Of a stretch of 64,000 bases of DNA, positions 1-64,000 are shown in pieces. The position numbers and the translations under genes are program-made. The notes under the pieces are model-generated. The model ran no database searches. It was not told the DNA's origin and saw only the letters and a list, made by a program, of their open reading frames with translations. The stretch spans positions 448,682-512,681 of the forward strand of contig CAWHBG010000001.1 of NCBI GenBank assembly GCA_963827565.1. The letters run 5' to 3'. How positions within the stretch are numbered: the first letter of the stretch is position 1; each line of letters starts with the position of its first letter. Source of the DNA: Candidatus Aminicenantes bacterium. GTDB lineage: Bacteria > Acidobacteriota > Aminicenantia > UBA2199.

Positions 1-268
1 CCTGTTTCCTTTCCCAATGACATGCTTCACACCTGTCGGGTGTGTTTTTTATTACTCCGTTTATGTGGCATTCGGAGCAGGGTACGGTTCTATGCTTACC
101 GACTAAAGGGAAATTTGTATTATCATGTGATTTTACAGTGAACTTTTCTTTCTCAGCATTCAGGTCAATATCAGATAAGAATAATGATAATAATGTAATA
201 AGCAATAATAGCTGAATAAAAATCACGTATCTGACAATATTATATTTTTTTAACTTGGATTTGTTCAT
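1..268 (-). CDS. multiheme c-type cytochrome, N-terminal fragment (gene continues past the left edge)
   Basis: My own minus-strand translation from ATG 268-266 gives MNKSKLKKYNIVRYVIFIQLLLLITLLSLFLSD...FPLVGKHRTVPCSECHINGVIKNTPDRCEACHWERKQ, open to position 1. It has a hydrophobic N-terminal signal/anchor and two CXXCH motifs in 89 aa. Its ATG overlaps the TGA of the upstream barrel gene (ATGA at 265-268). It is absent from the ORF track because it has no stop inside the window. Confidence 0.7.
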   Translation of the reverse strand, partial: MNKSKLKKYNIVRYVIFIQLLLLITLLSLFLSDIDLNAEKEKFTVKSHDNTNFPLVGKHRTVPCSECHINGVIKNTPDRCEACHWERKQ

Positions 269-1575
269 TTTTTCACCTTATTTTGTCTCTTTCTGTAGAT
301 CATTCTGAGAAAGAACTGATGATCATTGAAGCCTTTGGAAAATGAGAACGAGTACTCCATTGAGAATGCCAGGGACCTGTTAAGATAGTAGAAAAGGTCT
401 GCGGTCAATGTTCTCCTGTCAGGATGGAAAATAATTTCTGGCGTGTTGATGTTTACAAACCTGATACTGTTGAAATAACTCGAAAAACTCAGACTGCCGG
501 AGATCCGGTTTAAATTACGGGATATGGAAAAACGATATGAATCTGATTCAGAGAGGTCTCCTCTGTTCAAAGTATAGTTACCGTATATTCCAAATCCCGA
601 ATTAAATAAATTCGCTGATGATATTCCGAATCTCATTGAATCATTCTTGATTTTTTCATCTTTCTGTTCGCTGAACCGTTTTGAGAGATGAATCCTTAGA
701 TTTTTTATAGGTGTGACTGTTAATCTTACTCCGTAGGTTTCGCTGTAATAGAACCTTTCTATATCAGATATTCTCAAGATTGGATTCATAGAGAGATCAA
801 GAATGAATTGATGATAGTCAATACCTTTCCCGGAACTGTAATTAAAATTTATCGATACCATTTTAAAAGGATCTATCCTTGTGTTTACAAACAGCCGGCT
901 TATTCTGTCTTCACTTCTCAGACCTTCCTTTAGCTCATATTCAATACTCCCGTATAAAATAATCTTTGAAGATACAGGGAATAGTGTGTTAGCGTAAACA
1001 TATTCCCTTTCAGTCTGTCCGTCATATTGAAGCTTGTTATAGCTAAGTGAGATTCTTCTTGCTTTTTTCCCTTTAAAGGTTGTAAAGAATCCGTATTTCC
1101 TGTAGTTCAGGTCCCATCTGGAATTATAGATTTCAGGATTGAGGCCGCCATATGCTCCAATCGATAGTTCATCTTTTAGTCTAAAGCCTGCGAGGATCCC
1201 TGTCAGCTCACCTATTCCTGCTGTATCATACAGGTTCATTTGCCCGAGTGTGAAAAATATCCGTCTACTGGTGTTGTTGAATGATATATTTGAATTATAA
1301 ATAATGAACTGATTGCTCCCGCCGTCTCCGAGAGTTGTTCTGTTCCGGATGTCAAAAGAGAGTGTCCATCCATCTCCCGGCCTTTTTAAAAGTTCCAGTT
1401 TAAGTCTGCTGCTGAGCCGGTTATAGAATTCTGTATCGGTTGATTTGAATCCCATCCAATCCTGATAAAGGGCAGAATTTATATATATGTTCCCAGCGAG
1501 GTTTGAATTCAGCAGGAGCAGTGTTGAAAAAATGAGGGTGAAAAAAAATGAAGCTGATATTTTTAAATTGATCAT
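265..1575 (-). CDS. predicted outer-membrane beta-barrel (porin-like) protein flanked by cytochromes
   Basis: Track ORF 265..1641. The likely true start is the internal ATG at 1575 (MINLKISASFFFTLIFSTLLLLNSNLAG, signal-peptide-like), 4 nt after the stop of the upstream cytochrome. The remaining ~410 aa are alternating-polarity Y/F/S/N/G-rich stretches typical of beta strands (YRFSISRNLNRISGSLSFSSYF, LTADLFYYLNRSLAFSMEYSFSFS). There is no cofactor motif. Confidence 0.5.
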   Translation of the reverse strand: MINLKISASFFFTLIFSTLLLLNSNLAGNIYINSALYQDWMGFKSTDTEFYNRLSSRLKLELLKRPGDGWTLSFDIRNRTTLGDGGSNQFIIYNSNISFNNTSRRIFFTLGQMNLYDTAGIGELTGILAGFRLKDELSIGAYGGLNPEIYNSRWDLNYRKYGFFTTFKGKKARRISLSYNKLQYDGQTEREYVYANTLFPVSSKIILYGSIEYELKEGLRSEDRISRLFVNTRIDPFKMVSINFNYSSGKGIDYHQFILDLSMNPILRISDIERFYYSETYGVRLTVTPIKNLRIHLSKRFSEQKDEKIKNDSMRFGISSANLFNSGFGIYGNYTLNRGDLSESDSYRFSISRNLNRISGSLSFSSYFNSIRFVNINTPEIIFHPDRRTLTADLFYYLNRSLAFSMEYSFSFSKGFNDHQFFLRMIYRKRQNKVKK

Positions 1576-1579
1576 TATT

Positions 1580-2134
1580 TCATCTTCTCCAATTATCAAC
1601 AGTCCATGAAATTTCGTCATGACATGAAGTGCAATTATCATTTATTCCGGGGTGTGGAGGCTCATGACAGGTAATACACCCACTCTTCAGATATAGATAA
1701 CCTGTAAAATTTTTTCTTCCAACTGTCAGTTCGGGGGAGTGGCATTTTCTGCATTTATCTATCCTGCTGTGACTTCCCTTAAGTTCGAAACCTGTCTCTG
1801 AATGGTCAAAATCTTTCTCATCCAATTCTATTATTTTTGCTTTACGCCCCTGATGTTCAGTGTGGCATGTTCCGCAATCTTCGGCTTTATCGCGGTGGTA
1901 TCCCCTTTTGCCCCGAATCCTCGAAGCTATCTCTTTGTGGCAGTCGAGACATTTTACGGGATCGGCCTCCCCGGGAACTGAATGGCATATTGAGCATTTC
2001 ATGCTCCCCGGTTTGTAATGGGACATGCTGAGATCTCCGGGGGAATTGCTCTTTCCTGTTTCAATCCCATATAAACTTAACAAAAAAATTATACAGAGCC
2101 ATGTAAAGGCTGATCTATTTAAATTTTTTCTCAT
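1580..2134 (-). CDS. secreted hexaheme c-type cytochrome
   Basis: Six CXXCH motifs (CSICH, CLDCH, CGTCH, CRKCH, CITCH, CTSCH). A signal peptide follows Met-11 (MRKNLNRSAFTWLCIIFLLSLYG). An AAGGGG ribosome-binding site lies just 5' of ATG 2134, so I prefer that start over the track start at 2164. Confidence 0.85.
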   Translation of the reverse strand: MRKNLNRSAFTWLCIIFLLSLYGIETGKSNSPGDLSMSHYKPGSMKCSICHSVPGEADPVKCLDCHKEIASRIRGKRGYHRDKAEDCGTCHTEHQGRKAKIIELDEKDFDHSETGFELKGSHSRIDKCRKCHSPELTVGRKNFTGYLYLKSGCITCHEPPHPGINDNCTSCHDEISWTVDNWRR

Positions 2135-2183
2135 CCCCTTGAAAAACTTTTTTAATATCACCAAAAAGGTAATGTTAATATTT

Positions 2184-2211
2184 ATTATAATATAAAAAAA
2201 AGAAAATTCAA
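2184..2211 (-). promoter_or_regulatory. candidate sigma-70 promoter of the cytochrome/barrel operon
   Basis: The minus strand reads TTGAAT (2211-2206), a 16-nt spacer, then TATAAT (2189-2184). This is about 50 nt upstream of ATG 2134. The call is by sequence pattern only. Confidence 0.35.
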
Positions 2212-2255
2212 CCTATATTGTGAAAAAATAACAAAAAAATTTGAGATGAGAGTTA

Positions 2256-2882
2256 TTATGAAAAAAGGTTTTTAACTGCTGATATTATCTGCTCACGATT
2301 CATCCATACTTGATATGAAAGATAGCAATATAAAACTGAACCGGCCAGATATAGAGCGTAGGGATTCTTGAGCATCCCTCTGAACAGTTTTAGGAAGATC
2401 ACATTTATCAGGAACAATAATAGTGCGGGGATAATGTACAGCCCCAATACCGTAAAATGGGGTTTCCACCCCGGATCGATTCTGTGTCCCGCATCGTTAA
2501 CACATGTCATCCGGGCCTGGGTGTATGTTTCCCCCGGCACCGGATTCACGGTCCGTACCCACACTTCCCCCCTGTATCCATCGGGGCATACAATCGGGCC
2601 GGTAATCTCCAGAATATCATGATTATAAATTACTCCGACACTCATCAGCATAAAAGCGAACCAGATCAATACCACTATGGGAAGGAATATCCATTTTTTT
2701 CTGTATGAGGGAAAGGAGAATGCAAGAGGGACAAATACAGCGAGGAATTTCCATGTTGAAAAGGAATCAAATGTATATATGGAGAATACTACAAAAGCTA
2801 CAGCAGTATATAAGAGGATCCTTGATTTAGCTTTTGATGCTTCCTGATAATTCTCTTTAATATTTTGATTATTATATTCCAT
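2256..2882 (-). CDS. hypothetical polytopic membrane protein with a Cys-containing loop
   Basis: Track ORF 2256..2909; the likely start is Met-10 (MEYNNQ, 2882). It has several hydrophobic helices and an apparently extracytoplasmic loop (GPIVCPDGYRGEVWVRTVNPVPGETYTQARMTCVNDAGHRIDPGW). I recognise no family. Confidence 0.4.
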   Translation of the reverse strand: MEYNNQNIKENYQEASKAKSRILLYTAVAFVVFSIYTFDSFSTWKFLAVFVPLAFSFPSYRKKWIFLPIVVLIWFAFMLMSVGVIYNHDILEITGPIVCPDGYRGEVWVRTVNPVPGETYTQARMTCVNDAGHRIDPGWKPHFTVLGLYIIPALLLFLINVIFLKLFRGMLKNPYALYLAGSVLYCYLSYQVWMNREQIISAVKNLFS

Positions 2883-3237
2883 CGATGATCTCCTTCTTCT
2901 TTGCTTCATATTCAGACATGGTTATAAGGTTCTTGTCATAAAGGTCTGCAAGTTCCCTGAGCCTTTTTTCTTCTGTTTTACCAGTTGAAGCATAGCTTCT
3001 CATCTTTCCGGATTTTCTGTATTTCCTGAAAAGTTCTCTTTTCTCTGCAAGGGTCACCGGTTTTAATAAAAGAGATTTCCGGGCTCTGTTCCCCATCAGA
3101 TTTATAACTATATTCAGGATTATTAAAACACCTCCGATGATATAGATTTTATGCTCAGAGCTGTTCATAAGGTTATAAAAAGGGGCGGCAAGAACAATAG
3201 AAAGAAGAAAGCGGTGGATTATAGATGATAAGTTCAT
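2872..3237 (-). CDS. small membrane protein with C-terminal SHOCT-like domain
   Basis: The start is chosen at MNLSSII (3237), preceded by GGGGGGAGG. It has two TM helices followed by LRELADLYDKNLITMSEYEAKKKEII, which matches the short C-terminal SHOCT pattern. It overlaps the next gene by 11 nt. Confidence 0.5.
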   Translation of the reverse strand: MNLSSIIHRFLLSIVLAAPFYNLMNSSEHKIYIIGGVLIILNIVINLMGNRARKSLLLKPVTLAEKRELFRKYRKSGKMRSYASTGKTEEKRLRELADLYDKNLITMSEYEAKKKEIIDGI

Positions 3238-3287
3238 AATTCCTCCCCCCGGATTATACATTTAATCAGAAAAAAAAAATATATTTA

Positions 3288-3337
3288 TTGAAAACAGGAG
3301 AAAACTGTATTATACTTAAAGCGAACAAAAAGCGAAC
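3288..3337 (+). promoter_or_regulatory. sigma-70 promoter plus direct-repeat LexA-type operator (GAAC-N7-GAAC)
   Basis: TTGAAA (3288-3293), a 17-nt spacer, TATACT (3311-3316), 4 nt, then GCGAACAAAAAGCGAAC (3321-3337), and ATG at 3343. The operator matches the one in front of lexA (23385-23401) at 16 of 17 positions, at the same distance from the -10 element. Confidence 0.65.
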
Positions 3338-3342
3338 AGTAT

Positions 3343-5778
3343 ATGAAATATATTCCATTAAGGGTTTATTCGGTTTTTTCAAGAGGGAAAGGGGCTGTTT
3401 TACCTTCCGGACTTGCATCACTGATGAAGAGGGGAGCGGGGGTAATGGCGGTTACCGACCCTTTCTCTTTTCTGGCCTGGGAAAAATTCTACAGGGAGGC
3501 AAGGGATAACGGGCTGAGATTTCTCCCGGGAATGGAAATATCTATCAGAGGTTCAGGATCCTTTCTCCTCTTCCCGCGTAGCCCTGAAGGGTATTTTTCG
3601 GTTGTTTCATCCTACAATAAAAAAAAACTTACCTCTATGAAGGAGGTCTCAGCTGTCTTAATACCCGGCATTATAAGGGGGGATATCTCCAAAGCGTTCA
3701 ACAATATCAGAGATAGGATGGCAGGAGGGGATATATATTTTGGACTCGAATGGAATAGTGACCGGAGGCATCTCGAGTATGCGGAGAAGGAACGGATACC
3801 GGTGGTCTGGGCAAATTCCCTCAGGTGGACCGGATCTCCGGATAGTTACAAAGTTGTATCCTCTGTGTTCCGGCATCTCCCGTCCGGCGAAGCAGACAGT
3901 GATCCGCAGATTCCCTTATACGGGCCTCTCAGTTACAGCGCAATAATAAAAAGGTGGGGAAGGTCCGGCCGGGAGGCCATGAAAAATACATTTGTTCTTG
4001 CGGATAGTGTCCACTTTGATTTTGCAGAAGACTTTGGGACAACTCTTGGAAGATCGCCCGTTAAGGGAAATGGAAGCAGCCATTCGGGCAGACTCCGCGC
4101 TATCGTAGAGAGGGAGCTTGAGAATATCCGAGCGGATGCCGGATCAAAGGCAAGGGCCGAACAGGAACTGGCAAAGATAGATGAACTGGGATTTTCCCCA
4201 TATTTTCTGATTGCCGAAGAAATAACCCGTTTCTGCAGAAATAATGGGATCTATTTTAATATACGGGGCTCCGGCGGTTCATCGTATGTGTTGTTCCTGC
4301 TGGGGTTGTCCAGGGTGAATCCGATGTACCATAATCTTCTGTTCGAACGATTTGTGAACACACACCGTGATGAACTTCCCGATATAGATATTGATATAGA
4401 TTCCTCCCGCAGAGGTGAGGTACTTAAATGGGTATTCAAAAGTTTCCCCGGGAAAGTGGCATTTATATCCACTCATAAATTCTTCAGGGGTAGATCTGCA
4501 TTATATGAGGTTGCCCGAAGTAATGGTTTTGATCCTGAAGAATCACACCGGATGAGCAAGGAGATTGATATATTCGCTTCTCCTTCTGAATTGAAGGGTA
4601 GGGGTACCGGAAAGATAAGGGAAATAAATGATAAAGCTTCAACGCTGAAAAATGTGTATAAAGAGTTATCCCTTCATCTTGGGGGAGTTATTTTTTCCGA
4701 AAAAAATATAAGGGAATCATTTCCCGTTGAAGTGTCGCCTCACGGATTTGATCAGATCGCATGGGATAAGGACACGGTGGAGAGATTGAAGATATTCAAA
4801 CTGGACCTTCTAGGAGTCAGAGGATTTGATGTTATATCTCCTTACGTGTTCGGAAACAGCATAGATTTTAAAGATGATCTTGTGTGGAGCGCCATAAAGC
4901 GGGCTGCGACAAAGGGGTGTTTTCAACTGGAGAGCCCTCTTGCCAGAGAAAATCTTCTTAAGGCGGCCCCCTCCAGCCTTGAGGAACTTGCCATATCCAT
5001 CGCGATAATAAGACCGGGACCGGCAAAATCGGGAATGAAAAAAGCCTATCTTGAAAAGAGTGAACCTTTCCACCCTCTGTTAGGGAAGATTTTTCCATAC
5101 ACCAGAGGGGCATTGATATATGAGGAGCAGATATCGATCCTCATTCATCATGTGACCGGATGGGATCTTGAAGTGTCTGAGAAAGTGAGGCGGAGCCTGA
5201 AAAAGAGGAAAGGAGAAGAATTCAGAGAGGGGTTCCTTGTCTCCGGGAGGGGAAAGGGATGGAGTGACCAGGAACTTGCAAAGTTCTGGAAAATGTCCTC
5301 AGACTTTTCACTCTACGCTTTTAATAATGCTCATAGTATTTCCTATGCATATTCAGCCTATGTTTCCGCATGGATGAGGACCAGGTTCCCGGTACGCTTT
5401 TTCTCCCGCCTTTTCAATTCCGGGGGAGGTTATTATCCTCTTCCTGTATATATCGAAGAGGCAAAGAACTGCGGGTTGAAAATTCTTCCTCCCGATATTA
5501 ACAGGAGCAGTATAGGATTTACCGAGGAGGAAGGGATGATAAGGACCGGCCTTATATTCATAAAAGGAATAGGAAGAAAATCATCTTCCCTGATCCTTAA
5601 GGAGAGGGGGAAGGGCTATATCGGCCTGGAAGATTTTATCAACAGAACCGGAACAGGTGAGAGGGATCTCTCCGCCCTTATGGCGGTCTCCGCCTTCAGT
5701 TCGATCGGTTATAACGGATTCTCAGAAGAGGAATTAAAGAAGAACTGGAACGACTACCTCGGATTCTTTCCTGAATGA
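3343..5778 (+). CDS. DNA polymerase III alpha-family protein, short DnaE2/ImuC-like form (putatively SOS-regulated)
   Basis: 811 aa. The Pol III alpha palm is present: FNIRGSGGSSYVLFLLGLSRVNPMYHNLLFERFVNTHRDELPDIDIDIDSSRR. A downstream NAHSISYAY and an HhH-like IKGIG follow. The N-terminal PHP region lacks the HxH ligands (LRVYSVFS where LHVHSxYS is usual). The protein ends soon after the HhH region, so it seems to lack the OB-fold/C-terminal part. Confidence 0.8.
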   Translation: MKYIPLRVYSVFSRGKGAVLPSGLASLMKRGAGVMAVTDPFSFLAWEKFYREARDNGLRFLPGMEISIRGSGSFLLFPRSPEGYFSVVSSYNKKKLTSMKEVSAVLIPGIIRGDISKAFNNIRDRMAGGDIYFGLEWNSDRRHLEYAEKERIPVVWANSLRWTGSPDSYKVVSSVFRHLPSGEADSDPQIPLYGPLSYSAIIKRWGRSGREAMKNTFVLADSVHFDFAEDFGTTLGRSPVKGNGSSHSGRLRAIVERELENIRADAGSKARAEQELAKIDELGFSPYFLIAEEITRFCRNNGIYFNIRGSGGSSYVLFLLGLSRVNPMYHNLLFERFVNTHRDELPDIDIDIDSSRRGEVLKWVFKSFPGKVAFISTHKFFRGRSALYEVARSNGFDPEESHRMSKEIDIFASPSELKGRGTGKIREINDKASTLKNVYKELSLHLGGVIFSEKNIRESFPVEVSPHGFDQIAWDKDTVERLKIFKLDLLGVRGFDVISPYVFGNSIDFKDDLVWSAIKRAATKGCFQLESPLARENLLKAAPSSLEELAISIAIIRPGPAKSGMKKAYLEKSEPFHPLLGKIFPYTRGALIYEEQISILIHHVTGWDLEVSEKVRRSLKKRKGEEFREGFLVSGRGKGWSDQELAKFWKMSSDFSLYAFNNAHSISYAYSAYVSAWMRTRFPVRFFSRLFNSGGGYYPLPVYIEEAKNCGLKILPPDINRSSIGFTEEEGMIRTGLIFIKGIGRKSSSLILKERGKGYIGLEDFINRTGTGERDLSALMAVSAFSSIGYNGFSEEELKKNWNDYLGFFPE

Positions 5779-5924
5779 ATTTATTTCGAATATTATTAAA
5801 TTGTGAACATAATTAATTTATAATATACTGTTTTCTGGTGAATAATAGAAGTATTGCAGAACAGCTCTGTAAATAAACCTTCAATGATCTGAAGGATAAA
5901 ATTTTTCGAATGATCAGCACTTAA

Positions 5925-8774
5925 ATGAAAGAAGAAATCAGAGAAACGAAGAAGATCAGATCCGATATTTATATAAAAAAAAATCATGCTCTTACTTTCT
6001 CTGAAGATCAAATAATTAATTCAAGGTACAGGATAATTGAAAAAATTGGTTCCGGTGGTTTTGGGAGTGTTTTCCGGGCAACTGATATTTTGTTGAAAAA
6101 AGATGTGGCTTTAAAATTTCTTGATCCGGGCATCAGGGAGAATCACAAAAAATTCATAAGGGTTCAGAGGGAGATCAATATATCCCAGAAAATATCTGAT
6201 GAAAGAATTGTGAAAATATTCGGTATTGATTTCATGGATAATACACCTTTCCTTATAATGGAATTTATTGAAGGGACTAACCTGAAAACATTTATAAAGA
6301 AAAATAGACTCTTAAAATGGATAGACTTTAAATCCTTTTATATTGAGATATTAAACGGGATAAAGTCACTTCATGATAATAATATTATTCACAGGGATAT
6401 TAAACCTTCCAATATCATTATTACATCCGCAGGAAAAATTAAAATAATTGATTTCGGATTATCAAAAGAGCTTGATGATACTGAAAAAACCTCATCTGTT
6501 GGTGAGATGATCGGATCACCCAAATATATGTCACCTGAACAGATCAAAGGAGTTAAACTTGATCAAACTTCTGATATTTATCAACTGGGTTTGATCCTTT
6601 ACTATATTCTAAATCCCGTAAATGAAGGCGAACATGACAGTTCAACAATTGAACAGTTGATGAAAAGAATTAATTCAGACCCGAGAAAAATGTATAAATT
6701 TATTTCCCCTGTATCCCGCTTCTTAAAATCGGGCATTTACAAAGCGATCGAAACTGAAAAAGATTTCAGATTCCAGTCGATAGATGAAATGATAAATTTT
6801 TTTAATTTTGAGAAAATAACTCTGCTTAATACAATATCAAATTTTATTAGAAGGAAGAAAAGTTTTGTTTCTGTTTTAATAAGCTTGATCCTTTTACTGT
6901 CATTGTCTGCAATATTTTATTTCAAAAATTCAGATATTATATCTGATATTAACTTTAATGGCTCAGAAATCATTGCTTCCAATAGTTTTGGCTCCGAATT
7001 ATATAAAAAAAACTTTGCTCCAATGTCAGTACTTAATGCATTGCCCATGGAGATTGACGGTGATTTCAGGAGATTGAGACTGAGAGTTGATAAAAAGAGT
7101 TATTTAAACAGCAAAGAAAAAATTGGTGTAGTCTTTCTTACAAAAAAGAATTTATATAAAGATATAGTAAAACTCTCAATTAAATCAGAAAATTTTTCAA
7201 GCAGTGTAGCTCTGGTTAATAATATGGGAAAAATTCTTCATCATCAGAATTTTCACCTGGAAAATAATCAAATGAAAAAATCATTATTTTCCGGATGGAT
7301 GGATTTTAATGATATCAAATGTCAGGATCTGAACGCGGATAAAAAAAATGAAATAATTTTTACAACTTTTCAGAATATGAGTATGTATCCATCCGAACTT
7401 TGCATTCTGAATAATAAAGATTTTCATATTCTACAGAGTCCGGGTCATATAGAGCATTATTATTTTTATAATGATATAAGTAATGACCCCAGGGTTCTTT
7501 TTACCGGTATGAATAATCCCTTTTGTCATTTAAAGTTTATTTGTGATACAAATGTAAATAATATCAACAGTATTCATTTACCTCCTTCCCTTCTTGAGAA
7601 TATAGTGCTTGGCATCCCAAAATTTTCATACATGCTCATTCCACACAAAACTGAGATTTTAGAAAACAGGTGGGTCGAACAAGGTATAATTTCTTTCAAA
7701 TCTCAAATTGATGGCAGGGTATTTAAATTAAATAAAGAATGGGAATTGAGTATAACTGATGCTACTGGTACCAGGACCTATAAAGACAAACCTCAGAAGA
7801 TATCTGATATGATCTATTTCCTGAATCGCGCTTATCAGAAAAAAATTGAAAAAAGAAGCAGCAATAATCCATTTTATGAAATCAGTAAAGCTTTAAAACT
7901 AAACATTTCTAATCCGATTTTTCTTGCCCTAACAAATTATCTGGCAGGCGATCTGTATTTAAGTTCAGGATATTATTCCAAGGCTGAAGAGTATTTTAAT
8001 ATATCCAACAGCTTTCTTTCCAATAATATAGACCTAAATCAGAAAATATCAGAATTATACTTTTTGTCAGGCCAGAAAAAAAAACTACAGAGAGAAATTG
8101 AGAAAAATTCATTTGATCGCTCAAAATTTTTCGGGCTTGGTAATTTCGGGATTAAATTATTTAAAGTATATGTTTATCTGAATTCAGGTGACTTCAGATC
8201 TGCTACGGATCTATCCGGTGATTATAGTAAAGCCACAGATTACATTAAAGGTATGATATCTATCTTCAAAGGAGACTATAAAAATTCACTAAATGAAACA
8301 TCACGTCTCATAGGTAGACGTTCTACTCCTTTTACACTTTCAGAAGCACGATTGTTGTTTTCAAGATCAGTTCTCCTGAACTATATATTCAATAATAATA
8401 GTAGTCTAATTAAACATGAAGATGTAAAACTTGCAGATTTTTACTTCTCAGATATTGCAGTTAATTCTATTCTGGATGGTCATCTCGCAGCTATGTCCAG
8501 AGCATATTTTATGGCCTTGAAGGGAGATCTTTTGAATTCAGAAAAATATGCTGATGAAACTTTAAAAAAACTTTTACAGGATAGCAAAGGGGATATGTTT
8601 ACAAAATTGTGGTTGTTTTATGATTCATTTATATACTCAAAAATTATGGAAATAACAGGTAATATTAGAAAGGAATTGAAAGGATATAAAATTTCATATG
8701 AATCAAATCCTTATTCTGATCTGGGAGTAAAATCTAAAGCAATGATAAGTAGATTAAAGAGAAAAAAACTATAA
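5925..8774 (+). CDS. membrane Ser/Thr protein kinase with large non-cytoplasmic C-terminal region (paralog 1)
   Basis: 949 aa. Hanks kinase motifs are present: GSGGFGSVFRA, VALKFL, HRDIKPSNII, DFGLSKE, SPKYMSPEQ. One TM helix (FVSVLISLILLLSLSAIFYF) is followed by ~600 aa of unknown fold ending in TPR-like helices. Confidence 0.85.
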   Translation: MKEEIRETKKIRSDIYIKKNHALTFSEDQIINSRYRIIEKIGSGGFGSVFRATDILLKKDVALKFLDPGIRENHKKFIRVQREINISQKISDERIVKIFGIDFMDNTPFLIMEFIEGTNLKTFIKKNRLLKWIDFKSFYIEILNGIKSLHDNNIIHRDIKPSNIIITSAGKIKIIDFGLSKELDDTEKTSSVGEMIGSPKYMSPEQIKGVKLDQTSDIYQLGLILYYILNPVNEGEHDSSTIEQLMKRINSDPRKMYKFISPVSRFLKSGIYKAIETEKDFRFQSIDEMINFFNFEKITLLNTISNFIRRKKSFVSVLISLILLLSLSAIFYFKNSDIISDINFNGSEIIASNSFGSELYKKNFAPMSVLNALPMEIDGDFRRLRLRVDKKSYLNSKEKIGVVFLTKKNLYKDIVKLSIKSENFSSSVALVNNMGKILHHQNFHLENNQMKKSLFSGWMDFNDIKCQDLNADKKNEIIFTTFQNMSMYPSELCILNNKDFHILQSPGHIEHYYFYNDISNDPRVLFTGMNNPFCHLKFICDTNVNNINSIHLPPSLLENIVLGIPKFSYMLIPHKTEILENRWVEQGIISFKSQIDGRVFKLNKEWELSITDATGTRTYKDKPQKISDMIYFLNRAYQKKIEKRSSNNPFYEISKALKLNISNPIFLALTNYLAGDLYLSSGYYSKAEEYFNISNSFLSNNIDLNQKISELYFLSGQKKKLQREIEKNSFDRSKFFGLGNFGIKLFKVYVYLNSGDFRSATDLSGDYSKATDYIKGMISIFKGDYKNSLNETSRLIGRRSTPFTLSEARLLFSRSVLLNYIFNNNSSLIKHEDVKLADFYFSDIAVNSILDGHLAAMSRAYFMALKGDLLNSEKYADETLKKLLQDSKGDMFTKLWLFYDSFIYSKIMEITGNIRKELKGYKISYESNPYSDLGVKSKAMISRLKRKKL

Positions 8775-8779
8775 ACCGT

Positions 8780-11596
8780 ATGAAACAGGAAAATGGATCA
8801 AGAGAGACTATCATTAATTCCCCAATAAAGAATTCATTTCTGAATAGGATTAAAACATTTAAAGACAAAAAAATTAATTCCCGTTATAGTTTAATTTCAG
8901 AACTCGGAAGTGGTGGTTTTGGAGTTGTCTACAAGGCATCAGATACAGTCCTGGAAAGGGAAGTTGCGATAAAATTTCTGAATCCCGACTACACCTGTAA
9001 TGAAAAAAAATTTCACAGGGTAAAACGGGAGATAAATATTTCCAGAAAGATAACCGATAAAAGAGTTGTGAAGATCTTTTCATTGGAGAGATATGAAGGG
9101 ATCTATTTCCTGGTGATGGAATATCTGGATGGAAAAAGTCTTAAGGACAAAATCAGAGAAGATGGCAGGATCGGGTGGAGTGAATTCAGTTTGGTATTTA
9201 TAAATATTCTTAAAGGTGTAAAAGCCCTTCATGATCAGGGGATAATTCACAGGGACCTGAAACCCTCTAATATAATGTTGGTTGGAGAGGGTGAGATCAA
9301 AATCCTTGATTTTGGATTATCTAAAGAGGTTGATGACCTGGAGCGGACATCATCTATTGGTGAATTGATCGGTTCTCCTCACTATATGTCTCCTGAACAG
9401 GCTGATATGGGTGAAATAGGTATGAGGTCGGATATATATCAAGTAGGCCTGATCTTATATAGGGTTTTATCGGATTCTATGCCTTTTGACGATTCTAAAA
9501 GCACATTTGAGCTTATTTATAAAAGAATTCTTGAAAAACCGAAAAAGATAGATCGGAAAAAGCTGAATATCCCCAAGTATGTAGAGTTCGGTATTTTTAA
9601 AGCCATCGAGAGAAAGGCTGAGAACAGGTTTAATTCAATAGTTGATATGATATCCTTTTTTGAAAAGGGAAACTTCTCATTAACAAGAAAGATCTTTCAC
9701 AATATAAAAAAATTCAAGTGGAGAATTGTATTCTTATCTCTATTGATTCTAACGGCAATATATGTTTTTTTGTCCCTGTTTGGTAATAGAGAAGTTTCAT
9801 TTGTAGAGTTCAATCAGAGTAATATTTCTGCTTATAATAATCTTGGAATCGGGTTGTGGGAGAAAGATTTTAAGCCATATACTATTAATACCTCGTTTAT
9901 CCTTGATAACAATATCAGGGTAGAGGCTGATACTAACAGAAACAATTTCAGTATTGATTCAAATAAAATACTTACTTTGCTTAATAACCATTCAGAGATA
10001 AAAAATATTTCAATTGGGTCCCGGGATCTGGATAACAAGGTCTCTATACTGACTAATGACGGACAGGAACTGGATAAGATCGGATTTTATACTTTTTTTG
10101 ATGTGGGAGTATATGATTTTTTCAAAAAATTCTATGCAAGTAAAATAATAAACACTGACATAGACCGTGACGGCCATAAAGAGAAAATTCTGTTTATAAG
10201 ACACTTCATGGATATGTTTCCAACTGCATTTGTTTTCATCAAGGACTCCAACATTTACAGTTATGCGAATCCGGGCACCATTTCAGATTATGTTTTTTTA
10301 AAACCTGAAAAGGGTAATATTAGAATCTTAATGTGCGGAGTCAATAATATCCTTTCCCACCTTTTTTTTGTAGCTGAAATAAATTTCCCTTTAAAAAGCA
10401 ATTTCCTGGTAAGACAGACAAGCATACCTAACCTGAGACAGCGTAATATATATCTGCCGGAATTCCTCAGTTTCATTCCGGATTTTTCAAGTTATGATAA
10501 TTCCGACTGGGAAAGATCCGGATTGGTGAAGTTCAAGGATTACAGATCAGGAAATGAAATCATGCTTACCAGAGATTATAAACTGACAATCAATGACGGA
10601 AAAAGTGTTGTTTCCTATTCAGATGACAAGGATAATCTCTTCAGGATTTACAATCAGATCAATCAGTATTATTCAGAAAAACTGTTGAGTAAAAACAATA
10701 AAAAAGCTTATGAACATATACTTCACTGCATTGATTTGGACCCACAGAACCCTTTCCTGAGGTCAGCGTTATTGTTCTTTAAAGGTGATCTCGAGATCGA
10801 AATGGGTCATCCGAAAATGGGCCGAAAAACACTTGAGAATTCCCTTGAATCCTATATGTACAATCGGGATGCAGCTCAGCGTTTATGTGAACTGGATTTT
10901 CTTGAGGGGAATCCTGACATTGCATACAGAAGGGCAAGTGAAGAATTGGGGCATATCAATACTTTCTGGGGGATAAGTTCGGGAAAGGAAATTTTTAAAA
11001 GTTATTGCAAACTTCAATTGGGTGATTTTTCCAAAGCACGGGAGATACTATCATTATCTGTTTTTAAATCTAATCTTTCCAATAGCAGAACTTTTCTGGG
11101 AATACTAAGTTTATTCTCCGGAGAATATATGGAGAGTCTTAAAAGATTTTCAACTCCTGATAAAAACCGGATTTTTACTATTGCTGAAAACAGGTTGTTA
11201 TTAAGCAGGGCGTTACTCCTCACCAATTCTGATATTAAAAAAGCTGAGTTTTATTTTAGTGATATTGCACTCCACTCTTTATCGTTATATCACCTGGCAA
11301 GGATATCTGATCACTATTTAAAACTAAAGAATGGTTCAGGTAAAGTTACAAGCAGAGATGTAAAAAGAGAGTTTAATGAACTGGTAAATCTTTCCAAAGG
11401 GAATTTCCACTCTAAGCTCTGGTTATTTTATGATGCTTATTTATATGGCAGAATAATGGAAATGCTGGACGATAGGACAGAGGCGGTAAAAGGGTATAAG
11501 TTGTCAATTGAGTCAAATCCATATACAGATCTTGCAGGAAGATCCAGATCGAGACTAAAAGTTCTAAATTATCAGTGTATAACTGATAAGGATTAA
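8780..11596 (+). CDS. membrane Ser/Thr protein kinase, tandem paralog 2
   Basis: 938 aa with the same architecture: GSGGFGVVYKA, VAIKFL, HRDLKPSNIM, DFGLSKE, SPHYMSPEQ, and TM helix WRIVFLSLLILTAIYVFLSLF. The C-terminal end is conserved with paralog 1 (KLWLFYDAYLYGRIMEM...GYKLSIESNPYTDL versus KLWLFYDSFIYSKIMEI...GYKISYESNPYSDL). The gap to paralog 1 is 5 nt. Confidence 0.85.
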   Translation: MKQENGSRETIINSPIKNSFLNRIKTFKDKKINSRYSLISELGSGGFGVVYKASDTVLEREVAIKFLNPDYTCNEKKFHRVKREINISRKITDKRVVKIFSLERYEGIYFLVMEYLDGKSLKDKIREDGRIGWSEFSLVFINILKGVKALHDQGIIHRDLKPSNIMLVGEGEIKILDFGLSKEVDDLERTSSIGELIGSPHYMSPEQADMGEIGMRSDIYQVGLILYRVLSDSMPFDDSKSTFELIYKRILEKPKKIDRKKLNIPKYVEFGIFKAIERKAENRFNSIVDMISFFEKGNFSLTRKIFHNIKKFKWRIVFLSLLILTAIYVFLSLFGNREVSFVEFNQSNISAYNNLGIGLWEKDFKPYTINTSFILDNNIRVEADTNRNNFSIDSNKILTLLNNHSEIKNISIGSRDLDNKVSILTNDGQELDKIGFYTFFDVGVYDFFKKFYASKIINTDIDRDGHKEKILFIRHFMDMFPTAFVFIKDSNIYSYANPGTISDYVFLKPEKGNIRILMCGVNNILSHLFFVAEINFPLKSNFLVRQTSIPNLRQRNIYLPEFLSFIPDFSSYDNSDWERSGLVKFKDYRSGNEIMLTRDYKLTINDGKSVVSYSDDKDNLFRIYNQINQYYSEKLLSKNNKKAYEHILHCIDLDPQNPFLRSALLFFKGDLEIEMGHPKMGRKTLENSLESYMYNRDAAQRLCELDFLEGNPDIAYRRASEELGHINTFWGISSGKEIFKSYCKLQLGDFSKAREILSLSVFKSNLSNSRTFLGILSLFSGEYMESLKRFSTPDKNRIFTIAENRLLLSRALLLTNSDIKKAEFYFSDIALHSLSLYHLARISDHYLKLKNGSGKVTSRDVKREFNELVNLSKGNFHSKLWLFYDAYLYGRIMEMLDDRTEAVKGYKLSIESNPYTDLAGRSRSRLKVLNYQCITDKD

Positions 11597-11668
11597 TCTT
11601 TTTGCTGTCAATTCCTGATTGAATTAAGTTCCCTTTACAAAATCATATCTTTTTAATAGTATTTGGTT

Positions 11669-12433
11669 ATGAAAATTGATCTTACCAATAAAATTGCAAT
11701 TATTACAGGGGGTTCCAGGGGGATAGGCGCGGCAATCGCAGAAAAGTTTGCGGATGCCGGAGCGACGGTTATCATTACCTTTAATACGGATATGAGATCA
11801 GCAGGAAATGTTCTCGATATTCTCCGGGGGGATGGCCATAATGCCGTGGGTTGTGATATTTCCGATCCGGACCAGATCCAGGAGATGGTGAAGAGGGTAA
11901 TTGATGAGTACGGCCGGATCGACATTCTTGTAAATAATGCAGGGATATATGAAGAGAAAGATTTCCGGGAGACCGATTTTAGTCAATGGAAAGAGATCTG
12001 GGGTAAAACTATAAGCTTGAACCTTACAGGTGCTGCAAATCTCTCTTTTCTTGCAGGGAAACAGATGATTTGTCAGGGTGGGGGCAAGATTATCAACGTG
12101 ACATCAAGGGGAGCATTCAGAGGAGAGCCGGAAGCTCCTGCGTACGGAGCAAGTAAAGCCGGTTTGAACTCATTCAGTCAGTCTCTGGCAAAAGCGCTTG
12201 CCCCATTTAATGTTCAGTCATATGCAGTTGCTCCAGGTTTTGTGGAGACGGATATGACTGAGAATATATTGTCAGGCCCTAAAGGGGATCAGATCAGGGC
12301 CCAGAGTCCTATGAACCGTGTAGCTAAACCAGAGGAGGTTGCAAATGCTGTCATCATGCTTGCTGCTCCGGGGAATGAATTTATGACAGGAACTATAATA
12401 GATGTTAATGGGGCGTCCTATCTCAGGAGTTGA
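11669..12433 (+). CDS. short-chain dehydrogenase/reductase (FabG-like)
   Basis: TGGSRGIGAAIA (TGxxxGIG), NNAG and YGASKAG (YxxxK). ATG 11669 is preferred over the TTG at 11663. Confidence 0.85.
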   Translation: MKIDLTNKIAIITGGSRGIGAAIAEKFADAGATVIITFNTDMRSAGNVLDILRGDGHNAVGCDISDPDQIQEMVKRVIDEYGRIDILVNNAGIYEEKDFRETDFSQWKEIWGKTISLNLTGAANLSFLAGKQMICQGGGKIINVTSRGAFRGEPEAPAYGASKAGLNSFSQSLAKALAPFNVQSYAVAPGFVETDMTENILSGPKGDQIRAQSPMNRVAKPEEVANAVIMLAAPGNEFMTGTIIDVNGASYLRS

Positions 12434-12454
12434 TCTATGTCTGAAGGTGACTTA

Positions 12455-13549
12455 TTATTCTTTTCTCAGAATAATAATTGAAAGGTCATCATAAAACCTG
12501 TTATTGCCTACAAAATGGTTAACAACCGAAATAAGATTATTCCCCATCTCCTTTGGAGAGAGGTTATTGTTCTTAATAATGGCATCTTTGAACCTGCCTG
12601 AACCATAGAATTCACCTTCAGGATTTGATGCTTCCGATACACCATCGGAATATATGATGAAATACTCACCTTTTTTCAAATTTACTTTCTCTTCTTTGTA
12701 TCTGGAAGTGTTCTTTATCCCCAGAGCTGGAGATCCTTTTGCAAGTTCCGATAAATTGCCGTTTCTCATTATCAAAGGAGGTATGTGTCCGGCATTAAGA
12801 ATATTAATATCTCCATGATTTTTCTTTAAAGAGACATAAACCATAGTTGCAAATCTATTGGATTCACTATCCCTGTGAAAAATAGAGTTGATCTTTGATC
12901 CGAGATCAGAAAGCGAACCGGAATCGGAAGCAAGGGCCCTGAGAGTGGACTGGAGTTTAACCATATACAGTGCTGCACCGAGTTCTTTCCCGGACACATC
13001 TCCTAGGACTATCCCGAAGTTTGTTTCATTAACAGGGATAAGATCCACCATATCCCCTCCAACACTATTAGCTGGTCTTGTATAGAGCCAGACGGACCAT
13101 CCGGGGACATCTGGATTTTCGTTAGGCATGAATGCCGTCTGAACAGCCCTTCCGGCACTCAGTTCGTCCACTGCTATGAGTTTATCCTTCAATTCAAGTA
13201 TTAGAATAAAGAGGAGTATAATTATAGAAAAAATAGAATTATTAAATGTAATGCCGCTATTGGTGTTGTTGATATTTACAAAAAGGAGAACAATAGCCAC
13301 AGCAAGAAGGAGTCTCCTTATCCTTGTCAGTTTGAAAAACATTATTCTTAAAAGCCATGCTGGAATGAAGAACAATTTTTTAAACCACCCCATCCTTTTC
13401 ATTTCCTCTTTCTGTTCTTCGGTCAGATAAAAATCAAGAGTTTCCGAAAGATCATATTTTACTTCACGTGTTATCTCACTTTCACGAAAATCTGTTTTTA
13501 CTGTTTCCCAGATACCTGACTTTTTTTTCCTGCGGTTTTTTGAATCCAT
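12455..13549 (-). CDS. membrane-anchored PP2C/SpoIIE-family Ser/Thr phosphatase
   Basis: 364 aa. N-terminal TM helices are followed by SpoIIE-type motifs: GGDMVD, GDVSGKELGAALYM, NAGHIPPL and YSDGVSEA. Confidence 0.8.
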   Translation of the reverse strand: MDSKNRRKKKSGIWETVKTDFRESEITREVKYDLSETLDFYLTEEQKEEMKRMGWFKKLFFIPAWLLRIMFFKLTRIRRLLLAVAIVLLFVNINNTNSGITFNNSIFSIIILLFILILELKDKLIAVDELSAGRAVQTAFMPNENPDVPGWSVWLYTRPANSVGGDMVDLIPVNETNFGIVLGDVSGKELGAALYMVKLQSTLRALASDSGSLSDLGSKINSIFHRDSESNRFATMVYVSLKKNHGDINILNAGHIPPLIMRNGNLSELAKGSPALGIKNTSRYKEEKVNLKKGEYFIIYSDGVSEASNPEGEFYGSGRFKDAIIKNNNLSPKEMGNNLISVVNHFVGNNRFYDDLSIIILRKE

Positions 13550-13964
13550 TTCTTCATTTTACCCTATATTTGTTACGCAAATCAAAGTTTTTTGTTTTTA
13601 ATTAGTTTTAGGCTATTCTTAATACGGGATTTATTATAAAATATGATATGGAGTTTTAATGGGTGTTTTTCGGAGAATTGCAGGTAAAATAAAGGGAGAA
13701 AAATTGGTCGTTTCCCGTTTCAGGGAAAATGGTGCACTCTCTGATTGAACTTGCAAAAGATTTGAGAGATATCGGTGAGATCAACAGGTCCGTTTTCAAT
13801 AAATTACGCAGAAAAGGGGTTATTGATGAAGGAGGCGGAGGTACATATTTCCTGAATGATCAAGGTCTTATGAAATACCGGATGGATAGAGTAAAATGGG
13901 CGATGATTATATTGTTTTTTATACTGATTCTCATTTTAATTATTTATAGGGGTTAATAAGATTT

Positions 13965-14846
13965 ATGAAAAAGTTATATAAAGAATTTAAAAATTCACTG
14001 AAAGATACTATTGCAGAAGAGGTGGTAGATCTTTTCCTTTTCAGGCCGGTAAGTTTTGTAATATTAAAATTTCTGGTCAAGATGCCTGTAACACCCAACC
14101 AGATATCAGCTCTATCCCTTATCGCAGGCATTACCAGTGGTATATATTTTTCATTCGGTGACAAAAGAAGTTTTCTTTATGGGGGATTATTTTTAATGCT
14201 ATGTCATATATTCGATCTTCTTGACGGAATGGTGGCCAGAGTTAAGAAGAATGGTACACCATACGGAAGGATTATTGACGGATGGGTGGATTATATTACA
14301 ACAATAGCAATTTATCTCGGTTTTCTGCTGGGGTTAATAAAAAGCGGAATTGAACTCCCGTTCGGACCCTGGCCTCTTATGCTTGCATCTGCTGTTGCAG
14401 TGGCACTCCATAGTGGAGTTGTTGATTATTACAGACAACAATACCTTTCAAGTGCAACTGGCAGGAATAATACGATCAGTAAAGACTTCAGAAAATTTCA
14501 TAGAAGGTATAATCATATAAAGAAAAAAAAGGAAATTATTTTGAAAAAATTCTCTTAATGGTATATTTCGGATATACAAAAATCCAGATTACCGGAACAC
14601 GTGATAAATCCAAAACCCTTGTGAAGAAGAATACAGGTTCCGGAAAAATATTACTTATATTCTGGAATATGATCGGAGTCTCAACGCATCGGTTTTTTCT
14701 TATTCTTGCAGCTGTTTTCTATATGCCCGATGATATTCTTCTACTATATTCTTGTATTTTCAAATATTCTTCTTATTATTATTTATCCTCTCCAGTGGAG
14801 ATTAGATAAAAGAGAAGATTCATCATCAGAGAACAATCCTGAATAG
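13965..14846 (+). pseudogene. CDP-alcohol phosphatidyltransferase, reading frame broken at least twice
   Basis: The complete signature DG-MV-AR-VKKNGTPY-G-RII-D-GWV-D (DGx2ARx8Gx3Dx3D) is present. The frame changes inside an A8 run near 14525-14532 (track ORFs 13965..14558 and 14558..14809). It changes again near 14735, after which a third frame reads PMIFFYYILVFSNILLIIIYPLQWRLDKREDSSSENNPE* ending at 14846. Confidence 0.6.
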
Positions 14847-14904
14847 TCTTTACCTATCTCAGTTTTTTTCGTATAATAATTCTAAATAAGAATCGGAGGA
14901 TCAT

Positions 14905-15928
14905 ATGAGGAAAGCAATTTTTTTTATTCTGATCACTTTAATTTTAATAACGGGGTGCAATGTGAAAAAATATAAGGATGACGGATTATATGCGGAAATA
15001 AGGACAAACGAAGGGGATGATAGTAGTAAAACTTGATTTTGATAAAGTCCCCATGACTGTGGCAAATTTTGCAGGTCTTGCGGAAGGGAAAATTCCCAAT
15101 TCGATTCAGAGATGATAGGAGAACCTTATTATGATGGGTTAAAATTTCCATAGAGTCATTAAGGATTTCATGATCCAGGGGGGAGACCCTCAGGGGAATG
15201 GTACAGGGAATCCCGGATACAGTTTCCCGGATGAATTCCATACTGATCTTAAGCATGACACCAGCGGGATACTTTCAATGGCAAATGCCGGGCCCGGGCA
15301 CAAACGGCAGTCAATTCTTTATTACACATCTGGCAACACCTCATCTGGATAACAAACATTCAGTTTTTGGGAAAGTTTATAAAGGAATTGATGTAGTAAA
15401 TCAGATTGCACAGGGAGATATAATAGAAAGCATAAGAATAGTAAAAGTTGGAAAAGAGGCGGAAGCATTTGATGCGCCGGCAGTTTTTAAAAAAATGACA
15501 GAAGAGAAGAAAATTATCATATGAATCAGAATTGAAAAGAAAGAATGGAAGAAGAGAGAAAAAATTATTGAAGATAAATGGCCGGGAAGAGTGACCACGG
15601 AATCAGGATTATGTATATAGTCCTCGAACGAAGGGAAAGGGAGATAAACCTAAAGTCAGGTGTAATGATCTCTGCACATTATACCGGAACATTCCTTGAC
15701 GGAAGAAAATTTGACAGCTCGGTTGACAAAGGGGACACCTCTGGAATTTCCTGTAGGTGTCGGGAAAGTTATTAAAGGTTGGGATGAGGCTCTGCTTGAT
15801 ATGAGAAAAGGGGAAAAAAGGGTCCTGATCATCCCATCCATCTGGCATATGGTGAACGTGGGGCAGGCGGAGTAATTCCTCCCCATGCGACTCTTGTTTT
15901 TCAGGTAGAACTGGTAGATATTAAATAG
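14905..15928 (+). pseudogene. lipoprotein peptidyl-prolyl isomerase with cyclophilin and FKBP domains in one frame (dual-family PPIase), multiply frameshifted
   Basis: GGAGGA RBS, then MRKAIFFILITLILITGC (lipobox). Cyclophilin pieces appear in three frames: [12 protein letters not shown] / [24 protein letters not shown] / YYDGLKF / [30 protein letters not shown] / [26 protein letters not shown]. After the TGA at 15522-15524 the same frame continues: IRIEKKEWKKREKIIEDKWPGRVTTESGL. FKBP pieces follow: [19 protein letters not shown] / [33 protein letters not shown] / [28 protein letters not shown]. Confidence 0.7.
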
Positions 15929-16976
15929 AATATATATTTAATAACCGGATACGTTCAAGATTGTGCGCTGACAGTTTGTTAAAAATTTCAGATCCTTTTT
16001 TTGACAGATGAGAGTTGGTAAAACCATAACCTCCATCCAGAAACAAGGTGTCATCACCGAGATCAAATTTTTTTTCATAGTTGTAGTTGAGAATGGTGAT
16101 GTTTTTGAATTTTCTTCTTCAGATTTATTAAGATGAATTTTGAACATTGTCCCTTTGAAACTTGTTTGTTCTGAAAGTTCCGATGAATTCGGGTATTACG
16201 AATAAGTACAACGTTTAACCTTTTCATTCCTCAACTGTTCAAGCAACTGAAGGAAATAATCCCCTTCGATTCCAGGAGGTTTTGTAAACGCCGATCCTTT
16301 AAATTTTTTTGTTACACAGTGAGAACTTTATTATTTTTTAATTCTGACCTTTTTTTGTCCCGGTATAAGATTGAAAAATATTTATATCTCTCTAAAAGGT
16401 GATTGTCAGAATGGAGTGAAAAGTCCTGAGGATATCTTTAATTATGATATCGATCTTTCCTTTATTCTTCATAATAGAATCTCAGGATGCAAGATAATCA
16501 ATATTCGGTGCTTATGTCATTCCCTAATTAAGTTCTGCGAGTGCTTCCGGTGAAGAGTAAAGATTGTAGATGAAATAGTCGATTCCGTATAATATCACCT
16601 TCGGCTATCCGCCATTTTTTTTGTACAATTTGTAAAAATAATAATTATATTTAGGTCCGAATCCGGCAAAACTCCATTTAAATGGATTAAGCTTATCATG
16701 GTTTTGATCAGATTTGGGATGAATTCCTTCATATGTTCTTGATGAACCCATTATAAGAGAATTATATTTATTCTCTTTCAAGTGATCCCTCAGTCTGTTC
16801 TCAAGATCGTTTGAAGAATAGAAATGGTGATTATACTCAAGGATAATGTATGTAAAAATTCTGTCAAACAGAAATAAAGAAAGGAGGAATAGAAATATTA
16901 ATGATATTTTTCTGGTTATTTTATTCATTTTACTATTTACAATATTAAAATTCCTGCCATCTGTATTATATTGCAA
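15921..16976 (-). pseudogene. DUF1574/SGNH-like membrane-anchored protein, multiply frameshifted
   Basis: The intact N-terminal ORF 16605..16976 (TM anchor, LIMGSSRTYEGIHP) stops at KKNGG*. The next frame continues PKVILYGIDYFIYNLYSSPEALAELN. Further fragments follow: KPPGIEGDYFLQLLEQLRNEKVK and NITILNYNYEKKFDLGDDTLFLDGGYGFTNSHLSKKGSEIFNKLSAHNLERIRLL*. The family assignment is tentative. Confidence 0.4.
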
Positions 16977-17050
16977 AACTATTGTTTAGAGAATAGTTTA
17001 ATTTCTGTTTAATTGACATTCTTTGAGCTTTTATATCTAATGTAGAATCA

Positions 17051-18019
17051 ATGTTGAAAAATGCCATGAGGATACTTGCTCTTTTTGGAGTAATACTATT
17101 TGTCTACTATTTTATCAGAGAGGGTCCGGGAAATATCTGGGGCAGAGTCAAAGAGCTGTCAATTCTCAATTTTCTTATCCTGCTTATTTTACGGTTAGTA
17201 ATCTGGTCGGTGAGGTCCTTTAACTGGTACATTATTTTAGGCAGGTTAGGAAGAAGGCCGGGTTTATTCAGAGTTTTCTCAGCCCGTCTGGGGAGTCATT
17301 CTTTGGGATATCTTACTCCGGCGGCCAAAATCGGTGGTGAATTTGCAAGGATATTTCTACTCGGAGATATGGATAAAAAAAAAATAATTGCTTCCGTGGT
17401 TATTGATAAAATGACCGAGTTTATTGCATCAATAATAATCGTATGCTGTGGTGTTTCGGTTTCGGTAATAGTATTGGATATTAATACCGGAATAAAATAT
17501 CTTCTTTTTTTAATAACTTTTTCTTTAGCAGGAGTTCTGATATTTTTTTTCAGAAAACAGAAAGAGGGAATATTAATGTGGTTTCGTAAGAGGATCAGGA
17601 TCGGGGAAAAATATCTCAGTAAAAAAGAGAGTGATATAGAGAAAACAGACAATTATATCTCCGGATTCTATAAAGGTAATAGAGGAGTCTTCAATTTCCT
17701 CCTTCTGAGTAATATGGTCAACTATCTAATATGGATTTTCGAGATATTTCTTACTCTCTCATTTATTGGGTCATTGAATATAACATTATTTAAAAGTTTC
17801 ATTATTGCCACTCTGGGCTCTTTTGCATTTATCTTTCCTTTATTACCAGGGTCGCTTGGTATATTTGAGGTCACCTACCTTGGTTTGTTTGAGTTATTGG
17901 GGATTAACAAGGTTATTGGCGTCGGATATATAATTGTCAGGAGGATACTGGGACTGACCTTTGCCGGGATAGGACTTTTTCCTGTTATCAGATCAGGATT
18001 CAATATGGAAAACAAATAA
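17051..18019 (+). CDS. flippase-like / lysyl-phosphatidylglycerol-synthase-TM-type (UPF0104) membrane protein
   Basis: 322 aa with ~8 TM helices. The N-terminal pattern (ILNFLILLILRLVIWSVRSFNWYIIL) is typical of UPF0104 proteins. It sits among lipid head-group genes. Confidence 0.55.
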   Translation: MLKNAMRILALFGVILFVYYFIREGPGNIWGRVKELSILNFLILLILRLVIWSVRSFNWYIILGRLGRRPGLFRVFSARLGSHSLGYLTPAAKIGGEFARIFLLGDMDKKKIIASVVIDKMTEFIASIIIVCCGVSVSVIVLDINTGIKYLLFLITFSLAGVLIFFFRKQKEGILMWFRKRIRIGEKYLSKKESDIEKTDNYISGFYKGNRGVFNFLLLSNMVNYLIWIFEIFLTLSFIGSLNITLFKSFIIATLGSFAFIFPLLPGSLGIFEVTYLGLFELLGINKVIGVGYIIVRRILGLTFAGIGLFPVIRSGFNMENK

Positions 18020-18027
18020 TTTTTTTA

Positions 18028-18720
18028 TCAGAACTCGGGTATGTTAGTGTCCTTTTCAGACCTGAGTCTATAGAAGATTATAGTCCTTACTGAAATGCTG
18101 AAAACGGCCTGCACAAGGACAATAAGGATCAAAATATCGAGTTTATTTAATACCGAAAACACTAAAATTGCAAATATCAATAAACCTCTTGCCTCGGCAC
18201 TGTCACCCATTGTGAGTTTATTTCTGAACATTTTGATCATATAAAAAAGTATAATCTGAAGAGCATAAAGCACTGTTGCCAGCAATGACAATAGTAAAAA
18301 AAATGAATTGCCAGAGTATATAAAATATCCGGCTGAAATGCCCGATAAAATAATGATATCGGCAATCCGGTCCAGGAAGAGGTCAAGGAATGCTCCATAC
18401 CTTGTGCACATGTTTTTTGATCTTGCCAACATACCGTCTGCACAATCAAATACAGATGAAAATTGTATGAAGATTCCTGCCGCTATAAAAAATTTATATT
18501 CTCCCAACGAAAACAAAATTGCTGAAATAATTCCGAGAATAAAAGCTAATACTGTTATATGATTGGGAGTTATTTTTGTTTTGAAGATCAATCGTACAAT
18601 TAGTGATGCTAACGGCCTTGTAAAATATCTTTCAATTCGCAGGTAGTGAATTATTGGGTATCTGGGTCCTTCTTTAAGTGAATTTTGAAAACTAAAATTA
18701 TCTGATTTTTTTTTTTTCAT
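18028..18720 (-). CDS. CDP-alcohol phosphatidyltransferase (intact copy)
   Basis: 230 aa, polytopic. It carries the full signature DG-ML-AR-SKNMCTRY-G-AFL-D-LFL-D. Confidence 0.8.
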   Translation of the reverse strand: MKKKKSDNFSFQNSLKEGPRYPIIHYLRIERYFTRPLASLIVRLIFKTKITPNHITVLAFILGIISAILFSLGEYKFFIAAGIFIQFSSVFDCADGMLARSKNMCTRYGAFLDLFLDRIADIIILSGISAGYFIYSGNSFFLLLSLLATVLYALQIILFYMIKMFRNKLTMGDSAEARGLLIFAILVFSVLNKLDILILIVLVQAVFSISVRTIIFYRLRSEKDTNIPEF

Positions 18721-18825
18721 GATATAAAAACAAATTTTACATAAGTAGAAACTTTTTCACAACGTGAATTTATTAAATAGTTCCGGATTTGAATTTTTTA
18801 TTTTTGTAATATATAAAATTAGTAA

Positions 18826-19275
18826 ATGATATCTAAAAATAAATGGGATGCTCAGATTATTGGATTTACAAGCGGAGTTTTTGATATGTTCCATATCGGG
18901 CATCTGAATATATTAAAAATGGCAAAATCAATGTGCGATAAACTGATTGTAGGAGTTACAGTTGACGAACTTGTTGCTTACAAAAAAAGGAGAGTAGTTA
19001 TACCGTTCGAAGAGAGGTTAGAAATAATTCAAAATATAAAGTATGTTGATCTGGCGATACCTCAGGATGATCTGGATAAATATGTGATGTGGGAAAAGCT
19101 GAAATTTGATGTGATGTTCATCGGTGATGACTGGTTCGATACTGAAAGGTTTCATGAATTTGAAAAAAAATTATCGGAAGTTGATGTTAAAATCGTATAT
19201 CTTCCATACACGGACAAAATATCAACAACAATTCTTAAAGAGAGGCTTTTGGCAGTATGCAGTGAGATAGAATAG
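18826..19275 (+). CDS. TagD-like cytidylyltransferase (glycerol-3-phosphate cytidylyltransferase family)
   Basis: 149 aa. It has GVFDMFHIGHLNILKMAK (HxGH), GDDW and ISTT motifs, colinear with B. subtilis TagD as I remember it. It is divergent from the CDP-alcohol transferase gene. Confidence 0.8.
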   Translation: MISKNKWDAQIIGFTSGVFDMFHIGHLNILKMAKSMCDKLIVGVTVDELVAYKKRRVVIPFEERLEIIQNIKYVDLAIPQDDLDKYVMWEKLKFDVMFIGDDWFDTERFHEFEKKLSEVDVKIVYLPYTDKISTTILKERLLAVCSEIE

Positions 19276-19419
19276 ATAAAAGTATTTTGCCTTTTATAAA
19301 AGTTAATCGTAGGATTAAGTAATTCTTCAGGAAAAAATCAGAGTTATACTGTATTTTTTTTAGTGTATATTGTTGACTATTTTTTTTTTATTTTTATCTT
19401 TAACAAAATAGGGGTGACC

Positions 19420-20631
19420 ATGAAAAGAATTATTCTGTGTATTATTTTATCAGTGTTTCTATTCAATGTGCCCGGCGCGGCTGAGGAAGTTCAGAAAATT
19501 GAAGTAACCGCGAAAGTGGCGAACATCAGAAGCGGGCCGACGCTCGACAGCCAGGTGATCGGTAAAGGACTCCTGGGTGATTTGTTCACTCTTCTCGGAA
19601 TCGAGGGGAGTTGGTATAAGATCGAACTTTCTGTTGACAAAGATGGAGTAAAAAAAACCGGGTATATTTATAAAAGCATTACTAAAATTGCCGAAGTGGT
19701 GAAAGAAAAGGAAGCACCACTACCTGAAAAGGATAAAGTTGAAAAGGAAAAAACGAAAGTTGAAAAAGAAAAGGAAAAAGAGATAGCTGAAATAGAAAAA
19801 GAGAAAGAGAAAGCGGAAAAAGAGAAACTGAAGGCAGAAAAGAAAGCAGAGAAGGAAAAACTGAAAGCGGAGAAAAAAGCGGAAAAGGAAAAGAAGAAAG
19901 CGGAAAAAGAGAAACTGAAGGCAGAAAAAAAAGCAGAGAAAGAGAAACTGAAATCATTGAGTAAAGAAGAGAAAGAGAAACTAAAAGCAGAGAAGAAAGT
20001 GGAGAGAGAAAAGAAAAAAGCTGAAAAAGAGAAACTGAAGGCAGAAAAGAAAGCTGAAAAAGAGAAGAAAAAAGCTGAAATGAAAAAGGCGGATGTAATG
20101 GTTGTCAAAAAGAAAAAAGAGAGCCAGGATTTTCTTTTTAAAGGTTTCTATTTGAAAGGCGGATATATGACAGACCCGAAGGTCGATAGTTTGGGAGATA
20201 AGTGGATTGCATCTCTTGGCTTTGATTCTCCGATCGGAAGATTTGCAGCGTGGGGGTTCGAATTCCAGCCATATTTCAGAACTCTCACGGCAGATCTTAT
20301 AGATTATTCTGAATATTACTTTGTTACAAATTTTTTTCTGAATGTTAAAGGTGGAATTAATCTTGGCAGATTATGGGACAAATTAAATTTTTTAACTGTC
20401 TATCTTGGAGGAGGCCCCGGGGTATCACTCGGTTACCTGTATACGGATTATAACGGTATAACCGGGACTCAATTTGATGTATTTTTTGCATGGCATATCG
20501 TTTACGGAGCTGAAATAAAACTCGGGAAAATGAACATCATTGTAGAGTTCCAAAGCAATAAAGTTATTAATACTGATATCGACCCATCGACCCAGTCAGC
20601 CAATTACTTTCTGATTGGCCTCAGGTTTTAA
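19420..20631 (+). CDS. SH3b domain - Lys/Glu-rich repeat - C-terminal beta-barrel outer-membrane protein
   Basis: The start is chosen at ATG 19420 (AGGGGTGA RBS; MKRIILCIILSVFLFNVPGAAEE signal). An SH3b-like segment follows (VTAKVANIRSGPTLDSQVIGKGLLGDLFTLLGIEGSWYKIEL). Then comes ~130 aa of AEKEKLKAEKK-type repeats. The last ~160 aa are beta-strand-like and end in ...NYFLIGLRF (terminal Phe). Confidence 0.6.
   Translation: MKRIILCIILSVFLFNVPGAAEEVQKIEVTAKVANIRSGPTLDSQVIGKGLLGDLFTLLGIEGSWYKIELSVDKDGVKKTGYIYKSITKIAEVVKEKEAPLPEKDKVEKEKTKVEKEKEKEIAEIEKEKEKAEKEKLKAEKKAEKEKLKAEKKAEKEKKKAEKEKLKAEKKAEKEKLKSLSKEEKEKLKAEKKVEREKKKAEKEKLKAEKKAEKEKKKAEMKKADVMVVKKKKESQDFLFKGFYLKGGYMTDPKVDSLGDKWIASLGFDSPIGRFAAWGFEFQPYFRTLTADLIDYSEYYFVTNFFLNVKGGINLGRLWDKLNFLTVYLGGGPGVSLGYLYTDYNGITGTQFDVFFAWHIVYGAEIKLGKMNIIVEFQSNKVINTDIDPSTQSANYFLIGLRF
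19735..20090 (+). repeat. imperfect in-frame tandem repeat (33/54-nt periodicity) encoding AEKEKLKAEKK / AEKEKKK units
   Basis: Repeated GAAAAAGAGAAACTGAAGGCAGAAAAGAAAGC-type units are visible in the DNA. This purine-rich strand also produces long spurious antisense ORFs. Confidence 0.8.
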
Positions 20632-20643
20632 AAGGAGATTAGA

Positions 20644-21021
20644 ATGAATTCCAAGAATATAAGACTGATGGCAGGTGTGATTATACTTCTTTCTTTTACA
20701 CTTTTTATGGGAACAACAGATGAGGAAACAAAGTGTTGGAATCTCTGTGCGGAAGAGTTTTTAGAAACAGGCTTAGGATTTATTGAAATATGGAATGACT
20801 CTTCATACAATATTGGAGTATTATTTATTTACGACAATGGTGCTGTAGATTCCTATATGGTTACAAAAGATCCTCCTAATATGATGAGAAAAGGATTCGA
20901 TAATGGGCGTATCAAGGCCTCTATATATTGGATCCTTCCCAGTGACGGAGCCTGGAAGTTTTATAAATCCTATTATTATAATATCAAGACAGGTGATACT
21001 AAGATAATTCGGGTTAAATAG
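20644..21021 (+). CDS. hypothetical secreted protein
   Basis: 125 aa with an N-terminal hydrophobic signal (MAGVIILLSFTLFMG) and a GGAG RBS. It follows the previous gene by 12 nt. I recognise no family. Confidence 0.4.
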   Translation: MNSKNIRLMAGVIILLSFTLFMGTTDEETKCWNLCAEEFLETGLGFIEIWNDSSYNIGVLFIYDNGAVDSYMVTKDPPNMMRKGFDNGRIKASIYWILPSDGAWKFYKSYYYNIKTGDTKIIRVK

Positions 21022-21114
21022 AGCACAATTTAACCAGGTTGGAAGTTTATAGAGTATTTTAATATCCTTCCAATCCAACTATTATTAAATTGATATTATT
21101 TATATAATACATTT

Positions 21115-21909
21115 ATGTATCCTGAAATGATCCGGATCGGTTCCTTCACTTTGTCGGGGTATCAGTTCTTTTATATCACCGGGGTTGTTTTTACAGTGCT
21201 TGTGGTACTGATATTATCGCGGAGAGAAAAATTTGATCTGATCGAAACAATAAACTATCTGATCTTCGGGATTATTGCCGGGGTGTCTGGTACCAAGATC
21301 TATGCTGTATCGGCAACATTCCTTTCCGATCCGGGACTAAGTGTCAAAGATCCTTCTATTCTTATTTATACATTAAAGAGCGGCGGGGTGTTCTACGGCG
21401 GGATCTTTGCAATAATCATATTTGCGATTTTCTATACCAGAAAATTTTTCCGGGGATCGGAATGGCGGGTGTTCGATATTACAGTGATCGGCGGGGCCCT
21501 GGGGCATGTTTTCGGGCGGCTGGGGTGCTTTTCTGCGGGATGCTGCTACGGCCTCCCCACTGAATTACCGTGGGGCATTAAATTTCCCTTTCAGGGAAAG
21601 AGTGTTCACAAGTTTCATGACACCTTTATCCACCCGACCCAGATATATGAAGCGGTTCTGAACCTGTTGAATTTTAGCATCCTGTTACTGATCTGGAGGA
21701 AGAGAAAATTCGAAGGCCAGATATTCTCACTATATCTGATCAATTACGGATTGATACGATTCTTTGTTGAATTTTTCCGAAATGACGGCGGCCGCGGTTA
21801 TATAATAAAAAATGATTTGAGATTATTAAGCCTTTCAATTCCGCAGCTGATCAGTATAATATTGATTGTATCGGGTTTTTTTCTGTACAGAAAACTAAAG
21901 GTAAGGTGA
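21115..21909 (+). CDS. lgt: prolipoprotein diacylglyceryl transferase
   Basis: 264 aa, polytopic. It has GRLGCFSAGCCYGLPT..PWG and HPTQIYE motifs characteristic of Lgt. Confidence 0.85.
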   Translation: MYPEMIRIGSFTLSGYQFFYITGVVFTVLVVLILSRREKFDLIETINYLIFGIIAGVSGTKIYAVSATFLSDPGLSVKDPSILIYTLKSGGVFYGGIFAIIIFAIFYTRKFFRGSEWRVFDITVIGGALGHVFGRLGCFSAGCCYGLPTELPWGIKFPFQGKSVHKFHDTFIHPTQIYEAVLNLLNFSILLLIWRKRKFEGQIFSLYLINYGLIRFFVEFFRNDGGRGYIIKNDLRLLSLSIPQLISIILIVSGFFLYRKLKVR

Positions 21910-21913
21910 TGAC

Positions 21914-22945
21914 ATGAATACACTAATTAATTTACTATTTTCAGACATTTCTGTGGCGGCAGACAACAACGGGGGAGGGATATCATTTACCCTTATACTT
22001 GTTCTAATCATACTAGTGCTTGTGGCATTTATACTTATAAGGGATAAAAAGATCAGGGATAAGGTGAAAGGCTTCTTCACTGTCATTGGAAGAAAAATAA
22101 AGAATGCAAGGATAAAATCAAAAATAGAGAAAGAGGAAAAAGAGGTTGCTGAGCTCCTTTCAAAGCTTGGCGAGAAGGGGTTCGGGGTTGGGATCTATCC
22201 TGATAATACCGAAGAATTGATCGAGGGGATAAAAAAAGAGAAAGGGATCATTGAGAAATTTGCAAAGGCATTATCTGATAATGAGAAAAAGATCGAAAAA
22301 CTGAAATCGGAGTATGAGATATTTGAGTCATTAAAAAAATCGGAGATAGAAAAAGAGGAGAAGGTGAAGGAACCGGTCGAGAAAAAATATAAAGATGTGA
22401 TCAGGCTGGTTTCGGATCTGAAAAAAGAATCCGAGGACAATGAAAAAAAGATCACGAAGATCGGTAAGGGGATAGAAAAAGCGGAAGCTGAACTAGACCG
22501 TCTATCAAAAGATGAGCTCCTTGATCCTGAAGAGAGGTCAGGGAGGAGAGAGAGGGAGGAGAATACTCTTAAAGATCTTAGGAAAGAATTATCCGGGCGG
22601 ACAATGAGGGAAACAGCAATACCGGGAGAGCTCTCTTCTCTCGAGAAAGAAGAAACTGACCTGAAACTGAAACTTGAAATTTTTAATAAGAATCTGGAAA
22701 AACTGGAAAGCGAGCTGAAAAATACTGAAAAAAAACATGATGAAAAAATAAGTGAACTCGTTAAAGAGAAAGGGCATTTTGCCGGTGAGAAAACAAAGAG
22801 CAGCAATACGCTCAAAGATTTATTTGAAAAGCTTGGAATTATCTTTGATAAAGAGAGGCCAGAAAATAATGACCTTTCGGTCATCTATATCGATATAGAC
22901 CGCGCCCGTGAACGGATAAAAAACCTACAGTCTCAAATTACCTGA
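21914..22945 (+). CDS. N-terminally membrane-anchored coiled-coil protein
   Basis: 343 aa. One TM helix (ISFTLILVLIILVLVAFILI) is followed by ~290 aa of E/K/L-rich heptad-like sequence. It starts 5 nt after lgt. Confidence 0.5.
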   Translation: MNTLINLLFSDISVAADNNGGGISFTLILVLIILVLVAFILIRDKKIRDKVKGFFTVIGRKIKNARIKSKIEKEEKEVAELLSKLGEKGFGVGIYPDNTEELIEGIKKEKGIIEKFAKALSDNEKKIEKLKSEYEIFESLKKSEIEKEEKVKEPVEKKYKDVIRLVSDLKKESEDNEKKITKIGKGIEKAEAELDRLSKDELLDPEERSGRREREENTLKDLRKELSGRTMRETAIPGELSSLEKEETDLKLKLEIFNKNLEKLESELKNTEKKHDEKISELVKEKGHFAGEKTKSSNTLKDLFEKLGIIFDKERPENNDLSVIYIDIDRARERIKNLQSQIT

Positions 22946-22959
22946 TTCTTTTACCATTT

Positions 22960-23330
22960 CAGGTATGGTTCCTACAAGATATACAGTCTTACTCTCGCCA
23001 TCATCCACTTCGCTTCCCGCTACGGATGTTCTCATCCGCTTAACGCTGCAGTCCTCGGGGGGATCGATCTTCGGCGAGTCCCCCCCTCCGGTGCCCGCGA
23101 GAGCAGATGGATGGCTGCGCAATGTAACTCCTTTCAGAACAAATATCATTCATATTGTTCAATACTCTTTGGGGCGCTTCCGTGTTTTGCTTTTGCGGGA
23201 CTGGAAGCCCGAGTCTCGTCAAAATCGAACGGAGGGCGGACCTCCAGAAAAATACCAGCAGGATTTTTCGGTAGCAAAGAGCAATCACGGATAAAGCCTG
23301 TGCAAACAGAATAAATGAATGATATTTTTT
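22960..23330. ncRNA. candidate structured RNA / GC-rich non-coding element of unknown class
   Basis: No protein-like ORF appears in any frame. There is a local GC spike: I count 42/60 G+C in 23041-23100, against ~19-22/60 in the kinase genes. Hairpins include CGGATG-TTCT-CATCCG (23023-23038), GGGGGGATCG..CGAGTCCCCCC (23057-23087), GCAG..CTGC (23103-23118), GCTTCC..GGAAGC (23176-23207) and GGAGG-GCGGA-CCTCC (23231-23245). CTCTCGC (22992-22998) is complementary to GCGAGAG (23097-23103). The strand is undetermined. Confidence 0.3.
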
Positions 23331-23351
23331 TATGCTTCTTCATTATTTTTT

Positions 23352-23401
23352 TTGACATGGGGAGGATTTTATACTATATTATAAGCGAACAAAAGGCGAA
23401 C
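23352..23401 (+). promoter_or_regulatory. lexA promoter with direct-repeat LexA-type operator (GAAC-N7-GAAC)
   Basis: TTGACA (23352-23357), a 17-nt spacer, TATATT (23375-23380), 4 nt, then GCGAACAAAAGGCGAAC (23385-23401), and ATG at 23404. The layout matches 3288-3337. Confidence 0.7.
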
Positions 23402-23403
23402 TG

Positions 23404-23976
23404 ATGATCACAAAAAAACAAAAAATTTTTCTGGAAAAACTGAGATCCAAGGTTACCAGCGACGGATATTTCCCTTCGGTCAGGGAGATATGTGAGATCA
23501 CCGGACTCTCCTCCCCCGCAACCGTCCACTCCTACCTTACCCGCCTGGTGGAAAACGGTTATCTCCGCAGGGACGGCAGGTCGTGGATCATGATACCTGA
23601 GAAAGGTCTGATTCCACTCGTCGGAATAGTTCCTGCCGGATCCCCGTTGGAGGTATTTGAATCTCTCGGGGAAGAAGTTGAGCTTCCGGAATGGATGGTC
23701 GATAAGGGGGGAGATAAGGTTGCTCTGAGGGTTCAGGGTGAAAGTATGAGGGATGCTTATATAAGGGAAGGGGATATAGTGATAATAAAGAAGACACCCG
23801 ATGCAGAATCGGGTGATATGGTCGTTGCCCTTATGGAGGATTCCACAATTACCCTTAAAAGGCTGAAAAAGAACAACGGGTCTGTATGGCTGATCCCAGA
23901 GAATCCGGAATTTGAACCTATCCATGACCCCTTCAAACTTGTAGGGAAAGTGATCGGTGTCCTGAGGAGATATTAA
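23404..23976 (+). CDS. lexA: LexA repressor
   Basis: 190 aa. It has an N-terminal winged HTH (SVREICEITGLSSPATVHSYLTRLVENGYL), an Ala-Gly cleavage site (VPAGSP), and the S24 Ser (GESMRDA) and Lys (VIIKK). Confidence 0.9.
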   Translation: MITKKQKIFLEKLRSKVTSDGYFPSVREICEITGLSSPATVHSYLTRLVENGYLRRDGRSWIMIPEKGLIPLVGIVPAGSPLEVFESLGEEVELPEWMVDKGGDKVALRVQGESMRDAYIREGDIVIIKKTPDAESGDMVVALMEDSTITLKRLKKNNGSVWLIPENPEFEPIHDPFKLVGKVIGVLRRY

Positions 23977-23978
23977 GT

Positions 23979-25169
23979 GTGAGCGCCCCTTTTGTTCTCC
24001 ATATAGATATTGATGCATTCTTTGCCGCTGCGGAAGTGATGATGCGTCCGGGGCTTAAAGGGAAACCGGTTATAATCGGGGGAATGCCCGATGAGCGGGG
24101 TGTTGTCAGCACAGCTTCCTATGAAGCGAGGAAGTTCGGTGTACATTCCGGAATGGCGCTCAGGAATGCAGGCCGTAAATGTCCTGAAGGGATATTTCTA
24201 AGAGGCAGATTTCATATATATGAGAGGATATCCCGTGAGTTCTTCAAGTGTCTTTCCCGATTTTCTCCCGTAGTGGAACCGGTTTCTGTGGATGAAGCAT
24301 ACATTGACCTCAGCGGTATAAAATATTCCGGGTCTTCTGTTTACGACCTTGCAGCCGCGATAAAAGAATCTGCCGAAAAACATATAGGATTGAAAGTATC
24401 TGCGGGGCTGGGATATACAAAACTGGGGGCAAAACTTGCAACAGAGGCAGCAAAGCCCGGGGGAATATTTTTCATGGATGATGAGAAAGAATTTATATCA
24501 GGACTTTCACTTGAAAAGATACCCGGTATCGGGCCTCACACCCTGGTCATTCTTCACGGAATGGGAATTAAGAGGGTCAGCGAGTTAAAGGAGAAGAATT
24601 TCTCTTTATGGAAAAGGGTTATAGGGCATTATTTCTATTCACCCTCCGGTGAGTACAGGAGGAGAAAAGAACCGAAAACAAGGAGTTTCAGCAGAGAAAC
24701 AACTTTTTTGAATGATATAAGGGACAGGAATATGATACTGTCACACCTTGCATACCTCCTGGACAGGCTTTCGGTATATCTGGTAGAAAAAGGCCTCTAC
24801 GCCGGGAGAGTGGAGGTAAAGGTGAGATTCAGTGACTTTTCCACATTTACAGCCAGAAATGCCCTCGAATTCCCGACATTTTCCTACCGGGATATGTGGA
24901 AGAGTTCCGTTCCTCTTCTGGATAAGTTATTGAAGAAAAAAAAACTGCCTCTCAGACTGATAGGTATTAAAGTGGAGGATATTGCAAAGACCAGGTCTCT
25001 GCTTCCGTTCGTTTCAGTGGATGGCGAAAAGTTGAGCAGAACCATTGCCGGGATCAAGAAGAAGCACGGGTTCTCTTCAATTTTCACAGCGAGAGAATTT
25101 CTTCTGGAAAGGGTATATCCCGTGGAGAAAGAGGGAGTTGTTCTCAAGACCGCTTCTCTCACAAAATAA
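23979..25169 (+). CDS. dinB: DNA polymerase IV (Y-family)
   Basis: 396 aa with a GTG start 2 nt after the lexA stop. Motifs: HIDIDAFFAAAE, SVDEAYIDL and KIPGIGP (HhH). It is co-oriented with lexA in an operon-like arrangement. Confidence 0.9.
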   Translation: MSAPFVLHIDIDAFFAAAEVMMRPGLKGKPVIIGGMPDERGVVSTASYEARKFGVHSGMALRNAGRKCPEGIFLRGRFHIYERISREFFKCLSRFSPVVEPVSVDEAYIDLSGIKYSGSSVYDLAAAIKESAEKHIGLKVSAGLGYTKLGAKLATEAAKPGGIFFMDDEKEFISGLSLEKIPGIGPHTLVILHGMGIKRVSELKEKNFSLWKRVIGHYFYSPSGEYRRRKEPKTRSFSRETTFLNDIRDRNMILSHLAYLLDRLSVYLVEKGLYAGRVEVKVRFSDFSTFTARNALEFPTFSYRDMWKSSVPLLDKLLKKKKLPLRLIGIKVEDIAKTRSLLPFVSVDGEKLSRTIAGIKKKHGFSSIFTAREFLLERVYPVEKEGVVLKTASLTK

Positions 25170-25222
25170 TTGTACTGAATAACAGGGTTGATTTAGGGAG
25201 AGGTTTTATTTATTATCACCTT

Positions 25223-28105
25223 ATGACAAAGTTGGATCATGATATCGGGAAAGGGCTTGAAGTTGATTATGAACCGCAATTTGGTATTTTCCATGACCTT
25301 ATAAAATTCAGAGTTAGGGAAATACTTCTCGTATCCAGTTTTTATGATGCGTTTGTACTGGAAGAGGATGGGAGGTTGTCTGAGAGGATATTCAGTGAAT
25401 ATATTGATCTGAACCTGAGATTTATTCCCCGTATCATACGTGTTTCAAGTGGCGAAGAAGCAATAGCAGCTCTTGAAAAAAGCTCTTTTGATCTTGTGAT
25501 CACCATGACAAGACTTACCGGGATGGATTCGCTTGAGTTTGGCCAGAAAGTGAAATCCATGTATCCCGATATGCCCGTTGTGCTTCTTACCTATGACTGG
25601 ATACCGCCTGACAGGCTTATTAAATTCAGAGAGACCGGTTTTATCGATAAGGTATTCTATTGGGGAGGGGATACGAAGATCCTGCTTGCGATCATTAAGT
25701 ATGTCGAAGATAAAAAGAATATTGATAATGATATAAAACTGGGAGTTCGAGTGATTGTAGTAATCGAAGACTCTCCAAGGTATTATTCTCTTTTTCTCCC
25801 CATCATTTATACGGAAATAATGACCCAGACACGGTTGCTGATATCGGAAGGGGTGAACGATCTTCACAGGCTTCTGAGAATGAGGGCCCGTCCGAAGATC
25901 ATCATGGCCGAAACCTATGAGCAGGGGATAAAATTATACAATAAATATAAAAAAAACCTGCTGGGGATCATTTCAGACATCAGGTTCCCGAGGAAAGGAA
26001 AGATCGATCCTGAATCCGGTTTTAGATTTGCCGGGAAGGTCAAAGATGAGATACCTGACCTGCCGATACTTCTCCAGTCATCCAATTCAGGGAACAGAGA
26101 AAAGGCATATTCCATGGGGCTGGATTTCCTTAATAAATATTCGAATAATATGCTTCAGGAACTGCAGAACTTCATACTTAATAATTTTGGATTTGGCGAC
26201 TTCATTTTCAGAAATAAATCAGGTTCTGGAAATAGGCCGTGCCAGGAATATTCATGAGTTCCGGAAAATGATAGATATCATTCCCGATGAGAGTTTGCAG
26301 TATCATGCCGGAAAGAACCATATCTCGATATGGTTGAGGGCCAGAACTGAATTTGACACAGCTGAGAAGCTGAGGCCGAAAAAGATCAGTGATTTCAACG
26401 ATATTGACGGGCTGAGGAATTTTATCCGGAAAGAGATTCATAATTTACTGACAAAAAACCAATATGGGGTTATCACTGATTTCGGTCAGGTAACGTTTGA
26501 CTCGGAAAACTCTTTTGTAAGGCTGGGTAGCGGATCACTTGGAGGTAAGGCAAGAGGGCTTGCATTTCTTAACGCCTGATGGCAAAAACCGAGCTGAATG
26601 AACAGTTTGCGAAGGTGGAGATCAAAACTCCTCATACATTTGTGATCTGCAGTGAAGTTTATGAAGAGTTCATGAAAACCAATGATCTGTTGAAGTTTGC
26701 AATTTCCGAACAGGATAATACAAAAATTGCCAGGCGTTTTGTGAAAGGGAAACTACCGAAAAAAATAATGAATGACCTGAAAATATTGTTGAAAAATGTT
26801 AATTACCCGATCGCGGTCAGATCCTCAAGTCTTCTTGAAGATTCACAATTACTCCCTTTTGCCGGATTGTACTCAACCTATATGCTGCCCAACAACAAGG
26901 CTGAAAGTTCAAAAAATTACAGACAGCTTGAGAATGCCGTAAAACTGGTATATGCATCGGTTTTTTACAAATCACCTAAAGAGTATGTAAAGAATACGAA
27001 CTTCAGGATAGAAGAAGAGAAGATGGCAGTGATCATTCAGCAGATCGTCGGTAGTGAATACAATGATAAATTTTATCCTGTGATATCCGGCGTTGCTCAA
27101 TCATACAATTATTATCCCATTTCTCATATGGAACCGGAGGACGGTATTGTCCAGCTTGCACTGGGATTGGGTCCGATCATTGTCGAAGGGGGCCAGGTTT
27201 ACAGGTTTTCATCAAAATATCCGGAAATGAATCCCCCGTATTCGGATGCGGCCGAGTTCCTGAAAAAATCTCAGAACACATTTTATGCACTTGATATCAG
27301 AAATTCACCGCAGAGTATAGGCACGGATGAAAAATTCAGTTTGAAGAGTTATGGTCTGAAGGATGCTGAAAATGACGGGACACTATTTTATGTGGCCAGC
27401 ACCTTTTCCAGCCAGGATAATGCAGTGAAGGATACGATATCTATCGACGGCCCCAGAATTATAACCTTTGCAAATATTCTGAAACATAATCTTTTTCCAC
27501 TCGCTGATATTCTGAATGAGATCCTCGAGATCGGGAGTAAATCGTTCGGTTCGCACATAGAGATCGAATTTGCAGTCGATCTTTCAAAAAACAGGAATAA
27601 AGTTCCGGAATTTTATATGCTTCAAATAAGGCCGATGGTTGCAGGTGGAGAGTCTGCAGATATCCAGTTTGATAAAAAAAACACTCATCATATGATCTGT
27701 TCGACACGTCATCCGATGGGAAATGGAAAGATAAGTAATATCAGAGATATTGTATATATAAATCCTGACAAATTTGACATCTCGAAAAGCAGGATCATTG
27801 CTCAGGAGATCGGCTCAATTAATAAAAACCTGGTCGAGGAAAAGAGAAAATATCTGCTGATTGGTTTCGGAAGATGGGGAACTTCAGATCCATGGCTCGG
27901 GATACCGGTGGAGTGGCATCAGATCAGCGGGGCTCAGGTTGTTGTGGAGTCTTTTATAAATGATTTCAGAATAGAGCCGTCATTAGGGAGCCATTTTTTC
28001 CATAATATGATCTCGTTACATATGGGTTATTTTCATATCAGCGACAGGGTTGAGGACGAGTATATCAACTGGGACTGGCTTAAAAAGCAGAAAATTTGTT
28101 TCTGA
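25223..28105 (+). pseudogene. receiver-like domains fused to a PEP/pyruvate-binding (PPDK_N, ATP-grasp) domain; one gene split into three ORFs
   Basis: Track ORFs 25223..26257, 26028..26579 and 26579..28105 read as one protein. The first join is ...GDFIFRN / NQVLEIGRARNIHEF (frame change near 26215). The second is ...GSGSLGGKARGLAFLNA / MAKTELNEQF...TPHTFVICSEVYEEF (frame change at 26577), which breaks inside the GGKA-containing PPDK_N domain. The N-terminus has two REC-like modules (DLVITMTRLTGMDSLEF; GIISDIRFPRKG). Confidence 0.65.
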
Positions 28106-28270
28106 AACCAAATATGTAAAACACATCAGACCTGATAAAGATTTTCAGTGATCATTGATGCAAAAAATTCGAGAGGAATTATTTACATTCCCTGATAATT
28201 AATACTAAATCGTTATTTTACTTTGCAGACCCAGTTGTGTTTGTTTTCAAGTTCGCCATACCGGATTTTG

Positions 28271-28516
28271 TTATTTTTTTGTAACCTGACGGTAAATGAA
28301 TAATACCAGGACCGCACCGAGAACAGCTCCGATAAACCCTGCCGGATGTCCCTCCCTGTACCACCCGAGATGCTGTCCGATGTAGGTTGCGACAATTGAT
28401 CCGACAATACCGAGAATTATTGTAACAATGAATCCCCCCGGATCTTTTCCCGGCATGAGCAATCTGGCAATGAACCCGATCACGAAACCAACCGCAATTA
28501 TCCATAAAATATTCAA
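28271..28516 (-). CDS. GlsB/YeaQ/YmgE-family (transglycosylase-associated) stress membrane protein
   Basis: 81 aa. The sequence MNILWIIAVGFVIGFIARLLMPGKDPGGFIVTIILGIVGSIVATYIGQHLGWY... is the typical family pattern. Confidence 0.8.
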   Translation of the reverse strand: MNILWIIAVGFVIGFIARLLMPGKDPGGFIVTIILGIVGSIVATYIGQHLGWYREGHPAGFIGAVLGAVLVLFIYRQVTKK

Positions 28517-28543
28517 ACTTCCACCTTTATTTGGTCACATGAC

Positions 28544-29212
28544 TCAATTTTCAACGTTTTTCTGTGCAGCCTTTTTTAATTTATCATTGGCCATAACCGC
28601 AATATCCACGCGACGGTTTCCCTGTCGGCCCTCTGGCGTATCGTTTGACATGATGGGCTGAACTTCACCATGGCCGGCGATGGTGAATCTCCCGGATTTC
28701 ACATTAAGTGACGCAAGGTATAAAGCAACAGATTGAGCACGGTCCCTGGAGAGGGCCATATTATGATCATCAGGTCCGGTGTTGTCAGTATGGCCTTCAA
28801 TAAGAATGTTGGTGTCGGAATATTTGCTCAGGATCTTGGCAAGCTCGGTAAGGCTTGTCTGGCTGACAGGGCGGAGGTTCGATTTGTCAATGTCAAAAAG
28901 GATCCCGCTGTCAAAGGTGATCTTAATGCCTTCACCAATACGTTCAATTTTTGCATTCTTGATATCCCGCTGCATTTCTGCTGCTTGTTTATCCATATAA
29001 CTTCCGATAAAGGCACCTGCCACTCCGCCGACTGCCCCGCCGATAATTGCGCCCAGCAGAGTCTTCCCGGCAGTACGGCCGATAATACCTCCAAGTATAG
29101 CGCCACCGGTTCCACCGATCACGGCACCCTTTGTTTTTTTATTCCATGATGAACAATTGACAATCGCCAGTATAAAAACCGTAAGTACAATTATTGTGAT
29201 AATTCTTTTCAT
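28544..29212 (-). CDS. OmpA-family lipoprotein with glycine-zipper region
   Basis: The start is chosen at MKRIITIIVLTVFILAIVNCSS (lipobox), behind an AAGGAGGAG RBS. It has a Gly-zipper (GAVIGGTGGAILGGIIG...GGAVGGVAGAFIG) and an OmpA C-terminal domain (IEGHTDNTGPDDHNMALSRDRAQSV). Confidence 0.85.
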   Translation of the reverse strand: MKRIITIIVLTVFILAIVNCSSWNKKTKGAVIGGTGGAILGGIIGRTAGKTLLGAIIGGAVGGVAGAFIGSYMDKQAAEMQRDIKNAKIERIGEGIKITFDSGILFDIDKSNLRPVSQTSLTELAKILSKYSDTNILIEGHTDNTGPDDHNMALSRDRAQSVALYLASLNVKSGRFTIAGHGEVQPIMSNDTPEGRQGNRRVDIAVMANDKLKKAAQKNVEN

Positions 29213-29326
29213 ATTCTCCTCCTTTATTTCTCCCTCTTCCCCTAATCCCGCAACAGCCATTAAGAAACTGTATGACAGGCGATTCAGGAACTATTATGCT
29301 ATTTCTTTCTCCGGTCTATCGGTTCT

Positions 29327-29374
29327 AAAAAATGTTTTAAGAAGAAGGCGTCCTCTCATAGAGGAGAGAACGCC
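29327..29374 (-). terminator. intrinsic terminator after the 81-aa gene
   Basis: The hairpin GGCGTCCTCTC-atagag-GAGAGAACGCC (29347-29374) has 10 bp with one mismatch. On the minus strand it is followed by TTCTTCTTAAAACATTTTTT. Confidence 0.5.
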
Positions 29375-29457
29375 TCTTCCGTTCGATCATAGTTTATGGT
29401 ATGATCTCTCCCACTTAAAATTCCTTCAGAAAATCAGGCGCCTGACTCATCATCAGG

Positions 29458-29703
29458 TTAGAGCGCAACCAGTACGAGTATTACAACTCCTATTGCGATG
29501 ATGAGCATCAGATCTCTTGAAGAGAGATAGCCCCCACCCGCATCGGAAGCTGTGATCACATCATCTGCACCGATTACGATCTGATCAGTCGTATCCACCT
29601 GCTGAACCTGGTTCCCTGCTGTTTGAACTGCTGTGCCATAGGAGGACAGAAGCACGATCATCAACAGAAAACTCCAGATCTTGACCTGGTTTTGTTTTCT
29701 CAT
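29458..29703 (-). CDS. small secreted protein with C-terminal hydrophobic anchor
   Basis: 81 aa with an N-terminal signal (IWSFLLMIVLLSSYGTAVQ) and a C-terminal TM segment (LMLIIAIGVVILVLVAL*) preceded by AGGG. Confidence 0.4.
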   Translation of the reverse strand: MRKQNQVKIWSFLLMIVLLSSYGTAVQTAGNQVQQVDTTDQIVIGADDVITASDAGGGYLSSRDLMLIIAIGVVILVLVAL

Positions 29704-29721
29704 TTTAATTCTCCTTTTTAT

Positions 29722-30740
29722 TTAATCTTTTATATTTTTCTTTTGGCTTCTTTCGATCTGGAGAGCCCTGACCTGAAGATAATGATTCCTGATAAACTTC
29801 TTATCCGGAGCGAGCCGGACCGCATTTTTAAGGGATTCAAGAGCCGGAACAATTTTATGCTGATTGATGTAAGCCAGACCCAGAACGTCGTAGGCATAAG
29901 CACAATTTGCGTCCAAACGGATGGCCTCAAGCGCATATGTTTCAGCCTCCCCGGGATTTCCTTCTCTGAGGCAGACCATTGCCAGGCTGTAAAGAGGATA
30001 AGGATCTTTTTTAAGAGATCCCCTTACCTTTTCCCATTGCTCTTTCGATCTTGTGAAATCAGTCCTACGGTAGTAGGCAGTGGCCAGATTGATGGAAGTG
30101 AGGGGGTCGTTTTTCAGGACGGGGAAAGGGAACGGCCTTTGAGCAGGAACAACTGCCATCATCCAGCGGGATCGATTCCGGCCCTTTCCCAGCTCCCAGA
30201 CCTTCATGAAATTTTTATATTTCATGGCACGACGACCACCAAAATACGGGTCGTGGAAAATGATCTGCTTTTTGTCATCATCAAACCCTATAACTACCCG
30301 GTAGTGGCCTTTTGCGATCTGTTTTATTGGTTTCGTAAGGACGATCACCGGGATGTCTTTCACCGATGACATCCTTTAATATCTGCATATTTCCCTGGAA
30401 AGAGTAGCTTTCGAAGCCATTTGGTCCGCGGATATAAAACCAGTTCGGAGTTATATGTTACCTGATTTCCGGAATCATAGATTTCATCTGTGATTTTCTG
30501 TTGGCTGAAGGATTGTGTTTTATCCCAGTAATTGAGGACCATTGCCAGACAGGCCGGGCCGCAATAATTTCTTTTCAGCCATTTTTCGGAGGGAACTGAA
30601 GGGATCAAATGTCCGGTTTCAGGGCTGACTTTTTTATATTTGAAAACCTGTGCGGAAAAAAGACACGATACCATCAGTGACAGGCCAGCGAGGAACACCC
30701 ATGCCTGTCTTATGTTTATAACATTACTCCGATCAAGCAA
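29722..30740 (-). pseudogene. C39-like (papain-fold) cysteine peptidase fused to TPR repeats, frameshifted
   Basis: ORF 30360..30740 carries a signal/TM segment and NYCGPACLAMVLNYWDK (Cys site). ORF 29722..30372 carries KGHYRVVIGFDDDKKQIIFHDPYFG (His site) followed by TPR repeats. Between them a third frame reads NGFESYSFQGNMQILKDVI, implying two frame changes within ~100 nt (30360-30450). Confidence 0.6.
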
Positions 30741-31089
30741 GATGACCTCCCATCGTTATCATACTTTGGTTATTTCACGGTTATCAAAAAATATAACATA
30801 CCGGGAAAGAGCCAATAAATTAAAGCATTTTTACTGCCACGATTATTTTAAGTTCCCTGAACTTGGGCAATCTGATCTATTTTGTTAAAAAAGAAGAAAA
30901 TTGTGCTTCCGGGGAGAATAAATCCTTAAATCAGACGAATTAATCCGGTCTCCCCAATAAGAAATTGGTTCATAATACAGGACTATTCCTGTTTTTCAGG
31001 ACAGTGTTTACAAAAATATCCGGATAGAATATCAGGAATTTCTTTCTGTAAAATAGAAATAAGTGGGTAGTTTACCTGCCGGGAACAGA

Positions 31090-31398
31090 TTATCCGATCT
31101 TAAAAACTATCATGAGAATTCTTATTAATAACAGGATCCAGGCTATAGATAATATGACCCAGGCAGTTCTTCTGGAGACGGTGACAATGAAAACAAATAT
31201 AGTTAATATGATCAAATATCCCAGGGCATTAATTATACTGACCGGAAAATCCCTCTGTGGAAATATCACCTGAAAGACTTTAATGATCCCTGCACCGATC
31301 TGATGGGCAATAAAATAAATAAATGTTAGTATATTGTGAAGGATCTCATTCAGCGGCTTCAAATTTGCAGTGTCTTGAGCAAAAAATAAAATATTCAT
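31090..31398 (-). CDS. hypothetical membrane protein
   Basis: 102 aa with three hydrophobic helices. I recognise no family. Confidence 0.35.
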   Translation of the reverse strand: MNILFFAQDTANLKPLNEILHNILTFIYFIAHQIGAGIIKVFQVIFPQRDFPVSIINALGYLIILTIFVFIVTVSRRTAWVILSIAWILLLIRILMIVFKIG

Positions 31399-31488
31399 TT
31401 TGTTTTGGCCTCCCTTGCCAATAGTATTTCCTGATTTTAATTAATGTTCAGAAATTCGATAAATTGCTTTTTCGATACATACCATACT

Positions 31489-31695
31489 TCAGTTTTGCTG
31501 AGAGCAGGATTCGCTTACAATTCCATCCTTCTTTTTTTTCAGTCCAACCAATCCGATGGTACCGACAATAATAGACATAATTCCGATCACAAAAGCTGTG
31601 CTTTTTCCGGTGAAACCGGAAGCATCAATAGGGGTGCCGCATAAAATGTAGAATATTGCAACAGGAGTAATCAGAAGACTTCCGACTATGATCAT
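31489..31695 (-). CDS. hypothetical small membrane protein
   Basis: 68 aa with two hydrophobic helices. The coding call is weak. Confidence 0.3.
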   Translation of the reverse strand: MIIVGSLLITPVAIFYILCGTPIDASGFTGKSTAFVIGIMSIIVGTIGLVGLKKKKDGIVSESCSQQN

Positions 31696-31847
31696 CCATA
31701 CCCAGGCTAAAAAATAGAAAAAACGATCCCCACATGAAGTCCTCCGGATTAATTTATAGCAATCTTTGTGCCAAAATAATTGTATTTAACCGCAGGTAAA
31801 ATAGTGTTCAGCAGACACAGATGGCCGGACAAAGCGCTTTACCCGGC

Positions 31848-32219
31848 TTAATGATTAGATGAAACCATCTTTTTAAGGACATTTGTCAGATATTTGAAAT
31901 CATCTGTTTTCCGGCTTAAGAACCGCGGCAATAAAAGACGGGCGAGTTTGACAGTACTTTCCCTCCAATTCGGGATCACAAGAATGATATATATCTCCGG
32001 GAGCAGTTCACGGAACAGCTGCATTTCCAGGAGTTCTTCACGGTTAGCGGCTAACAGGACAGCTATGGAATTGGGTTTGATAATGGAACGGAACCTTTCC
32101 CGCAATGCATCCAGTGTTGAGAAGAATTCTATTATTCGTTCCGGGACCGCGGCATGTATAGCGGCCTCCAGTCTTTTTTTATTCTCATCATTATTACTGG
32201 CAAAAAATAAAAGTTGCAT
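31848..32219 (-). CDS. hypothetical protein (possibly a degenerate receiver-like fold)
   Basis: 123 aa with an alternating beta/alpha-like pattern (MQLLFFAS..., IAVLLAANREE..., IYIILVIPN...) but no phospho-acceptor signature. It lies downstream of the NtrC-type gene. Confidence 0.3.
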   Translation of the reverse strand: MQLLFFASNNDENKKRLEAAIHAAVPERIIEFFSTLDALRERFRSIIKPNSIAVLLAANREELLEMQLFRELLPEIYIILVIPNWRESTVKLARLLLPRFLSRKTDDFKYLTNVLKKMVSSNH

Positions 32220-32364
32220 TGCTTTTAACCCCCCTTCATAACAGGTATGGGACTAATGTTTTTTCAAACCCAAAAATCTAAAGCAAGAATTATGCCAGAT
32301 AGAAATGTTCAATATTAAGAATTTATTCGCTGTTTTCCAAAACAGGGTGTGGAAATTATCAGGA

Positions 32365-33830
32365 TTAAAGGGAAGATTTAATGTTGTATTTTTTAAGAAG
32401 CGTGTATAATCTTGATCGGGAAAGGCCGGAAACCCGGCAGGCCTCATTGATGTTTCCACGCACGGATGAGATCAGTACCTTAAAATATTGCTCCTCCGAT
32501 TCGGATATTACAGATCGGTGAAGTTCTTTTAATTTTGGAAGGGGGACATTTTGAATGGTGGTGGATAACCCGTTTTTATTCCCGTTCAATAACTTCTTGT
32601 GAACCCCGTTTCGTGCCACTTGTATACGAATATGCGTTGGAAGGTGTTTCGGGTAGAGTATCGGCTCTTCTTTTGCGGCAATCAGGCATTTTTCAATCGC
32701 CTGGATCAGTTCACGGACATTCCCCGGCCATTTATAATTCTTCATTACCTCCCAGAATTCAGGAGAAAAACCTTTCTGCGACTATTCCGAATCGGTCACA
32801 CAGTGTCTTCATATAGTGAACTGTTAAGTTCTTTAATATCGTCACGGCATTCCCTTAATGGAGGCAATTCGATAACCAGCGACCGGAGCCGGAAAAACAG
32901 ATCTTCGCGAAATAGTCCCTGCTGGACCATGTCCTCCAGATTCCGGTTGGTAGCCACCACCAATCTGAAATCACTGGTGACTTCTTTTTTTCCGCCCACG
33001 GGGCGGAAGCGGTGTTCCTGGATAACCCGGAGAAAGTTTTTTTGCAATGCCAACGGCAGTTCGCCGATTTCATCAAGAAAAAGAGTCCCTCCATCTGCCT
33101 GTTTTATCAACCCGTCCTGGCTGATGTAGGCATTGGTGAAAGCGCCCTTCACATGTCCGAAAAGGATGTTTTCAATCAGTGTTTCTGGTAGTGCAGTACA
33201 ATCTACAATAACAAAATTCCCGGAGCCCCTTGAGCTGTTAAGATGAATTGCTCTGGCAAACAGTTCTTTTCCTGTACCGGTTTCACCGGTAATAATAACA
33301 TTGAATGTGCTCTGTGCTGCCTGGCTGAGCATCTCAAAACTTAGAGTTGAGACGGTCCGAACTACCGATAATATCCTTTCTCTGCAAAGTCGTGTCCAGG
33401 GTTACCTGAGGCCTTTTCGGTCCTGATATTCAAGAACACGGGTCAGGTGAAGCTTTATACTTTCAAGCGAGGCAGGCTTTTCGATGTAATCCCATGCGCC
33501 GTTTTGGATGGCGAGTTCAGCCTCATCAGGATCACCAAACCCTGTGAATATAATTATTTCAGGGGAATATCCGGTTGCTTTTATTTTCGGCATGATGTCC
33601 AACCCACTTCCATCGGGCATATTAGCATCAAGAAATATAACACTATATGATTCCGACCGGGCTTTACTCAGGCCATCTGCCAGTGTATGTGCGCAGGAAG
33701 ATTTTTGTCCCATTTTGGTAACGGCATTTGCGACCCAATCGCACATTGATTGATCATCATCAATAATCAGAACATTGATCATTACTAATTTTCCTGATTT
33801 AATTTTATCAAATTTAATTTTATTGCTCAA
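32365..33830 (-). pseudogene. sigma-54-dependent response regulator (NtrC family), split into three ORFs
   Basis: REC domain in 33402..33830 (VLIIDDD..., FLDANMPDGSG, IEKP). AAA+ sigma-54 interaction domain in 32796..33332 (GETGTGKELFARAIH, GGTLFLDEIGELP, FREDLFFRL). C-terminal part in 32365..32745 (WPGNVRELIQAIE, and the HTH ACRVSGLSRSRLYTLLKKYNI). The frame breaks lie near 33335-33400 and 32745-32830. Confidence 0.8.
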
Positions 33831-33971
33831 ACCAGGACTGAGCAGCAGGAAATTTACACTTTCGCAGGAAAATGTACTGTTTTTCAGGAAATTTTATGAT
33901 GAAAAATGAATAATGCTCAAAAATAAGTCTGTTCCGGCAGGTTTTTCAGGTGTTCCGGATAATATGATACT

Positions 33972-33987
33972 TGGCATAAATAATGCA
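33972..33987 (+). promoter_or_regulatory. sigma-54 (-24/-12) promoter
   Basis: TGGCATAAATAATGCA has GG and GC separated exactly as in the TGGCAC-N5-TTGCA consensus. It lies 53 nt upstream of ATG 34040 and is divergent from the NtrC-type gene. Confidence 0.6.
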
Positions 33988-34039
33988 ATAGAGTTTAGAT
34001 ACCCACGGTATCTTTGAAGAATTTAATAGGAGGTATTAA

Positions 34040-34648
34040 ATGTTCAAAAAACTTATTTTCATTATAGTAGTGATTATGTTTATCTTTACTGCTACACAGG
34101 TTTCTGCCCAGGAAGTGATGATGAATTCGGCTGAAACCATTAAACCTGGAAATTTCAAACTGGGGATTTTCCCGACAGTCCTCTTTGGTAAAAACGGAGG
34201 AAAATCTGTATTTGGTGTGGCCGGGCGGTTCGGATTCGCGCTCACCCCCCGCGTCGACATCGAGGCGAAAGCAGCGATTTTCAAAAACCTTACTTATTTC
34301 GGAGCTGATATTGAGTATTGGCTTGTTAAAGGGCAGAATTTCAACACTTCAATAGCAGTGGGGGGGCATATGACGAAGCAGGATGGCGGTCCCGACAGTT
34401 CCGGAATTGATGCTGCATTAATGGTAAGTACTTCACCTTTGAACAATCTGGAGGTATACGGCGGCCTCAAGATCGCCTTCGATTCATTTAAAAACTCCGA
34501 TCAGAACTTTACTCTGGCATATTTTGTCCCGGGGATCGAGTACCGGATCAGTGATGACATTGATTTTCTGGCAGAGGTGGGTATTGCTCTCAAAGATAAC
34601 TCCCGAAGCTATGCCAGTGTGGGATTTGCGTACTATTTTCAGCTCTGA
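34040..34648 (+). CDS. small outer-membrane beta-barrel protein
   Basis: 202 aa with a TAGGAGGT RBS and a signal peptide ending ...ATQVSAQE. It has alternating beta-strand patterns and the C-terminus ...ASVGFAYYFQL. Confidence 0.6.
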   Translation: MFKKLIFIIVVIMFIFTATQVSAQEVMMNSAETIKPGNFKLGIFPTVLFGKNGGKSVFGVAGRFGFALTPRVDIEAKAAIFKNLTYFGADIEYWLVKGQNFNTSIAVGGHMTKQDGGPDSSGIDAALMVSTSPLNNLEVYGGLKIAFDSFKNSDQNFTLAYFVPGIEYRISDDIDFLAEVGIALKDNSRSYASVGFAYYFQL

Positions 34649-34694
34649 AGCTTCACATAGTGTAGTTTAATAATAAAAATAAGGAGAAAATAAA

Positions 34695-34859
34695 ATGAGT
34701 AGATACAAAATGACAAACAATATGGGGTTGATGCTGCTGGGTATCTGGCTGATTATGACCGGGCTGATCCCTTTACTCCATTTGAGCTTTGAGGGTCTGC
34801 CTTTAATTATGGCGATCCTGGCCATTGTCTCCGGTATCTTAGTCCTGTTCGGCAGGTAG
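34695..34859 (+). CDS. hypothetical 54-aa two-helix membrane protein (not in ORF track)
   Basis: My own translation gives MSRYKMTNNMGLMLLGIWLIMTGLIPLLHLSFEGLPLIMAILAIVSGILVLFGR*. An AAGGAG RBS sits 8 nt upstream. It is co-oriented with the barrel gene. Confidence 0.4.
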   Translation: MSRYKMTNNMGLMLLGIWLIMTGLIPLLHLSFEGLPLIMAILAIVSGILVLFGR

Positions 34860-34907
34860 GTAAGATAGGGGGAAAATTAATCCAAAAGAATTTACAAGAT
34901 TCTTCAT

Positions 34908-34941
34908 CCCGGCCTGATCATCAGTCGATCATCAGGCCGGG
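34908..34941. terminator. strong GC hairpin between convergent genes (bidirectional terminator candidate)
   Basis: CCCGGCCTGAT-(12 nt)-ATCAGGCCGGG forms a perfect 11-bp stem. It lies between the small ORF (ends 34859) and ilvE (ends 34958). There is no clear U-tract on either side. Confidence 0.45.
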
Positions 34942-34957
34942 TATCCCAAAATGGTGG

Positions 34958-36031
34958 TTATTTTACTTTATAGACCCAGCCGTGTTTATCCTCAATTTCG
35001 CCGTACTGGATTCCGGTTAAGGTGTCGTAAAATTTCTGTGACCAGGGTCCGGTCTTGTTGTCATTGACAACATATTCTTTACCTTTGTAGTTCAGTTTCC
35101 CCACCGGGCTGATGACCGCAGCTGTTCCGGCGCCAAATATTTCTGTTACTTTTCCTGATTCGATCCCATCAATTACTTCATCAATGGAGATCCTTCTCTC
35201 AACCGGCTCTATACCGAGATCTTTTGCCAGCTCTAAAACAGATTTTCTGGTAATACCGGGAAGGATCGTCCCTCCAAGTGGAGCTGTAACAAGTTTATTA
35301 TCAATAACGAAGAGGATGTTCATGGCTCCGACTTCCTCTATATATTTATGCTCTTTGGCATCAAGCCATAATACCTGGCTGTAACCATTCTCATTTGCGA
35401 TATTTGAGGCAAACAGACTGCCGGCATAGTTCCCGCCTGCCTTTGCCTCACCGGTTCCACCTTCGGCTGCCCTTGAAAATTCATCACTTACCCATAATCC
35501 GATGGGGTTAAATCCTTCTTTGAAATAGGCTCCGACCGGAGACAAAATTATGAAAAACAGATACTTTGTCGATGCTTTAACTCCGAGTCCCGCTTCAGTT
35601 GCTATAGCGGTCGGCCTGATGTACAGTGAGGTTCCTTTTACGGTAGGGATCCATCTCTCTTCCACTTTCAGTAATTCATTCTCGTAATAGAGGAAGTCGT
35701 CAACATCCAGTTCGGCCATGCACATTCTCTTCAGAGAGTTCAGGAATCTTTTTGCATTTTCCCGGGGACGGAATGTAAAGACTTCGCCGGAGGGAGATTT
35801 GTATGCTTTTTGACCTTCAAAAATTTCCTGTCCGTAATGAAGGACCTTTGCAGCCGGATCAAGCATCAAAGGCTGATACGGTTTTATTTCGGGATTATGC
35901 CATCCTTTTTCAGAATCATATTCGAGGGTGAACATATGGTCTGTATAGGTCTGGCCGAATCCAAGCTTCAACGGATCGTCAAATAAAGGTTTTAATTCAT
36001 TTTCGGGCAATAAAGTTTTTTTTATGGTCAT
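34958..36031 (-). CDS. ilvE: branched-chain amino acid aminotransferase
   Basis: 357 aa of the class IV aminotransferase family. Motifs include EEVGAMNILFVIDNKLVTAPLGGTILPGITRKS and a C-terminal YGEIEDKHGWVYKVK. Confidence 0.9.
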   Translation of the reverse strand: MTIKKTLLPENELKPLFDDPLKLGFGQTYTDHMFTLEYDSEKGWHNPEIKPYQPLMLDPAAKVLHYGQEIFEGQKAYKSPSGEVFTFRPRENAKRFLNSLKRMCMAELDVDDFLYYENELLKVEERWIPTVKGTSLYIRPTAIATEAGLGVKASTKYLFFIILSPVGAYFKEGFNPIGLWVSDEFSRAAEGGTGEAKAGGNYAGSLFASNIANENGYSQVLWLDAKEHKYIEEVGAMNILFVIDNKLVTAPLGGTILPGITRKSVLELAKDLGIEPVERRISIDEVIDGIESGKVTEIFGAGTAAVISPVGKLNYKGKEYVVNDNKTGPWSQKFYDTLTGIQYGEIEDKHGWVYKVK

Positions 36032-36161
36032 TTCGCCTCCTTAAATTAAATGTTAAACAAATTTGCAGTATGTGTCAATGAGTTTTTTTTAAGAATATTG
36101 AACCATTAAGAGTTTTGACCGTCGACTGCAGAAATGATAAAATCGGCTTTCAGGTGAAAAA

Positions 36162-36554
36162 ATGGAAATGAAAATTTACTTCCCCGGCGGGAAAAAGGTA
36201 TATGCTGATTATCACAATTTTACTCATGAGACCGATCAGCCTGTAATGGCGGGGGGAGAGGGAACCGCTCCGGCCCCATTCGACCTTTTTCTTGCATCTT
36301 TAGGTACATGTGCGGGTATTTATGTTCTCGGATTCTGCCAGCAGAGAGGAATAGACTCTGAGGGTATCGAAATAATCCAGAGAATGAATTTTGATCCATT
36401 AACAAGGCTTATCAGTAAAATAGACCTTGAGATAAAATTACCCGAATCGTTCCCTGAAAAATATAAAAATGCAGTAATTCAATCTGCCAATCTATGTGCA
36501 GTGAAAAAACATCTGGAGAATCCGCCGGAATTTAATGTTTTTACAACTTCTTAG
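36162..36554 (+). CDS. OsmC/Ohr-family protein
   Basis: 130 aa. It has GTAPAPFDLFLASLGTCAGIYV and LCAVKKHL (the two conserved Cys regions). Confidence 0.75.
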   Translation: MEMKIYFPGGKKVYADYHNFTHETDQPVMAGGEGTAPAPFDLFLASLGTCAGIYVLGFCQQRGIDSEGIEIIQRMNFDPLTRLISKIDLEIKLPESFPEKYKNAVIQSANLCAVKKHLENPPEFNVFTTS

Positions 36555-37551
36555 TATGAAGTTCCCAGGTCTCTTCATCCTCGTTCTCAATTAGTATATA
36601 GAACGTGGATTTGTAAATATCATATTCAGGCATATAATCCATTCCATGCAGTTCAGGATAGGGGACATATACCCTTTTTAGTTCCTTACCTTTCAGGTCA
36701 AGAATAATACATTCTGTCTCTGATCCTTTTTTCTTAAATGTAATGACATGAATCCGGTCATTGGTAACTCTCAAGTCCTGAATGGCAGGATAGTGCTGTT
36801 TAAATTTGATCCGCTGTTTGAAGAATTCAAAAAATTGTTTAAAGTTGGGATCGGTTTTGAAACTTTTTATCGTTTTATCTTTATAGTCCTGGGTAACCTT
36901 GATCTTTTCAAAATCCTTCTTGATCGTGTACAATTTTTCACCGCTGATTGAGAGTACATCAATAACAAATCCGTCCTTTCCCCGGACAAGAAATAATTTA
37001 TCTCCATAAGGCTCATAAGAGAATTGGTTGATCGGGTAGCTGAATGAAGCATTGGGACCGATGCTCATATCTGATTTATATAATTCTTTGAGCTTTTCCA
37101 TTTTTGAATTGTGCAGGTTGATGGTCAGAACGGTCTGCTTATCGTCATTAACAGCTGACCCGGTGGCAACAAATACTTCCTTAAATGGTCTGAATACGGA
37201 GAACGGTGGAACCCTGATCTCTTTTATAAATTCCCCTCTGGGGGTGAAATAGGAAACCTTCGAATCGCTGCTGACAAAGATATTCCCTTCGTAAAAGTAT
37301 GCGATCATCGGCGGGCCGAAGGGAGATATCTTGAATTCCCTGGGCCCTTCTCCAGGCTTGCCGAACTTTTTAATGAAAGAAAAATCCTTTGTGGAATAAA
37401 TAAATATAGTAGACCCTTCTGTTATCAGTAAATAATCTCCACTGACTGCCATCATCTGGGGTTTTGACACTTCCTCGAAAGCGGCAGCCACTTTTCCGTA
37501 AGAATAAAGTGAAATTAAGATTATTAAGATTAATAATATTATTTTTTTCAT
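36541..37551 (-). CDS. secreted 6-bladed beta-propeller-type protein (paralog A)
   Basis: 336 aa with a signal peptide. It shows repeated beta-rich blocks and a GKPGEGPREF motif. It resembles 60808..61827 end to end (C-termini ENEDEETWELH versus ENDDDEDWDLV). The family call is tentative. Confidence 0.5.
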   Translation of the reverse strand: MKKIILLILIILISLYSYGKVAAAFEEVSKPQMMAVSGDYLLITEGSTIFIYSTKDFSFIKKFGKPGEGPREFKISPFGPPMIAYFYEGNIFVSSDSKVSYFTPRGEFIKEIRVPPFSVFRPFKEVFVATGSAVNDDKQTVLTINLHNSKMEKLKELYKSDMSIGPNASFSYPINQFSYEPYGDKLFLVRGKDGFVIDVLSISGEKLYTIKKDFEKIKVTQDYKDKTIKSFKTDPNFKQFFEFFKQRIKFKQHYPAIQDLRVTNDRIHVITFKKKGSETECIILDLKGKELKRVYVPYPELHGMDYMPEYDIYKSTFYILIENEDEETWELHTKKL

Positions 37552-37686
37552 GATTTTGCTCCTTTTCGTTTATTATCTATTATATCAGCAGGAATTATTA
37601 AATCCTCTATTTTTCGGTGAACGGCCCATTTCCCTCGGTAAATGGATTATGTTTACCTTATTTACAGGGATTCATGCTCATATTCA

Positions 37687-38913
37687 TCAAGAATGGCTTT
37701 TTACATTAATATTTTTTATATTCAGATCCTTGAATATTATCTCCACTGCAATCTTCGACATGAAAGTGAATAGGAGAAATCCAAGTGAAAATATCATTAC
37801 CGCTGTTCTTATCTCTATCATTGACGGCCTGTAGATGAAAAGTTGACCCAGTGTATCAGGAGAGTATCCCGGAGTAATAAGTGCAATACCCTTCTCAATG
37901 TAAACACCGATATAGATCAGGACAGCTCCCAGATTCAATGTGATAATATTTTTTCTGGTTTTCGGGATCAGGAATAATAAAAATGCAATAATACTGAAAA
38001 TTATTGACATCCACGCATATAAAACAAGATCGTTATGCCCTTTAACTCCCAGGAATAGATACTTCAGATGAACAACGTGATGTGTATTGGAGTAGACTTC
38101 CTTGAATATTTCACTGAAGAAGAGAAAAAGGTAGAGGAACATCGAGTATGCCATTAATTCAGCGATCTTCTCAATTGCTTCCTGCTTGATATCAAATTTA
38201 GTTGTTTTTTTAAGGATCTGGAAAAGGATAAGGAGAACTGCAGGTCCGGAGCAGAAAGCCGATGCAATAAATTTCGGGGCAAGCAGTGCACTGTTCCAAT
38301 AGGGCCTTGCAGCCATTCCGTTGAAAAGAAAAGCGGTGACGGTGTGGATAGAGATCGCCATCGGGATCGAGAGGAGTATCAGTTTATTGAATATCTTTTT
38401 ATTGTACTCTTTCTTAATAAAATGCATGTAAAGGAGATAGGTTACAATGAAAAGGTTCAGGAAAAAATAGAGGTTCAATACGATCGAATCCCATGCGAGG
38501 AGTGAGTCCGGAAAATTTAAAATCCCGATAAACGGGATCATATGCCAGAGCCGGAAGGGGCCTCCCATATCCACGATCACAAAGCCCAGGGCCATTATAA
38601 CTGCACTGACCGCCAATATTTCTCCGAAAATTGTTATCTCCTTGATCGGTTTCCAATGGTAAACATAGGCCGGAATTACCAGTAAGATGGCGGCTGCTGC
38701 AACACCTACAAGAAAAGTGAAGTTCCCGATATAAAATCCCCATGAAATAGAGTCGTTCATATTTGTAACAGCCAGGCCGCTTTTTAATTGCTCAAAATAG
38801 CCCAGGGCTCCCCATATTATGAGAAGAAGCAGGGAGGATATCCATATATAATAATATTTATTCCCTTTCAGGATCACTTTAAAAGACTCTTTTACAAAAT
38901 TAATAAATTTCAC
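37687..38913 (-). CDS. NrfD/PsrC-like polytopic quinol-interacting membrane subunit
   Basis: 408 aa with ~10 TM helices. It lies immediately downstream (13 nt) of the Tat-exported 4Fe-4S protein, the standard NrfCD/PsrBC/ActBC context. Confidence 0.75.
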   Translation of the reverse strand: MKFINFVKESFKVILKGNKYYYIWISSLLLLIIWGALGYFEQLKSGLAVTNMNDSISWGFYIGNFTFLVGVAAAAILLVIPAYVYHWKPIKEITIFGEILAVSAVIMALGFVIVDMGGPFRLWHMIPFIGILNFPDSLLAWDSIVLNLYFFLNLFIVTYLLYMHFIKKEYNKKIFNKLILLSIPMAISIHTVTAFLFNGMAARPYWNSALLAPKFIASAFCSGPAVLLILFQILKKTTKFDIKQEAIEKIAELMAYSMFLYLFLFFSEIFKEVYSNTHHVVHLKYLFLGVKGHNDLVLYAWMSIIFSIIAFLLFLIPKTRKNIITLNLGAVLIYIGVYIEKGIALITPGYSPDTLGQLFIYRPSMIEIRTAVMIFSLGFLLFTFMSKIAVEIIFKDLNIKNINVKSHS

Positions 38914-38925
38914 GTTTCACCTCGA

Positions 38926-39828
38926 CTAATAAAAATAATAGAACTTGGGCTGAGTGTTGAGCTCTTCTTTAAGGATCAGTACCCTCTTATGTTTCAGGAT
39001 ATATCTGATCTCACTTTCGGGGTCGAGAAGGTTTCCGAATTTTCGAGCCCCCACCGGACATATCTCGACACAGGAAGGGTAGAGACCCTCCCTCACTCTC
39101 TGAACACAAAAAGTACATTTTTCAACAACCCCTTTCATTCGTGGCCTGTTACCGTAATAATGGGTAACAGGATTGATCCCATCTTTATCAATATCCGGCT
39201 CTGCCCAATTAAAATGCCTTGCTCCATAAGGACATGCAGCCATACAGATCCTGCAGCCTATACACCAATTATAATCAACAACTACTATACCGTCCTTTTC
39301 CTTCCAGGTGGCGCCGACAGGGCATACCTTTGTACAGGGAGGGTTCTCACATTGCTGGCATGCTACAGGGAAATAGAAATGATCATCATCAGGAACAAGC
39401 TCACGTTCATAATCTGCGCGTGAATGAAAAAGGTCCACACCTTTGTCCTTTGCCATTTCCAGGACTGTTATCCAGTGGATCTGCGGATCTTTAGACTGAT
39501 TATTCTCTTCAACGCATGCATATACGCACCTCCTGCACCCGATGCATCTGGATATATCAAGCCCGTATCCAAATAATGTTTCATCGATCGGATCCTTCCC
39601 GGATACACTGAATTTCTTACCGTATTTTTCTGTATATTTTTTTTCAAGTCTTTCAATTATTTTATTTTTATCATTTTCATCCAGAGTTCTGAAGTTTTTC
39701 TGAAAAAATTCTTCCCACGAGGTTTCAGATCCGCATGCAGCAAGAGTAGCAAAGGTGGAGGCCAATGCGGTCTTTTTCAAGAATGTTCTTCTCGACTCTT
39801 TTTTTTCAACAGATTTTTTCTTGCTCAT
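38926..39828 (-). CDS. Tat-exported 4x[4Fe-4S] ferredoxin-type subunit (NrfC/HybA/PsrB-like)
   Basis: It has a twin-arginine signal (SRRTFLKKTALASTFATLAA) and four Cys clusters: CIGCRRCVYAC, CQQCENPPC..VCP, CIGCRICMAACP and CTFCVQRV...CVEICP. Confidence 0.85.
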   Translation of the reverse strand: MSKKKSVEKKESRRTFLKKTALASTFATLAACGSETSWEEFFQKNFRTLDENDKNKIIERLEKKYTEKYGKKFSVSGKDPIDETLFGYGLDISRCIGCRRCVYACVEENNQSKDPQIHWITVLEMAKDKGVDLFHSRADYERELVPDDDHFYFPVACQQCENPPCTKVCPVGATWKEKDGIVVVDYNWCIGCRICMAACPYGARHFNWAEPDIDKDGINPVTHYYGNRPRMKGVVEKCTFCVQRVREGLYPSCVEICPVGARKFGNLLDPESEIRYILKHKRVLILKEELNTQPKFYYFY

Positions 39829-39830
39829 AC

Positions 39831-40358
39831 TTATCTCCTACCTTTCATCGGGTCTGCGGGTGCAGGTTCCGGTTTCATTTTTTTATACTTTGGTGAATGG
39901 GGATTATGACAATGAGCACACAGGAGGTACTTTTTCTTACCGTTCCAGAATCCGGTTCTCTTTCCGTGTGCACCATTTTTCCATTCTCTTAATTTTGGCC
40001 CGTGGCACTGGCCGCATAATTTATATGATTCTGTGAAATCTATCAATTTTCCATTTGCAAGATGGAGTTTATCCCGGTTCTTCATATCGTGACAGTCGAG
40101 GCACCATCTGTTCTTCTCATCATGCTTCAGGATTATGTCATCATGCATTTCCTCAAGTACCCTTCTCTCAGGATTCGGTTCCATATCACCATGACATTCT
40201 GTGCATGGGAATATATCCTCACTGAACGGGGGAGGAGGGACCTGAATCAGTTCGCTCTTCTCGGTACTCTCCTGGCCGTATACTCCTTGGGGAACGGTGA
40301 TCAGGATTAAAACTAAAATAATTAAAATTAAAAAATCATACTTTATGATTGTTCTCAT
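39831..40358 (-). CDS. periplasmic tetraheme c-type cytochrome (NrfB/Cbc-type partner)
   Basis: 175 aa with a signal peptide and four CXXCH motifs (CTECH, CLDCH, CGQCH, CAHCH). Its stop lies 2 nt before the FeS gene start. Confidence 0.85.
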   Translation of the reverse strand: MRTIIKYDFLILIILVLILITVPQGVYGQESTEKSELIQVPPPPFSEDIFPCTECHGDMEPNPERRVLEEMHDDIILKHDEKNRWCLDCHDMKNRDKLHLANGKLIDFTESYKLCGQCHGPKLREWKNGAHGKRTGFWNGKKKYLLCAHCHNPHSPKYKKMKPEPAPADPMKGRR

Positions 40359-40531
40359 TTTTGATCCTCTTATTAAATATATTAATAGTTCAATGATATA
40401 ATCATCTGAATATAATTTAAAGATATGAAATGAATTTTTTTATCATTCAGTTATTAATGTCAAGAATGGCCGAATAAAATTATAGTGAAGTATTACTGTA
40501 TATAAATGCTGAATAAATTTAATTTATACTA

Positions 40532-42346
40532 TCAGATCTTTTTCTGATTCAGGTAAAAATATGATCCTGTTATGATCATTAATTCGATAATTATATATAT
40601 TACAAGTGCAGTTGCAACATTGGCTGAGAATCCGTAATTATGGAGTCCTACTCCAAGCAGATTCACGCCGAACCATGCCAGAACGACTGTGATTATGCCA
40701 ACGATCGATCCTAGTGAAAAGCCCAGTTCTTTTATCATTTTACCCAGTTTTGCATGGAAAAGTATTGCAGACCACAATATTATCAGAAGTGCTCCATTCT
40801 CTTTTGGATCCCAGCCCCAGAACCTTCCCCATGACTGATCTGCCCAGATCCCACCGAGTACTGTACCAATGAAGGTAAATATCAGCCCGAATGCCTGAGT
40901 AGCATAGATTGATTGATATGTATCCCTGAGAATTTCTTTTTTCTTCCCTTTTTTAAATATAGATTGAATAAGATATAAGTGTCCCAGAACTCCGGAAATA
41001 ACTATACCTCCGTAACCGATCGTTATTGTAATAACATGTGTGGCAAGCCAGAAATTTGAATCCAGAACTGCAACAAGCATGCCCATTGTGTCTCCCTCAA
41101 GAGCATACCTTCCGGATATTATAAGCAGGACCAGTCCGGAGAGACTCCCCGTAAGGATGCCGATATTTTTCTTTTTGAACAACTCAAGAGCGAGTCCGAG
41201 AATTACTGTTATCCAGGCGGCAAATACGAATGTTTCGAAAAGATTTGTTACCGGTGGCCTGTTCCTTATTATCATTCTTGCGATCATTCCGTATGTATGC
41301 GGGAGCAGTCCGAGGATCAGGAGGAAATAGCTTGAGTAATAAAAAAGCCTTTTAAATTTTATATAGGAAAAAAGGAGCAGAAGCAGGGAAAATCCGTAGA
41401 AGAACTGAGATTTATAAAATGGATCGATCCTGTTGTACATGATCTCTATTTTTATCTTTTCAGGATCAGTCAGGTTTTTAGAAATGCCGTTTATAAATTT
41501 ATTAAATTCTATAACACTGGAATCAAATTCTGATTGATTACCATTCCTGAATGAAGAGACCATTTTATTTATAAGGGATATATGCGGTGCAGAGGATTCA
41601 TCAAACTTAAATGATCTGTTAACCGAGTCCCATGGGCTCTCCCAATTTTCTTCCCCTGAGCTCATGTCGGGGATGATATCAAGCTGCTGATCCTGATAAT
41701 AACCTGACCATTGATCCATTTTATGAGAAATATTCAGGAGTTTCTGTTCAGGTTCTGTCAATGATTCGACGTCTTTTTCCTTGATTGATTTAATCTCTTT
41801 GATCTTATGAAGAAGATCAAGGAAGGTTTTCCCTTCAAAATCCTGACTTGGAAAACAGAATTGAAAGGAGCCTGCAAGCTTATGATAAACATAGATTTTA
41901 TTGTATAGAACGATAAGCTCACTCTCAACAATACTTCTTTTGGATCCCTCGATCCTTGATGCTTTAATTGCCAATTCCCTCAGTTTTTGAACGTGGTCTG
42001 ATAATTGTCTGTAGCTGTATCTGCCTCTGCCCTTTCCTGCATCGGAACCAATGGCACTCAGGGCTTCAGGATTATTGATCAGAAAAACCTTGTCATCATA
42101 ACTTTTCTCAGGTGTAAATATCAGCCTTGATAACCATATTATTGCAGCTTGTTTTTCCAGTTTACTTTTTCCGGATAATTGTTTGAGTATATTCCGGGAA
42201 AATGTGTCGATCGGTTTTTTCCTGCCGTCTTCAAGGATAACAATTTTTTTGAACTCATCTAGATTTAAAGAGGAACCCTGAATCACTGCGGATGATATAA
42301 AGAATAAAGTAATCGTTAATATTAAAATTTTCAATTTGAATTTCAT
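40532..42346 (-). CDS. ccsA: System II cytochrome c biogenesis protein CcsA/ResC with long N-terminal periplasmic extension
   Basis: 604 aa. It has the Trp-rich heme-handling motif WGRFWGWDPKENGALLIILW with flanking His residues, about 8 C-terminal TM helices, and a ~300-aa secreted N-terminal region. Confidence 0.85.
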   Translation of the reverse strand: MKFKLKILILTITLFFISSAVIQGSSLNLDEFKKIVILEDGRKKPIDTFSRNILKQLSGKSKLEKQAAIIWLSRLIFTPEKSYDDKVFLINNPEALSAIGSDAGKGRGRYSYRQLSDHVQKLRELAIKASRIEGSKRSIVESELIVLYNKIYVYHKLAGSFQFCFPSQDFEGKTFLDLLHKIKEIKSIKEKDVESLTEPEQKLLNISHKMDQWSGYYQDQQLDIIPDMSSGEENWESPWDSVNRSFKFDESSAPHISLINKMVSSFRNGNQSEFDSSVIEFNKFINGISKNLTDPEKIKIEIMYNRIDPFYKSQFFYGFSLLLLLFSYIKFKRLFYYSSYFLLILGLLPHTYGMIARMIIRNRPPVTNLFETFVFAAWITVILGLALELFKKKNIGILTGSLSGLVLLIISGRYALEGDTMGMLVAVLDSNFWLATHVITITIGYGGIVISGVLGHLYLIQSIFKKGKKKEILRDTYQSIYATQAFGLIFTFIGTVLGGIWADQSWGRFWGWDPKENGALLIILWSAILFHAKLGKMIKELGFSLGSIVGIITVVLAWFGVNLLGVGLHNYGFSANVATALVIYIIIELMIITGSYFYLNQKKI

Positions 42347-42347
42347 A

Positions 42348-43484
42348 TTAGTTCCCTTTTTTTATCTCTGAGTTTTCTTTTCTCTTTCTGAACAACATTA
42401 ATATGAAATGGATCAATAAACCAAGAAAAACAACAATACTTGAAATATAAGGCAATAGCCTTCCCGAATTTTTCACAACTGCAAAAACAGAATATTCAAC
42501 TCCGGCAGGAGTGATATGATATCGGGATTGAAAGAATGTGTATTCTTTATATCTGAGAGGTTTGTTCATTGAAATTACAAGTTCTCTTTTAAGGTCTTCA
42601 TGCTTTATTTCGACTGTACTTTCATAACTTTTTACGATCTGTGAACCCGGATATTTTTTGATCCTAAAGTCTAAAAGCCCAACCTCGACCGGGAGTTTTT
42701 TTCTTAACTTCCTCAAAGAGAAATGATAATCACTTCCCAAAATCATAACATGAGTGGGTAATGTCTCTCCACCGTAAAGAATAATGTCCTTATTAATATC
42801 TTCAGAATATAGCATGATCCCGGGAACATTTTCTTCCGGTTCCGCCTCAGGCTGTCTCTCATCAATTGAGACGATCCCTGATGCATTCAGAACATTCTGT
42901 TTTGATGAACCCTCTTTATTTCTGAAAGCTGAAGCGTTCCGGAAAGATTTTTTAACATTAATCTTAATCGGAAAATCCGGAAATGAGATTGATTTATCCG
43001 GTTCTATATCTTTCAGATCAATGACAGAATAGTGCCTTACACCATCCTTGTCATTCCACACTGAGAGTTCCCATGCATGATAAGAATTTGACCACGAACT
43101 TTTTTCTCCCTCTTTCAGCATGAGGACGCTCTCTTCTGAAAAGAGGAAAGTAAAAAATCCCCCTATAAGAAGTATCAATATACCGATATGGGTAAGAATA
43201 TTACCTATGTTCTTAAATCTGAATCCGATCCTGAAGATCATGGAACTGATCAGGTTTAAAAACAGAACGGACATTGTAAGAGCCCCTCCAGGGATGGGAA
43301 TGAATCCCAAAGCAAGAAAAAACCATGAAGTGAAGAATTTTGCTTTTGCAGCATACAGGCCGTTATCGGTCTGATAAATCGTTCCCCATATAGTAAGAAC
43401 AGTTAGAACTATCAAACATATTACTGTCAATTTCAGCGAATAGCTGAATTTAATAAAGTTGTTTTTTTTTAGTTTGTTTAGCAT
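42348..43484 (-). CDS. ccsB: System II cytochrome c biogenesis protein ResB/CcsB
   Basis: 378 aa with the ResB-like topology and N-terminal pattern (SLKLTVICLIVLTVLTIWGTIYQ, NILTHIGILILLIGG, a large loop, then a C-terminal TM helix). It abuts ccsA. Confidence 0.7.
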   Translation of the reverse strand: MLNKLKKNNFIKFSYSLKLTVICLIVLTVLTIWGTIYQTDNGLYAAKAKFFTSWFFLALGFIPIPGGALTMSVLFLNLISSMIFRIGFRFKNIGNILTHIGILILLIGGFFTFLFSEESVLMLKEGEKSSWSNSYHAWELSVWNDKDGVRHYSVIDLKDIEPDKSISFPDFPIKINVKKSFRNASAFRNKEGSSKQNVLNASGIVSIDERQPEAEPEENVPGIMLYSEDINKDIILYGGETLPTHVMILGSDYHFSLRKLRKKLPVEVGLLDFRIKKYPGSQIVKSYESTVEIKHEDLKRELVISMNKPLRYKEYTFFQSRYHITPAGVEYSVFAVVKNSGRLLPYISSIVVFLGLLIHFILMLFRKRKENSEIKKGN

Positions 43485-44098
43485 TATTCTCCAGATTCGA
43501 TTGACTCTGATAATTTTAGTATCTTATCCCTATTATTCCTCAGAATTTCAGGATCTCCGGACATCTTAATGAAAAGTGTTTTTCCGGGGAAAGTGATCAT
43601 AGAAACAATTATAGAGAGATCAGACTCTTTACCGGTTATTTGTGTAAAATCAATAAAAATGCCTTCGTTATTACTTCTTGTTTTGAATTTTTTCTGTTTT
43701 GAGATAAATTCATCAATTTCAGATTCTGAAGGTTCCTTGTCTGCTATACTGGCAGACCACATCTGAACATTTGCCTTCAATCCTCCGGCATCCCCAGATA
43801 GGGGGATGATTGTGCACACGGCTTCTTTTTCGCCTGATTTGATAGAATAGGTCGCCAATCTTAGCTTGGATTCGGTTTTGATGCTTATCCAGCCGTCCGG
43901 AGTATCCCATTTAAGGTTTGTTTTAGTTGCCCCGGGGACATTCATACCGTGAGCATGTGTTGTTATTTCTGGTATATCCTTCTCAGCTATCTCCTCTTTA
44001 AATGAACGTACCTCATTCTTTTTCCCGCAGGAGATTGAAAAAATCACAAATGTTAATACTAATATAAAAATAACCGGTAAAGAGTACTTTGATCTCAT
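43484..44098 (-). CDS. hypothetical lipoprotein inside the cytochrome maturation operon
   Basis: 204 aa with a lipobox (FSISCGKK). Its TAA overlaps the ccsB ATG (TAATG). I recognise no family and there is no CXXC thioredoxin motif. Confidence 0.45.
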   Translation of the reverse strand: MRSKYSLPVIFILVLTFVIFSISCGKKNEVRSFKEEIAEKDIPEITTHAHGMNVPGATKTNLKWDTPDGWISIKTESKLRLATYSIKSGEKEAVCTIIPLSGDAGGLKANVQMWSASIADKEPSESEIDEFISKQKKFKTRSNNEGIFIDFTQITGKESDLSIIVSMITFPGKTLFIKMSGDPEILRNNRDKILKLSESIESGE

Positions 44099-44111
44099 TT
44101 AATTGCCTTTT

Positions 44112-44597
44112 TTACTTTCTGTAATTATGGTCTATCTTTTTGAAATACTCATCCTTTTTAAAAGGTTTTGCGGTATCACTTTTTTTCGGATCATGACAAG
44201 TAACACAAACCGCTTCAGTCGGCTCAATAAGTCCGGCTGCCATGGCTTTGGCTTTATCTTTCATGATGCTCATTTTTTTGTAGTCTGAACCCGGACCATG
44301 ACATGATTCACAGCCAACGCCCTCAAAGTTTACATTGTTAGGATCATCCAGCTTGTAACCGCCCTTGTTAAATGCTGTGGTATGACACTCAAGACACGCA
44401 GGATCTTTTTCCTTGCCGTCCTTCTTAAGACTTTCAAAAGCTTTTGAATGCTTTCTCTCCATCCATTTTTCAAACACATTACCTTTCTTTTCACCCTTGT
44501 GGCACATCTTACATTTCTTCGTACCGACATAATCAGCCGAAGTGACAAGAGAGAAAAGGAACAGAATCGCGATAAAAATCATTAACGTTTTTTTCAT
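44112..44597 (-). CDS. tetraheme cytochrome c (c554-like family)
   Basis: 161 aa with a signal peptide and four motifs (CKMCH, CLECH, CESCH, CVTCH). The layout YVGTKKCKMCH...W..KHSKAF...CLECH...GCESCHGPGS resembles the cytochrome c554 / c-prime family. Confidence 0.8.
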   Translation of the reverse strand: MKKTLMIFIAILFLFSLVTSADYVGTKKCKMCHKGEKKGNVFEKWMERKHSKAFESLKKDGKEKDPACLECHTTAFNKGGYKLDDPNNVNFEGVGCESCHGPGSDYKKMSIMKDKAKAMAAGLIEPTEAVCVTCHDPKKSDTAKPFKKDEYFKKIDHNYRK

Positions 44598-44630
44598 CTT
44601 ATCTCCTTTAAATTATTTAAACTTGATGAT

Positions 44631-44659
44631 TTTATAATTTATATCCTGAAAATTGTCAA
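44631..44659 (-). promoter_or_regulatory. candidate sigma-70 promoter of the c554-like/lipoprotein/ccsBA operon
   Basis: The minus strand reads TTGACA (44659-44654), a 17-nt spacer, then TATAAA (44636-44631). This is about 35 nt upstream of ATG 44597. Confidence 0.45.
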
Positions 44660-44737
44660 TAGCATATTTTTAACTTATTTTAATATCTGAACTTTTTTCC
44701 AATTCAGAAACCTTTCTCATATCTGCAAAAAGTGTTT

Positions 44738-46774
44738 TTAATGGAGCAGTTCAGATATCAGTTTTTCATACAATTCAGGATTATGTATTCCCTTGCTGCC
44801 GTCTTTTAAAAGTAGTTTATATAAATCATATACCCGGTTTCCGCTTTTGAGTTTCTCTTCTTCAATTTTTTTCTTCAGTTTATTCATCAACTCTGATGTT
44901 GAGTTAATCCACTCAACATGCATTTCTTCATAGTTCTCTTCATGACAATTGGAACATATTTCCTTTGTGGGCCTTACTATTTCATTACTCTCATTAACAT
45001 GACAATCGTTACATTCCACATCGTTTACCATAACATTCGGAATATTGAGAGTCAGGTGTTCCAGTTTCCCCTCATATATATTTTTCTGGATCTGATGACA
45101 ATCTGCGCATTCCTGTTTGCTCTCTTTTTTATGATGACAATCCATGCAATCATTTTTTCTGATTATCAATTGTCCATGGACAGCTTTATTCGAGTGACAA
45201 TTTCTGCAAGTTAATTTTTTTCCGTCAAGGTGTTTGTAATGAGGGAAATCCCATCCGAATATCTTCGCCGTTCTCAATTCGATCCCGGAATGGCAGTTAG
45301 AACATTCACCGGGAACAATATTTGTTTCCCGGTCAAATCTTGGAATGGATATCTGGTCAACTTTGTCCCCCAGACTTTTTCGAAGCATTTTAAATGACTG
45401 GTCAAGCAGCCTGTTTGCAAATGAAATATTGTGTATAGAATTTCCGAATTTAACCATTTTAAAATTAAACTCAGCATCTTCATATAACTTTTCAGAGCTT
45501 TTCCCTTTTTTTGTGTCTCTTATCGTTTTGATCTGCTTTTTAATAATTGGAAATATCTTTTCAAGCTGTGATATCTTTTTGTCAGTCTGGTTCTTCCAAT
45601 TCATTAGAATTTTATTGTATCCCTTCCCATGACATGGCTCACATGACTGGGAATTAGCTATCAGGGTGTCTCCCTTCTCCTCGAATGAAACAGAAAAATT
45701 ATGATGCTGATGACAGGCTTTACAATTGAGTCCCGATTCGAACATTGAACTGGGGTGATCCGGGACATTTTTCCCCCCTTTACCGGTAAACATCATCAAT
45801 TGAAGTTTATGCGGATCTGTGTGACATGAACTGCATTCGGGAATGATCTCTTCTGTCCTCGCTATCGATTTGTGCTGAATCTCAGTATGACATTGAATAC
45901 ATTCGATCTTATGATCAGTTATATGGTTCTTGTGCATGAGAACAGTATCATCGTACTGGTCTATTTTCTCCTGTTCTGCATGGCAATTATTACATCTGTT
46001 CCTCGGAACGGCTCCGTCACCGACGATCATTTCCCCATGACATTTATAACAACTTACTTTTCTTGCGAGAATGTCAGTATGATCATATTTTATCTCTTCA
46101 CTGTTATTCTCTCCTTTAACCGGAGGCGTATGGCATTTTGTACATTTTGAAATAACCTCCATTTCACTTTTAATACCTTTAAAATGGCAAAGGAAACATG
46201 ATGTTTCGGTTACTGACAGATGTGAACCCTGTACGATCTGTGAATGGCAGCTTGTACATCTTAATTGTTTTTCACGTCTCAGTCCCTCAAGATGAGGAGC
46301 ATGATCGAATATGATATTTTTTTTGAACTTTACTTTACCCTGGAGATTTCTTGTTTCATGACAGCCGCTTCTGAGGCAGCTTGCATCCGATATCTCTGCC
46401 CAGGGTTTGCTCTTTTTATAAACTCCGGTGAAATAGTTCACTACCATCGATGCTGCAGTTAATTTGCCTTTTAATTTATTTTTCAATCCGGGGGGAAAAT
46501 GGCAGTCTGTGCAAGTAACATCTTTATGAGAAGAATTAGCCCAGCTTTCATAATAGGGCTGCATGAAATGGCATGTAGAACAGAAACCCGGCCGGGATGT
46601 AATTTCCAGTGAAATTGATCCGAGAATGAGAAAGATTGCAGTGGTAACTGTTATGGCAACTATCAGCCGCTTCCAACCCGGTCCCCAGACGAGTTTATGA
46701 AGTGAAACAATGTTTCTCCTGATCAGCCGGAATATTTTAGCAATGCCTTTAAATGGTTTCAATAAGTTTTTCAT
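44738..46774 (-). CDS. NapC/NirT-type membrane-anchored multiheme cytochrome c (17 CXXCH + 1 CX4CH)
   Basis: ATG 46774 (AGAGGG RBS) is preferred over the TTG at 46795. An N-terminal TM helix is followed by the NapC/NirT signature FCSTCHFMQPYYESWANSSHKDVTCTDCHFPPG. I counted 17 CXXCH motifs plus CLRSGCH. Two NrfA/ONR-like helical segments are present (NSIHNISFANRLL, SKGIHNPELYEKLI). Confidence 0.85.
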   Translation of the reverse strand: MKNLLKPFKGIAKIFRLIRRNIVSLHKLVWGPGWKRLIVAITVTTAIFLILGSISLEITSRPGFCSTCHFMQPYYESWANSSHKDVTCTDCHFPPGLKNKLKGKLTAASMVVNYFTGVYKKSKPWAEISDASCLRSGCHETRNLQGKVKFKKNIIFDHAPHLEGLRREKQLRCTSCHSQIVQGSHLSVTETSCFLCHFKGIKSEMEVISKCTKCHTPPVKGENNSEEIKYDHTDILARKVSCYKCHGEMIVGDGAVPRNRCNNCHAEQEKIDQYDDTVLMHKNHITDHKIECIQCHTEIQHKSIARTEEIIPECSSCHTDPHKLQLMMFTGKGGKNVPDHPSSMFESGLNCKACHQHHNFSVSFEEKGDTLIANSQSCEPCHGKGYNKILMNWKNQTDKKISQLEKIFPIIKKQIKTIRDTKKGKSSEKLYEDAEFNFKMVKFGNSIHNISFANRLLDQSFKMLRKSLGDKVDQISIPRFDRETNIVPGECSNCHSGIELRTAKIFGWDFPHYKHLDGKKLTCRNCHSNKAVHGQLIIRKNDCMDCHHKKESKQECADCHQIQKNIYEGKLEHLTLNIPNVMVNDVECNDCHVNESNEIVRPTKEICSNCHEENYEEMHVEWINSTSELMNKLKKKIEEEKLKSGNRVYDLYKLLLKDGSKGIHNPELYEKLISELLH

Positions 46775-47063
46775 GTTGCCCTCTTTTTTGATCAAAAATG
46801 TTTATTTCTTTTGATTATAGGAATAGAAAAAAAAAAGTAAAATTAAATAAGACCGAAAGGGTTAAATAAAAACATTTATTTTTTATTGAAATGTGACTTT
46901 TAATATGTTAAATTTTTTTTAAACAATTTAAATCATTGCAATTTGAAAATGATTATATAAATTGTTTGTGTCAATTCCTTGAGCGAAGGGATGTTTAATG
47001 ATTAATTCAGGTTAGTTTAAATTAAAGATTTAAATATAATTCAGGTTAAAACCTGAAAGATTA

Positions 47064-49265
47064 TTGAAGGAGTTGGCATTGATTAAAAAAGCAAACTTAA
47101 TTTTATTATCATTTTTTCTTCTATTAATCCCACTTTGTTTGATCTCTGCGGATAACAATGAATGCATGGAATGCCATTCGGATGAAAGCCTCACTACAAT
47201 GAGGGGTGGAAGAGTTATTAAATTGTTTGTTGATATAAAAGTTCATAATAAATCAATTCATAAAGATCAGGAATGTGTCAATTGCCATGAAGAAGCGGAT
47301 GTTGAAGAATTCCCTCACGAAGAGAGGCTTACACCTGTTAACTGCGGAAATTGTCATGACAAACCCCAGGAAGAGTTTGATCGGGGTATTCACGGGAAAT
47401 TTCTGAAGACAAATCATTTGTATGCGCCAACATGTACTGAATGTCACGGAAAACATAATGTTGCGAGTGTCACTGATCCTGAATCGCCATCGTTTAGAAT
47501 GAATGTCCCTTATCTCTGTGGCAAATGTCACAGGGAGGGAGCTCCTGTTGCCAGGATCTATAAAATAAATGAAAGGAACATTATAGAAAATTACAGCCAG
47601 AGTATTCATGGGGAAGGATTATTCAAGAAGGGATTGTCAGTGTCAGCGACATGTGTTGATTGCCATAGCAGCCATAAAGTTCTTCCCCATACCGATCGCG
47701 AATCATCAATTCATCCGAATAACATTGCTTCAACTTGTATGCAGTGTCATACCAGGATAGAAGATGTTCATAAACAGGTTATCGAGAACAAAAAATGGGA
47801 GAAGAGCAAGGGGGCTATTCCTGCCTGTACTGACTGTCATCTTCCTCACAAAGTAAGAAAAGAATCAATTGTACTCCGGGTTTCTGATAAGGCATGTCTG
47901 AAATGTCATGAAGATGAAAATCTAAGTATGATGAAGGATGGCGAAAAGGTGTCACTCCATATAAATAAAGAAGACATTAAATCTTCGGTTCACATGGAAG
48001 TGACATGTGTAAAATGCCATTCTGATGTAAATCCGATGCTGAATAGGCCCTGTCAGACCGCTAATGAAGTTGACTGTACCAGCTGTCATATCAGTACAGG
48101 CGAAGAGTATAACAATTCCGGCCATGGAATGGCAAAAAAAAACATGGCGGAAGATGCACCGGATTGCGTAACCTGTCATGGCACCCACACGATCCAATCC
48201 CATCGTGATGATTCATCTCCTATCTATAAAACAAATATCCCTTCACTCTGTGGTGATTGTCATAAAAAGGACTCTAAAGTTAAACGGGTACATGAGTTAT
48301 CTCAAAAGGAAGTTATAAATAATTATTCACATAGTATACATGGGCAGAAGCTGACCGGGAAGGGATTTCTGGTCAGTGCATCCTGCACGGATTGTCACAA
48401 TAAACATTATATCCTCAGCAGCAAAGATGAGAAATCTTCTACTAACATCAAAAATGTTCAGGCTACATGTTCAACCTGCCATAGAGGCATATACAACGAT
48501 TACATAAAAAGTATCCATTTTACTTCCGAGCAATACAGGAAAGAGGACAGGCCAACCTGTATCACTTGTCATTCCGCACATACGATAAAGGATATTACCA
48601 AGGATCAGTTCATGACGGAGGTGACCGACCATTGCGGAGAATGTCACAAAAAATTGTCTGAAACATATCTCGATACGGTTCACGGAAAAACCTATCAGCT
48701 TGGTTATTTAAAATCAGCAAAGTGTTCAGACTGTCACAATGCCCACCTGATCCTCCCTACCAATGATCCCGATTCAAGTGTCGGTATGAACAATATTGTG
48801 AATACCTGCCAGAAGTGTCATGAAGATGCAAATGAGAGGTTTACTGGATATCTGACACATGCAACCCATCATGACAGGAAAAAATTTCCGATCCTCTATT
48901 ACACATACTGGGCGATGACATTACTTCTTATAAGTGTTTTTACATTTTTCGGAATTCATACTTTATTGTGGTTCCCTAGATCATACAAGAATATGAAGTT
49001 CAGAAAGAAACAGGCTCACGGACATGATGAGGTTTATGTTCAGCGGTTTGAATTATCTCAACGGCTGACCCATTTGTTCGTCATCCTCAGTTTTCTTGCC
49101 CTTGCATTTACCGGCCTGATCCTGAAATTTTCCTTCATGCCATGGGCGGCATTTTTTGCGAGTATAATAGGGGGGGTCCATAACGCAGGTTTATACACAG
49201 GTTTGCGGCCACTTGTAACCTTCGGTTATTTTTTCTTCCACGTATTTCAATTTGATAAGCCTTAA
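47064..49265 (+). CDS. 19-heme cytochrome c fused to the first helices of a b-type cytochrome membrane domain
   Basis: 733 aa with a signal peptide. I counted 19 CXXCH motifs, then TM helices (YWAMTLLLISVFTFFGIHTLLWF; LTHLFVILSFLALAFTGLILKF). The start codon is uncertain: TTG 47064, or the TTG ~15 nt later placed after GAAGGAG. The ORF ends prematurely and continues in other frames; see 49377..49859. Confidence 0.85.
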   Translation: MKELALIKKANLILLSFFLLLIPLCLISADNNECMECHSDESLTTMRGGRVIKLFVDIKVHNKSIHKDQECVNCHEEADVEEFPHEERLTPVNCGNCHDKPQEEFDRGIHGKFLKTNHLYAPTCTECHGKHNVASVTDPESPSFRMNVPYLCGKCHREGAPVARIYKINERNIIENYSQSIHGEGLFKKGLSVSATCVDCHSSHKVLPHTDRESSIHPNNIASTCMQCHTRIEDVHKQVIENKKWEKSKGAIPACTDCHLPHKVRKESIVLRVSDKACLKCHEDENLSMMKDGEKVSLHINKEDIKSSVHMEVTCVKCHSDVNPMLNRPCQTANEVDCTSCHISTGEEYNNSGHGMAKKNMAEDAPDCVTCHGTHTIQSHRDDSSPIYKTNIPSLCGDCHKKDSKVKRVHELSQKEVINNYSHSIHGQKLTGKGFLVSASCTDCHNKHYILSSKDEKSSTNIKNVQATCSTCHRGIYNDYIKSIHFTSEQYRKEDRPTCITCHSAHTIKDITKDQFMTEVTDHCGECHKKLSETYLDTVHGKTYQLGYLKSAKCSDCHNAHLILPTNDPDSSVGMNNIVNTCQKCHEDANERFTGYLTHATHHDRKKFPILYYTYWAMTLLLISVFTFFGIHTLLWFPRSYKNMKFRKKQAHGHDEVYVQRFELSQRLTHLFVILSFLALAFTGLILKFSFMPWAAFFASIIGGVHNAGLYTGLRPLVTFGYFFFHVFQFDKP

Positions 49266-49376
49266 AATAAAAACGAAAACACCGGTCTTCAAATTCATTT
49301 TCAGTAAGAATGGAATGATGTTCAACATAAAAGGACCTGAAGGATTTCTGGGGATCACTGAAGTGGTTTCTAGGAC

Positions 49377-49859
49377 TTGGGAAAAGGTCCGGAGTACGGT
49401 AAATGGACATATTGGGAAAAATTTGATTACTTTGCAGTGTTCTGGGGTGTTGCTGTTATCGGTATATCAGGGCTTATCTTGTGGTTCCCGGAATTTTTCA
49501 CAAAGATCATTCCCGGATGGGCAATAAATGTTGCAATGATAATCCATTCTGATGAAGCACTTCTTGCGATAGGATTTATATTTACAATACATTTTTTCAA
49601 TACCCATCTGAGGCCGGAGTCCTTCCCGATGGATAAAGTCATATTTACCGGACTTGTTCCTCTTCAAGAATACAAGAATGACAGACCGGAAGAGTATAAG
49701 AGGCTGGTGGAATCAGGTGAACTTGAGAGTAAACTGGTGAAACATAATGCATTTAAGAAATATAATAGATTCGTTACCTTTATGGGAATGACTTTTCTTA
49801 TTATCGGACTGGCTTTAACAGCACTTATCATATATTCAATGCTTTTCGGATATAAATAG
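49377..49859 (+). CDS. C-terminal part of the b-type cytochrome domain (FdnI/HydC-like), detached from 47064..49265 by frameshifts
   Basis: It reads GKWTYWEKFDYFAVFWGVAVIGISGLILWFPEFF...IIHSDEALLAIGFIFTIHFFNTHLRPESFPMD. Between 49190 and 49385 the reading frame hops: FFFHV / ISLKIKTKT..FIFSKNGMMFNIK / DFWGSLKWFLGLGK / GPEYGKWTYWEKF. Confidence 0.65.
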   Translation: MGKGPEYGKWTYWEKFDYFAVFWGVAVIGISGLILWFPEFFTKIIPGWAINVAMIIHSDEALLAIGFIFTIHFFNTHLRPESFPMDKVIFTGLVPLQEYKNDRPEEYKRLVESGELESKLVKHNAFKKYNRFVTFMGMTFLIIGLALTALIIYSMLFGYK

Positions 49860-49947
49860 TCCGGTTAAAATTATGAAGTATTTTTAGGTTAAAATTGAAT
49901 AGAATTTTAAATTTTCCTGTGGGAATTAAATATGGATAAAAACGGAT

Positions 49948-50271
49948 TTATTCGTCTCTTAAAAATTCTGTTTTATTTTCAGAAAGTTTAAGGACAAATT
50001 TTGACATATTTTCAATAATCTTCAATAAACTGATATCTGCAAGTGAATAGAATGCAAAAACTCCGTCCTTTGTTTTATTAAGAACGCCCATTTTAAAAAG
50101 GGCATTTAGATGATTAGAGAGACTGCTTGTGGATAATTGTGTTTTTTCCTGAAGTTCTGATACATTCATCTTGCTTTTGCCGATGAGGTCAATTATCAGA
50201 AGTCTTGAAGGTTTTGTGATGACCTGACATACCATTGAATATTGTTCGTAGAATTTAATATTGCGTGCCAT
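49948..50271 (-). CDS. ArsR/SmtB-family transcriptional regulator
   Basis: 107 aa. The wHTH pattern is PSRLLIIDLIGKSKMNVSELQEKTQLSTSSLSNHLNALFKMGVL. Confidence 0.8.
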   Translation of the reverse strand: MARNIKFYEQYSMVCQVITKPSRLLIIDLIGKSKMNVSELQEKTQLSTSSLSNHLNALFKMGVLNKTKDGVFAFYSLADISLLKIIENMSKFVLKLSENKTEFLRDE

Positions 50272-50419
50272 TTAACGATATTTTAATAAAAAACATTTAA
50301 AAAGTCAAAACTATTGAACTCTAAAATTAAGAAATTATACGTATTAACAAATAATTGTTATTAAAGTTGAAATATTAATAGGTAATAAGTTAGATTATTG
50401 AGGAGTATTGGAGTGGGAC

Positions 50420-50890
50420 ATGAAAAAATTAATTGAGATTTATACTGATGGCGCATGTTCCGGGAATCAGTTCCGGAATAATACCGGCGGATGGGGAGCG
50501 ATATTGATATCGCCGGGGAAAAGAAAAAAGAGATATTCGGTGGAGAGAAAAGGATACGACAAACAACAGAATGGAATTGACCGCATGCATCATGGGCTCT
50601 GCGTGAATTGAAAAGAGATGATTCTGTTATCAAAATGTATTCCGATAGTGCTTATATTGTAAATTGCATCAATAATAAATGGTATGTCAAATGGGAAAAG
50701 AACGGTTGGAAAACAACTAAAAAAGAACCGGTGGAGAATAGAGATCTATGGGAAGAATTGCTGGCCTTTGGTAAAAAAGTACAATATTGAGTTTATCAAA
50801 GTTAAAGGACACTCCGGAATTGAATTAAACGAAAGGGCGGATGAACTTGCAAATAAGGGAATGGAGTTCAATTTAATAAATCGAAATTGA
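50420..50890 (+). pseudogene. rnhA: ribonuclease HI, multiply frameshifted
   Basis: Pieces appear in three frames: MKKLIEIYTDGACSGN..GGWGAIL / DTTNNRMELTACIMG / ALRELKRDDSVIKMYSDSAYIVNCINNKWYVKWEKNGWKTTKKEPVENRDLWEELL / YNIEFIKVKGHSGIELNERADELANKG. All RNase HI catalytic motifs (DGA, TNNRMEL, SDS, NERAD) are recognisable. Confidence 0.75.
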
Positions 50891-50939
50891 AAAATATTTC
50901 ACCTTGTAGTGTTATAAATCATGCTATAATATGAAATAC

Positions 50940-51013
<74 letters not shown>

Positions 51014-51034
51014 TTTCCTTTCCAGTGAAAATAA

Positions 51035-51891
51035 ATGTTCAGATCAATACTTTCATAAAAGAATTGATAGAATAATTAAAAAATCCGAAACGATAAATAT
51101 TGATGAAAATTCCCGTATTATTATATTAAGTGATATGTCATCGCGGGCATGGGGACAGATCTGATGATTTCTTTCATAATCAGAATGTATACATCAATGC
51201 TCTAAAGCATTATATAAAAAAAGGATATACTTATATTGAGCTTGGAGATGGGGATGAGTTGTGGGAGAATGCAAATTTCAGGCTTATAAGTGAACGGTAC
51301 AGGATCATCTATCAGATGTTCGATGAACTTCACAGCAAAAACAGGTTCCGGTTCATTTGGGGAAATCACAACAGAAGATGGAAAAATAAATTTCTCTTTA
51401 ACAAACAATTTGGAGGAGTAATAGATGAACAAAGCGGGCTTGAAGTTAAACTACTTGAAGGCCTGAAAGCTGAGGAAGCGATAGTTTTACGGTTCAATAA
51501 AGATAAATAAGAAAGAAATTCTCCTTAATTCATGGACATCAGGGGGAGATACTTAATGATACTCTGTGGTGGTTCGGCAGGTTTTTTGTAAGAGTGTTCT
51601 GGAAGTTTTATCCAGATGAGGTTTGGTGTAGCAGACCCGACAAGTCCTGCAAGAAATTTCAGAATCAGAAAAAAAATAGACCTGAGGTTCATAGATGTTG
51701 CTGAGAAACAGAAAAAGGGAGTTATTATCGGACATACTCATTTTCCGGTTTTCCCTGATCCCGGGGATGTCCCGTATTTTAATGACGGAAGCTGTGTACA
51801 TCCGAGATGTATTACAGGAATAGAGATAAAAAGCGGGAGTATTGAACTTGTTAAATGGTTTTATTACTCAGAATGGTTCAGGATATCTTAA
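51035..51891 (+). pseudogene. calcineurin-like metallophosphoesterase, multiply frameshifted
   Basis: Fragments: SRIIILSD / HRGHGDRSDDFFHNQ...YIELGDGDELWEN...FIWGNHN / LIHGHQG-like piece / VIIGHTHFPVF...PYFNDGSCVHPRCITGIEIKSGSIELVKW. The canonical D..H, GD, GNH, H and GHTH motifs are all present but spread across frames. The start is approximate. Confidence 0.55.
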
Positions 51892-52004
51892 ACTTAAGAC
51901 GGGAAATAATATCGGGCCCTTCAAAAATAGAGGAATTGTTAAAATTTTCAGATTGATTTTTTATAATTGTAGTTTAGCCTAATATTTTATGTTATAATTT
52001 TACC

Positions 52005-53333
52005 ATGGACAGAAGAAACTTCATAAAAAATTCAATATTACTTTCGTCAGGACTTGGATTATCATATTGTGGAGCGGGTTCCAATGATGATAAAATCAAG
52101 GTTGTTATTCTCGGGTTTGACGGTGCAGGGATGGGCGACCATTGATCCTTTAATAGAAAAGGGAAAACTTCCTTATCTCAAAAAGTTCAGAGACAATAGT
52201 GCCTGGGGTGATTTTAAAACAATCAAACCTACAAAATCCAATGTGGTATGGACAAGTATTGCAACGGGAAAACAATGCTGAAACATGGAATTATGGATTT
52301 CTCATATCTAAAAAAGAATGGTATCAAAGTCCCTTTTACAAAATCACAAAGGAGGGAACCGGCTATCTGGCAGATCCTTACATCCTACAATAAAAGCAAT
52401 GCGGTAATTAACTGGTGGGTGTCTCATCCTCCGGATAAGGTTAAAGGTGTGATGCTTTCTGATCATTTCAGAAGATTTGCTCAGAATAGAGTAAATAAAG
52501 ATGCACTTGATTCCTACTGTTCATCCGCCCTCATATTTTAAGAAGCTTGGAGCATTTGGCGACAGAGAATAAAAATTATAGAAAAGTTCTTAAAAGAATG
52601 GGCCTCCCGGATTTTTTCAACAATACAATAAAACACATCCGGGTAAAAATGCGGCAAAGGTACCGGTTCTTGGAATTTATAAAAGGCTTGATCAAACATG
52701 ATGAATGGTTGAAACAGCATCGAGATATATCAGGGATAATTTGGAAACAGATTTTTTTGCGACATATTTCAGACTGCCGGATATAACACAGCATTTCATC
52801 ACCCATTTCATGGATAAGGAATTTAAGACCAAATTAAAAGCTGCATATAAAGATGGAGTATTAAATCCGGAAATTTCAGAAGAAGCAACGAAAGGGTTTC
52901 AGATCTTATGTTTCCGATATACAGATTTATGGAGAAGGTAATAAAGGAATATGTTGAATCTGAAAAAGGGAAGAATACATATTTTATGGTAATGTCAGAT
53001 CACGGATTTTCTTTTTACGATGGTGGTTATAATCATTATAATCTACCTGGATACAATGCCGGCTCCCGAGGGGATATTCTTAATGCATGGCCCGAAAGTA
53101 AGGTCCGGGAAACTTGAAGATGTGGGTGTTTATGACGTAGCTCCCACTGTACTTAATCTTTTTGATCTTCCCATAGGAAAAAACATGGATGGGAAAGTTC
53201 TGAAGAGTGCACTAAAATAAACAACAGGATCAGATATAAAGAGTATAAAATGAAGAAATACAATGATGGGAAAATCGATGAGAACTTCCAGAGAGAAGAA
53301 CTTGAAGAACTGAAATCGATTGGGTACATTTAG
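52005..53333 (+). pseudogene. alkaline-phosphatase-superfamily enzyme (type I phosphodiesterase / nucleotide pyrophosphatase-like), multiply frameshifted
   Basis: It begins with a Tat-like signal and lipobox (MDRRNFIKNSILLSSGLGLSYCGAG). Fragments spread over at least six ORFs in three frames: VVILGFDGA, TIDPLIEKGKLPYLKKF, KPTKSNVVWTSIATGK, YFMVMSDHGFSF, GIFLMHGPKV, YDVAPTVLNLFDLPIGKNMDGKVL, and a terminal ELKSIGYI*. Confidence 0.6.
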
Positions 53334-53387
53334 GAATTTGTCTGTTTCCCAAATTGAATTCCCGTTTGTATCTGATATAATTTTTTC

Positions 53388-54953
53388 ATGAGAAATATAA
53401 TATTATCAATTTTTCTGATTGCTTTTTTTACTTCCATGTATCTCTGCCGGAGATAAGGTTTATTCAAAAAATTATGAAATTAAAGGGAAAGCTGGCAAAA
53501 CTTGAGGTTGAATCCGAACCCTCTGGGTACAGATGTAATTCTTGATACCGGTATCAAAAAGAACCTCAGTTATTTTACTCCCGGTGAAAATCTCTTTCCG
53601 AAAATGTTTGTAAATGAAAATGACTATTCTGTCACATGGATAAATTATAAAAAGGGTGATGTAAAACTGAGTTTTTATGATTCTTTCAGTGAATATGGAA
53701 GAGTTGTTGTTTCAGAAAGATTTGATTTTGTTTCAAGTGATACATCTGTCATATTTGATAGAGAGAAACCGAGGTTTATTGTGTTCCGGGCAATAAAAGG
53801 CAATGATAATGAAGATGTTTTTATACATGATCTAAAAAAGGGGAGAACGATCCGCATTGCTGAAACTGATGGAAATGAAAAAGAAATAATTATTGATGAT
53901 AACAAATTGAGTGGGAGAAGTTCATTTGTTCTGAAAACCTATACACTTGATCATGAATATACTTATGTTGTAAAAAAAGCTAACATCAAAATTATCCTCA
54001 AAGATGATCACCAGATCACCAGAGGGGCAATGCCGGAAAAACCAAATTTCTCTTCCGAAGAGCTCAATACAATCGTAGGCTTTGGAGACAGTATAACCTG
54101 GGGAAAGATGCGGATGTATAACCTGTTCGATTTATATCATCCCGAGCTGACTTATTGGGCAAAAACATCCGAGTATTTTAATGAAAATTACGGCCAGACC
54201 TATACCATTAACCTTGGAGTGAACAGGGATAGCTCATTGCAGGGTTTACAGAGAATGGATGAAGAACTCCGTTATCAGAAAGGGTATTTTCTCCTTGTAT
54301 TGTTTGGAACAAATGATGTTACCAGCGGATCGTCTTCTTCTACGAGTACATCTCAAAACATTCTGCAGATCCTGAAAAAGGGAAGAGATGATTATGGGAT
54401 GTTCCCTGTTGTATCTACTGTTCCTCCTCAGAAACTATACCTTTCGGGAATTCAATTTTACAAGGATGAGACAGAAAAACTGAACGAAAAAATAATTGCT
54501 TTGGCAAATGCCAATGATTTCCAATATATAGATACTTATAATGCTTTTTTTAACCAAACGGAAGGATGGGAAGCTATGCTTGAGGATATAAAAGGAAACC
54601 ATCCAAGCCCTTCCGGCCATCAGGTTATGGCAGATATGGTTATACCCATAATCCTGGAACACGCTCCTGGGATACCATCAGATGTAAGTTCTTTATCAGG
54701 AACAAGAGGAAGCTCTTTTAATATCAGTTGTACTGAGAACAAAGAGTTTGACTTCGATTATTACAATGTTAAATTTGGATTTTCTCCTTCTTTACTTAAC
54801 AGAGAAATGAAAAGTTCATCGAATGTTTTTTCAGTATATTTTTATCCGTTTAACCTGAGTCAGAGAAAGAAAGTATATTTTAAGATGCAGGCAATTGACA
54901 AGGATGGAAATGCAAGCAGTTTCACACAGACATATTCAGTATCATTAAATTAA
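53388..54953 (+). CDS. SGNH/GDSL-family hydrolase lipoprotein with N-terminal beta-rich domain (5' end frameshifted)
   Basis: The main ORF is 53502..54953. It has IVGFGDSITWG (GDS block), FGTNDV and GNHPSPSGH. Upstream, ATG 53388 encodes MRNIILSIFLIAFFTSMYLC (lipobox). That piece is joined to the main ORF only through 2-3 frame changes (53440-53530). Confidence 0.7.
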
Positions 54954-54963
54954 GAATATTTGA

Positions 54964-56436
54964 ATGATCCTTCCTGTCGGACATGAGGGCTCTGGAGTAA
55001 GGCGGCTCCCATGGGTTACTTTCGCAATTATCTTTATTAATATAATTGTTTTTCTTTTCACCAACAGCGCAGATAAGGCTATCCAGAAAAATCTTAAAGA
55101 TGCATCCATAAAAGTGATAACTTATTATGTAAATCATCCTTACCTGAAATTTAATTTTTTCGGTCCTGAAAATATCGGTCTTGAAGATAAAGATGAGGAG
55201 ATCGAAAAATGGGCAAATCTAAATTCCAATGTTGAAGTCCCGGATATGGATACACTTGATGAAGAACAGGTTTATCTTGATCTTCTCATATCAAAACTGA
55301 AAAATCTGAAGAGCAGTCATCCGTTCTGGAAGTATGGATTGATATCAACGGACCGGACACTCCCTTCTCTGCTGTTCCATTTTTTCCTCCATTCCGGCTG
55401 GCTTCATCTTCTTAGTAACCTTTTTTTTCTATATATTATGGGTCCCTTTCTTGAAGATGTGTGGGGGAGGCCTTTATATGCGGCATTCTACATCTTGTCG
55501 GGGGTCATTTCAGGTTTCATGTATACTATTCATTATCCTGAGTTTACCGGTCCGCTTGTAGGTGCATCCGGAGCCATATCAGGAGTAATATCGGCTTTTC
55601 TTGTCAGATACTGGAAGGTCAGGATTAAATTTGTCTATTGGGTATATTTTTTTATAGGAACATTTACAGCTCCTGCATGGATGATGCTTATATTTGAGAT
55701 TACCCGTGAATTGTTTTATGCGTATATGAATGATTCAATGGCCAGTTCAGGATCAGGTGTTGCATATTGGGCCCATTTCTGGGGATTGGCATTTGGAATT
55801 TCGGCTGCCCTTATTATTAAAAAACTTAATATTGAAGAGAAGTTTATAGCTCCGGTCATTGACGATGAATTAAAATTTGTAGATAGGGATTTTGAGATTT
55901 TTGAGCATGCGAGGGATCTTAAGGAGAACGGTCAGATTGAGGCTGCTTTTGATGAACTTAAAAGTATTTCCGGGGCTTCAGGGAAACTTCCTGAAATAGG
56001 TGAGGAGATGTGGACTATCGGGATGATGATAGGAAGAGAGGCGGAAGCCGCTCCTGTTTTGTTGAGGTCGATAGAGAGCGAGATAATGAGAGATCGTACA
56101 GAAAGAGCCCTTGTTAATTATTTGCAATTGAAAACCCATTTCCCCGATACTGAACTAAAAGATCTTTCAATGAAACTGAGATTGTTGAAAAGGATGATTG
56201 TTGAAGAAGATGGGCATAGAGCGGAAGATTTTCTCATGGAGATCCTGAACGAAATAAACTCAGATTCCCCTTCCGGATTAATGATCGATGCTTGTAATGT
56301 ATTCTGGGAGTTTGATAAAATGTTCAAAACAAAAGTATCTGTCCCGGTCCTGAGGAGAGCATTAAATCATCCTGACATTCCAGAAGATAGAAAGGCAAAG
56401 ATACGAAAAGCCCTGACATCTTTTTCTGCAGTATAG
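54964..56436 (+). CDS. rhomboid-family intramembrane serine protease with C-terminal helical-repeat domain
   Basis: 490 aa. It has HSGWLHLLSNLFFL (H..H..N), GASGAISGV (catalytic Ser) and a downstream His region (AYWAHFWG). A ~200-aa soluble helical tail follows. Confidence 0.8.
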   Translation: MILPVGHEGSGVRRLPWVTFAIIFINIIVFLFTNSADKAIQKNLKDASIKVITYYVNHPYLKFNFFGPENIGLEDKDEEIEKWANLNSNVEVPDMDTLDEEQVYLDLLISKLKNLKSSHPFWKYGLISTDRTLPSLLFHFFLHSGWLHLLSNLFFLYIMGPFLEDVWGRPLYAAFYILSGVISGFMYTIHYPEFTGPLVGASGAISGVISAFLVRYWKVRIKFVYWVYFFIGTFTAPAWMMLIFEITRELFYAYMNDSMASSGSGVAYWAHFWGLAFGISAALIIKKLNIEEKFIAPVIDDELKFVDRDFEIFEHARDLKENGQIEAAFDELKSISGASGKLPEIGEEMWTIGMMIGREAEAAPVLLRSIESEIMRDRTERALVNYLQLKTHFPDTELKDLSMKLRLLKRMIVEEDGHRAEDFLMEILNEINSDSPSGLMIDACNVFWEFDKMFKTKVSVPVLRRALNHPDIPEDRKAKIRKALTSFSAV

Positions 56437-56557
56437 AAAACCGTTTTTTTCTCCTGAATTAAATCTGACCTGTATCATAAATTAAATCCCTGCAGTAAAA
56501 AGTAGAAATATTTCTATTCTGTACTATATTTATTTGGGAGGAGAATTGAACAGATTC

Positions 56558-57277
56558 ATGGCTGGAAGAAAAAGGATAATACTTTTGACAATAATATTAT
56601 TAATTCTCACCGGATCACTATCCAGCGGCAAATTAACCAGCAGGTATGATACTTCTGAAATAAAAAAAGCGCAAGCGGCAATGATTACCTTGTTAAGTGA
56701 GTTTGGGATAAAGGATAAAAGAATACTGGCAGCGATGGGAAAAATAAAACGTCACATGTTCATCCCTGAAAAGTTCAGGAATATCTGTGATCCGTACGGG
56801 AACCATCCATGCCCCATAGGGTACGGACAAACGATCTCTCAACCCTATATTGTTGCATATATGACAGAGAAGCTTGGTATAAAAAAGGGCGAAAGGGTAC
56901 TTGAGATAGGGACAGGATCGGGATATCAGGCAGCTGTAATTTCAGAACTTGGTGCTGATATTACTTCACTTGAAATTATTAAGGAACTCGCTGAAAATGC
57001 AAAAAAGGTGCTTAATGAACAGGGATACGGAGAAATTGAAGTTGTGAACAGCAGCGGATATATGGGTTATCAAAAAAACGCCCCTTACGACGCAATAATT
57101 GTTACCTGCGCTCCCCCGGAAATTCCCTCAAATCTGATAAAAGAACTTAAAGATGGGGGAAGACTGATACTTCCTGTCGGGAGATTTTACCAGAATCTTC
57201 TATATATTGTTAAAGTAAAAGGAAAGATCAAGGTCAGCAAAGAGATGAATGTCAGGTTCGTCCCTATGGTAAAATGA
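56558..57277 (+). CDS. pcm: protein-L-isoaspartate O-methyltransferase
   Basis: GYGQTISQPYIVAYMTE, VLEIGTGSGYQAAV and GGRLILPVG are present. The start is chosen at ATG 56558 after GGGAGGAG. It has an N-terminal signal/anchor. Confidence 0.9.
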   Translation: MAGRKRIILLTIILLILTGSLSSGKLTSRYDTSEIKKAQAAMITLLSEFGIKDKRILAAMGKIKRHMFIPEKFRNICDPYGNHPCPIGYGQTISQPYIVAYMTEKLGIKKGERVLEIGTGSGYQAAVISELGADITSLEIIKELAENAKKVLNEQGYGEIEVVNSSGYMGYQKNAPYDAIIVTCAPPEIPSNLIKELKDGGRLILPVGRFYQNLLYIVKVKGKIKVSKEMNVRFVPMVK

Positions 57278-57305
57278 TCAATTATGATCCTTCACATACT
57301 TTCTG

Positions 57306-57620
57306 TCAGCTCAGTTTAACTGCTGTTCCGTAGGCGAGAAGTTCTGCTGCTCCTCCCATTATCACCGATGTTGTGAACCGCACGTTAATGACTGCATCTG
57401 CATTCAGTTTTTCCGCCTCTGTCACCATTCTGTCAATTGCCTGTTCTCTGGCCTCGGCGATGAGTTTTGTGTACTCGATAATTTCACCACCCACAAGTCC
57501 TCTCAAACCCGCAACAATGTCTTTGCCGATATGACGTGCCCTTATTGTATTTCCTCTGACCAGTCCGAGTGAAGATTTAATGTTTTTCCCCGGGATTGTA
57601 TCCGTGTTTACGATTATCAT
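57306..57620 (-). CDS. YbjQ/UPF0145-family protein
   Basis: 104 aa. The typical family pattern is present: GLVRGNTIRARHIGKDIVAGLRGLVGGEIIEYTKLIAEAREQAIDRM...NADAVINVRF. Its ATG overlaps the anti-sigma stop (ATGA). Confidence 0.85.
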   Translation of the reverse strand: MIIVNTDTIPGKNIKSSLGLVRGNTIRARHIGKDIVAGLRGLVGGEIIEYTKLIAEAREQAIDRMVTEAEKLNADAVINVRFTTSVIMGGAAELLAYGTAVKLS

Positions 57621-58060
57621 TTGTCCACCTCCTTATATAGATCGTTCCTGTAAGATCTAATTCTGTCTCTTAATACTGTAATAAAGAGAATTGCAATTCC
57701 AACAAGAATTATAACAAAAGCATATTTTGGAATCGATTCAGCCTCTTTGGTCACAATAAATTCATATGCACCGTATATCATCATGATAAGCCATCCGGCA
57801 ATAACCAGGAGTATTCCGAAATTCTTTGTAAGTTTTGAATATGGAGACCGCCAGGTTTTTTCGACAACTTCTTCATCGGGGGCTTTCATATCCATTCCCT
57901 CAAGTTTTGAAGAGGTCCGCTTCAATTGCTCATATTCATTCCTGCAGGATGAGCACCTGATCATATGATTATTCAGTCTGACAGATTCTTCTTCTGTTAG
58001 TTCCTTATCCATCTGACCCATCATCAGTGTTTTGTATTCTTCGCATTGGTTATTTCCCAT
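57617..58060 (-). CDS. zf-HC2 anti-sigma factor, single-pass membrane
   Basis: The start is at MGNNQCEEYK (58060), behind AAGGAGG. It has the zinc-finger pattern C..(x)..H...C..C (CEEY...NNHMIRCSSC) and one TM region. It overlaps the sigma gene by 11 nt. Confidence 0.65.
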   Translation of the reverse strand: MGNNQCEEYKTLMMGQMDKELTEEESVRLNNHMIRCSSCRNEYEQLKRTSSKLEGMDMKAPDEEVVEKTWRSPYSKLTKNFGILLVIAGWLIMMIYGAYEFIVTKEAESIPKYAFVIILVGIAILFITVLRDRIRSYRNDLYKEVDK

Positions 58061-58637
58061 TTTTTCCTCCTTTTTTATTTCCGGAAGTACCATTTAATCC
58101 TGCTTCCAGATATTTTTCTTTAAATGATCTCCTGGCATAATAGAGCCGGCTCATCACGGTACCTCTTGGGATTCCCAGGGTGATTGAGATATCATTATAA
58201 TTTTTACGCATTGCATATTTCATCATCAGTATTTCCCTGTGTTCCGTTTTTAAATTGCGGACAATCTCCCATATCGATTCAGTTTCTTCTCTTTTTTCAA
58301 GAAATAATTCAGGTCCGGAATCGGCAGTTGTCAATTCAGAATTATAAATCTCCTCCTGCCTTTTTTCGATCTGATCCCGTTTCCTGATGAGGTTGAGACA
58401 ATTATTCCTGAGTATCACATAGAACCATGGGTAAAATCTGTCCAGTTTGCATAATGATGTAATGGAAATGAATGCTTTGTAAAAAGACTCCTGGCAGGCG
58501 TCAGCTGCATCTTCATAATTTCCGGTAAATGAAACTGCATGATATAGCGCTTCCAGCCTGAATTTTTTTACCAGAAATTCAAATCCGGCCGGATCTCTGT
58601 GGGCAATGCACAATTTTATAGCTTTTCTCTCATCCAT
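58050..58637 (-). CDS. ECF-type RNA polymerase sigma factor
   Basis: 195 aa. Region 2 reads FYPWFYVILRNNCLNLIRKR. Region 4 has the HTH YNDISITLGIPRGTVMSRLYYARRSFK. Confidence 0.85.
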   Translation of the reverse strand: MDERKAIKLCIAHRDPAGFEFLVKKFRLEALYHAVSFTGNYEDAADACQESFYKAFISITSLCKLDRFYPWFYVILRNNCLNLIRKRDQIEKRQEEIYNSELTTADSGPELFLEKREETESIWEIVRNLKTEHREILMMKYAMRKNYNDISITLGIPRGTVMSRLYYARRSFKEKYLEAGLNGTSGNKKGGKNGK

Positions 58638-58747
58638 TTTCTTCTCTGTATATTAAACAAATTAAAGAGAAAAATATTCATTTAATCAGCGTAAAATAAA
58701 TTTTTATCTGAATATCGTATAATTTTAATAATTTGAAGGAGCGGGAT

Positions 58748-60133
58748 ATGAAAACCAGAATTGAAAAGGATTCATTGGGAGCTGTAAAGGTACCTGAGGA
58801 AATGTTATGGGGTGCCCAAACACAGCGGGCGGTGGAAAATTTTAAAATAAGCGGAATAAAATTCCAGAGAGAATTTATCAGAACGCTGGCTGTTGTTAAA
58901 AAGTCAGCAGCAGAGGCCAACAGACAGACAGGTCTACTGGATCCGGATCTCGCTGAAGAGATAAAAGGTGCAGCAGATGAAATTTTTCGGGGAGAAAAGG
59001 ATGATCAATTCCCTCTCGATATTTATCAAACGGGTTCCGGTACCTCTCTGAATATGAATATAAATGAGGTTATATCAAATATGGCAAACATGAAATTCGG
59101 TAAAGGACCGGGAACAAAATCACCGGTTCATCCGAATGATCATGTTAATCTGGGTCAATCGAGCAATGACGTTATTCCAACAGCAATTCATGTTGCGGTT
59201 TCAGAAACCGTCTCTAAAAAACTGCTCCCTGCACTTGGATTATTGTATGAGTCGTTCTTAAAAAAAGCGGATGAGTTTAATGAAATAGTAAAACTCGGCC
59301 GTACACATCTTCAGGATGCCACACCTGTAAGGCTCGGGCAGGAATTCAGTGGTTTCGCGGAAATGATAAATAAAAGTATTTCAAGAATTAAAACTGCGTT
59401 TATCGGCCTGTTGGAGCTACCTCTGGGAGGGACTGCTGTTGGAACCGGCCTGAACACTCACAGAGATTTCGCAGGAATTGCTATAAAGGAGATCTCTGAA
59501 ATAACAGGGCTCGATTTCTATGAGGCAAAAAATCATTTTGAAGCTCAATCAACAAAAGATGCCCTGGTTTTTATGAGTTCCGCATTAAAAACATTTGCTG
59601 TTTCACTATCAAAGATCGCAAATGATATCAGATGGGCCGGGTCCGGGCCGTTCGGGGGAATCGGTGAATTAATATTACCCGAAGTTCAGCCGGGATCTTC
59701 AATCATGCCCGGCAAGATTAATCCCGTTATTCCGGAAGCTGTACTTCAGGTTTGTGCAAAAGTGATCGGGAATGATACAACAATTTCAATATGCGGACAG
59801 TCAGGAAATTTCCAACTGAATACAATGATGCCGCTGATCGGACATACATCCTTGCAATCGGTCAAAATCCTGACCAATGCTATCCATGTATTCCGTGAAA
59901 AATGTATTGACGGGTTAAAGGCGGACAAAAAAAGGTGTGAGGAACTGGTGGAAAAAAGCCTTTCAATGGTTACTTCTCTGACCCCTGAATTAGGTTATGA
60001 TATGGCTGCGGATATTGCCAAAGAGGCATATGGTTCGGGACGTTCTATCAGAGAAATATTAAATGAGAGAGGACTTTTAGATCAAAAAAAGATCGATGAG
60101 CTTCTTGATCCCATGAAAATGACCGGGAAATAG
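58748..60133 (+). CDS. class II fumarate hydratase / aspartate ammonia-lyase family enzyme
   Basis: The start is at ATG 58748 after AAGGAG. The signature GSSIMPGKINP is present. WGAQTQRA is fumarase-like, but PVIPEA after the signature is aspartase-like. I cannot decide between FumC and AspA. Confidence 0.85.
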   Translation: MKTRIEKDSLGAVKVPEEMLWGAQTQRAVENFKISGIKFQREFIRTLAVVKKSAAEANRQTGLLDPDLAEEIKGAADEIFRGEKDDQFPLDIYQTGSGTSLNMNINEVISNMANMKFGKGPGTKSPVHPNDHVNLGQSSNDVIPTAIHVAVSETVSKKLLPALGLLYESFLKKADEFNEIVKLGRTHLQDATPVRLGQEFSGFAEMINKSISRIKTAFIGLLELPLGGTAVGTGLNTHRDFAGIAIKEISEITGLDFYEAKNHFEAQSTKDALVFMSSALKTFAVSLSKIANDIRWAGSGPFGGIGELILPEVQPGSSIMPGKINPVIPEAVLQVCAKVIGNDTTISICGQSGNFQLNTMMPLIGHTSLQSVKILTNAIHVFREKCIDGLKADKKRCEELVEKSLSMVTSLTPELGYDMAADIAKEAYGSGRSIREILNERGLLDQKKIDELLDPMKMTGK

Positions 60134-60141
60134 AAATAAAT

Positions 60142-60690
60142 TTAATATTCCTCTTTCACCGATAAGGTTATCATAGCAATACCTGACAGTATGGCTGTGA
60201 TAAATCCGATAGAAACCATCTTGATAATAGTTGTTGGTTGTGTGATTACAAGGAGAAATATGATTACGGGCAGTATGCCGGTGATAATCCCTGACATTTT
60301 AACAGATCTTCCTGCCAATGACCTGAAAATATAAATCGCACATCCCACCGGTATCATATATATAAGTATTTTAATTGCACCCATCGATAGTGTACTTCTG
60401 CCTGCCATTCTTGCGGACAGGTTGAAAAAGCGTGCAATATCAAATGCATTCAACTTGACAACGAACCATGCCAGCCATGGGAGGAACAATGATATAAGAA
60501 GTGTAATCGCAGGGATCAGTTTCAGGTGCTCAACATTCAGGGCAGGATCCGGCCTCCCTGGTTTCCGTGGTTCAGGTCCCGGCAGGTTCCCGCTGTCTTT
60601 GGGAAAATATCTTCCACAATGCAGGCACTTGGAATTATCGATAAAGTTTTCACGATTACAGAATTTGCACAATTTTGTCTGCAGTTCCAT
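60142..60690 (-). CDS. zinc-ribbon membrane protein, hypothetical
   Basis: 182 aa. An N-terminal CKFC...CLHC ribbon and a Pro-rich linker are followed by four TM helices. Confidence 0.45.
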   Translation of the reverse strand: MELQTKLCKFCNRENFIDNSKCLHCGRYFPKDSGNLPGPEPRKPGRPDPALNVEHLKLIPAITLLISLFLPWLAWFVVKLNAFDIARFFNLSARMAGRSTLSMGAIKILIYMIPVGCAIYIFRSLAGRSVKMSGIITGILPVIIFLLVITQPTTIIKMVSIGFITAILSGIAMITLSVKEEY

Positions 60691-60807
60691 TTATTCATTA
60701 TATAAAGAAGAACTTTTTTTTAAAACATAGTCTTCTGGAAAAGGGTTGTCCGGAACTTGTATTCTGTTATTTTATTTTCTAAAATTTTGATTACATAAGA
60801 GGTGTTT

Positions 60808-61827
60808 ATGAAAAATGTTCTAAATTTGATGATAATTTTACTTATTCTTGCAATCTCTATTTATAGTGAAACCATACGGTTGCAAGAGATAACTAATCCT
60901 GAATTTGATATCCATATTCACGGGGACAGGTTGTATATCCCCGAAGCATCCAATACATATATATACAATATGAAGAATTTTTCGATGACAGGCATGTTTG
61001 GAAAGAAAGGGGAGGGGCCCGGAGAGTTCAGGGGGGAAGTATATATTAACTATCAGAAAGAGAGGCTTCTCGTTGAGAGTGCCGGGAAGATTTCTTATTT
61101 CAGCCTTGATGGTGAATTTTTTGAAGAAAAAATTTTCCCTCAGAAAACCTTTGTTAAAAGGATCAGCCCTGTCGGTGAACGTTATGCGGGGTACGGCGGT
61201 ACAAAGGTTGAGAATGGGATAAATTATATTGTTTTATCCTTTTATAATGAAAAAATGGAGAAAAAATCTGATTTTACCCGGACAAAGAGCAACTTTCAGA
61301 AAGACGGGACTATAAAATTCATGAGCGGCACTTTTAATTTCAAAGTATATAAAGAGAGAATTTATGTCCAGTATCTGGGAGACGAGATGATGCTTGGTGT
61401 TTTTGATCAGGCCGGGCAATTTTTATTTAAAATCGGAGACCCGGATTTTAAGAATCGGAACGTATCAGGCAAAGATAAAAAGGAAGCAATGGATTATTTC
61501 AGAAAATTTATGCCGAATCTTTATACCAGGAGGCAGCGAATCAGATTCTCTGATAAATGGGGGGGGGTCGGCACGTTTTTCTTTGATGAATCTGAAGATT
61601 CACTCTACATTATTACCTATGTAAAGGATATAACAGGAAAGTACCTTTTTTATAAATATACAACAGATGGGAAATTTATAAATAAATTCTATATGGATGT
61701 TGGATATCGGGATATCTGGGCGCCCTATCCGCTCGATATTGAGAACGGGAAACTTTATCAACTGGTTGAGAATGATGATGATGAAGATTGGGACCTGGTA
61801 ATAACTGATATTAACAAAAAAAATTGA
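60808..61827 (+). CDS. secreted 6-bladed beta-propeller-type protein (paralog B)
   Basis: ATG 60808 follows AAGAGG. It has a signal peptide and a GKKGEGPGEF motif, and is colinear with 36541..37551. Confidence 0.5.
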   Translation: MKNVLNLMIILLILAISIYSETIRLQEITNPEFDIHIHGDRLYIPEASNTYIYNMKNFSMTGMFGKKGEGPGEFRGEVYINYQKERLLVESAGKISYFSLDGEFFEEKIFPQKTFVKRISPVGERYAGYGGTKVENGINYIVLSFYNEKMEKKSDFTRTKSNFQKDGTIKFMSGTFNFKVYKERIYVQYLGDEMMLGVFDQAGQFLFKIGDPDFKNRNVSGKDKKEAMDYFRKFMPNLYTRRQRIRFSDKWGGVGTFFFDESEDSLYIITYVKDITGKYLFYKYTTDGKFINKFYMDVGYRDIWAPYPLDIENGKLYQLVENDDDEDWDLVITDINKKN

Positions 61828-61845
61828 TCTGACTTTTCTAACTAA

Positions 61846-64000
61846 CTATGATTTTTGTTCTGATTGCAGTTTGTTAAATACTGTTTGCAGAATCCCGCCG
61901 TTCAGGAAATATTCGTATTCAACCACAGTATCGATTCTTGATCTGACATAAAAGCTGAGATTGATACCTCCTCCCGGATCTACTACATCGATTGTAATTT
62001 TAGCTCCGGGATCTTTAATATTTGAAAGAGATATATTAAAGGTTTCGGTTCCGCTAATATTTAAAGAATTCCTGTCCTGCCCCGGAAGGAACTCAAGGGG
62101 TAGTACTCCCATACCGATCAGGTTACTTCTGTGGATCCTTTCAAAGCTTTCCGCAATAACTGCCTTGATCCCGAGCATGAATGTACCCTTAGCAGCCCAA
62201 TCTCTACTTGATCCCATCCCATAACCTTTTCCGGCAATTACTAACAGGGGGATATTATCCTTGGAATACCTGCATGATGCATCCCATATATACATTTCTT
62301 CATTTTCCGGCAGGTAAGTGGTCCATCCGCCGCTGGTCCCCGGAGCCATTTCATTTCTCAGTCTTATGTTTGCAAACGTTCCCCGAACCATCACTTCCGG
62401 GTTCCCTCGCCTTGCTCCAAAAGAGTTAAAATCATTCCGAATTACACTTTTTCCGGAAAGATATTCAGCTGCAGGGCCTTCAGGGATGAAACCGGCAGGT
62501 GAAATATGATCGGTTGTTATAAAATCACCTGCTTTAACCAGAACTCTTGCTCCGATGATATCACTGATTTTTTCCGGTGGTGTTTTAATATTTTCAAGAA
62601 AATACGGGATTCGGATATATGTTGATTCTGCATCCCACTTGTAAACCTTTTCTCCTCCGGAATCAATTTTATTCCATTCCTCATTAACAGAATTAAGGTG
62701 ACTATATGCTATGTTGAATTGTTCCGGATCGACAGTGTTTCCCGATGTCATACTCACATCTTCTCTTGAAGGCCAGATATCTTTCAGAAAGATTTTTTTA
62801 TTGTCTTTTCCTGTCCCGATCGGTTCATTTAAAAGGTCGATATCTATTCTGCCGGTAATTGCAAATACAATAACCAGAGGTGGTGATGCCAGAAAATTCG
62901 CTTTTGTTTCGGGATTGATCCGCCCTTCAAAATTTCTGTTTCCTGAAAGAACTGAAGCCACAACAAGATCATTCGATTTGATCATTTTAGAAGTCTTTTC
63001 AGGGATCGGGCCTGAATTTCCGATACAGGTGGTGCAGCCATACCCGACAATGTGGAAACCCAGCTGTTCAAAATAAGATAAAAGGCCACAGCTCTTTAAA
63101 TATATTTCAACAGCCCTGCTTCCGGGAGCAAATGAAGTTTTTACCCATGGTTTTATGTTCAGTCCCATTTCTACTGCATTCTTTGCCAATAACCCTGCTG
63201 TAATTAAAAGTTCAGGGTTTGAAGTGTTGGTGCAACTGGTTATGGCTGCAATGACGACCGATCCGTCTGACAGTATATCTTCCAGGATTGTATCTTTACC
63301 GGATCTATTAAAAGTTGAGGAAAGTTCCTGTTCCCAAATTGATTTCAAATCTGACAAGGGGATTCTATCCTGAGGTCTGAGCGGGCCCGCAACACTAGGT
63401 TCAACCGTACTGAGATCAAGATGAATTATATCAGAGAATTCAGGATGATTTTGTTCTGATCTCCACAATTCCTGCTCGATGGAATAAGATCTTACGATAT
63501 CTATCTGATGTGAATCCCTTCCGGTTACTTCTAAATAAGAGATCAACTGATCATCAACCGGGAAAAATCCGATAGTTGCTCCGTATTCAGGTGCCATGTT
63601 TGATATTACTGCCCGATCAGGAAGGGTGAGGTTGTCGAGCCCATCTCCGAAAAACTCAACAAATTTACCGACAACACCTTTTTTTCTCAGAATCTGGGTA
63701 ATTGTAAGGACAATATCGGTTGCCGTCACTCCTCCTGGAGATTCCCCGGTCAATTTGAAGCCAACAACCGGAGGAGGGAGTATATATACAGGCTGATTCA
63801 ACATGACTGCTTCCGCTTCAATCCCCCCGACACCCCATCCGACAATTCCCATTGCATTGATCATAGTTGTGTGGCTGTCTGTTCCGACCAGTGTGTCAGG
63901 GAATAGCAGACCATCTCTGGATGTAATACACTTTGCAATATATTCCAGGTTGATTTGGTGAACGATCCCGGATCCCGGTGGAAATATCCTGAGGTTTGAA
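61846..64000 (-). CDS. acnA: aconitate hydratase (C-terminal ~715 aa; gene continues past the right edge)
   Basis: The frame stays open upstream of the track start (…DTLVGTDSHTTMINAMGIVGWGVGGIEAEA). Motifs: ITSCTNTSNP, GCTTCIGNSGP, GNRNFEGR, and GMGSSRDWAAKGT...AESFERIHRSNL. Confidence 0.9.
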   Translation of the reverse strand, partial: SNLRIFPPGSGIVHQINLEYIAKCITSRDGLLFPDTLVGTDSHTTMINAMGIVGWGVGGIEAEAVMLNQPVYILPPPVVGFKLTGESPGGVTATDIVLTITQILRKKGVVGKFVEFFGDGLDNLTLPDRAVISNMAPEYGATIGFFPVDDQLISYLEVTGRDSHQIDIVRSYSIEQELWRSEQNHPEFSDIIHLDLSTVEPSVAGPLRPQDRIPLSDLKSIWEQELSSTFNRSGKDTILEDILSDGSVVIAAITSCTNTSNPELLITAGLLAKNAVEMGLNIKPWVKTSFAPGSRAVEIYLKSCGLLSYFEQLGFHIVGYGCTTCIGNSGPIPEKTSKMIKSNDLVVASVLSGNRNFEGRINPETKANFLASPPLVIVFAITGRIDIDLLNEPIGTGKDNKKIFLKDIWPSREDVSMTSGNTVDPEQFNIAYSHLNSVNEEWNKIDSGGEKVYKWDAESTYIRIPYFLENIKTPPEKISDIIGARVLVKAGDFITTDHISPAGFIPEGPAAEYLSGKSVIRNDFNSFGARRGNPEVMVRGTFANIRLRNEMAPGTSGGWTTYLPENEEMYIWDASCRYSKDNIPLLVIAGKGYGMGSSRDWAAKGTFMLGIKAVIAESFERIHRSNLIGMGVLPLEFLPGQDRNSLNISGTETFNISLSNIKDPGAKITIDVVDPGGGINLSFYVRSRIDTVVEYEYFLNGGILQTVFNKLQSEQKS

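Follow-up and report, generated by a model that had tools for sequence, protein, structure and literature searches.

In the window analysed here, a stretch of 64,000 nucleotides from a Candidatus Aminicenantes assembly, the forward strand carries a gene for a large membrane cytochrome which, as assembled, consists of two ORFs, one at 47064/47079..49265 and one at 49377..49859. The public record of this genome shows the same two fragments (P0275 and P0285). Five one-base repairs join them into a single protein, for which the following features were assigned.

47079..49859, forward strand: whole gene for a fusion of a 19-heme c-type and a diheme b-type cytochrome, 925–930 aa after five one-base repairs
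47079..47150, forward strand: predicted N-terminal signal peptide with the hydrophobic core ANLILLSFFLLLIPLCLIS and then A/DNNE, the putative cleavage site (hydropathy peak 2.48 at residues 10–28)
47163..48821, forward strand: periplasmic c-type domain with 19 CXXCH motifs (motif count; matches to Pfam Cytochrome_C7, c3_2 and Paired_CXXCH)
48885..48974, forward strand: transmembrane helix 1, linker after the c domain (hydropathy; helix 604–645 in the AF2 model of P0001)
49065..49130, forward strand: transmembrane helix 2 with the His codon 49071–49073, equivalent to FdnI His18 (hhalign to E. coli FdnI)
49186..49388, forward strand: five one-base indels (pairwise and six-way nucleotide alignments and frame-by-frame translation versus homologs)
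49377..49859, forward strand: second ORF with helices 4–6 of the b domain and His codons at 49545 and 49590 (public call of the fragment: P0285)

The true start is likely the TTG codon at 47079. It is preceded by a Shine-Dalgarno sequence (AAGGAG, 47067–47072) and agrees with the homologs of 925 aa and with the public 728-aa call P0275. The repaired translation aligns gap-free with P0001 (89.3% identity), P0003 (89.8%) and P0276–P0278 (about 89.7%), and intact proteins from Candidatus Aminicenantes MAGs are generally 88–90% identical to it, again without gaps.

Motif count and hydropathy agree with the original prediction of 19 CXXCH motifs followed by transmembrane helices within one ORF: the motifs lie between residues 34 and 582 of ORF 47064..49265, and two hydrophobic helices come after them. 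The remainder of an FdnI/HydC-like cytochrome b, which had been proposed to lie downstream, is encoded by ORF 49377..49859 (IIHSDEALLAIGFIFTIHFFNTH), a fragment with weak FdnI/PF01292 matches.

The c-type domain contains a duplicated heme module

Comparison of the c-type domain with itself revealed a tandem duplicated 8-heme module, in which motifs 2–9 and 10–17 correspond at an offset of about 244 aa (E 1.9e-43). The 11-heme homolog P0125 aligns twice with the repaired protein, at residues 274–926, which comprise the last 11 hemes and the b domain (47% identity), and at residues 11–405 (32%). Judged from these alignments, the 19-heme domain corresponds to an 11-heme form extended by a duplicated module of 8 hemes, and the longer chain would have arisen from the shorter one by tandem duplication of this module.

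The cytochrome b domain

The repaired protein has six hydrophobic segments, and the AF2 model of P0001 has six long helices. This model is moderately confident (mean pLDDT 67.8, membrane domain about 70–83). Searching PDB sequences by phmmer with the b domain as query gave no match, and profile–profile and fold comparison were therefore used instead. Among PDB structures, Foldseek ranks 1KQF_C first for the model (E 6.6e-5; TM-score 0.77, target-normalised) and HyaC (4GD3_A) second. Alignment to E. coli FdnI by hhalign (probability 89%, E 2.2e-6) places H18, H57, H155 and H169 of FdnI on invariant histidines. The helix 2 histidine, corresponding to His18, is invariant in 52 sequences. The equivalent of His57 is encoded in helix 3 by CAC at 49196–49198, which is out of frame as assembled, and the codons at 49545 and 49590 specify the equivalents of His155 and His169. 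In the repaired protein, the predicted b-heme ligands are residues 670, 712, 827 and 842. All four histidines by which a diheme cytochrome b was to be recognized are present and aligned with the FdnI ligands. The window fragment alone scores 20.9 bits against PF01292 (Pfam threshold 30.1); most intact homologs carry a precomputed match to this family, which among the best 120 accompanies multiheme Pfam matches.

Frame breaks and the indel-dense patch

The five indels are a missing base at about 49186–49193 and extra bases at about 49209, 49244–49251, 49328 and 49388. They had been described as single-base insertions, which holds for four of them, the fifth being a deletion. Nucleotide alignment with five intact relatives showed all five to be specific to the window and revealed zero indels between 47064 and 49185. 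The breaks had been placed at the junction of the c and b domains, which is found at about 48.83–48.89 kb; they fall inside the b domain instead, where 49186..49388 encodes helix 3 plus the next loop. The surplus base in GGGAAAAGGTCC is the T after AGG and not an A as had been suggested, the relatives reading K-R-P (AAR AGR CCN) at this position.

Nor are the frame hops peculiar to the cytochrome gene. They are the first five of a series that runs through four further genes.

49186..53529, no strand: indel-dense assembly patch with 28 frame-breaking indels (22 insertions, 6 deletions)

The patch spans 4.3 kb with approximately one indel per 155 bases. It breaks the 3' part of the cytochrome gene, an RNase H gene (about 50417–50870) that is spread across three frames, a gene for a 304-aa protein (about 51036–51956), a phosphodiesterase gene (52005–53333) and a GDSL lipase gene in its 5' end. 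Clean sequence lies on both sides, at 43.1–49.19 kb and at 53.53–56.5 kb. Two more patches occur in the window, at about 14.6–16.6 kb and about 30.3–33.4 kb, where genes for a cyclophilin, an FKBP, an NtrC-type regulator and a C39-like peptidase are broken. Within the patch, window-specific substitutions favour third codon positions in all patch genes, and a three-taxon comparison shows them to be no more frequent than those of the sister lineage.

The lack of a substitution excess, together with the two similar patches elsewhere, points to an assembly artefact and to a gene that is intact in the organism. On this sequence evidence, the frame breaks are most likely assembly errors and the gene is very probably intact, as the original prediction had considered possible; the extent of the patch and the absence of excess substitutions both support it. 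The five frame hops would then be errors of the assembly consensus rather than mutations, opening a 4.3-kb stretch of random, insertion-biased errors. A homopolymer-type (nanopore-like) error model was rejected, only 8 of the 28 indels adjoining a homopolymer. An independent 2.8-kb short-read Logan contig of the same strain, from run ERR11523668 and found via the c554-like protein described below, matches the adjacent clean region at 100%.

We consider it improbable that the frameshifts are real, in which case this stretch of the genome would be decaying and would have turned the four downstream genes and the cytochrome gene in its 3' part into recent pseudogenes. It is true that the indels are present in the deposited assembly, in which the gene is called as P0275 and P0285, and that our searches retrieved neither an independent intact copy from the same strain nor an independent same-strain contig covering 49.19–53.53 kb. 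Exact look-up of CcsA, ArsR and P0275 for an independent assembly found none on record, exact patterns spanning two indel sites had no match in JGI metagenome contigs, a homolog search with the repaired b domain yielded no sequence with at least 97% identity (best 79%), and the three closest 90% clusters include no intact same-strain copy. Neutral decay that yields so many indels should, however, add far more substitutions than indels, while the 28 indels come without a substitution excess and with an intact codon-position bias. Insertions prevail by 3.7:1, opposite to the deletion bias that Mira, Ochman and Moran reportedly described for bacterial mutation in 2001. Decay would also have to include a housekeeping RNase H, and it would not account for patch boundaries that are sharp and independent of gene limits, nor for the similar patches elsewhere in which cyclophilin, FKBP and the NtrC-type regulator are broken.

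Still less credible is a reading in which each ORF yields a functional protein of its own, the first a 19-heme cytochrome with a two-helix anchor and the second a three-helix half of a cytochrome b, even though both ORFs are long and open and a TTG start is possible for the second. The tail of the first ORF, GLYTGLRP...FQFDKP, stands where the invariant IHRFAA should be, so that one of the four heme ligands would be lost. Moreover, the approximately 110 nt between the ORFs still encode, in the two remaining frames, sequence that is conserved in the family, and no such split occurs among the 120 best homologs. Programmed ribosomal frameshifting or another form of recoding that restores the frame in translation, which would be in line with a net shift of zero between two ORFs sharing one frame, has next to no plausibility and is effectively refuted by the alignment: it would need five shifts within 200 nt (one −1 and four +1) at sites that are unconserved because all relatives are simply in frame, and the same type of indel recurs across four unrelated downstream genes.

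We regard it as highly likely that the locus carries one gene for an inner-membrane bc cytochrome of about 925 aa, belonging to the CbcL/MtrH/MtoC family, and that errors in the consensus account for the frame hops. Calls of a 'pseudogene' or a 'split gene' within 49.19–53.53 kb, about 14.6–16.6 kb or about 30.3–33.4 kb deserve distrust.

Gene neighbourhood

Next to the cytochrome gene, the reverse strand carries further genes, several of them for cytochromes and cytochrome maturation.

44738..46795, reverse strand: divergently transcribed NapC/NirT-type membrane cytochrome of 685 aa with 17 CXXCH motifs and one CX4CH motif
40532..44597, reverse strand: cluster partners overall, namely
44112–44597, reverse strand: c554-like tetraheme cytochrome
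43484–44098, reverse strand: lipoprotein-like protein, 204 aa
42348–43484, reverse strand: ResB, System II cytochrome c maturation
40532–42346, reverse strand: CcsA, System II cytochrome c maturation

The gene for the NapC/NirT-type protein is syntenic in Aminicenantes relatives, and its product is likely a second quinol dehydrogenase of the cluster. Among 78 loci, 36 have a c554-like gene in the vicinity of the 19-heme gene and 22 have CcsA there.

Proposed function

For the 19-heme subgroup, we propose a function modelled on CbcL of Geobacter and FdnI of E. coli. The Sec signal peptide would export the 19-heme c-type domain into the periplasm, and the C-terminal six-helix domain with the FdnI fold would bind two b hemes via its four histidines. 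As in FdnI and CbcL, menaquinol may be oxidized near the b heme on the cytoplasmic side, from where electrons would traverse the membrane via both b hemes and then follow the chain of c hemes to acceptors in the periplasm. Electron flow in the opposite direction is also possible, as proposed for MtoC.

It is conceivable, although in our opinion unlikely, that the 19-heme subgroup is functionally distinct from CbcL, with the duplicated 8-heme module making the protein a heme wire that is anchored in the inner membrane and reaches across much of the periplasm. Such a wire would pass electrons straight to partners in the outer membrane or the periplasm, bypassing soluble shuttles like PpcA, and would represent a common respiratory module in Aminicenantes, Bacteroidales, Calditrichota, Ignavibacteria and Planctomycetota. 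The biological weight of the present gene is small, as it adds one more copy to a family surveyed in 2018 that has thousands of metagenomic sequences. The 19-heme subgroup itself is abundant and highly conserved, and it adjoins other quinol-dehydrogenase-like cytochromes, which makes it a reasonable target for studies of electron export in uncultured anaerobes.

Relationship to known cytochromes

The homolog search yielded more than 4,700 clusters at 90% identity with E ≤ 1e-10. Among the best 120 of these, all proteins are 896–953 residues long and 118 have 19 hemes, the other two having a late start call. Identity within the 19-heme subgroup is 57–60% between distant phyla, and the 19 hemes are kept even at 40% identity in Planctomycetota. 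The number of hemes, which the original prediction had implied to be unusual, is therefore the rule among the best homologs and was already tabulated in 2018. The gene is an ordinary member of a widespread and already catalogued family of inner-membrane cytochromes: it combines 19 N-terminal CXXCH motifs with six C-terminal transmembrane helices, full-length homology and four invariant histidines.

The survey of CbcL/MtrH/MtoC homologs by Zhong and Shi (2018), the sole result of our literature search on the 19-heme subgroup, covers proteins with 3–23 CXXCH motifs in the N-terminal periplasmic domain and includes 19-heme homologs in its Table S2 (PMC6295460). Examples are KKN60529.1 (924 aa), PKP08298.1, BAX79136.1, OGV21847.1 and MAF27600.1, with lengths of 913–951 aa and from the same phyla as the relatives found here. 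They share with the repaired protein the CXXCH spacing, which is equal at a constant offset of +6/+7 as in KKN60529.1 (PMC6295460), and also the number of transmembrane segments, six, and their relative positions. There is no substantive difference to these proteins; the gene described here is the Aminicenantes copy, broken by indels in the assembly.

CbcL of Geobacter sulfurreducens (GSU0274, 619 aa) joins an N-terminal periplasmic multiheme c-type domain and a C-terminal six-helix HydC/FdnI-like diheme cytochrome b in one polypeptide (PMC6295460, PMC9129911). The assignment of the present protein to this architecture holds, with a periplasmic multiheme c-type domain, a subsequent six-helix FdnI-like diheme b domain and homology over the full length. 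Identity to the 9-heme proteins P0196, P0195 and P0167, taken as CbcL-type by length and heme spacing, is 34–37.5% over about 615–660 aa (E 1e-114 to 1e-119). The nine c hemes given for CbcL in the original prediction were likewise correct (PMC6295460, PMC9129911), whereas the repaired protein has 19. The last hemes are spaced ...43, 28 in CbcL and ...25, 30, 28 in the repaired protein, the latter resembling the 11-heme and MtoC/MtrH forms. With 19 hemes and 925 aa, the protein lies outside CbcL in the strict sense (nine hemes, about 615–620 aa, Desulfuromonadales-type spacing). That CbcL acts in extracellular electron transfer at low potential has been demonstrated in Geobacter only (PMC9129911).

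The 11-heme members, such as Oter_2603 of Opitutus terrae (729 aa) and the representative P0125 (689 aa), are without the extra N-terminal 8-heme module, which in our protein re-aligns to P0125. FdnI of E. coli (1KQF chain C) has in common with the b domain the fold of the four core helices and the four heme-ligand histidines, at an identity of about 20%. It is a separate subunit of 217 aa fed by an iron–sulphur subunit, whereas the b domain of the cytochrome is extended by an additional helix at either side and shares its polypeptide with a multiheme c-type domain.

Gene structure and repair of the reading frame

As assembled, the cytochrome gene is split into two open reading frames:

47064..49265, + strand: first cytochrome ORF, 733 aa, with 19 CXXCH motifs at residues 34 to 582, then hydrophobic helices
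49377..49859, + strand: second cytochrome ORF, 160 aa, carrying IIHSDEALLAIGFIFTIHFFNTH

The original prediction of 19 CXXCH motifs followed by transmembrane helices in one ORF was borne out by the first of these. The second, which matches PF01292 and models of the formate dehydrogenase gamma subunit weakly, is the remainder of the FdnI/HydC-like cytochrome b predicted to follow the frame changes. Both ORFs share one frame, and the conserved family sequence between them is readable in other frames, one after another; intact homologs read ...GGVHNAGLIHRFAALVTFGYFFFH.FNLI....KTP.F.FIFSKNGMMFN.KDL.DFWGSLKWFLGLGKRP.YGKWTYWEKFDY... across the break region. The motifs, the helices, the shared frame and this intervening sequence show that the description was correct in substance.

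Aligned pairwise at the nucleotide level, the gene and its closest long relative (79% identity) are indel-free over 47064–49185 and then differ by five one-base indels. All five are confined to the window sequence in a six-sequence alignment including five intact relatives:

~49186–49193: missing base (indel 1)
~49209, 49244–49251, 49328, 49388: surplus bases (indels 2–5)

The breaks had been described as single-base insertions, which holds for the four surplus bases but not for the deletion at ~49186–49193. They had also been placed at the c/b junction, but lie inside the b domain, in helix 3 and the next loop, ~300 nt downstream of that junction. In GGGAAAAGGTCC relatives read Lys-Arg-Pro, which makes the T following AGG the surplus base, not an A.

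With the five repairs, the gene encodes 930 aa from TTG 47064; the start at TTG 47079, which has AAGGAG just 5' and gives 925 aa, is more likely. The repaired protein aligns with zero gaps to the intact homologs P0001 (89.3%) and P0003 (89.8%) and to other 925-aa proteins. The public NCBI/ENA record, a contig of 751,559 bp, has the same two fragments, P0275 (728 aa) and P0285 (160 aa).

Indel-dense stretches of the assembly

The locus L001 of a close relative (GCA_942492175.1) is syntenic with window 42–59 kb. Gene-by-gene alignment revealed that frame-breaking indels run on downstream of the cytochrome gene:

50408–53529: RNase H, a 304-aa gene, phosphodiesterase and the GDSL lipase 5' end, all frameshifted

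We counted 28 indel events in 49186–53529 (22 insertions and 6 deletions, eight of the 28 adjoining a homopolymer) and none in the flanks, 43.1–49.19 kb and 53.53–56.5 kb. The RNase H Pfam match is spread over three frames, the affected phosphodiesterase is a type I phosphodiesterase/sulfatase-like protein of 442 aa, and the indels of the GDSL lipase gene are confined to its first 140 nt. An ArsR gene (49948..50271, - strand) lies inside this patch, yet is indel-free.

Neutral decay lasting long enough for 28 indels should have brought substitutions in numbers well above those of the indels, and no such excess was found. Lineage-specific substitutions were counted per codon position in three taxa (the window, L001 and a further locus, L002). 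Inside the patch the third-position bias of window-specific changes is as strong as elsewhere, and these changes are no more numerous than those of the sister lineage: at codon positions 1/2/3, 10/9/59 versus 18/9/73 in the phosphodiesterase and 4/4/20 versus 8/3/19 in RNase H. Bacterial mutation is biased towards deletions, whereas the patch indels are mostly insertions, which also argues against a mutational origin. A search for a second, independently assembled copy of the patch found none.

Two further stretches are affected similarly:

14600–16600, + strand (cyclophilin): second indel-dense stretch; cyclophilin and FKBP split
29700–33830, - strand: third indel-dense stretch; NtrC-type regulator and C39-like peptidase split at ~30.3–33.4 kb

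The cyclophilin is distributed over two + frames (15170..15352 and 15198..15524, covering Pro_isomerase profile positions 50–107 and 90–156), and the FKBP gene over 15578..15775 and 15696..15875. The NtrC-type sigma-54 regulator occupies three ORFs on the - strand (receiver, 33402..33830; AAA+, 32796..33332; lid and HTH, 32365..32745), the C39-like peptidase/TPR protein two (30360..30740 and 29722..30372, - strand). The Logan short-read contig ERR11523668_4439577, assembled independently from another public run, is 100% identical to window 44094–46883 over 2,790 bases. This shows that the record is accurate in its clean parts and that run ERR11523668 contains the same strain. The simplest reading, strongly suggested rather than demonstrated, is that the assembly is a mosaic, with some kilobase-scale stretches left uncorrected; the frame hops of the cytochrome are almost certainly assembly errors common to neighbouring genes.

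Elsewhere, the 811-aa DNA polymerase III alpha ORF (within 3343–11596) apparently lacks its N-terminal part, its Pfam match beginning at NTPase-domain profile position 21, residue 266. Two tandem Ser/Thr protein kinase genes (~940 aa each) follow it. In L001 (1515–2650) ResB is called in two pieces of 165 and 148 aa, whereas the window ResB is intact (378 aa), so the L001 assembly may have its own frameshift there.

The cytochrome b domain

A 52-member family profile matched E. coli FdnI with a probability of 89% (E 2.2e-6). FdnI His18, His57, His155 and His169, which we take to be the b-heme ligands of the 1KQF structure (Jormakka et al., 2002), fall on histidines invariant across the family. 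By profile alignment, the corresponding codons are:

49071, 49196, 49545, 49590, + strand: equivalents of FdnI His18, His57, His155 and His169

The second (49196) is out of frame in the assembled ORF. Six membrane helices were found both by hydropathy and in the AlphaFold2 model of P0001 (mean pLDDT 67.8; membrane domain 70–83), that is, the four helices of FdnI with one extra on each side. The PDB entry most similar to the model was chain C of 1KQF, FdnI (E 6.6e-5, TM-score 0.77 on target), with hydrogenase-1 cytochrome b next. The predicted CbcL architecture, a multiheme c domain joined to a diheme b domain, was borne out.

Distribution of the family

With the repaired protein as query, a homolog search matched over 4,700 clusters (E≤1e-10). 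Its 120 best matches are all 896–953 aa long and 57–89% identical, most having multiheme Pfam hits plus PF01292; 118 contain exactly 19 CXXCH motifs, and in the other two, which have 18, the start codon is called within the first motif. The nearest relatives in reference genomes are from Candidatus Aminicenantes MAGs (88–90% identity). Further members occur in Calditrichaceae, Prolixibacteraceae and other Bacteroidales, KSB1, Ignavibacteria, Melioribacteraceae, Kapaibacteria, Gemmatimonadota, Omnitrophota and Planctomycetota, the 19 motifs being kept down to ~40% identity. HMMER with the second ORF gave 1,674 clusters at 50% identity (E≤0.001), the longer hits joining the b domain to c domains of 5 to 22 motifs (9 and 11 commonest). 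The window cytochrome belongs, as a typical member, to a known and very common family.

Gene neighbourhood and likely function

Two other candidate quinone-interacting modules are encoded nearby:

44738–46795, - strand: NapC/NirT-type membrane cytochrome, 685 aa, 17 CXXCH and one CX4CH
37687–40358, - strand: tetraheme/4Fe-4S/NrfD-like module (NrfD-like, 408 aa; 4Fe-4S, 300 aa; tetraheme cytochrome, 175 aa)

The former, transcribed divergently from the 19-heme gene and NapC/NirT/NrfH-like at its N-terminus, may serve the same cluster as a second quinol dehydrogenase, one very rich in hemes. Past it come genes for a c554-like tetraheme cytochrome and a small lipoprotein-like protein, and those for cytochrome c maturation, ResB/CcsA. 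The module further upstream, adjoining ccsA/resB, is a putative third quinone-interacting module. In L001 an inserted two-component system separates the c554-like gene from the NapC-type cytochrome; the window lacks it.

Neighbouring genes in 78 loci from other genomes
c554-like gene: 34–36
~500-aa protein, NapC/NirT region and six hemes (ImcH-like layout): 28
Separate cytochrome b561: 25
ResB/CcsA: about 22
DUF5777 membrane beta-barrel: 18
c552-like pentaheme protein: 16

A recurrent neighbourhood is found in other phyla (L007–L030 and other Bacteroidales loci, ~0–8 kb on each side of the 19-heme gene). It has the ImcH-like ~500-aa six-heme protein, c554-like tetraheme and a fused ResB-CcsA downstream, and cytochrome b561, DUF5777 beta-barrel, c552-like pentaheme and a Crp-type regulator upstream.

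This gene context fits a role of the 19-heme cytochrome in electron transfer from the quinol pool to the periplasm. A quinone site and electron route have been proposed for CbcL (bioRxiv 10.1101/2022.08.31.506072). By analogy with that proposal and with FdnI, the quinone site would lie on the cytoplasmic side, and the two b hemes would relay electrons through the membrane into the c-heme chain.

Relation to CbcL and origin of the 19-heme domain

In Geobacter CbcL (GSU0274, 619 aa) the N-terminal half contains nine CXXCH motifs, the number originally given, and the protein has six transmembrane helices resembling HydC/FdnI diheme cytochromes b (PMC6295460; PMC9129911). CbcL/MtrH/MtoC homologs span 15 phyla, with 416–1034 residues, 3–23 CXXCH, mostly six helices and conserved histidines (PMC6295460). 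Table S2 of that paper lists many 19-motif members of 913–951 aa. In one of them, KKN60529.1, the motifs are at 28, 65, 88, 118, 146, 191, 219, 249, 272, 309, 332, 362, 390, 434, 462, 492, 517, 547 and 575; the series of the window protein is identical, shifted by 6–7 residues. The 19-heme form has thus already been catalogued as a CbcL-family homolog.

The repaired protein matched 9-heme CbcL-type representatives over their full length (34–37.5% identity, E 1e-114 to 1e-119). The 11-heme homolog P0125 (689 aa) aligned twice, with residues 274–926 (47% identity) and 11–405 (32%). Motifs 2–9 and 10–17 are separated by a constant 244-residue offset, and a self-hit was also found. The double alignment, offset and self-hit show that the 19-heme domain is built from an 11-heme form with an 8-heme module copied in tandem.

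While the gene itself is of a known kind, the one point of some interest is the purpose of the duplicated 19-heme chain. The window protein is a member of the CbcL family and not an ortholog of CbcL proper; its chain may simply make it a longer CbcL, or may be a wire crossing the periplasm.
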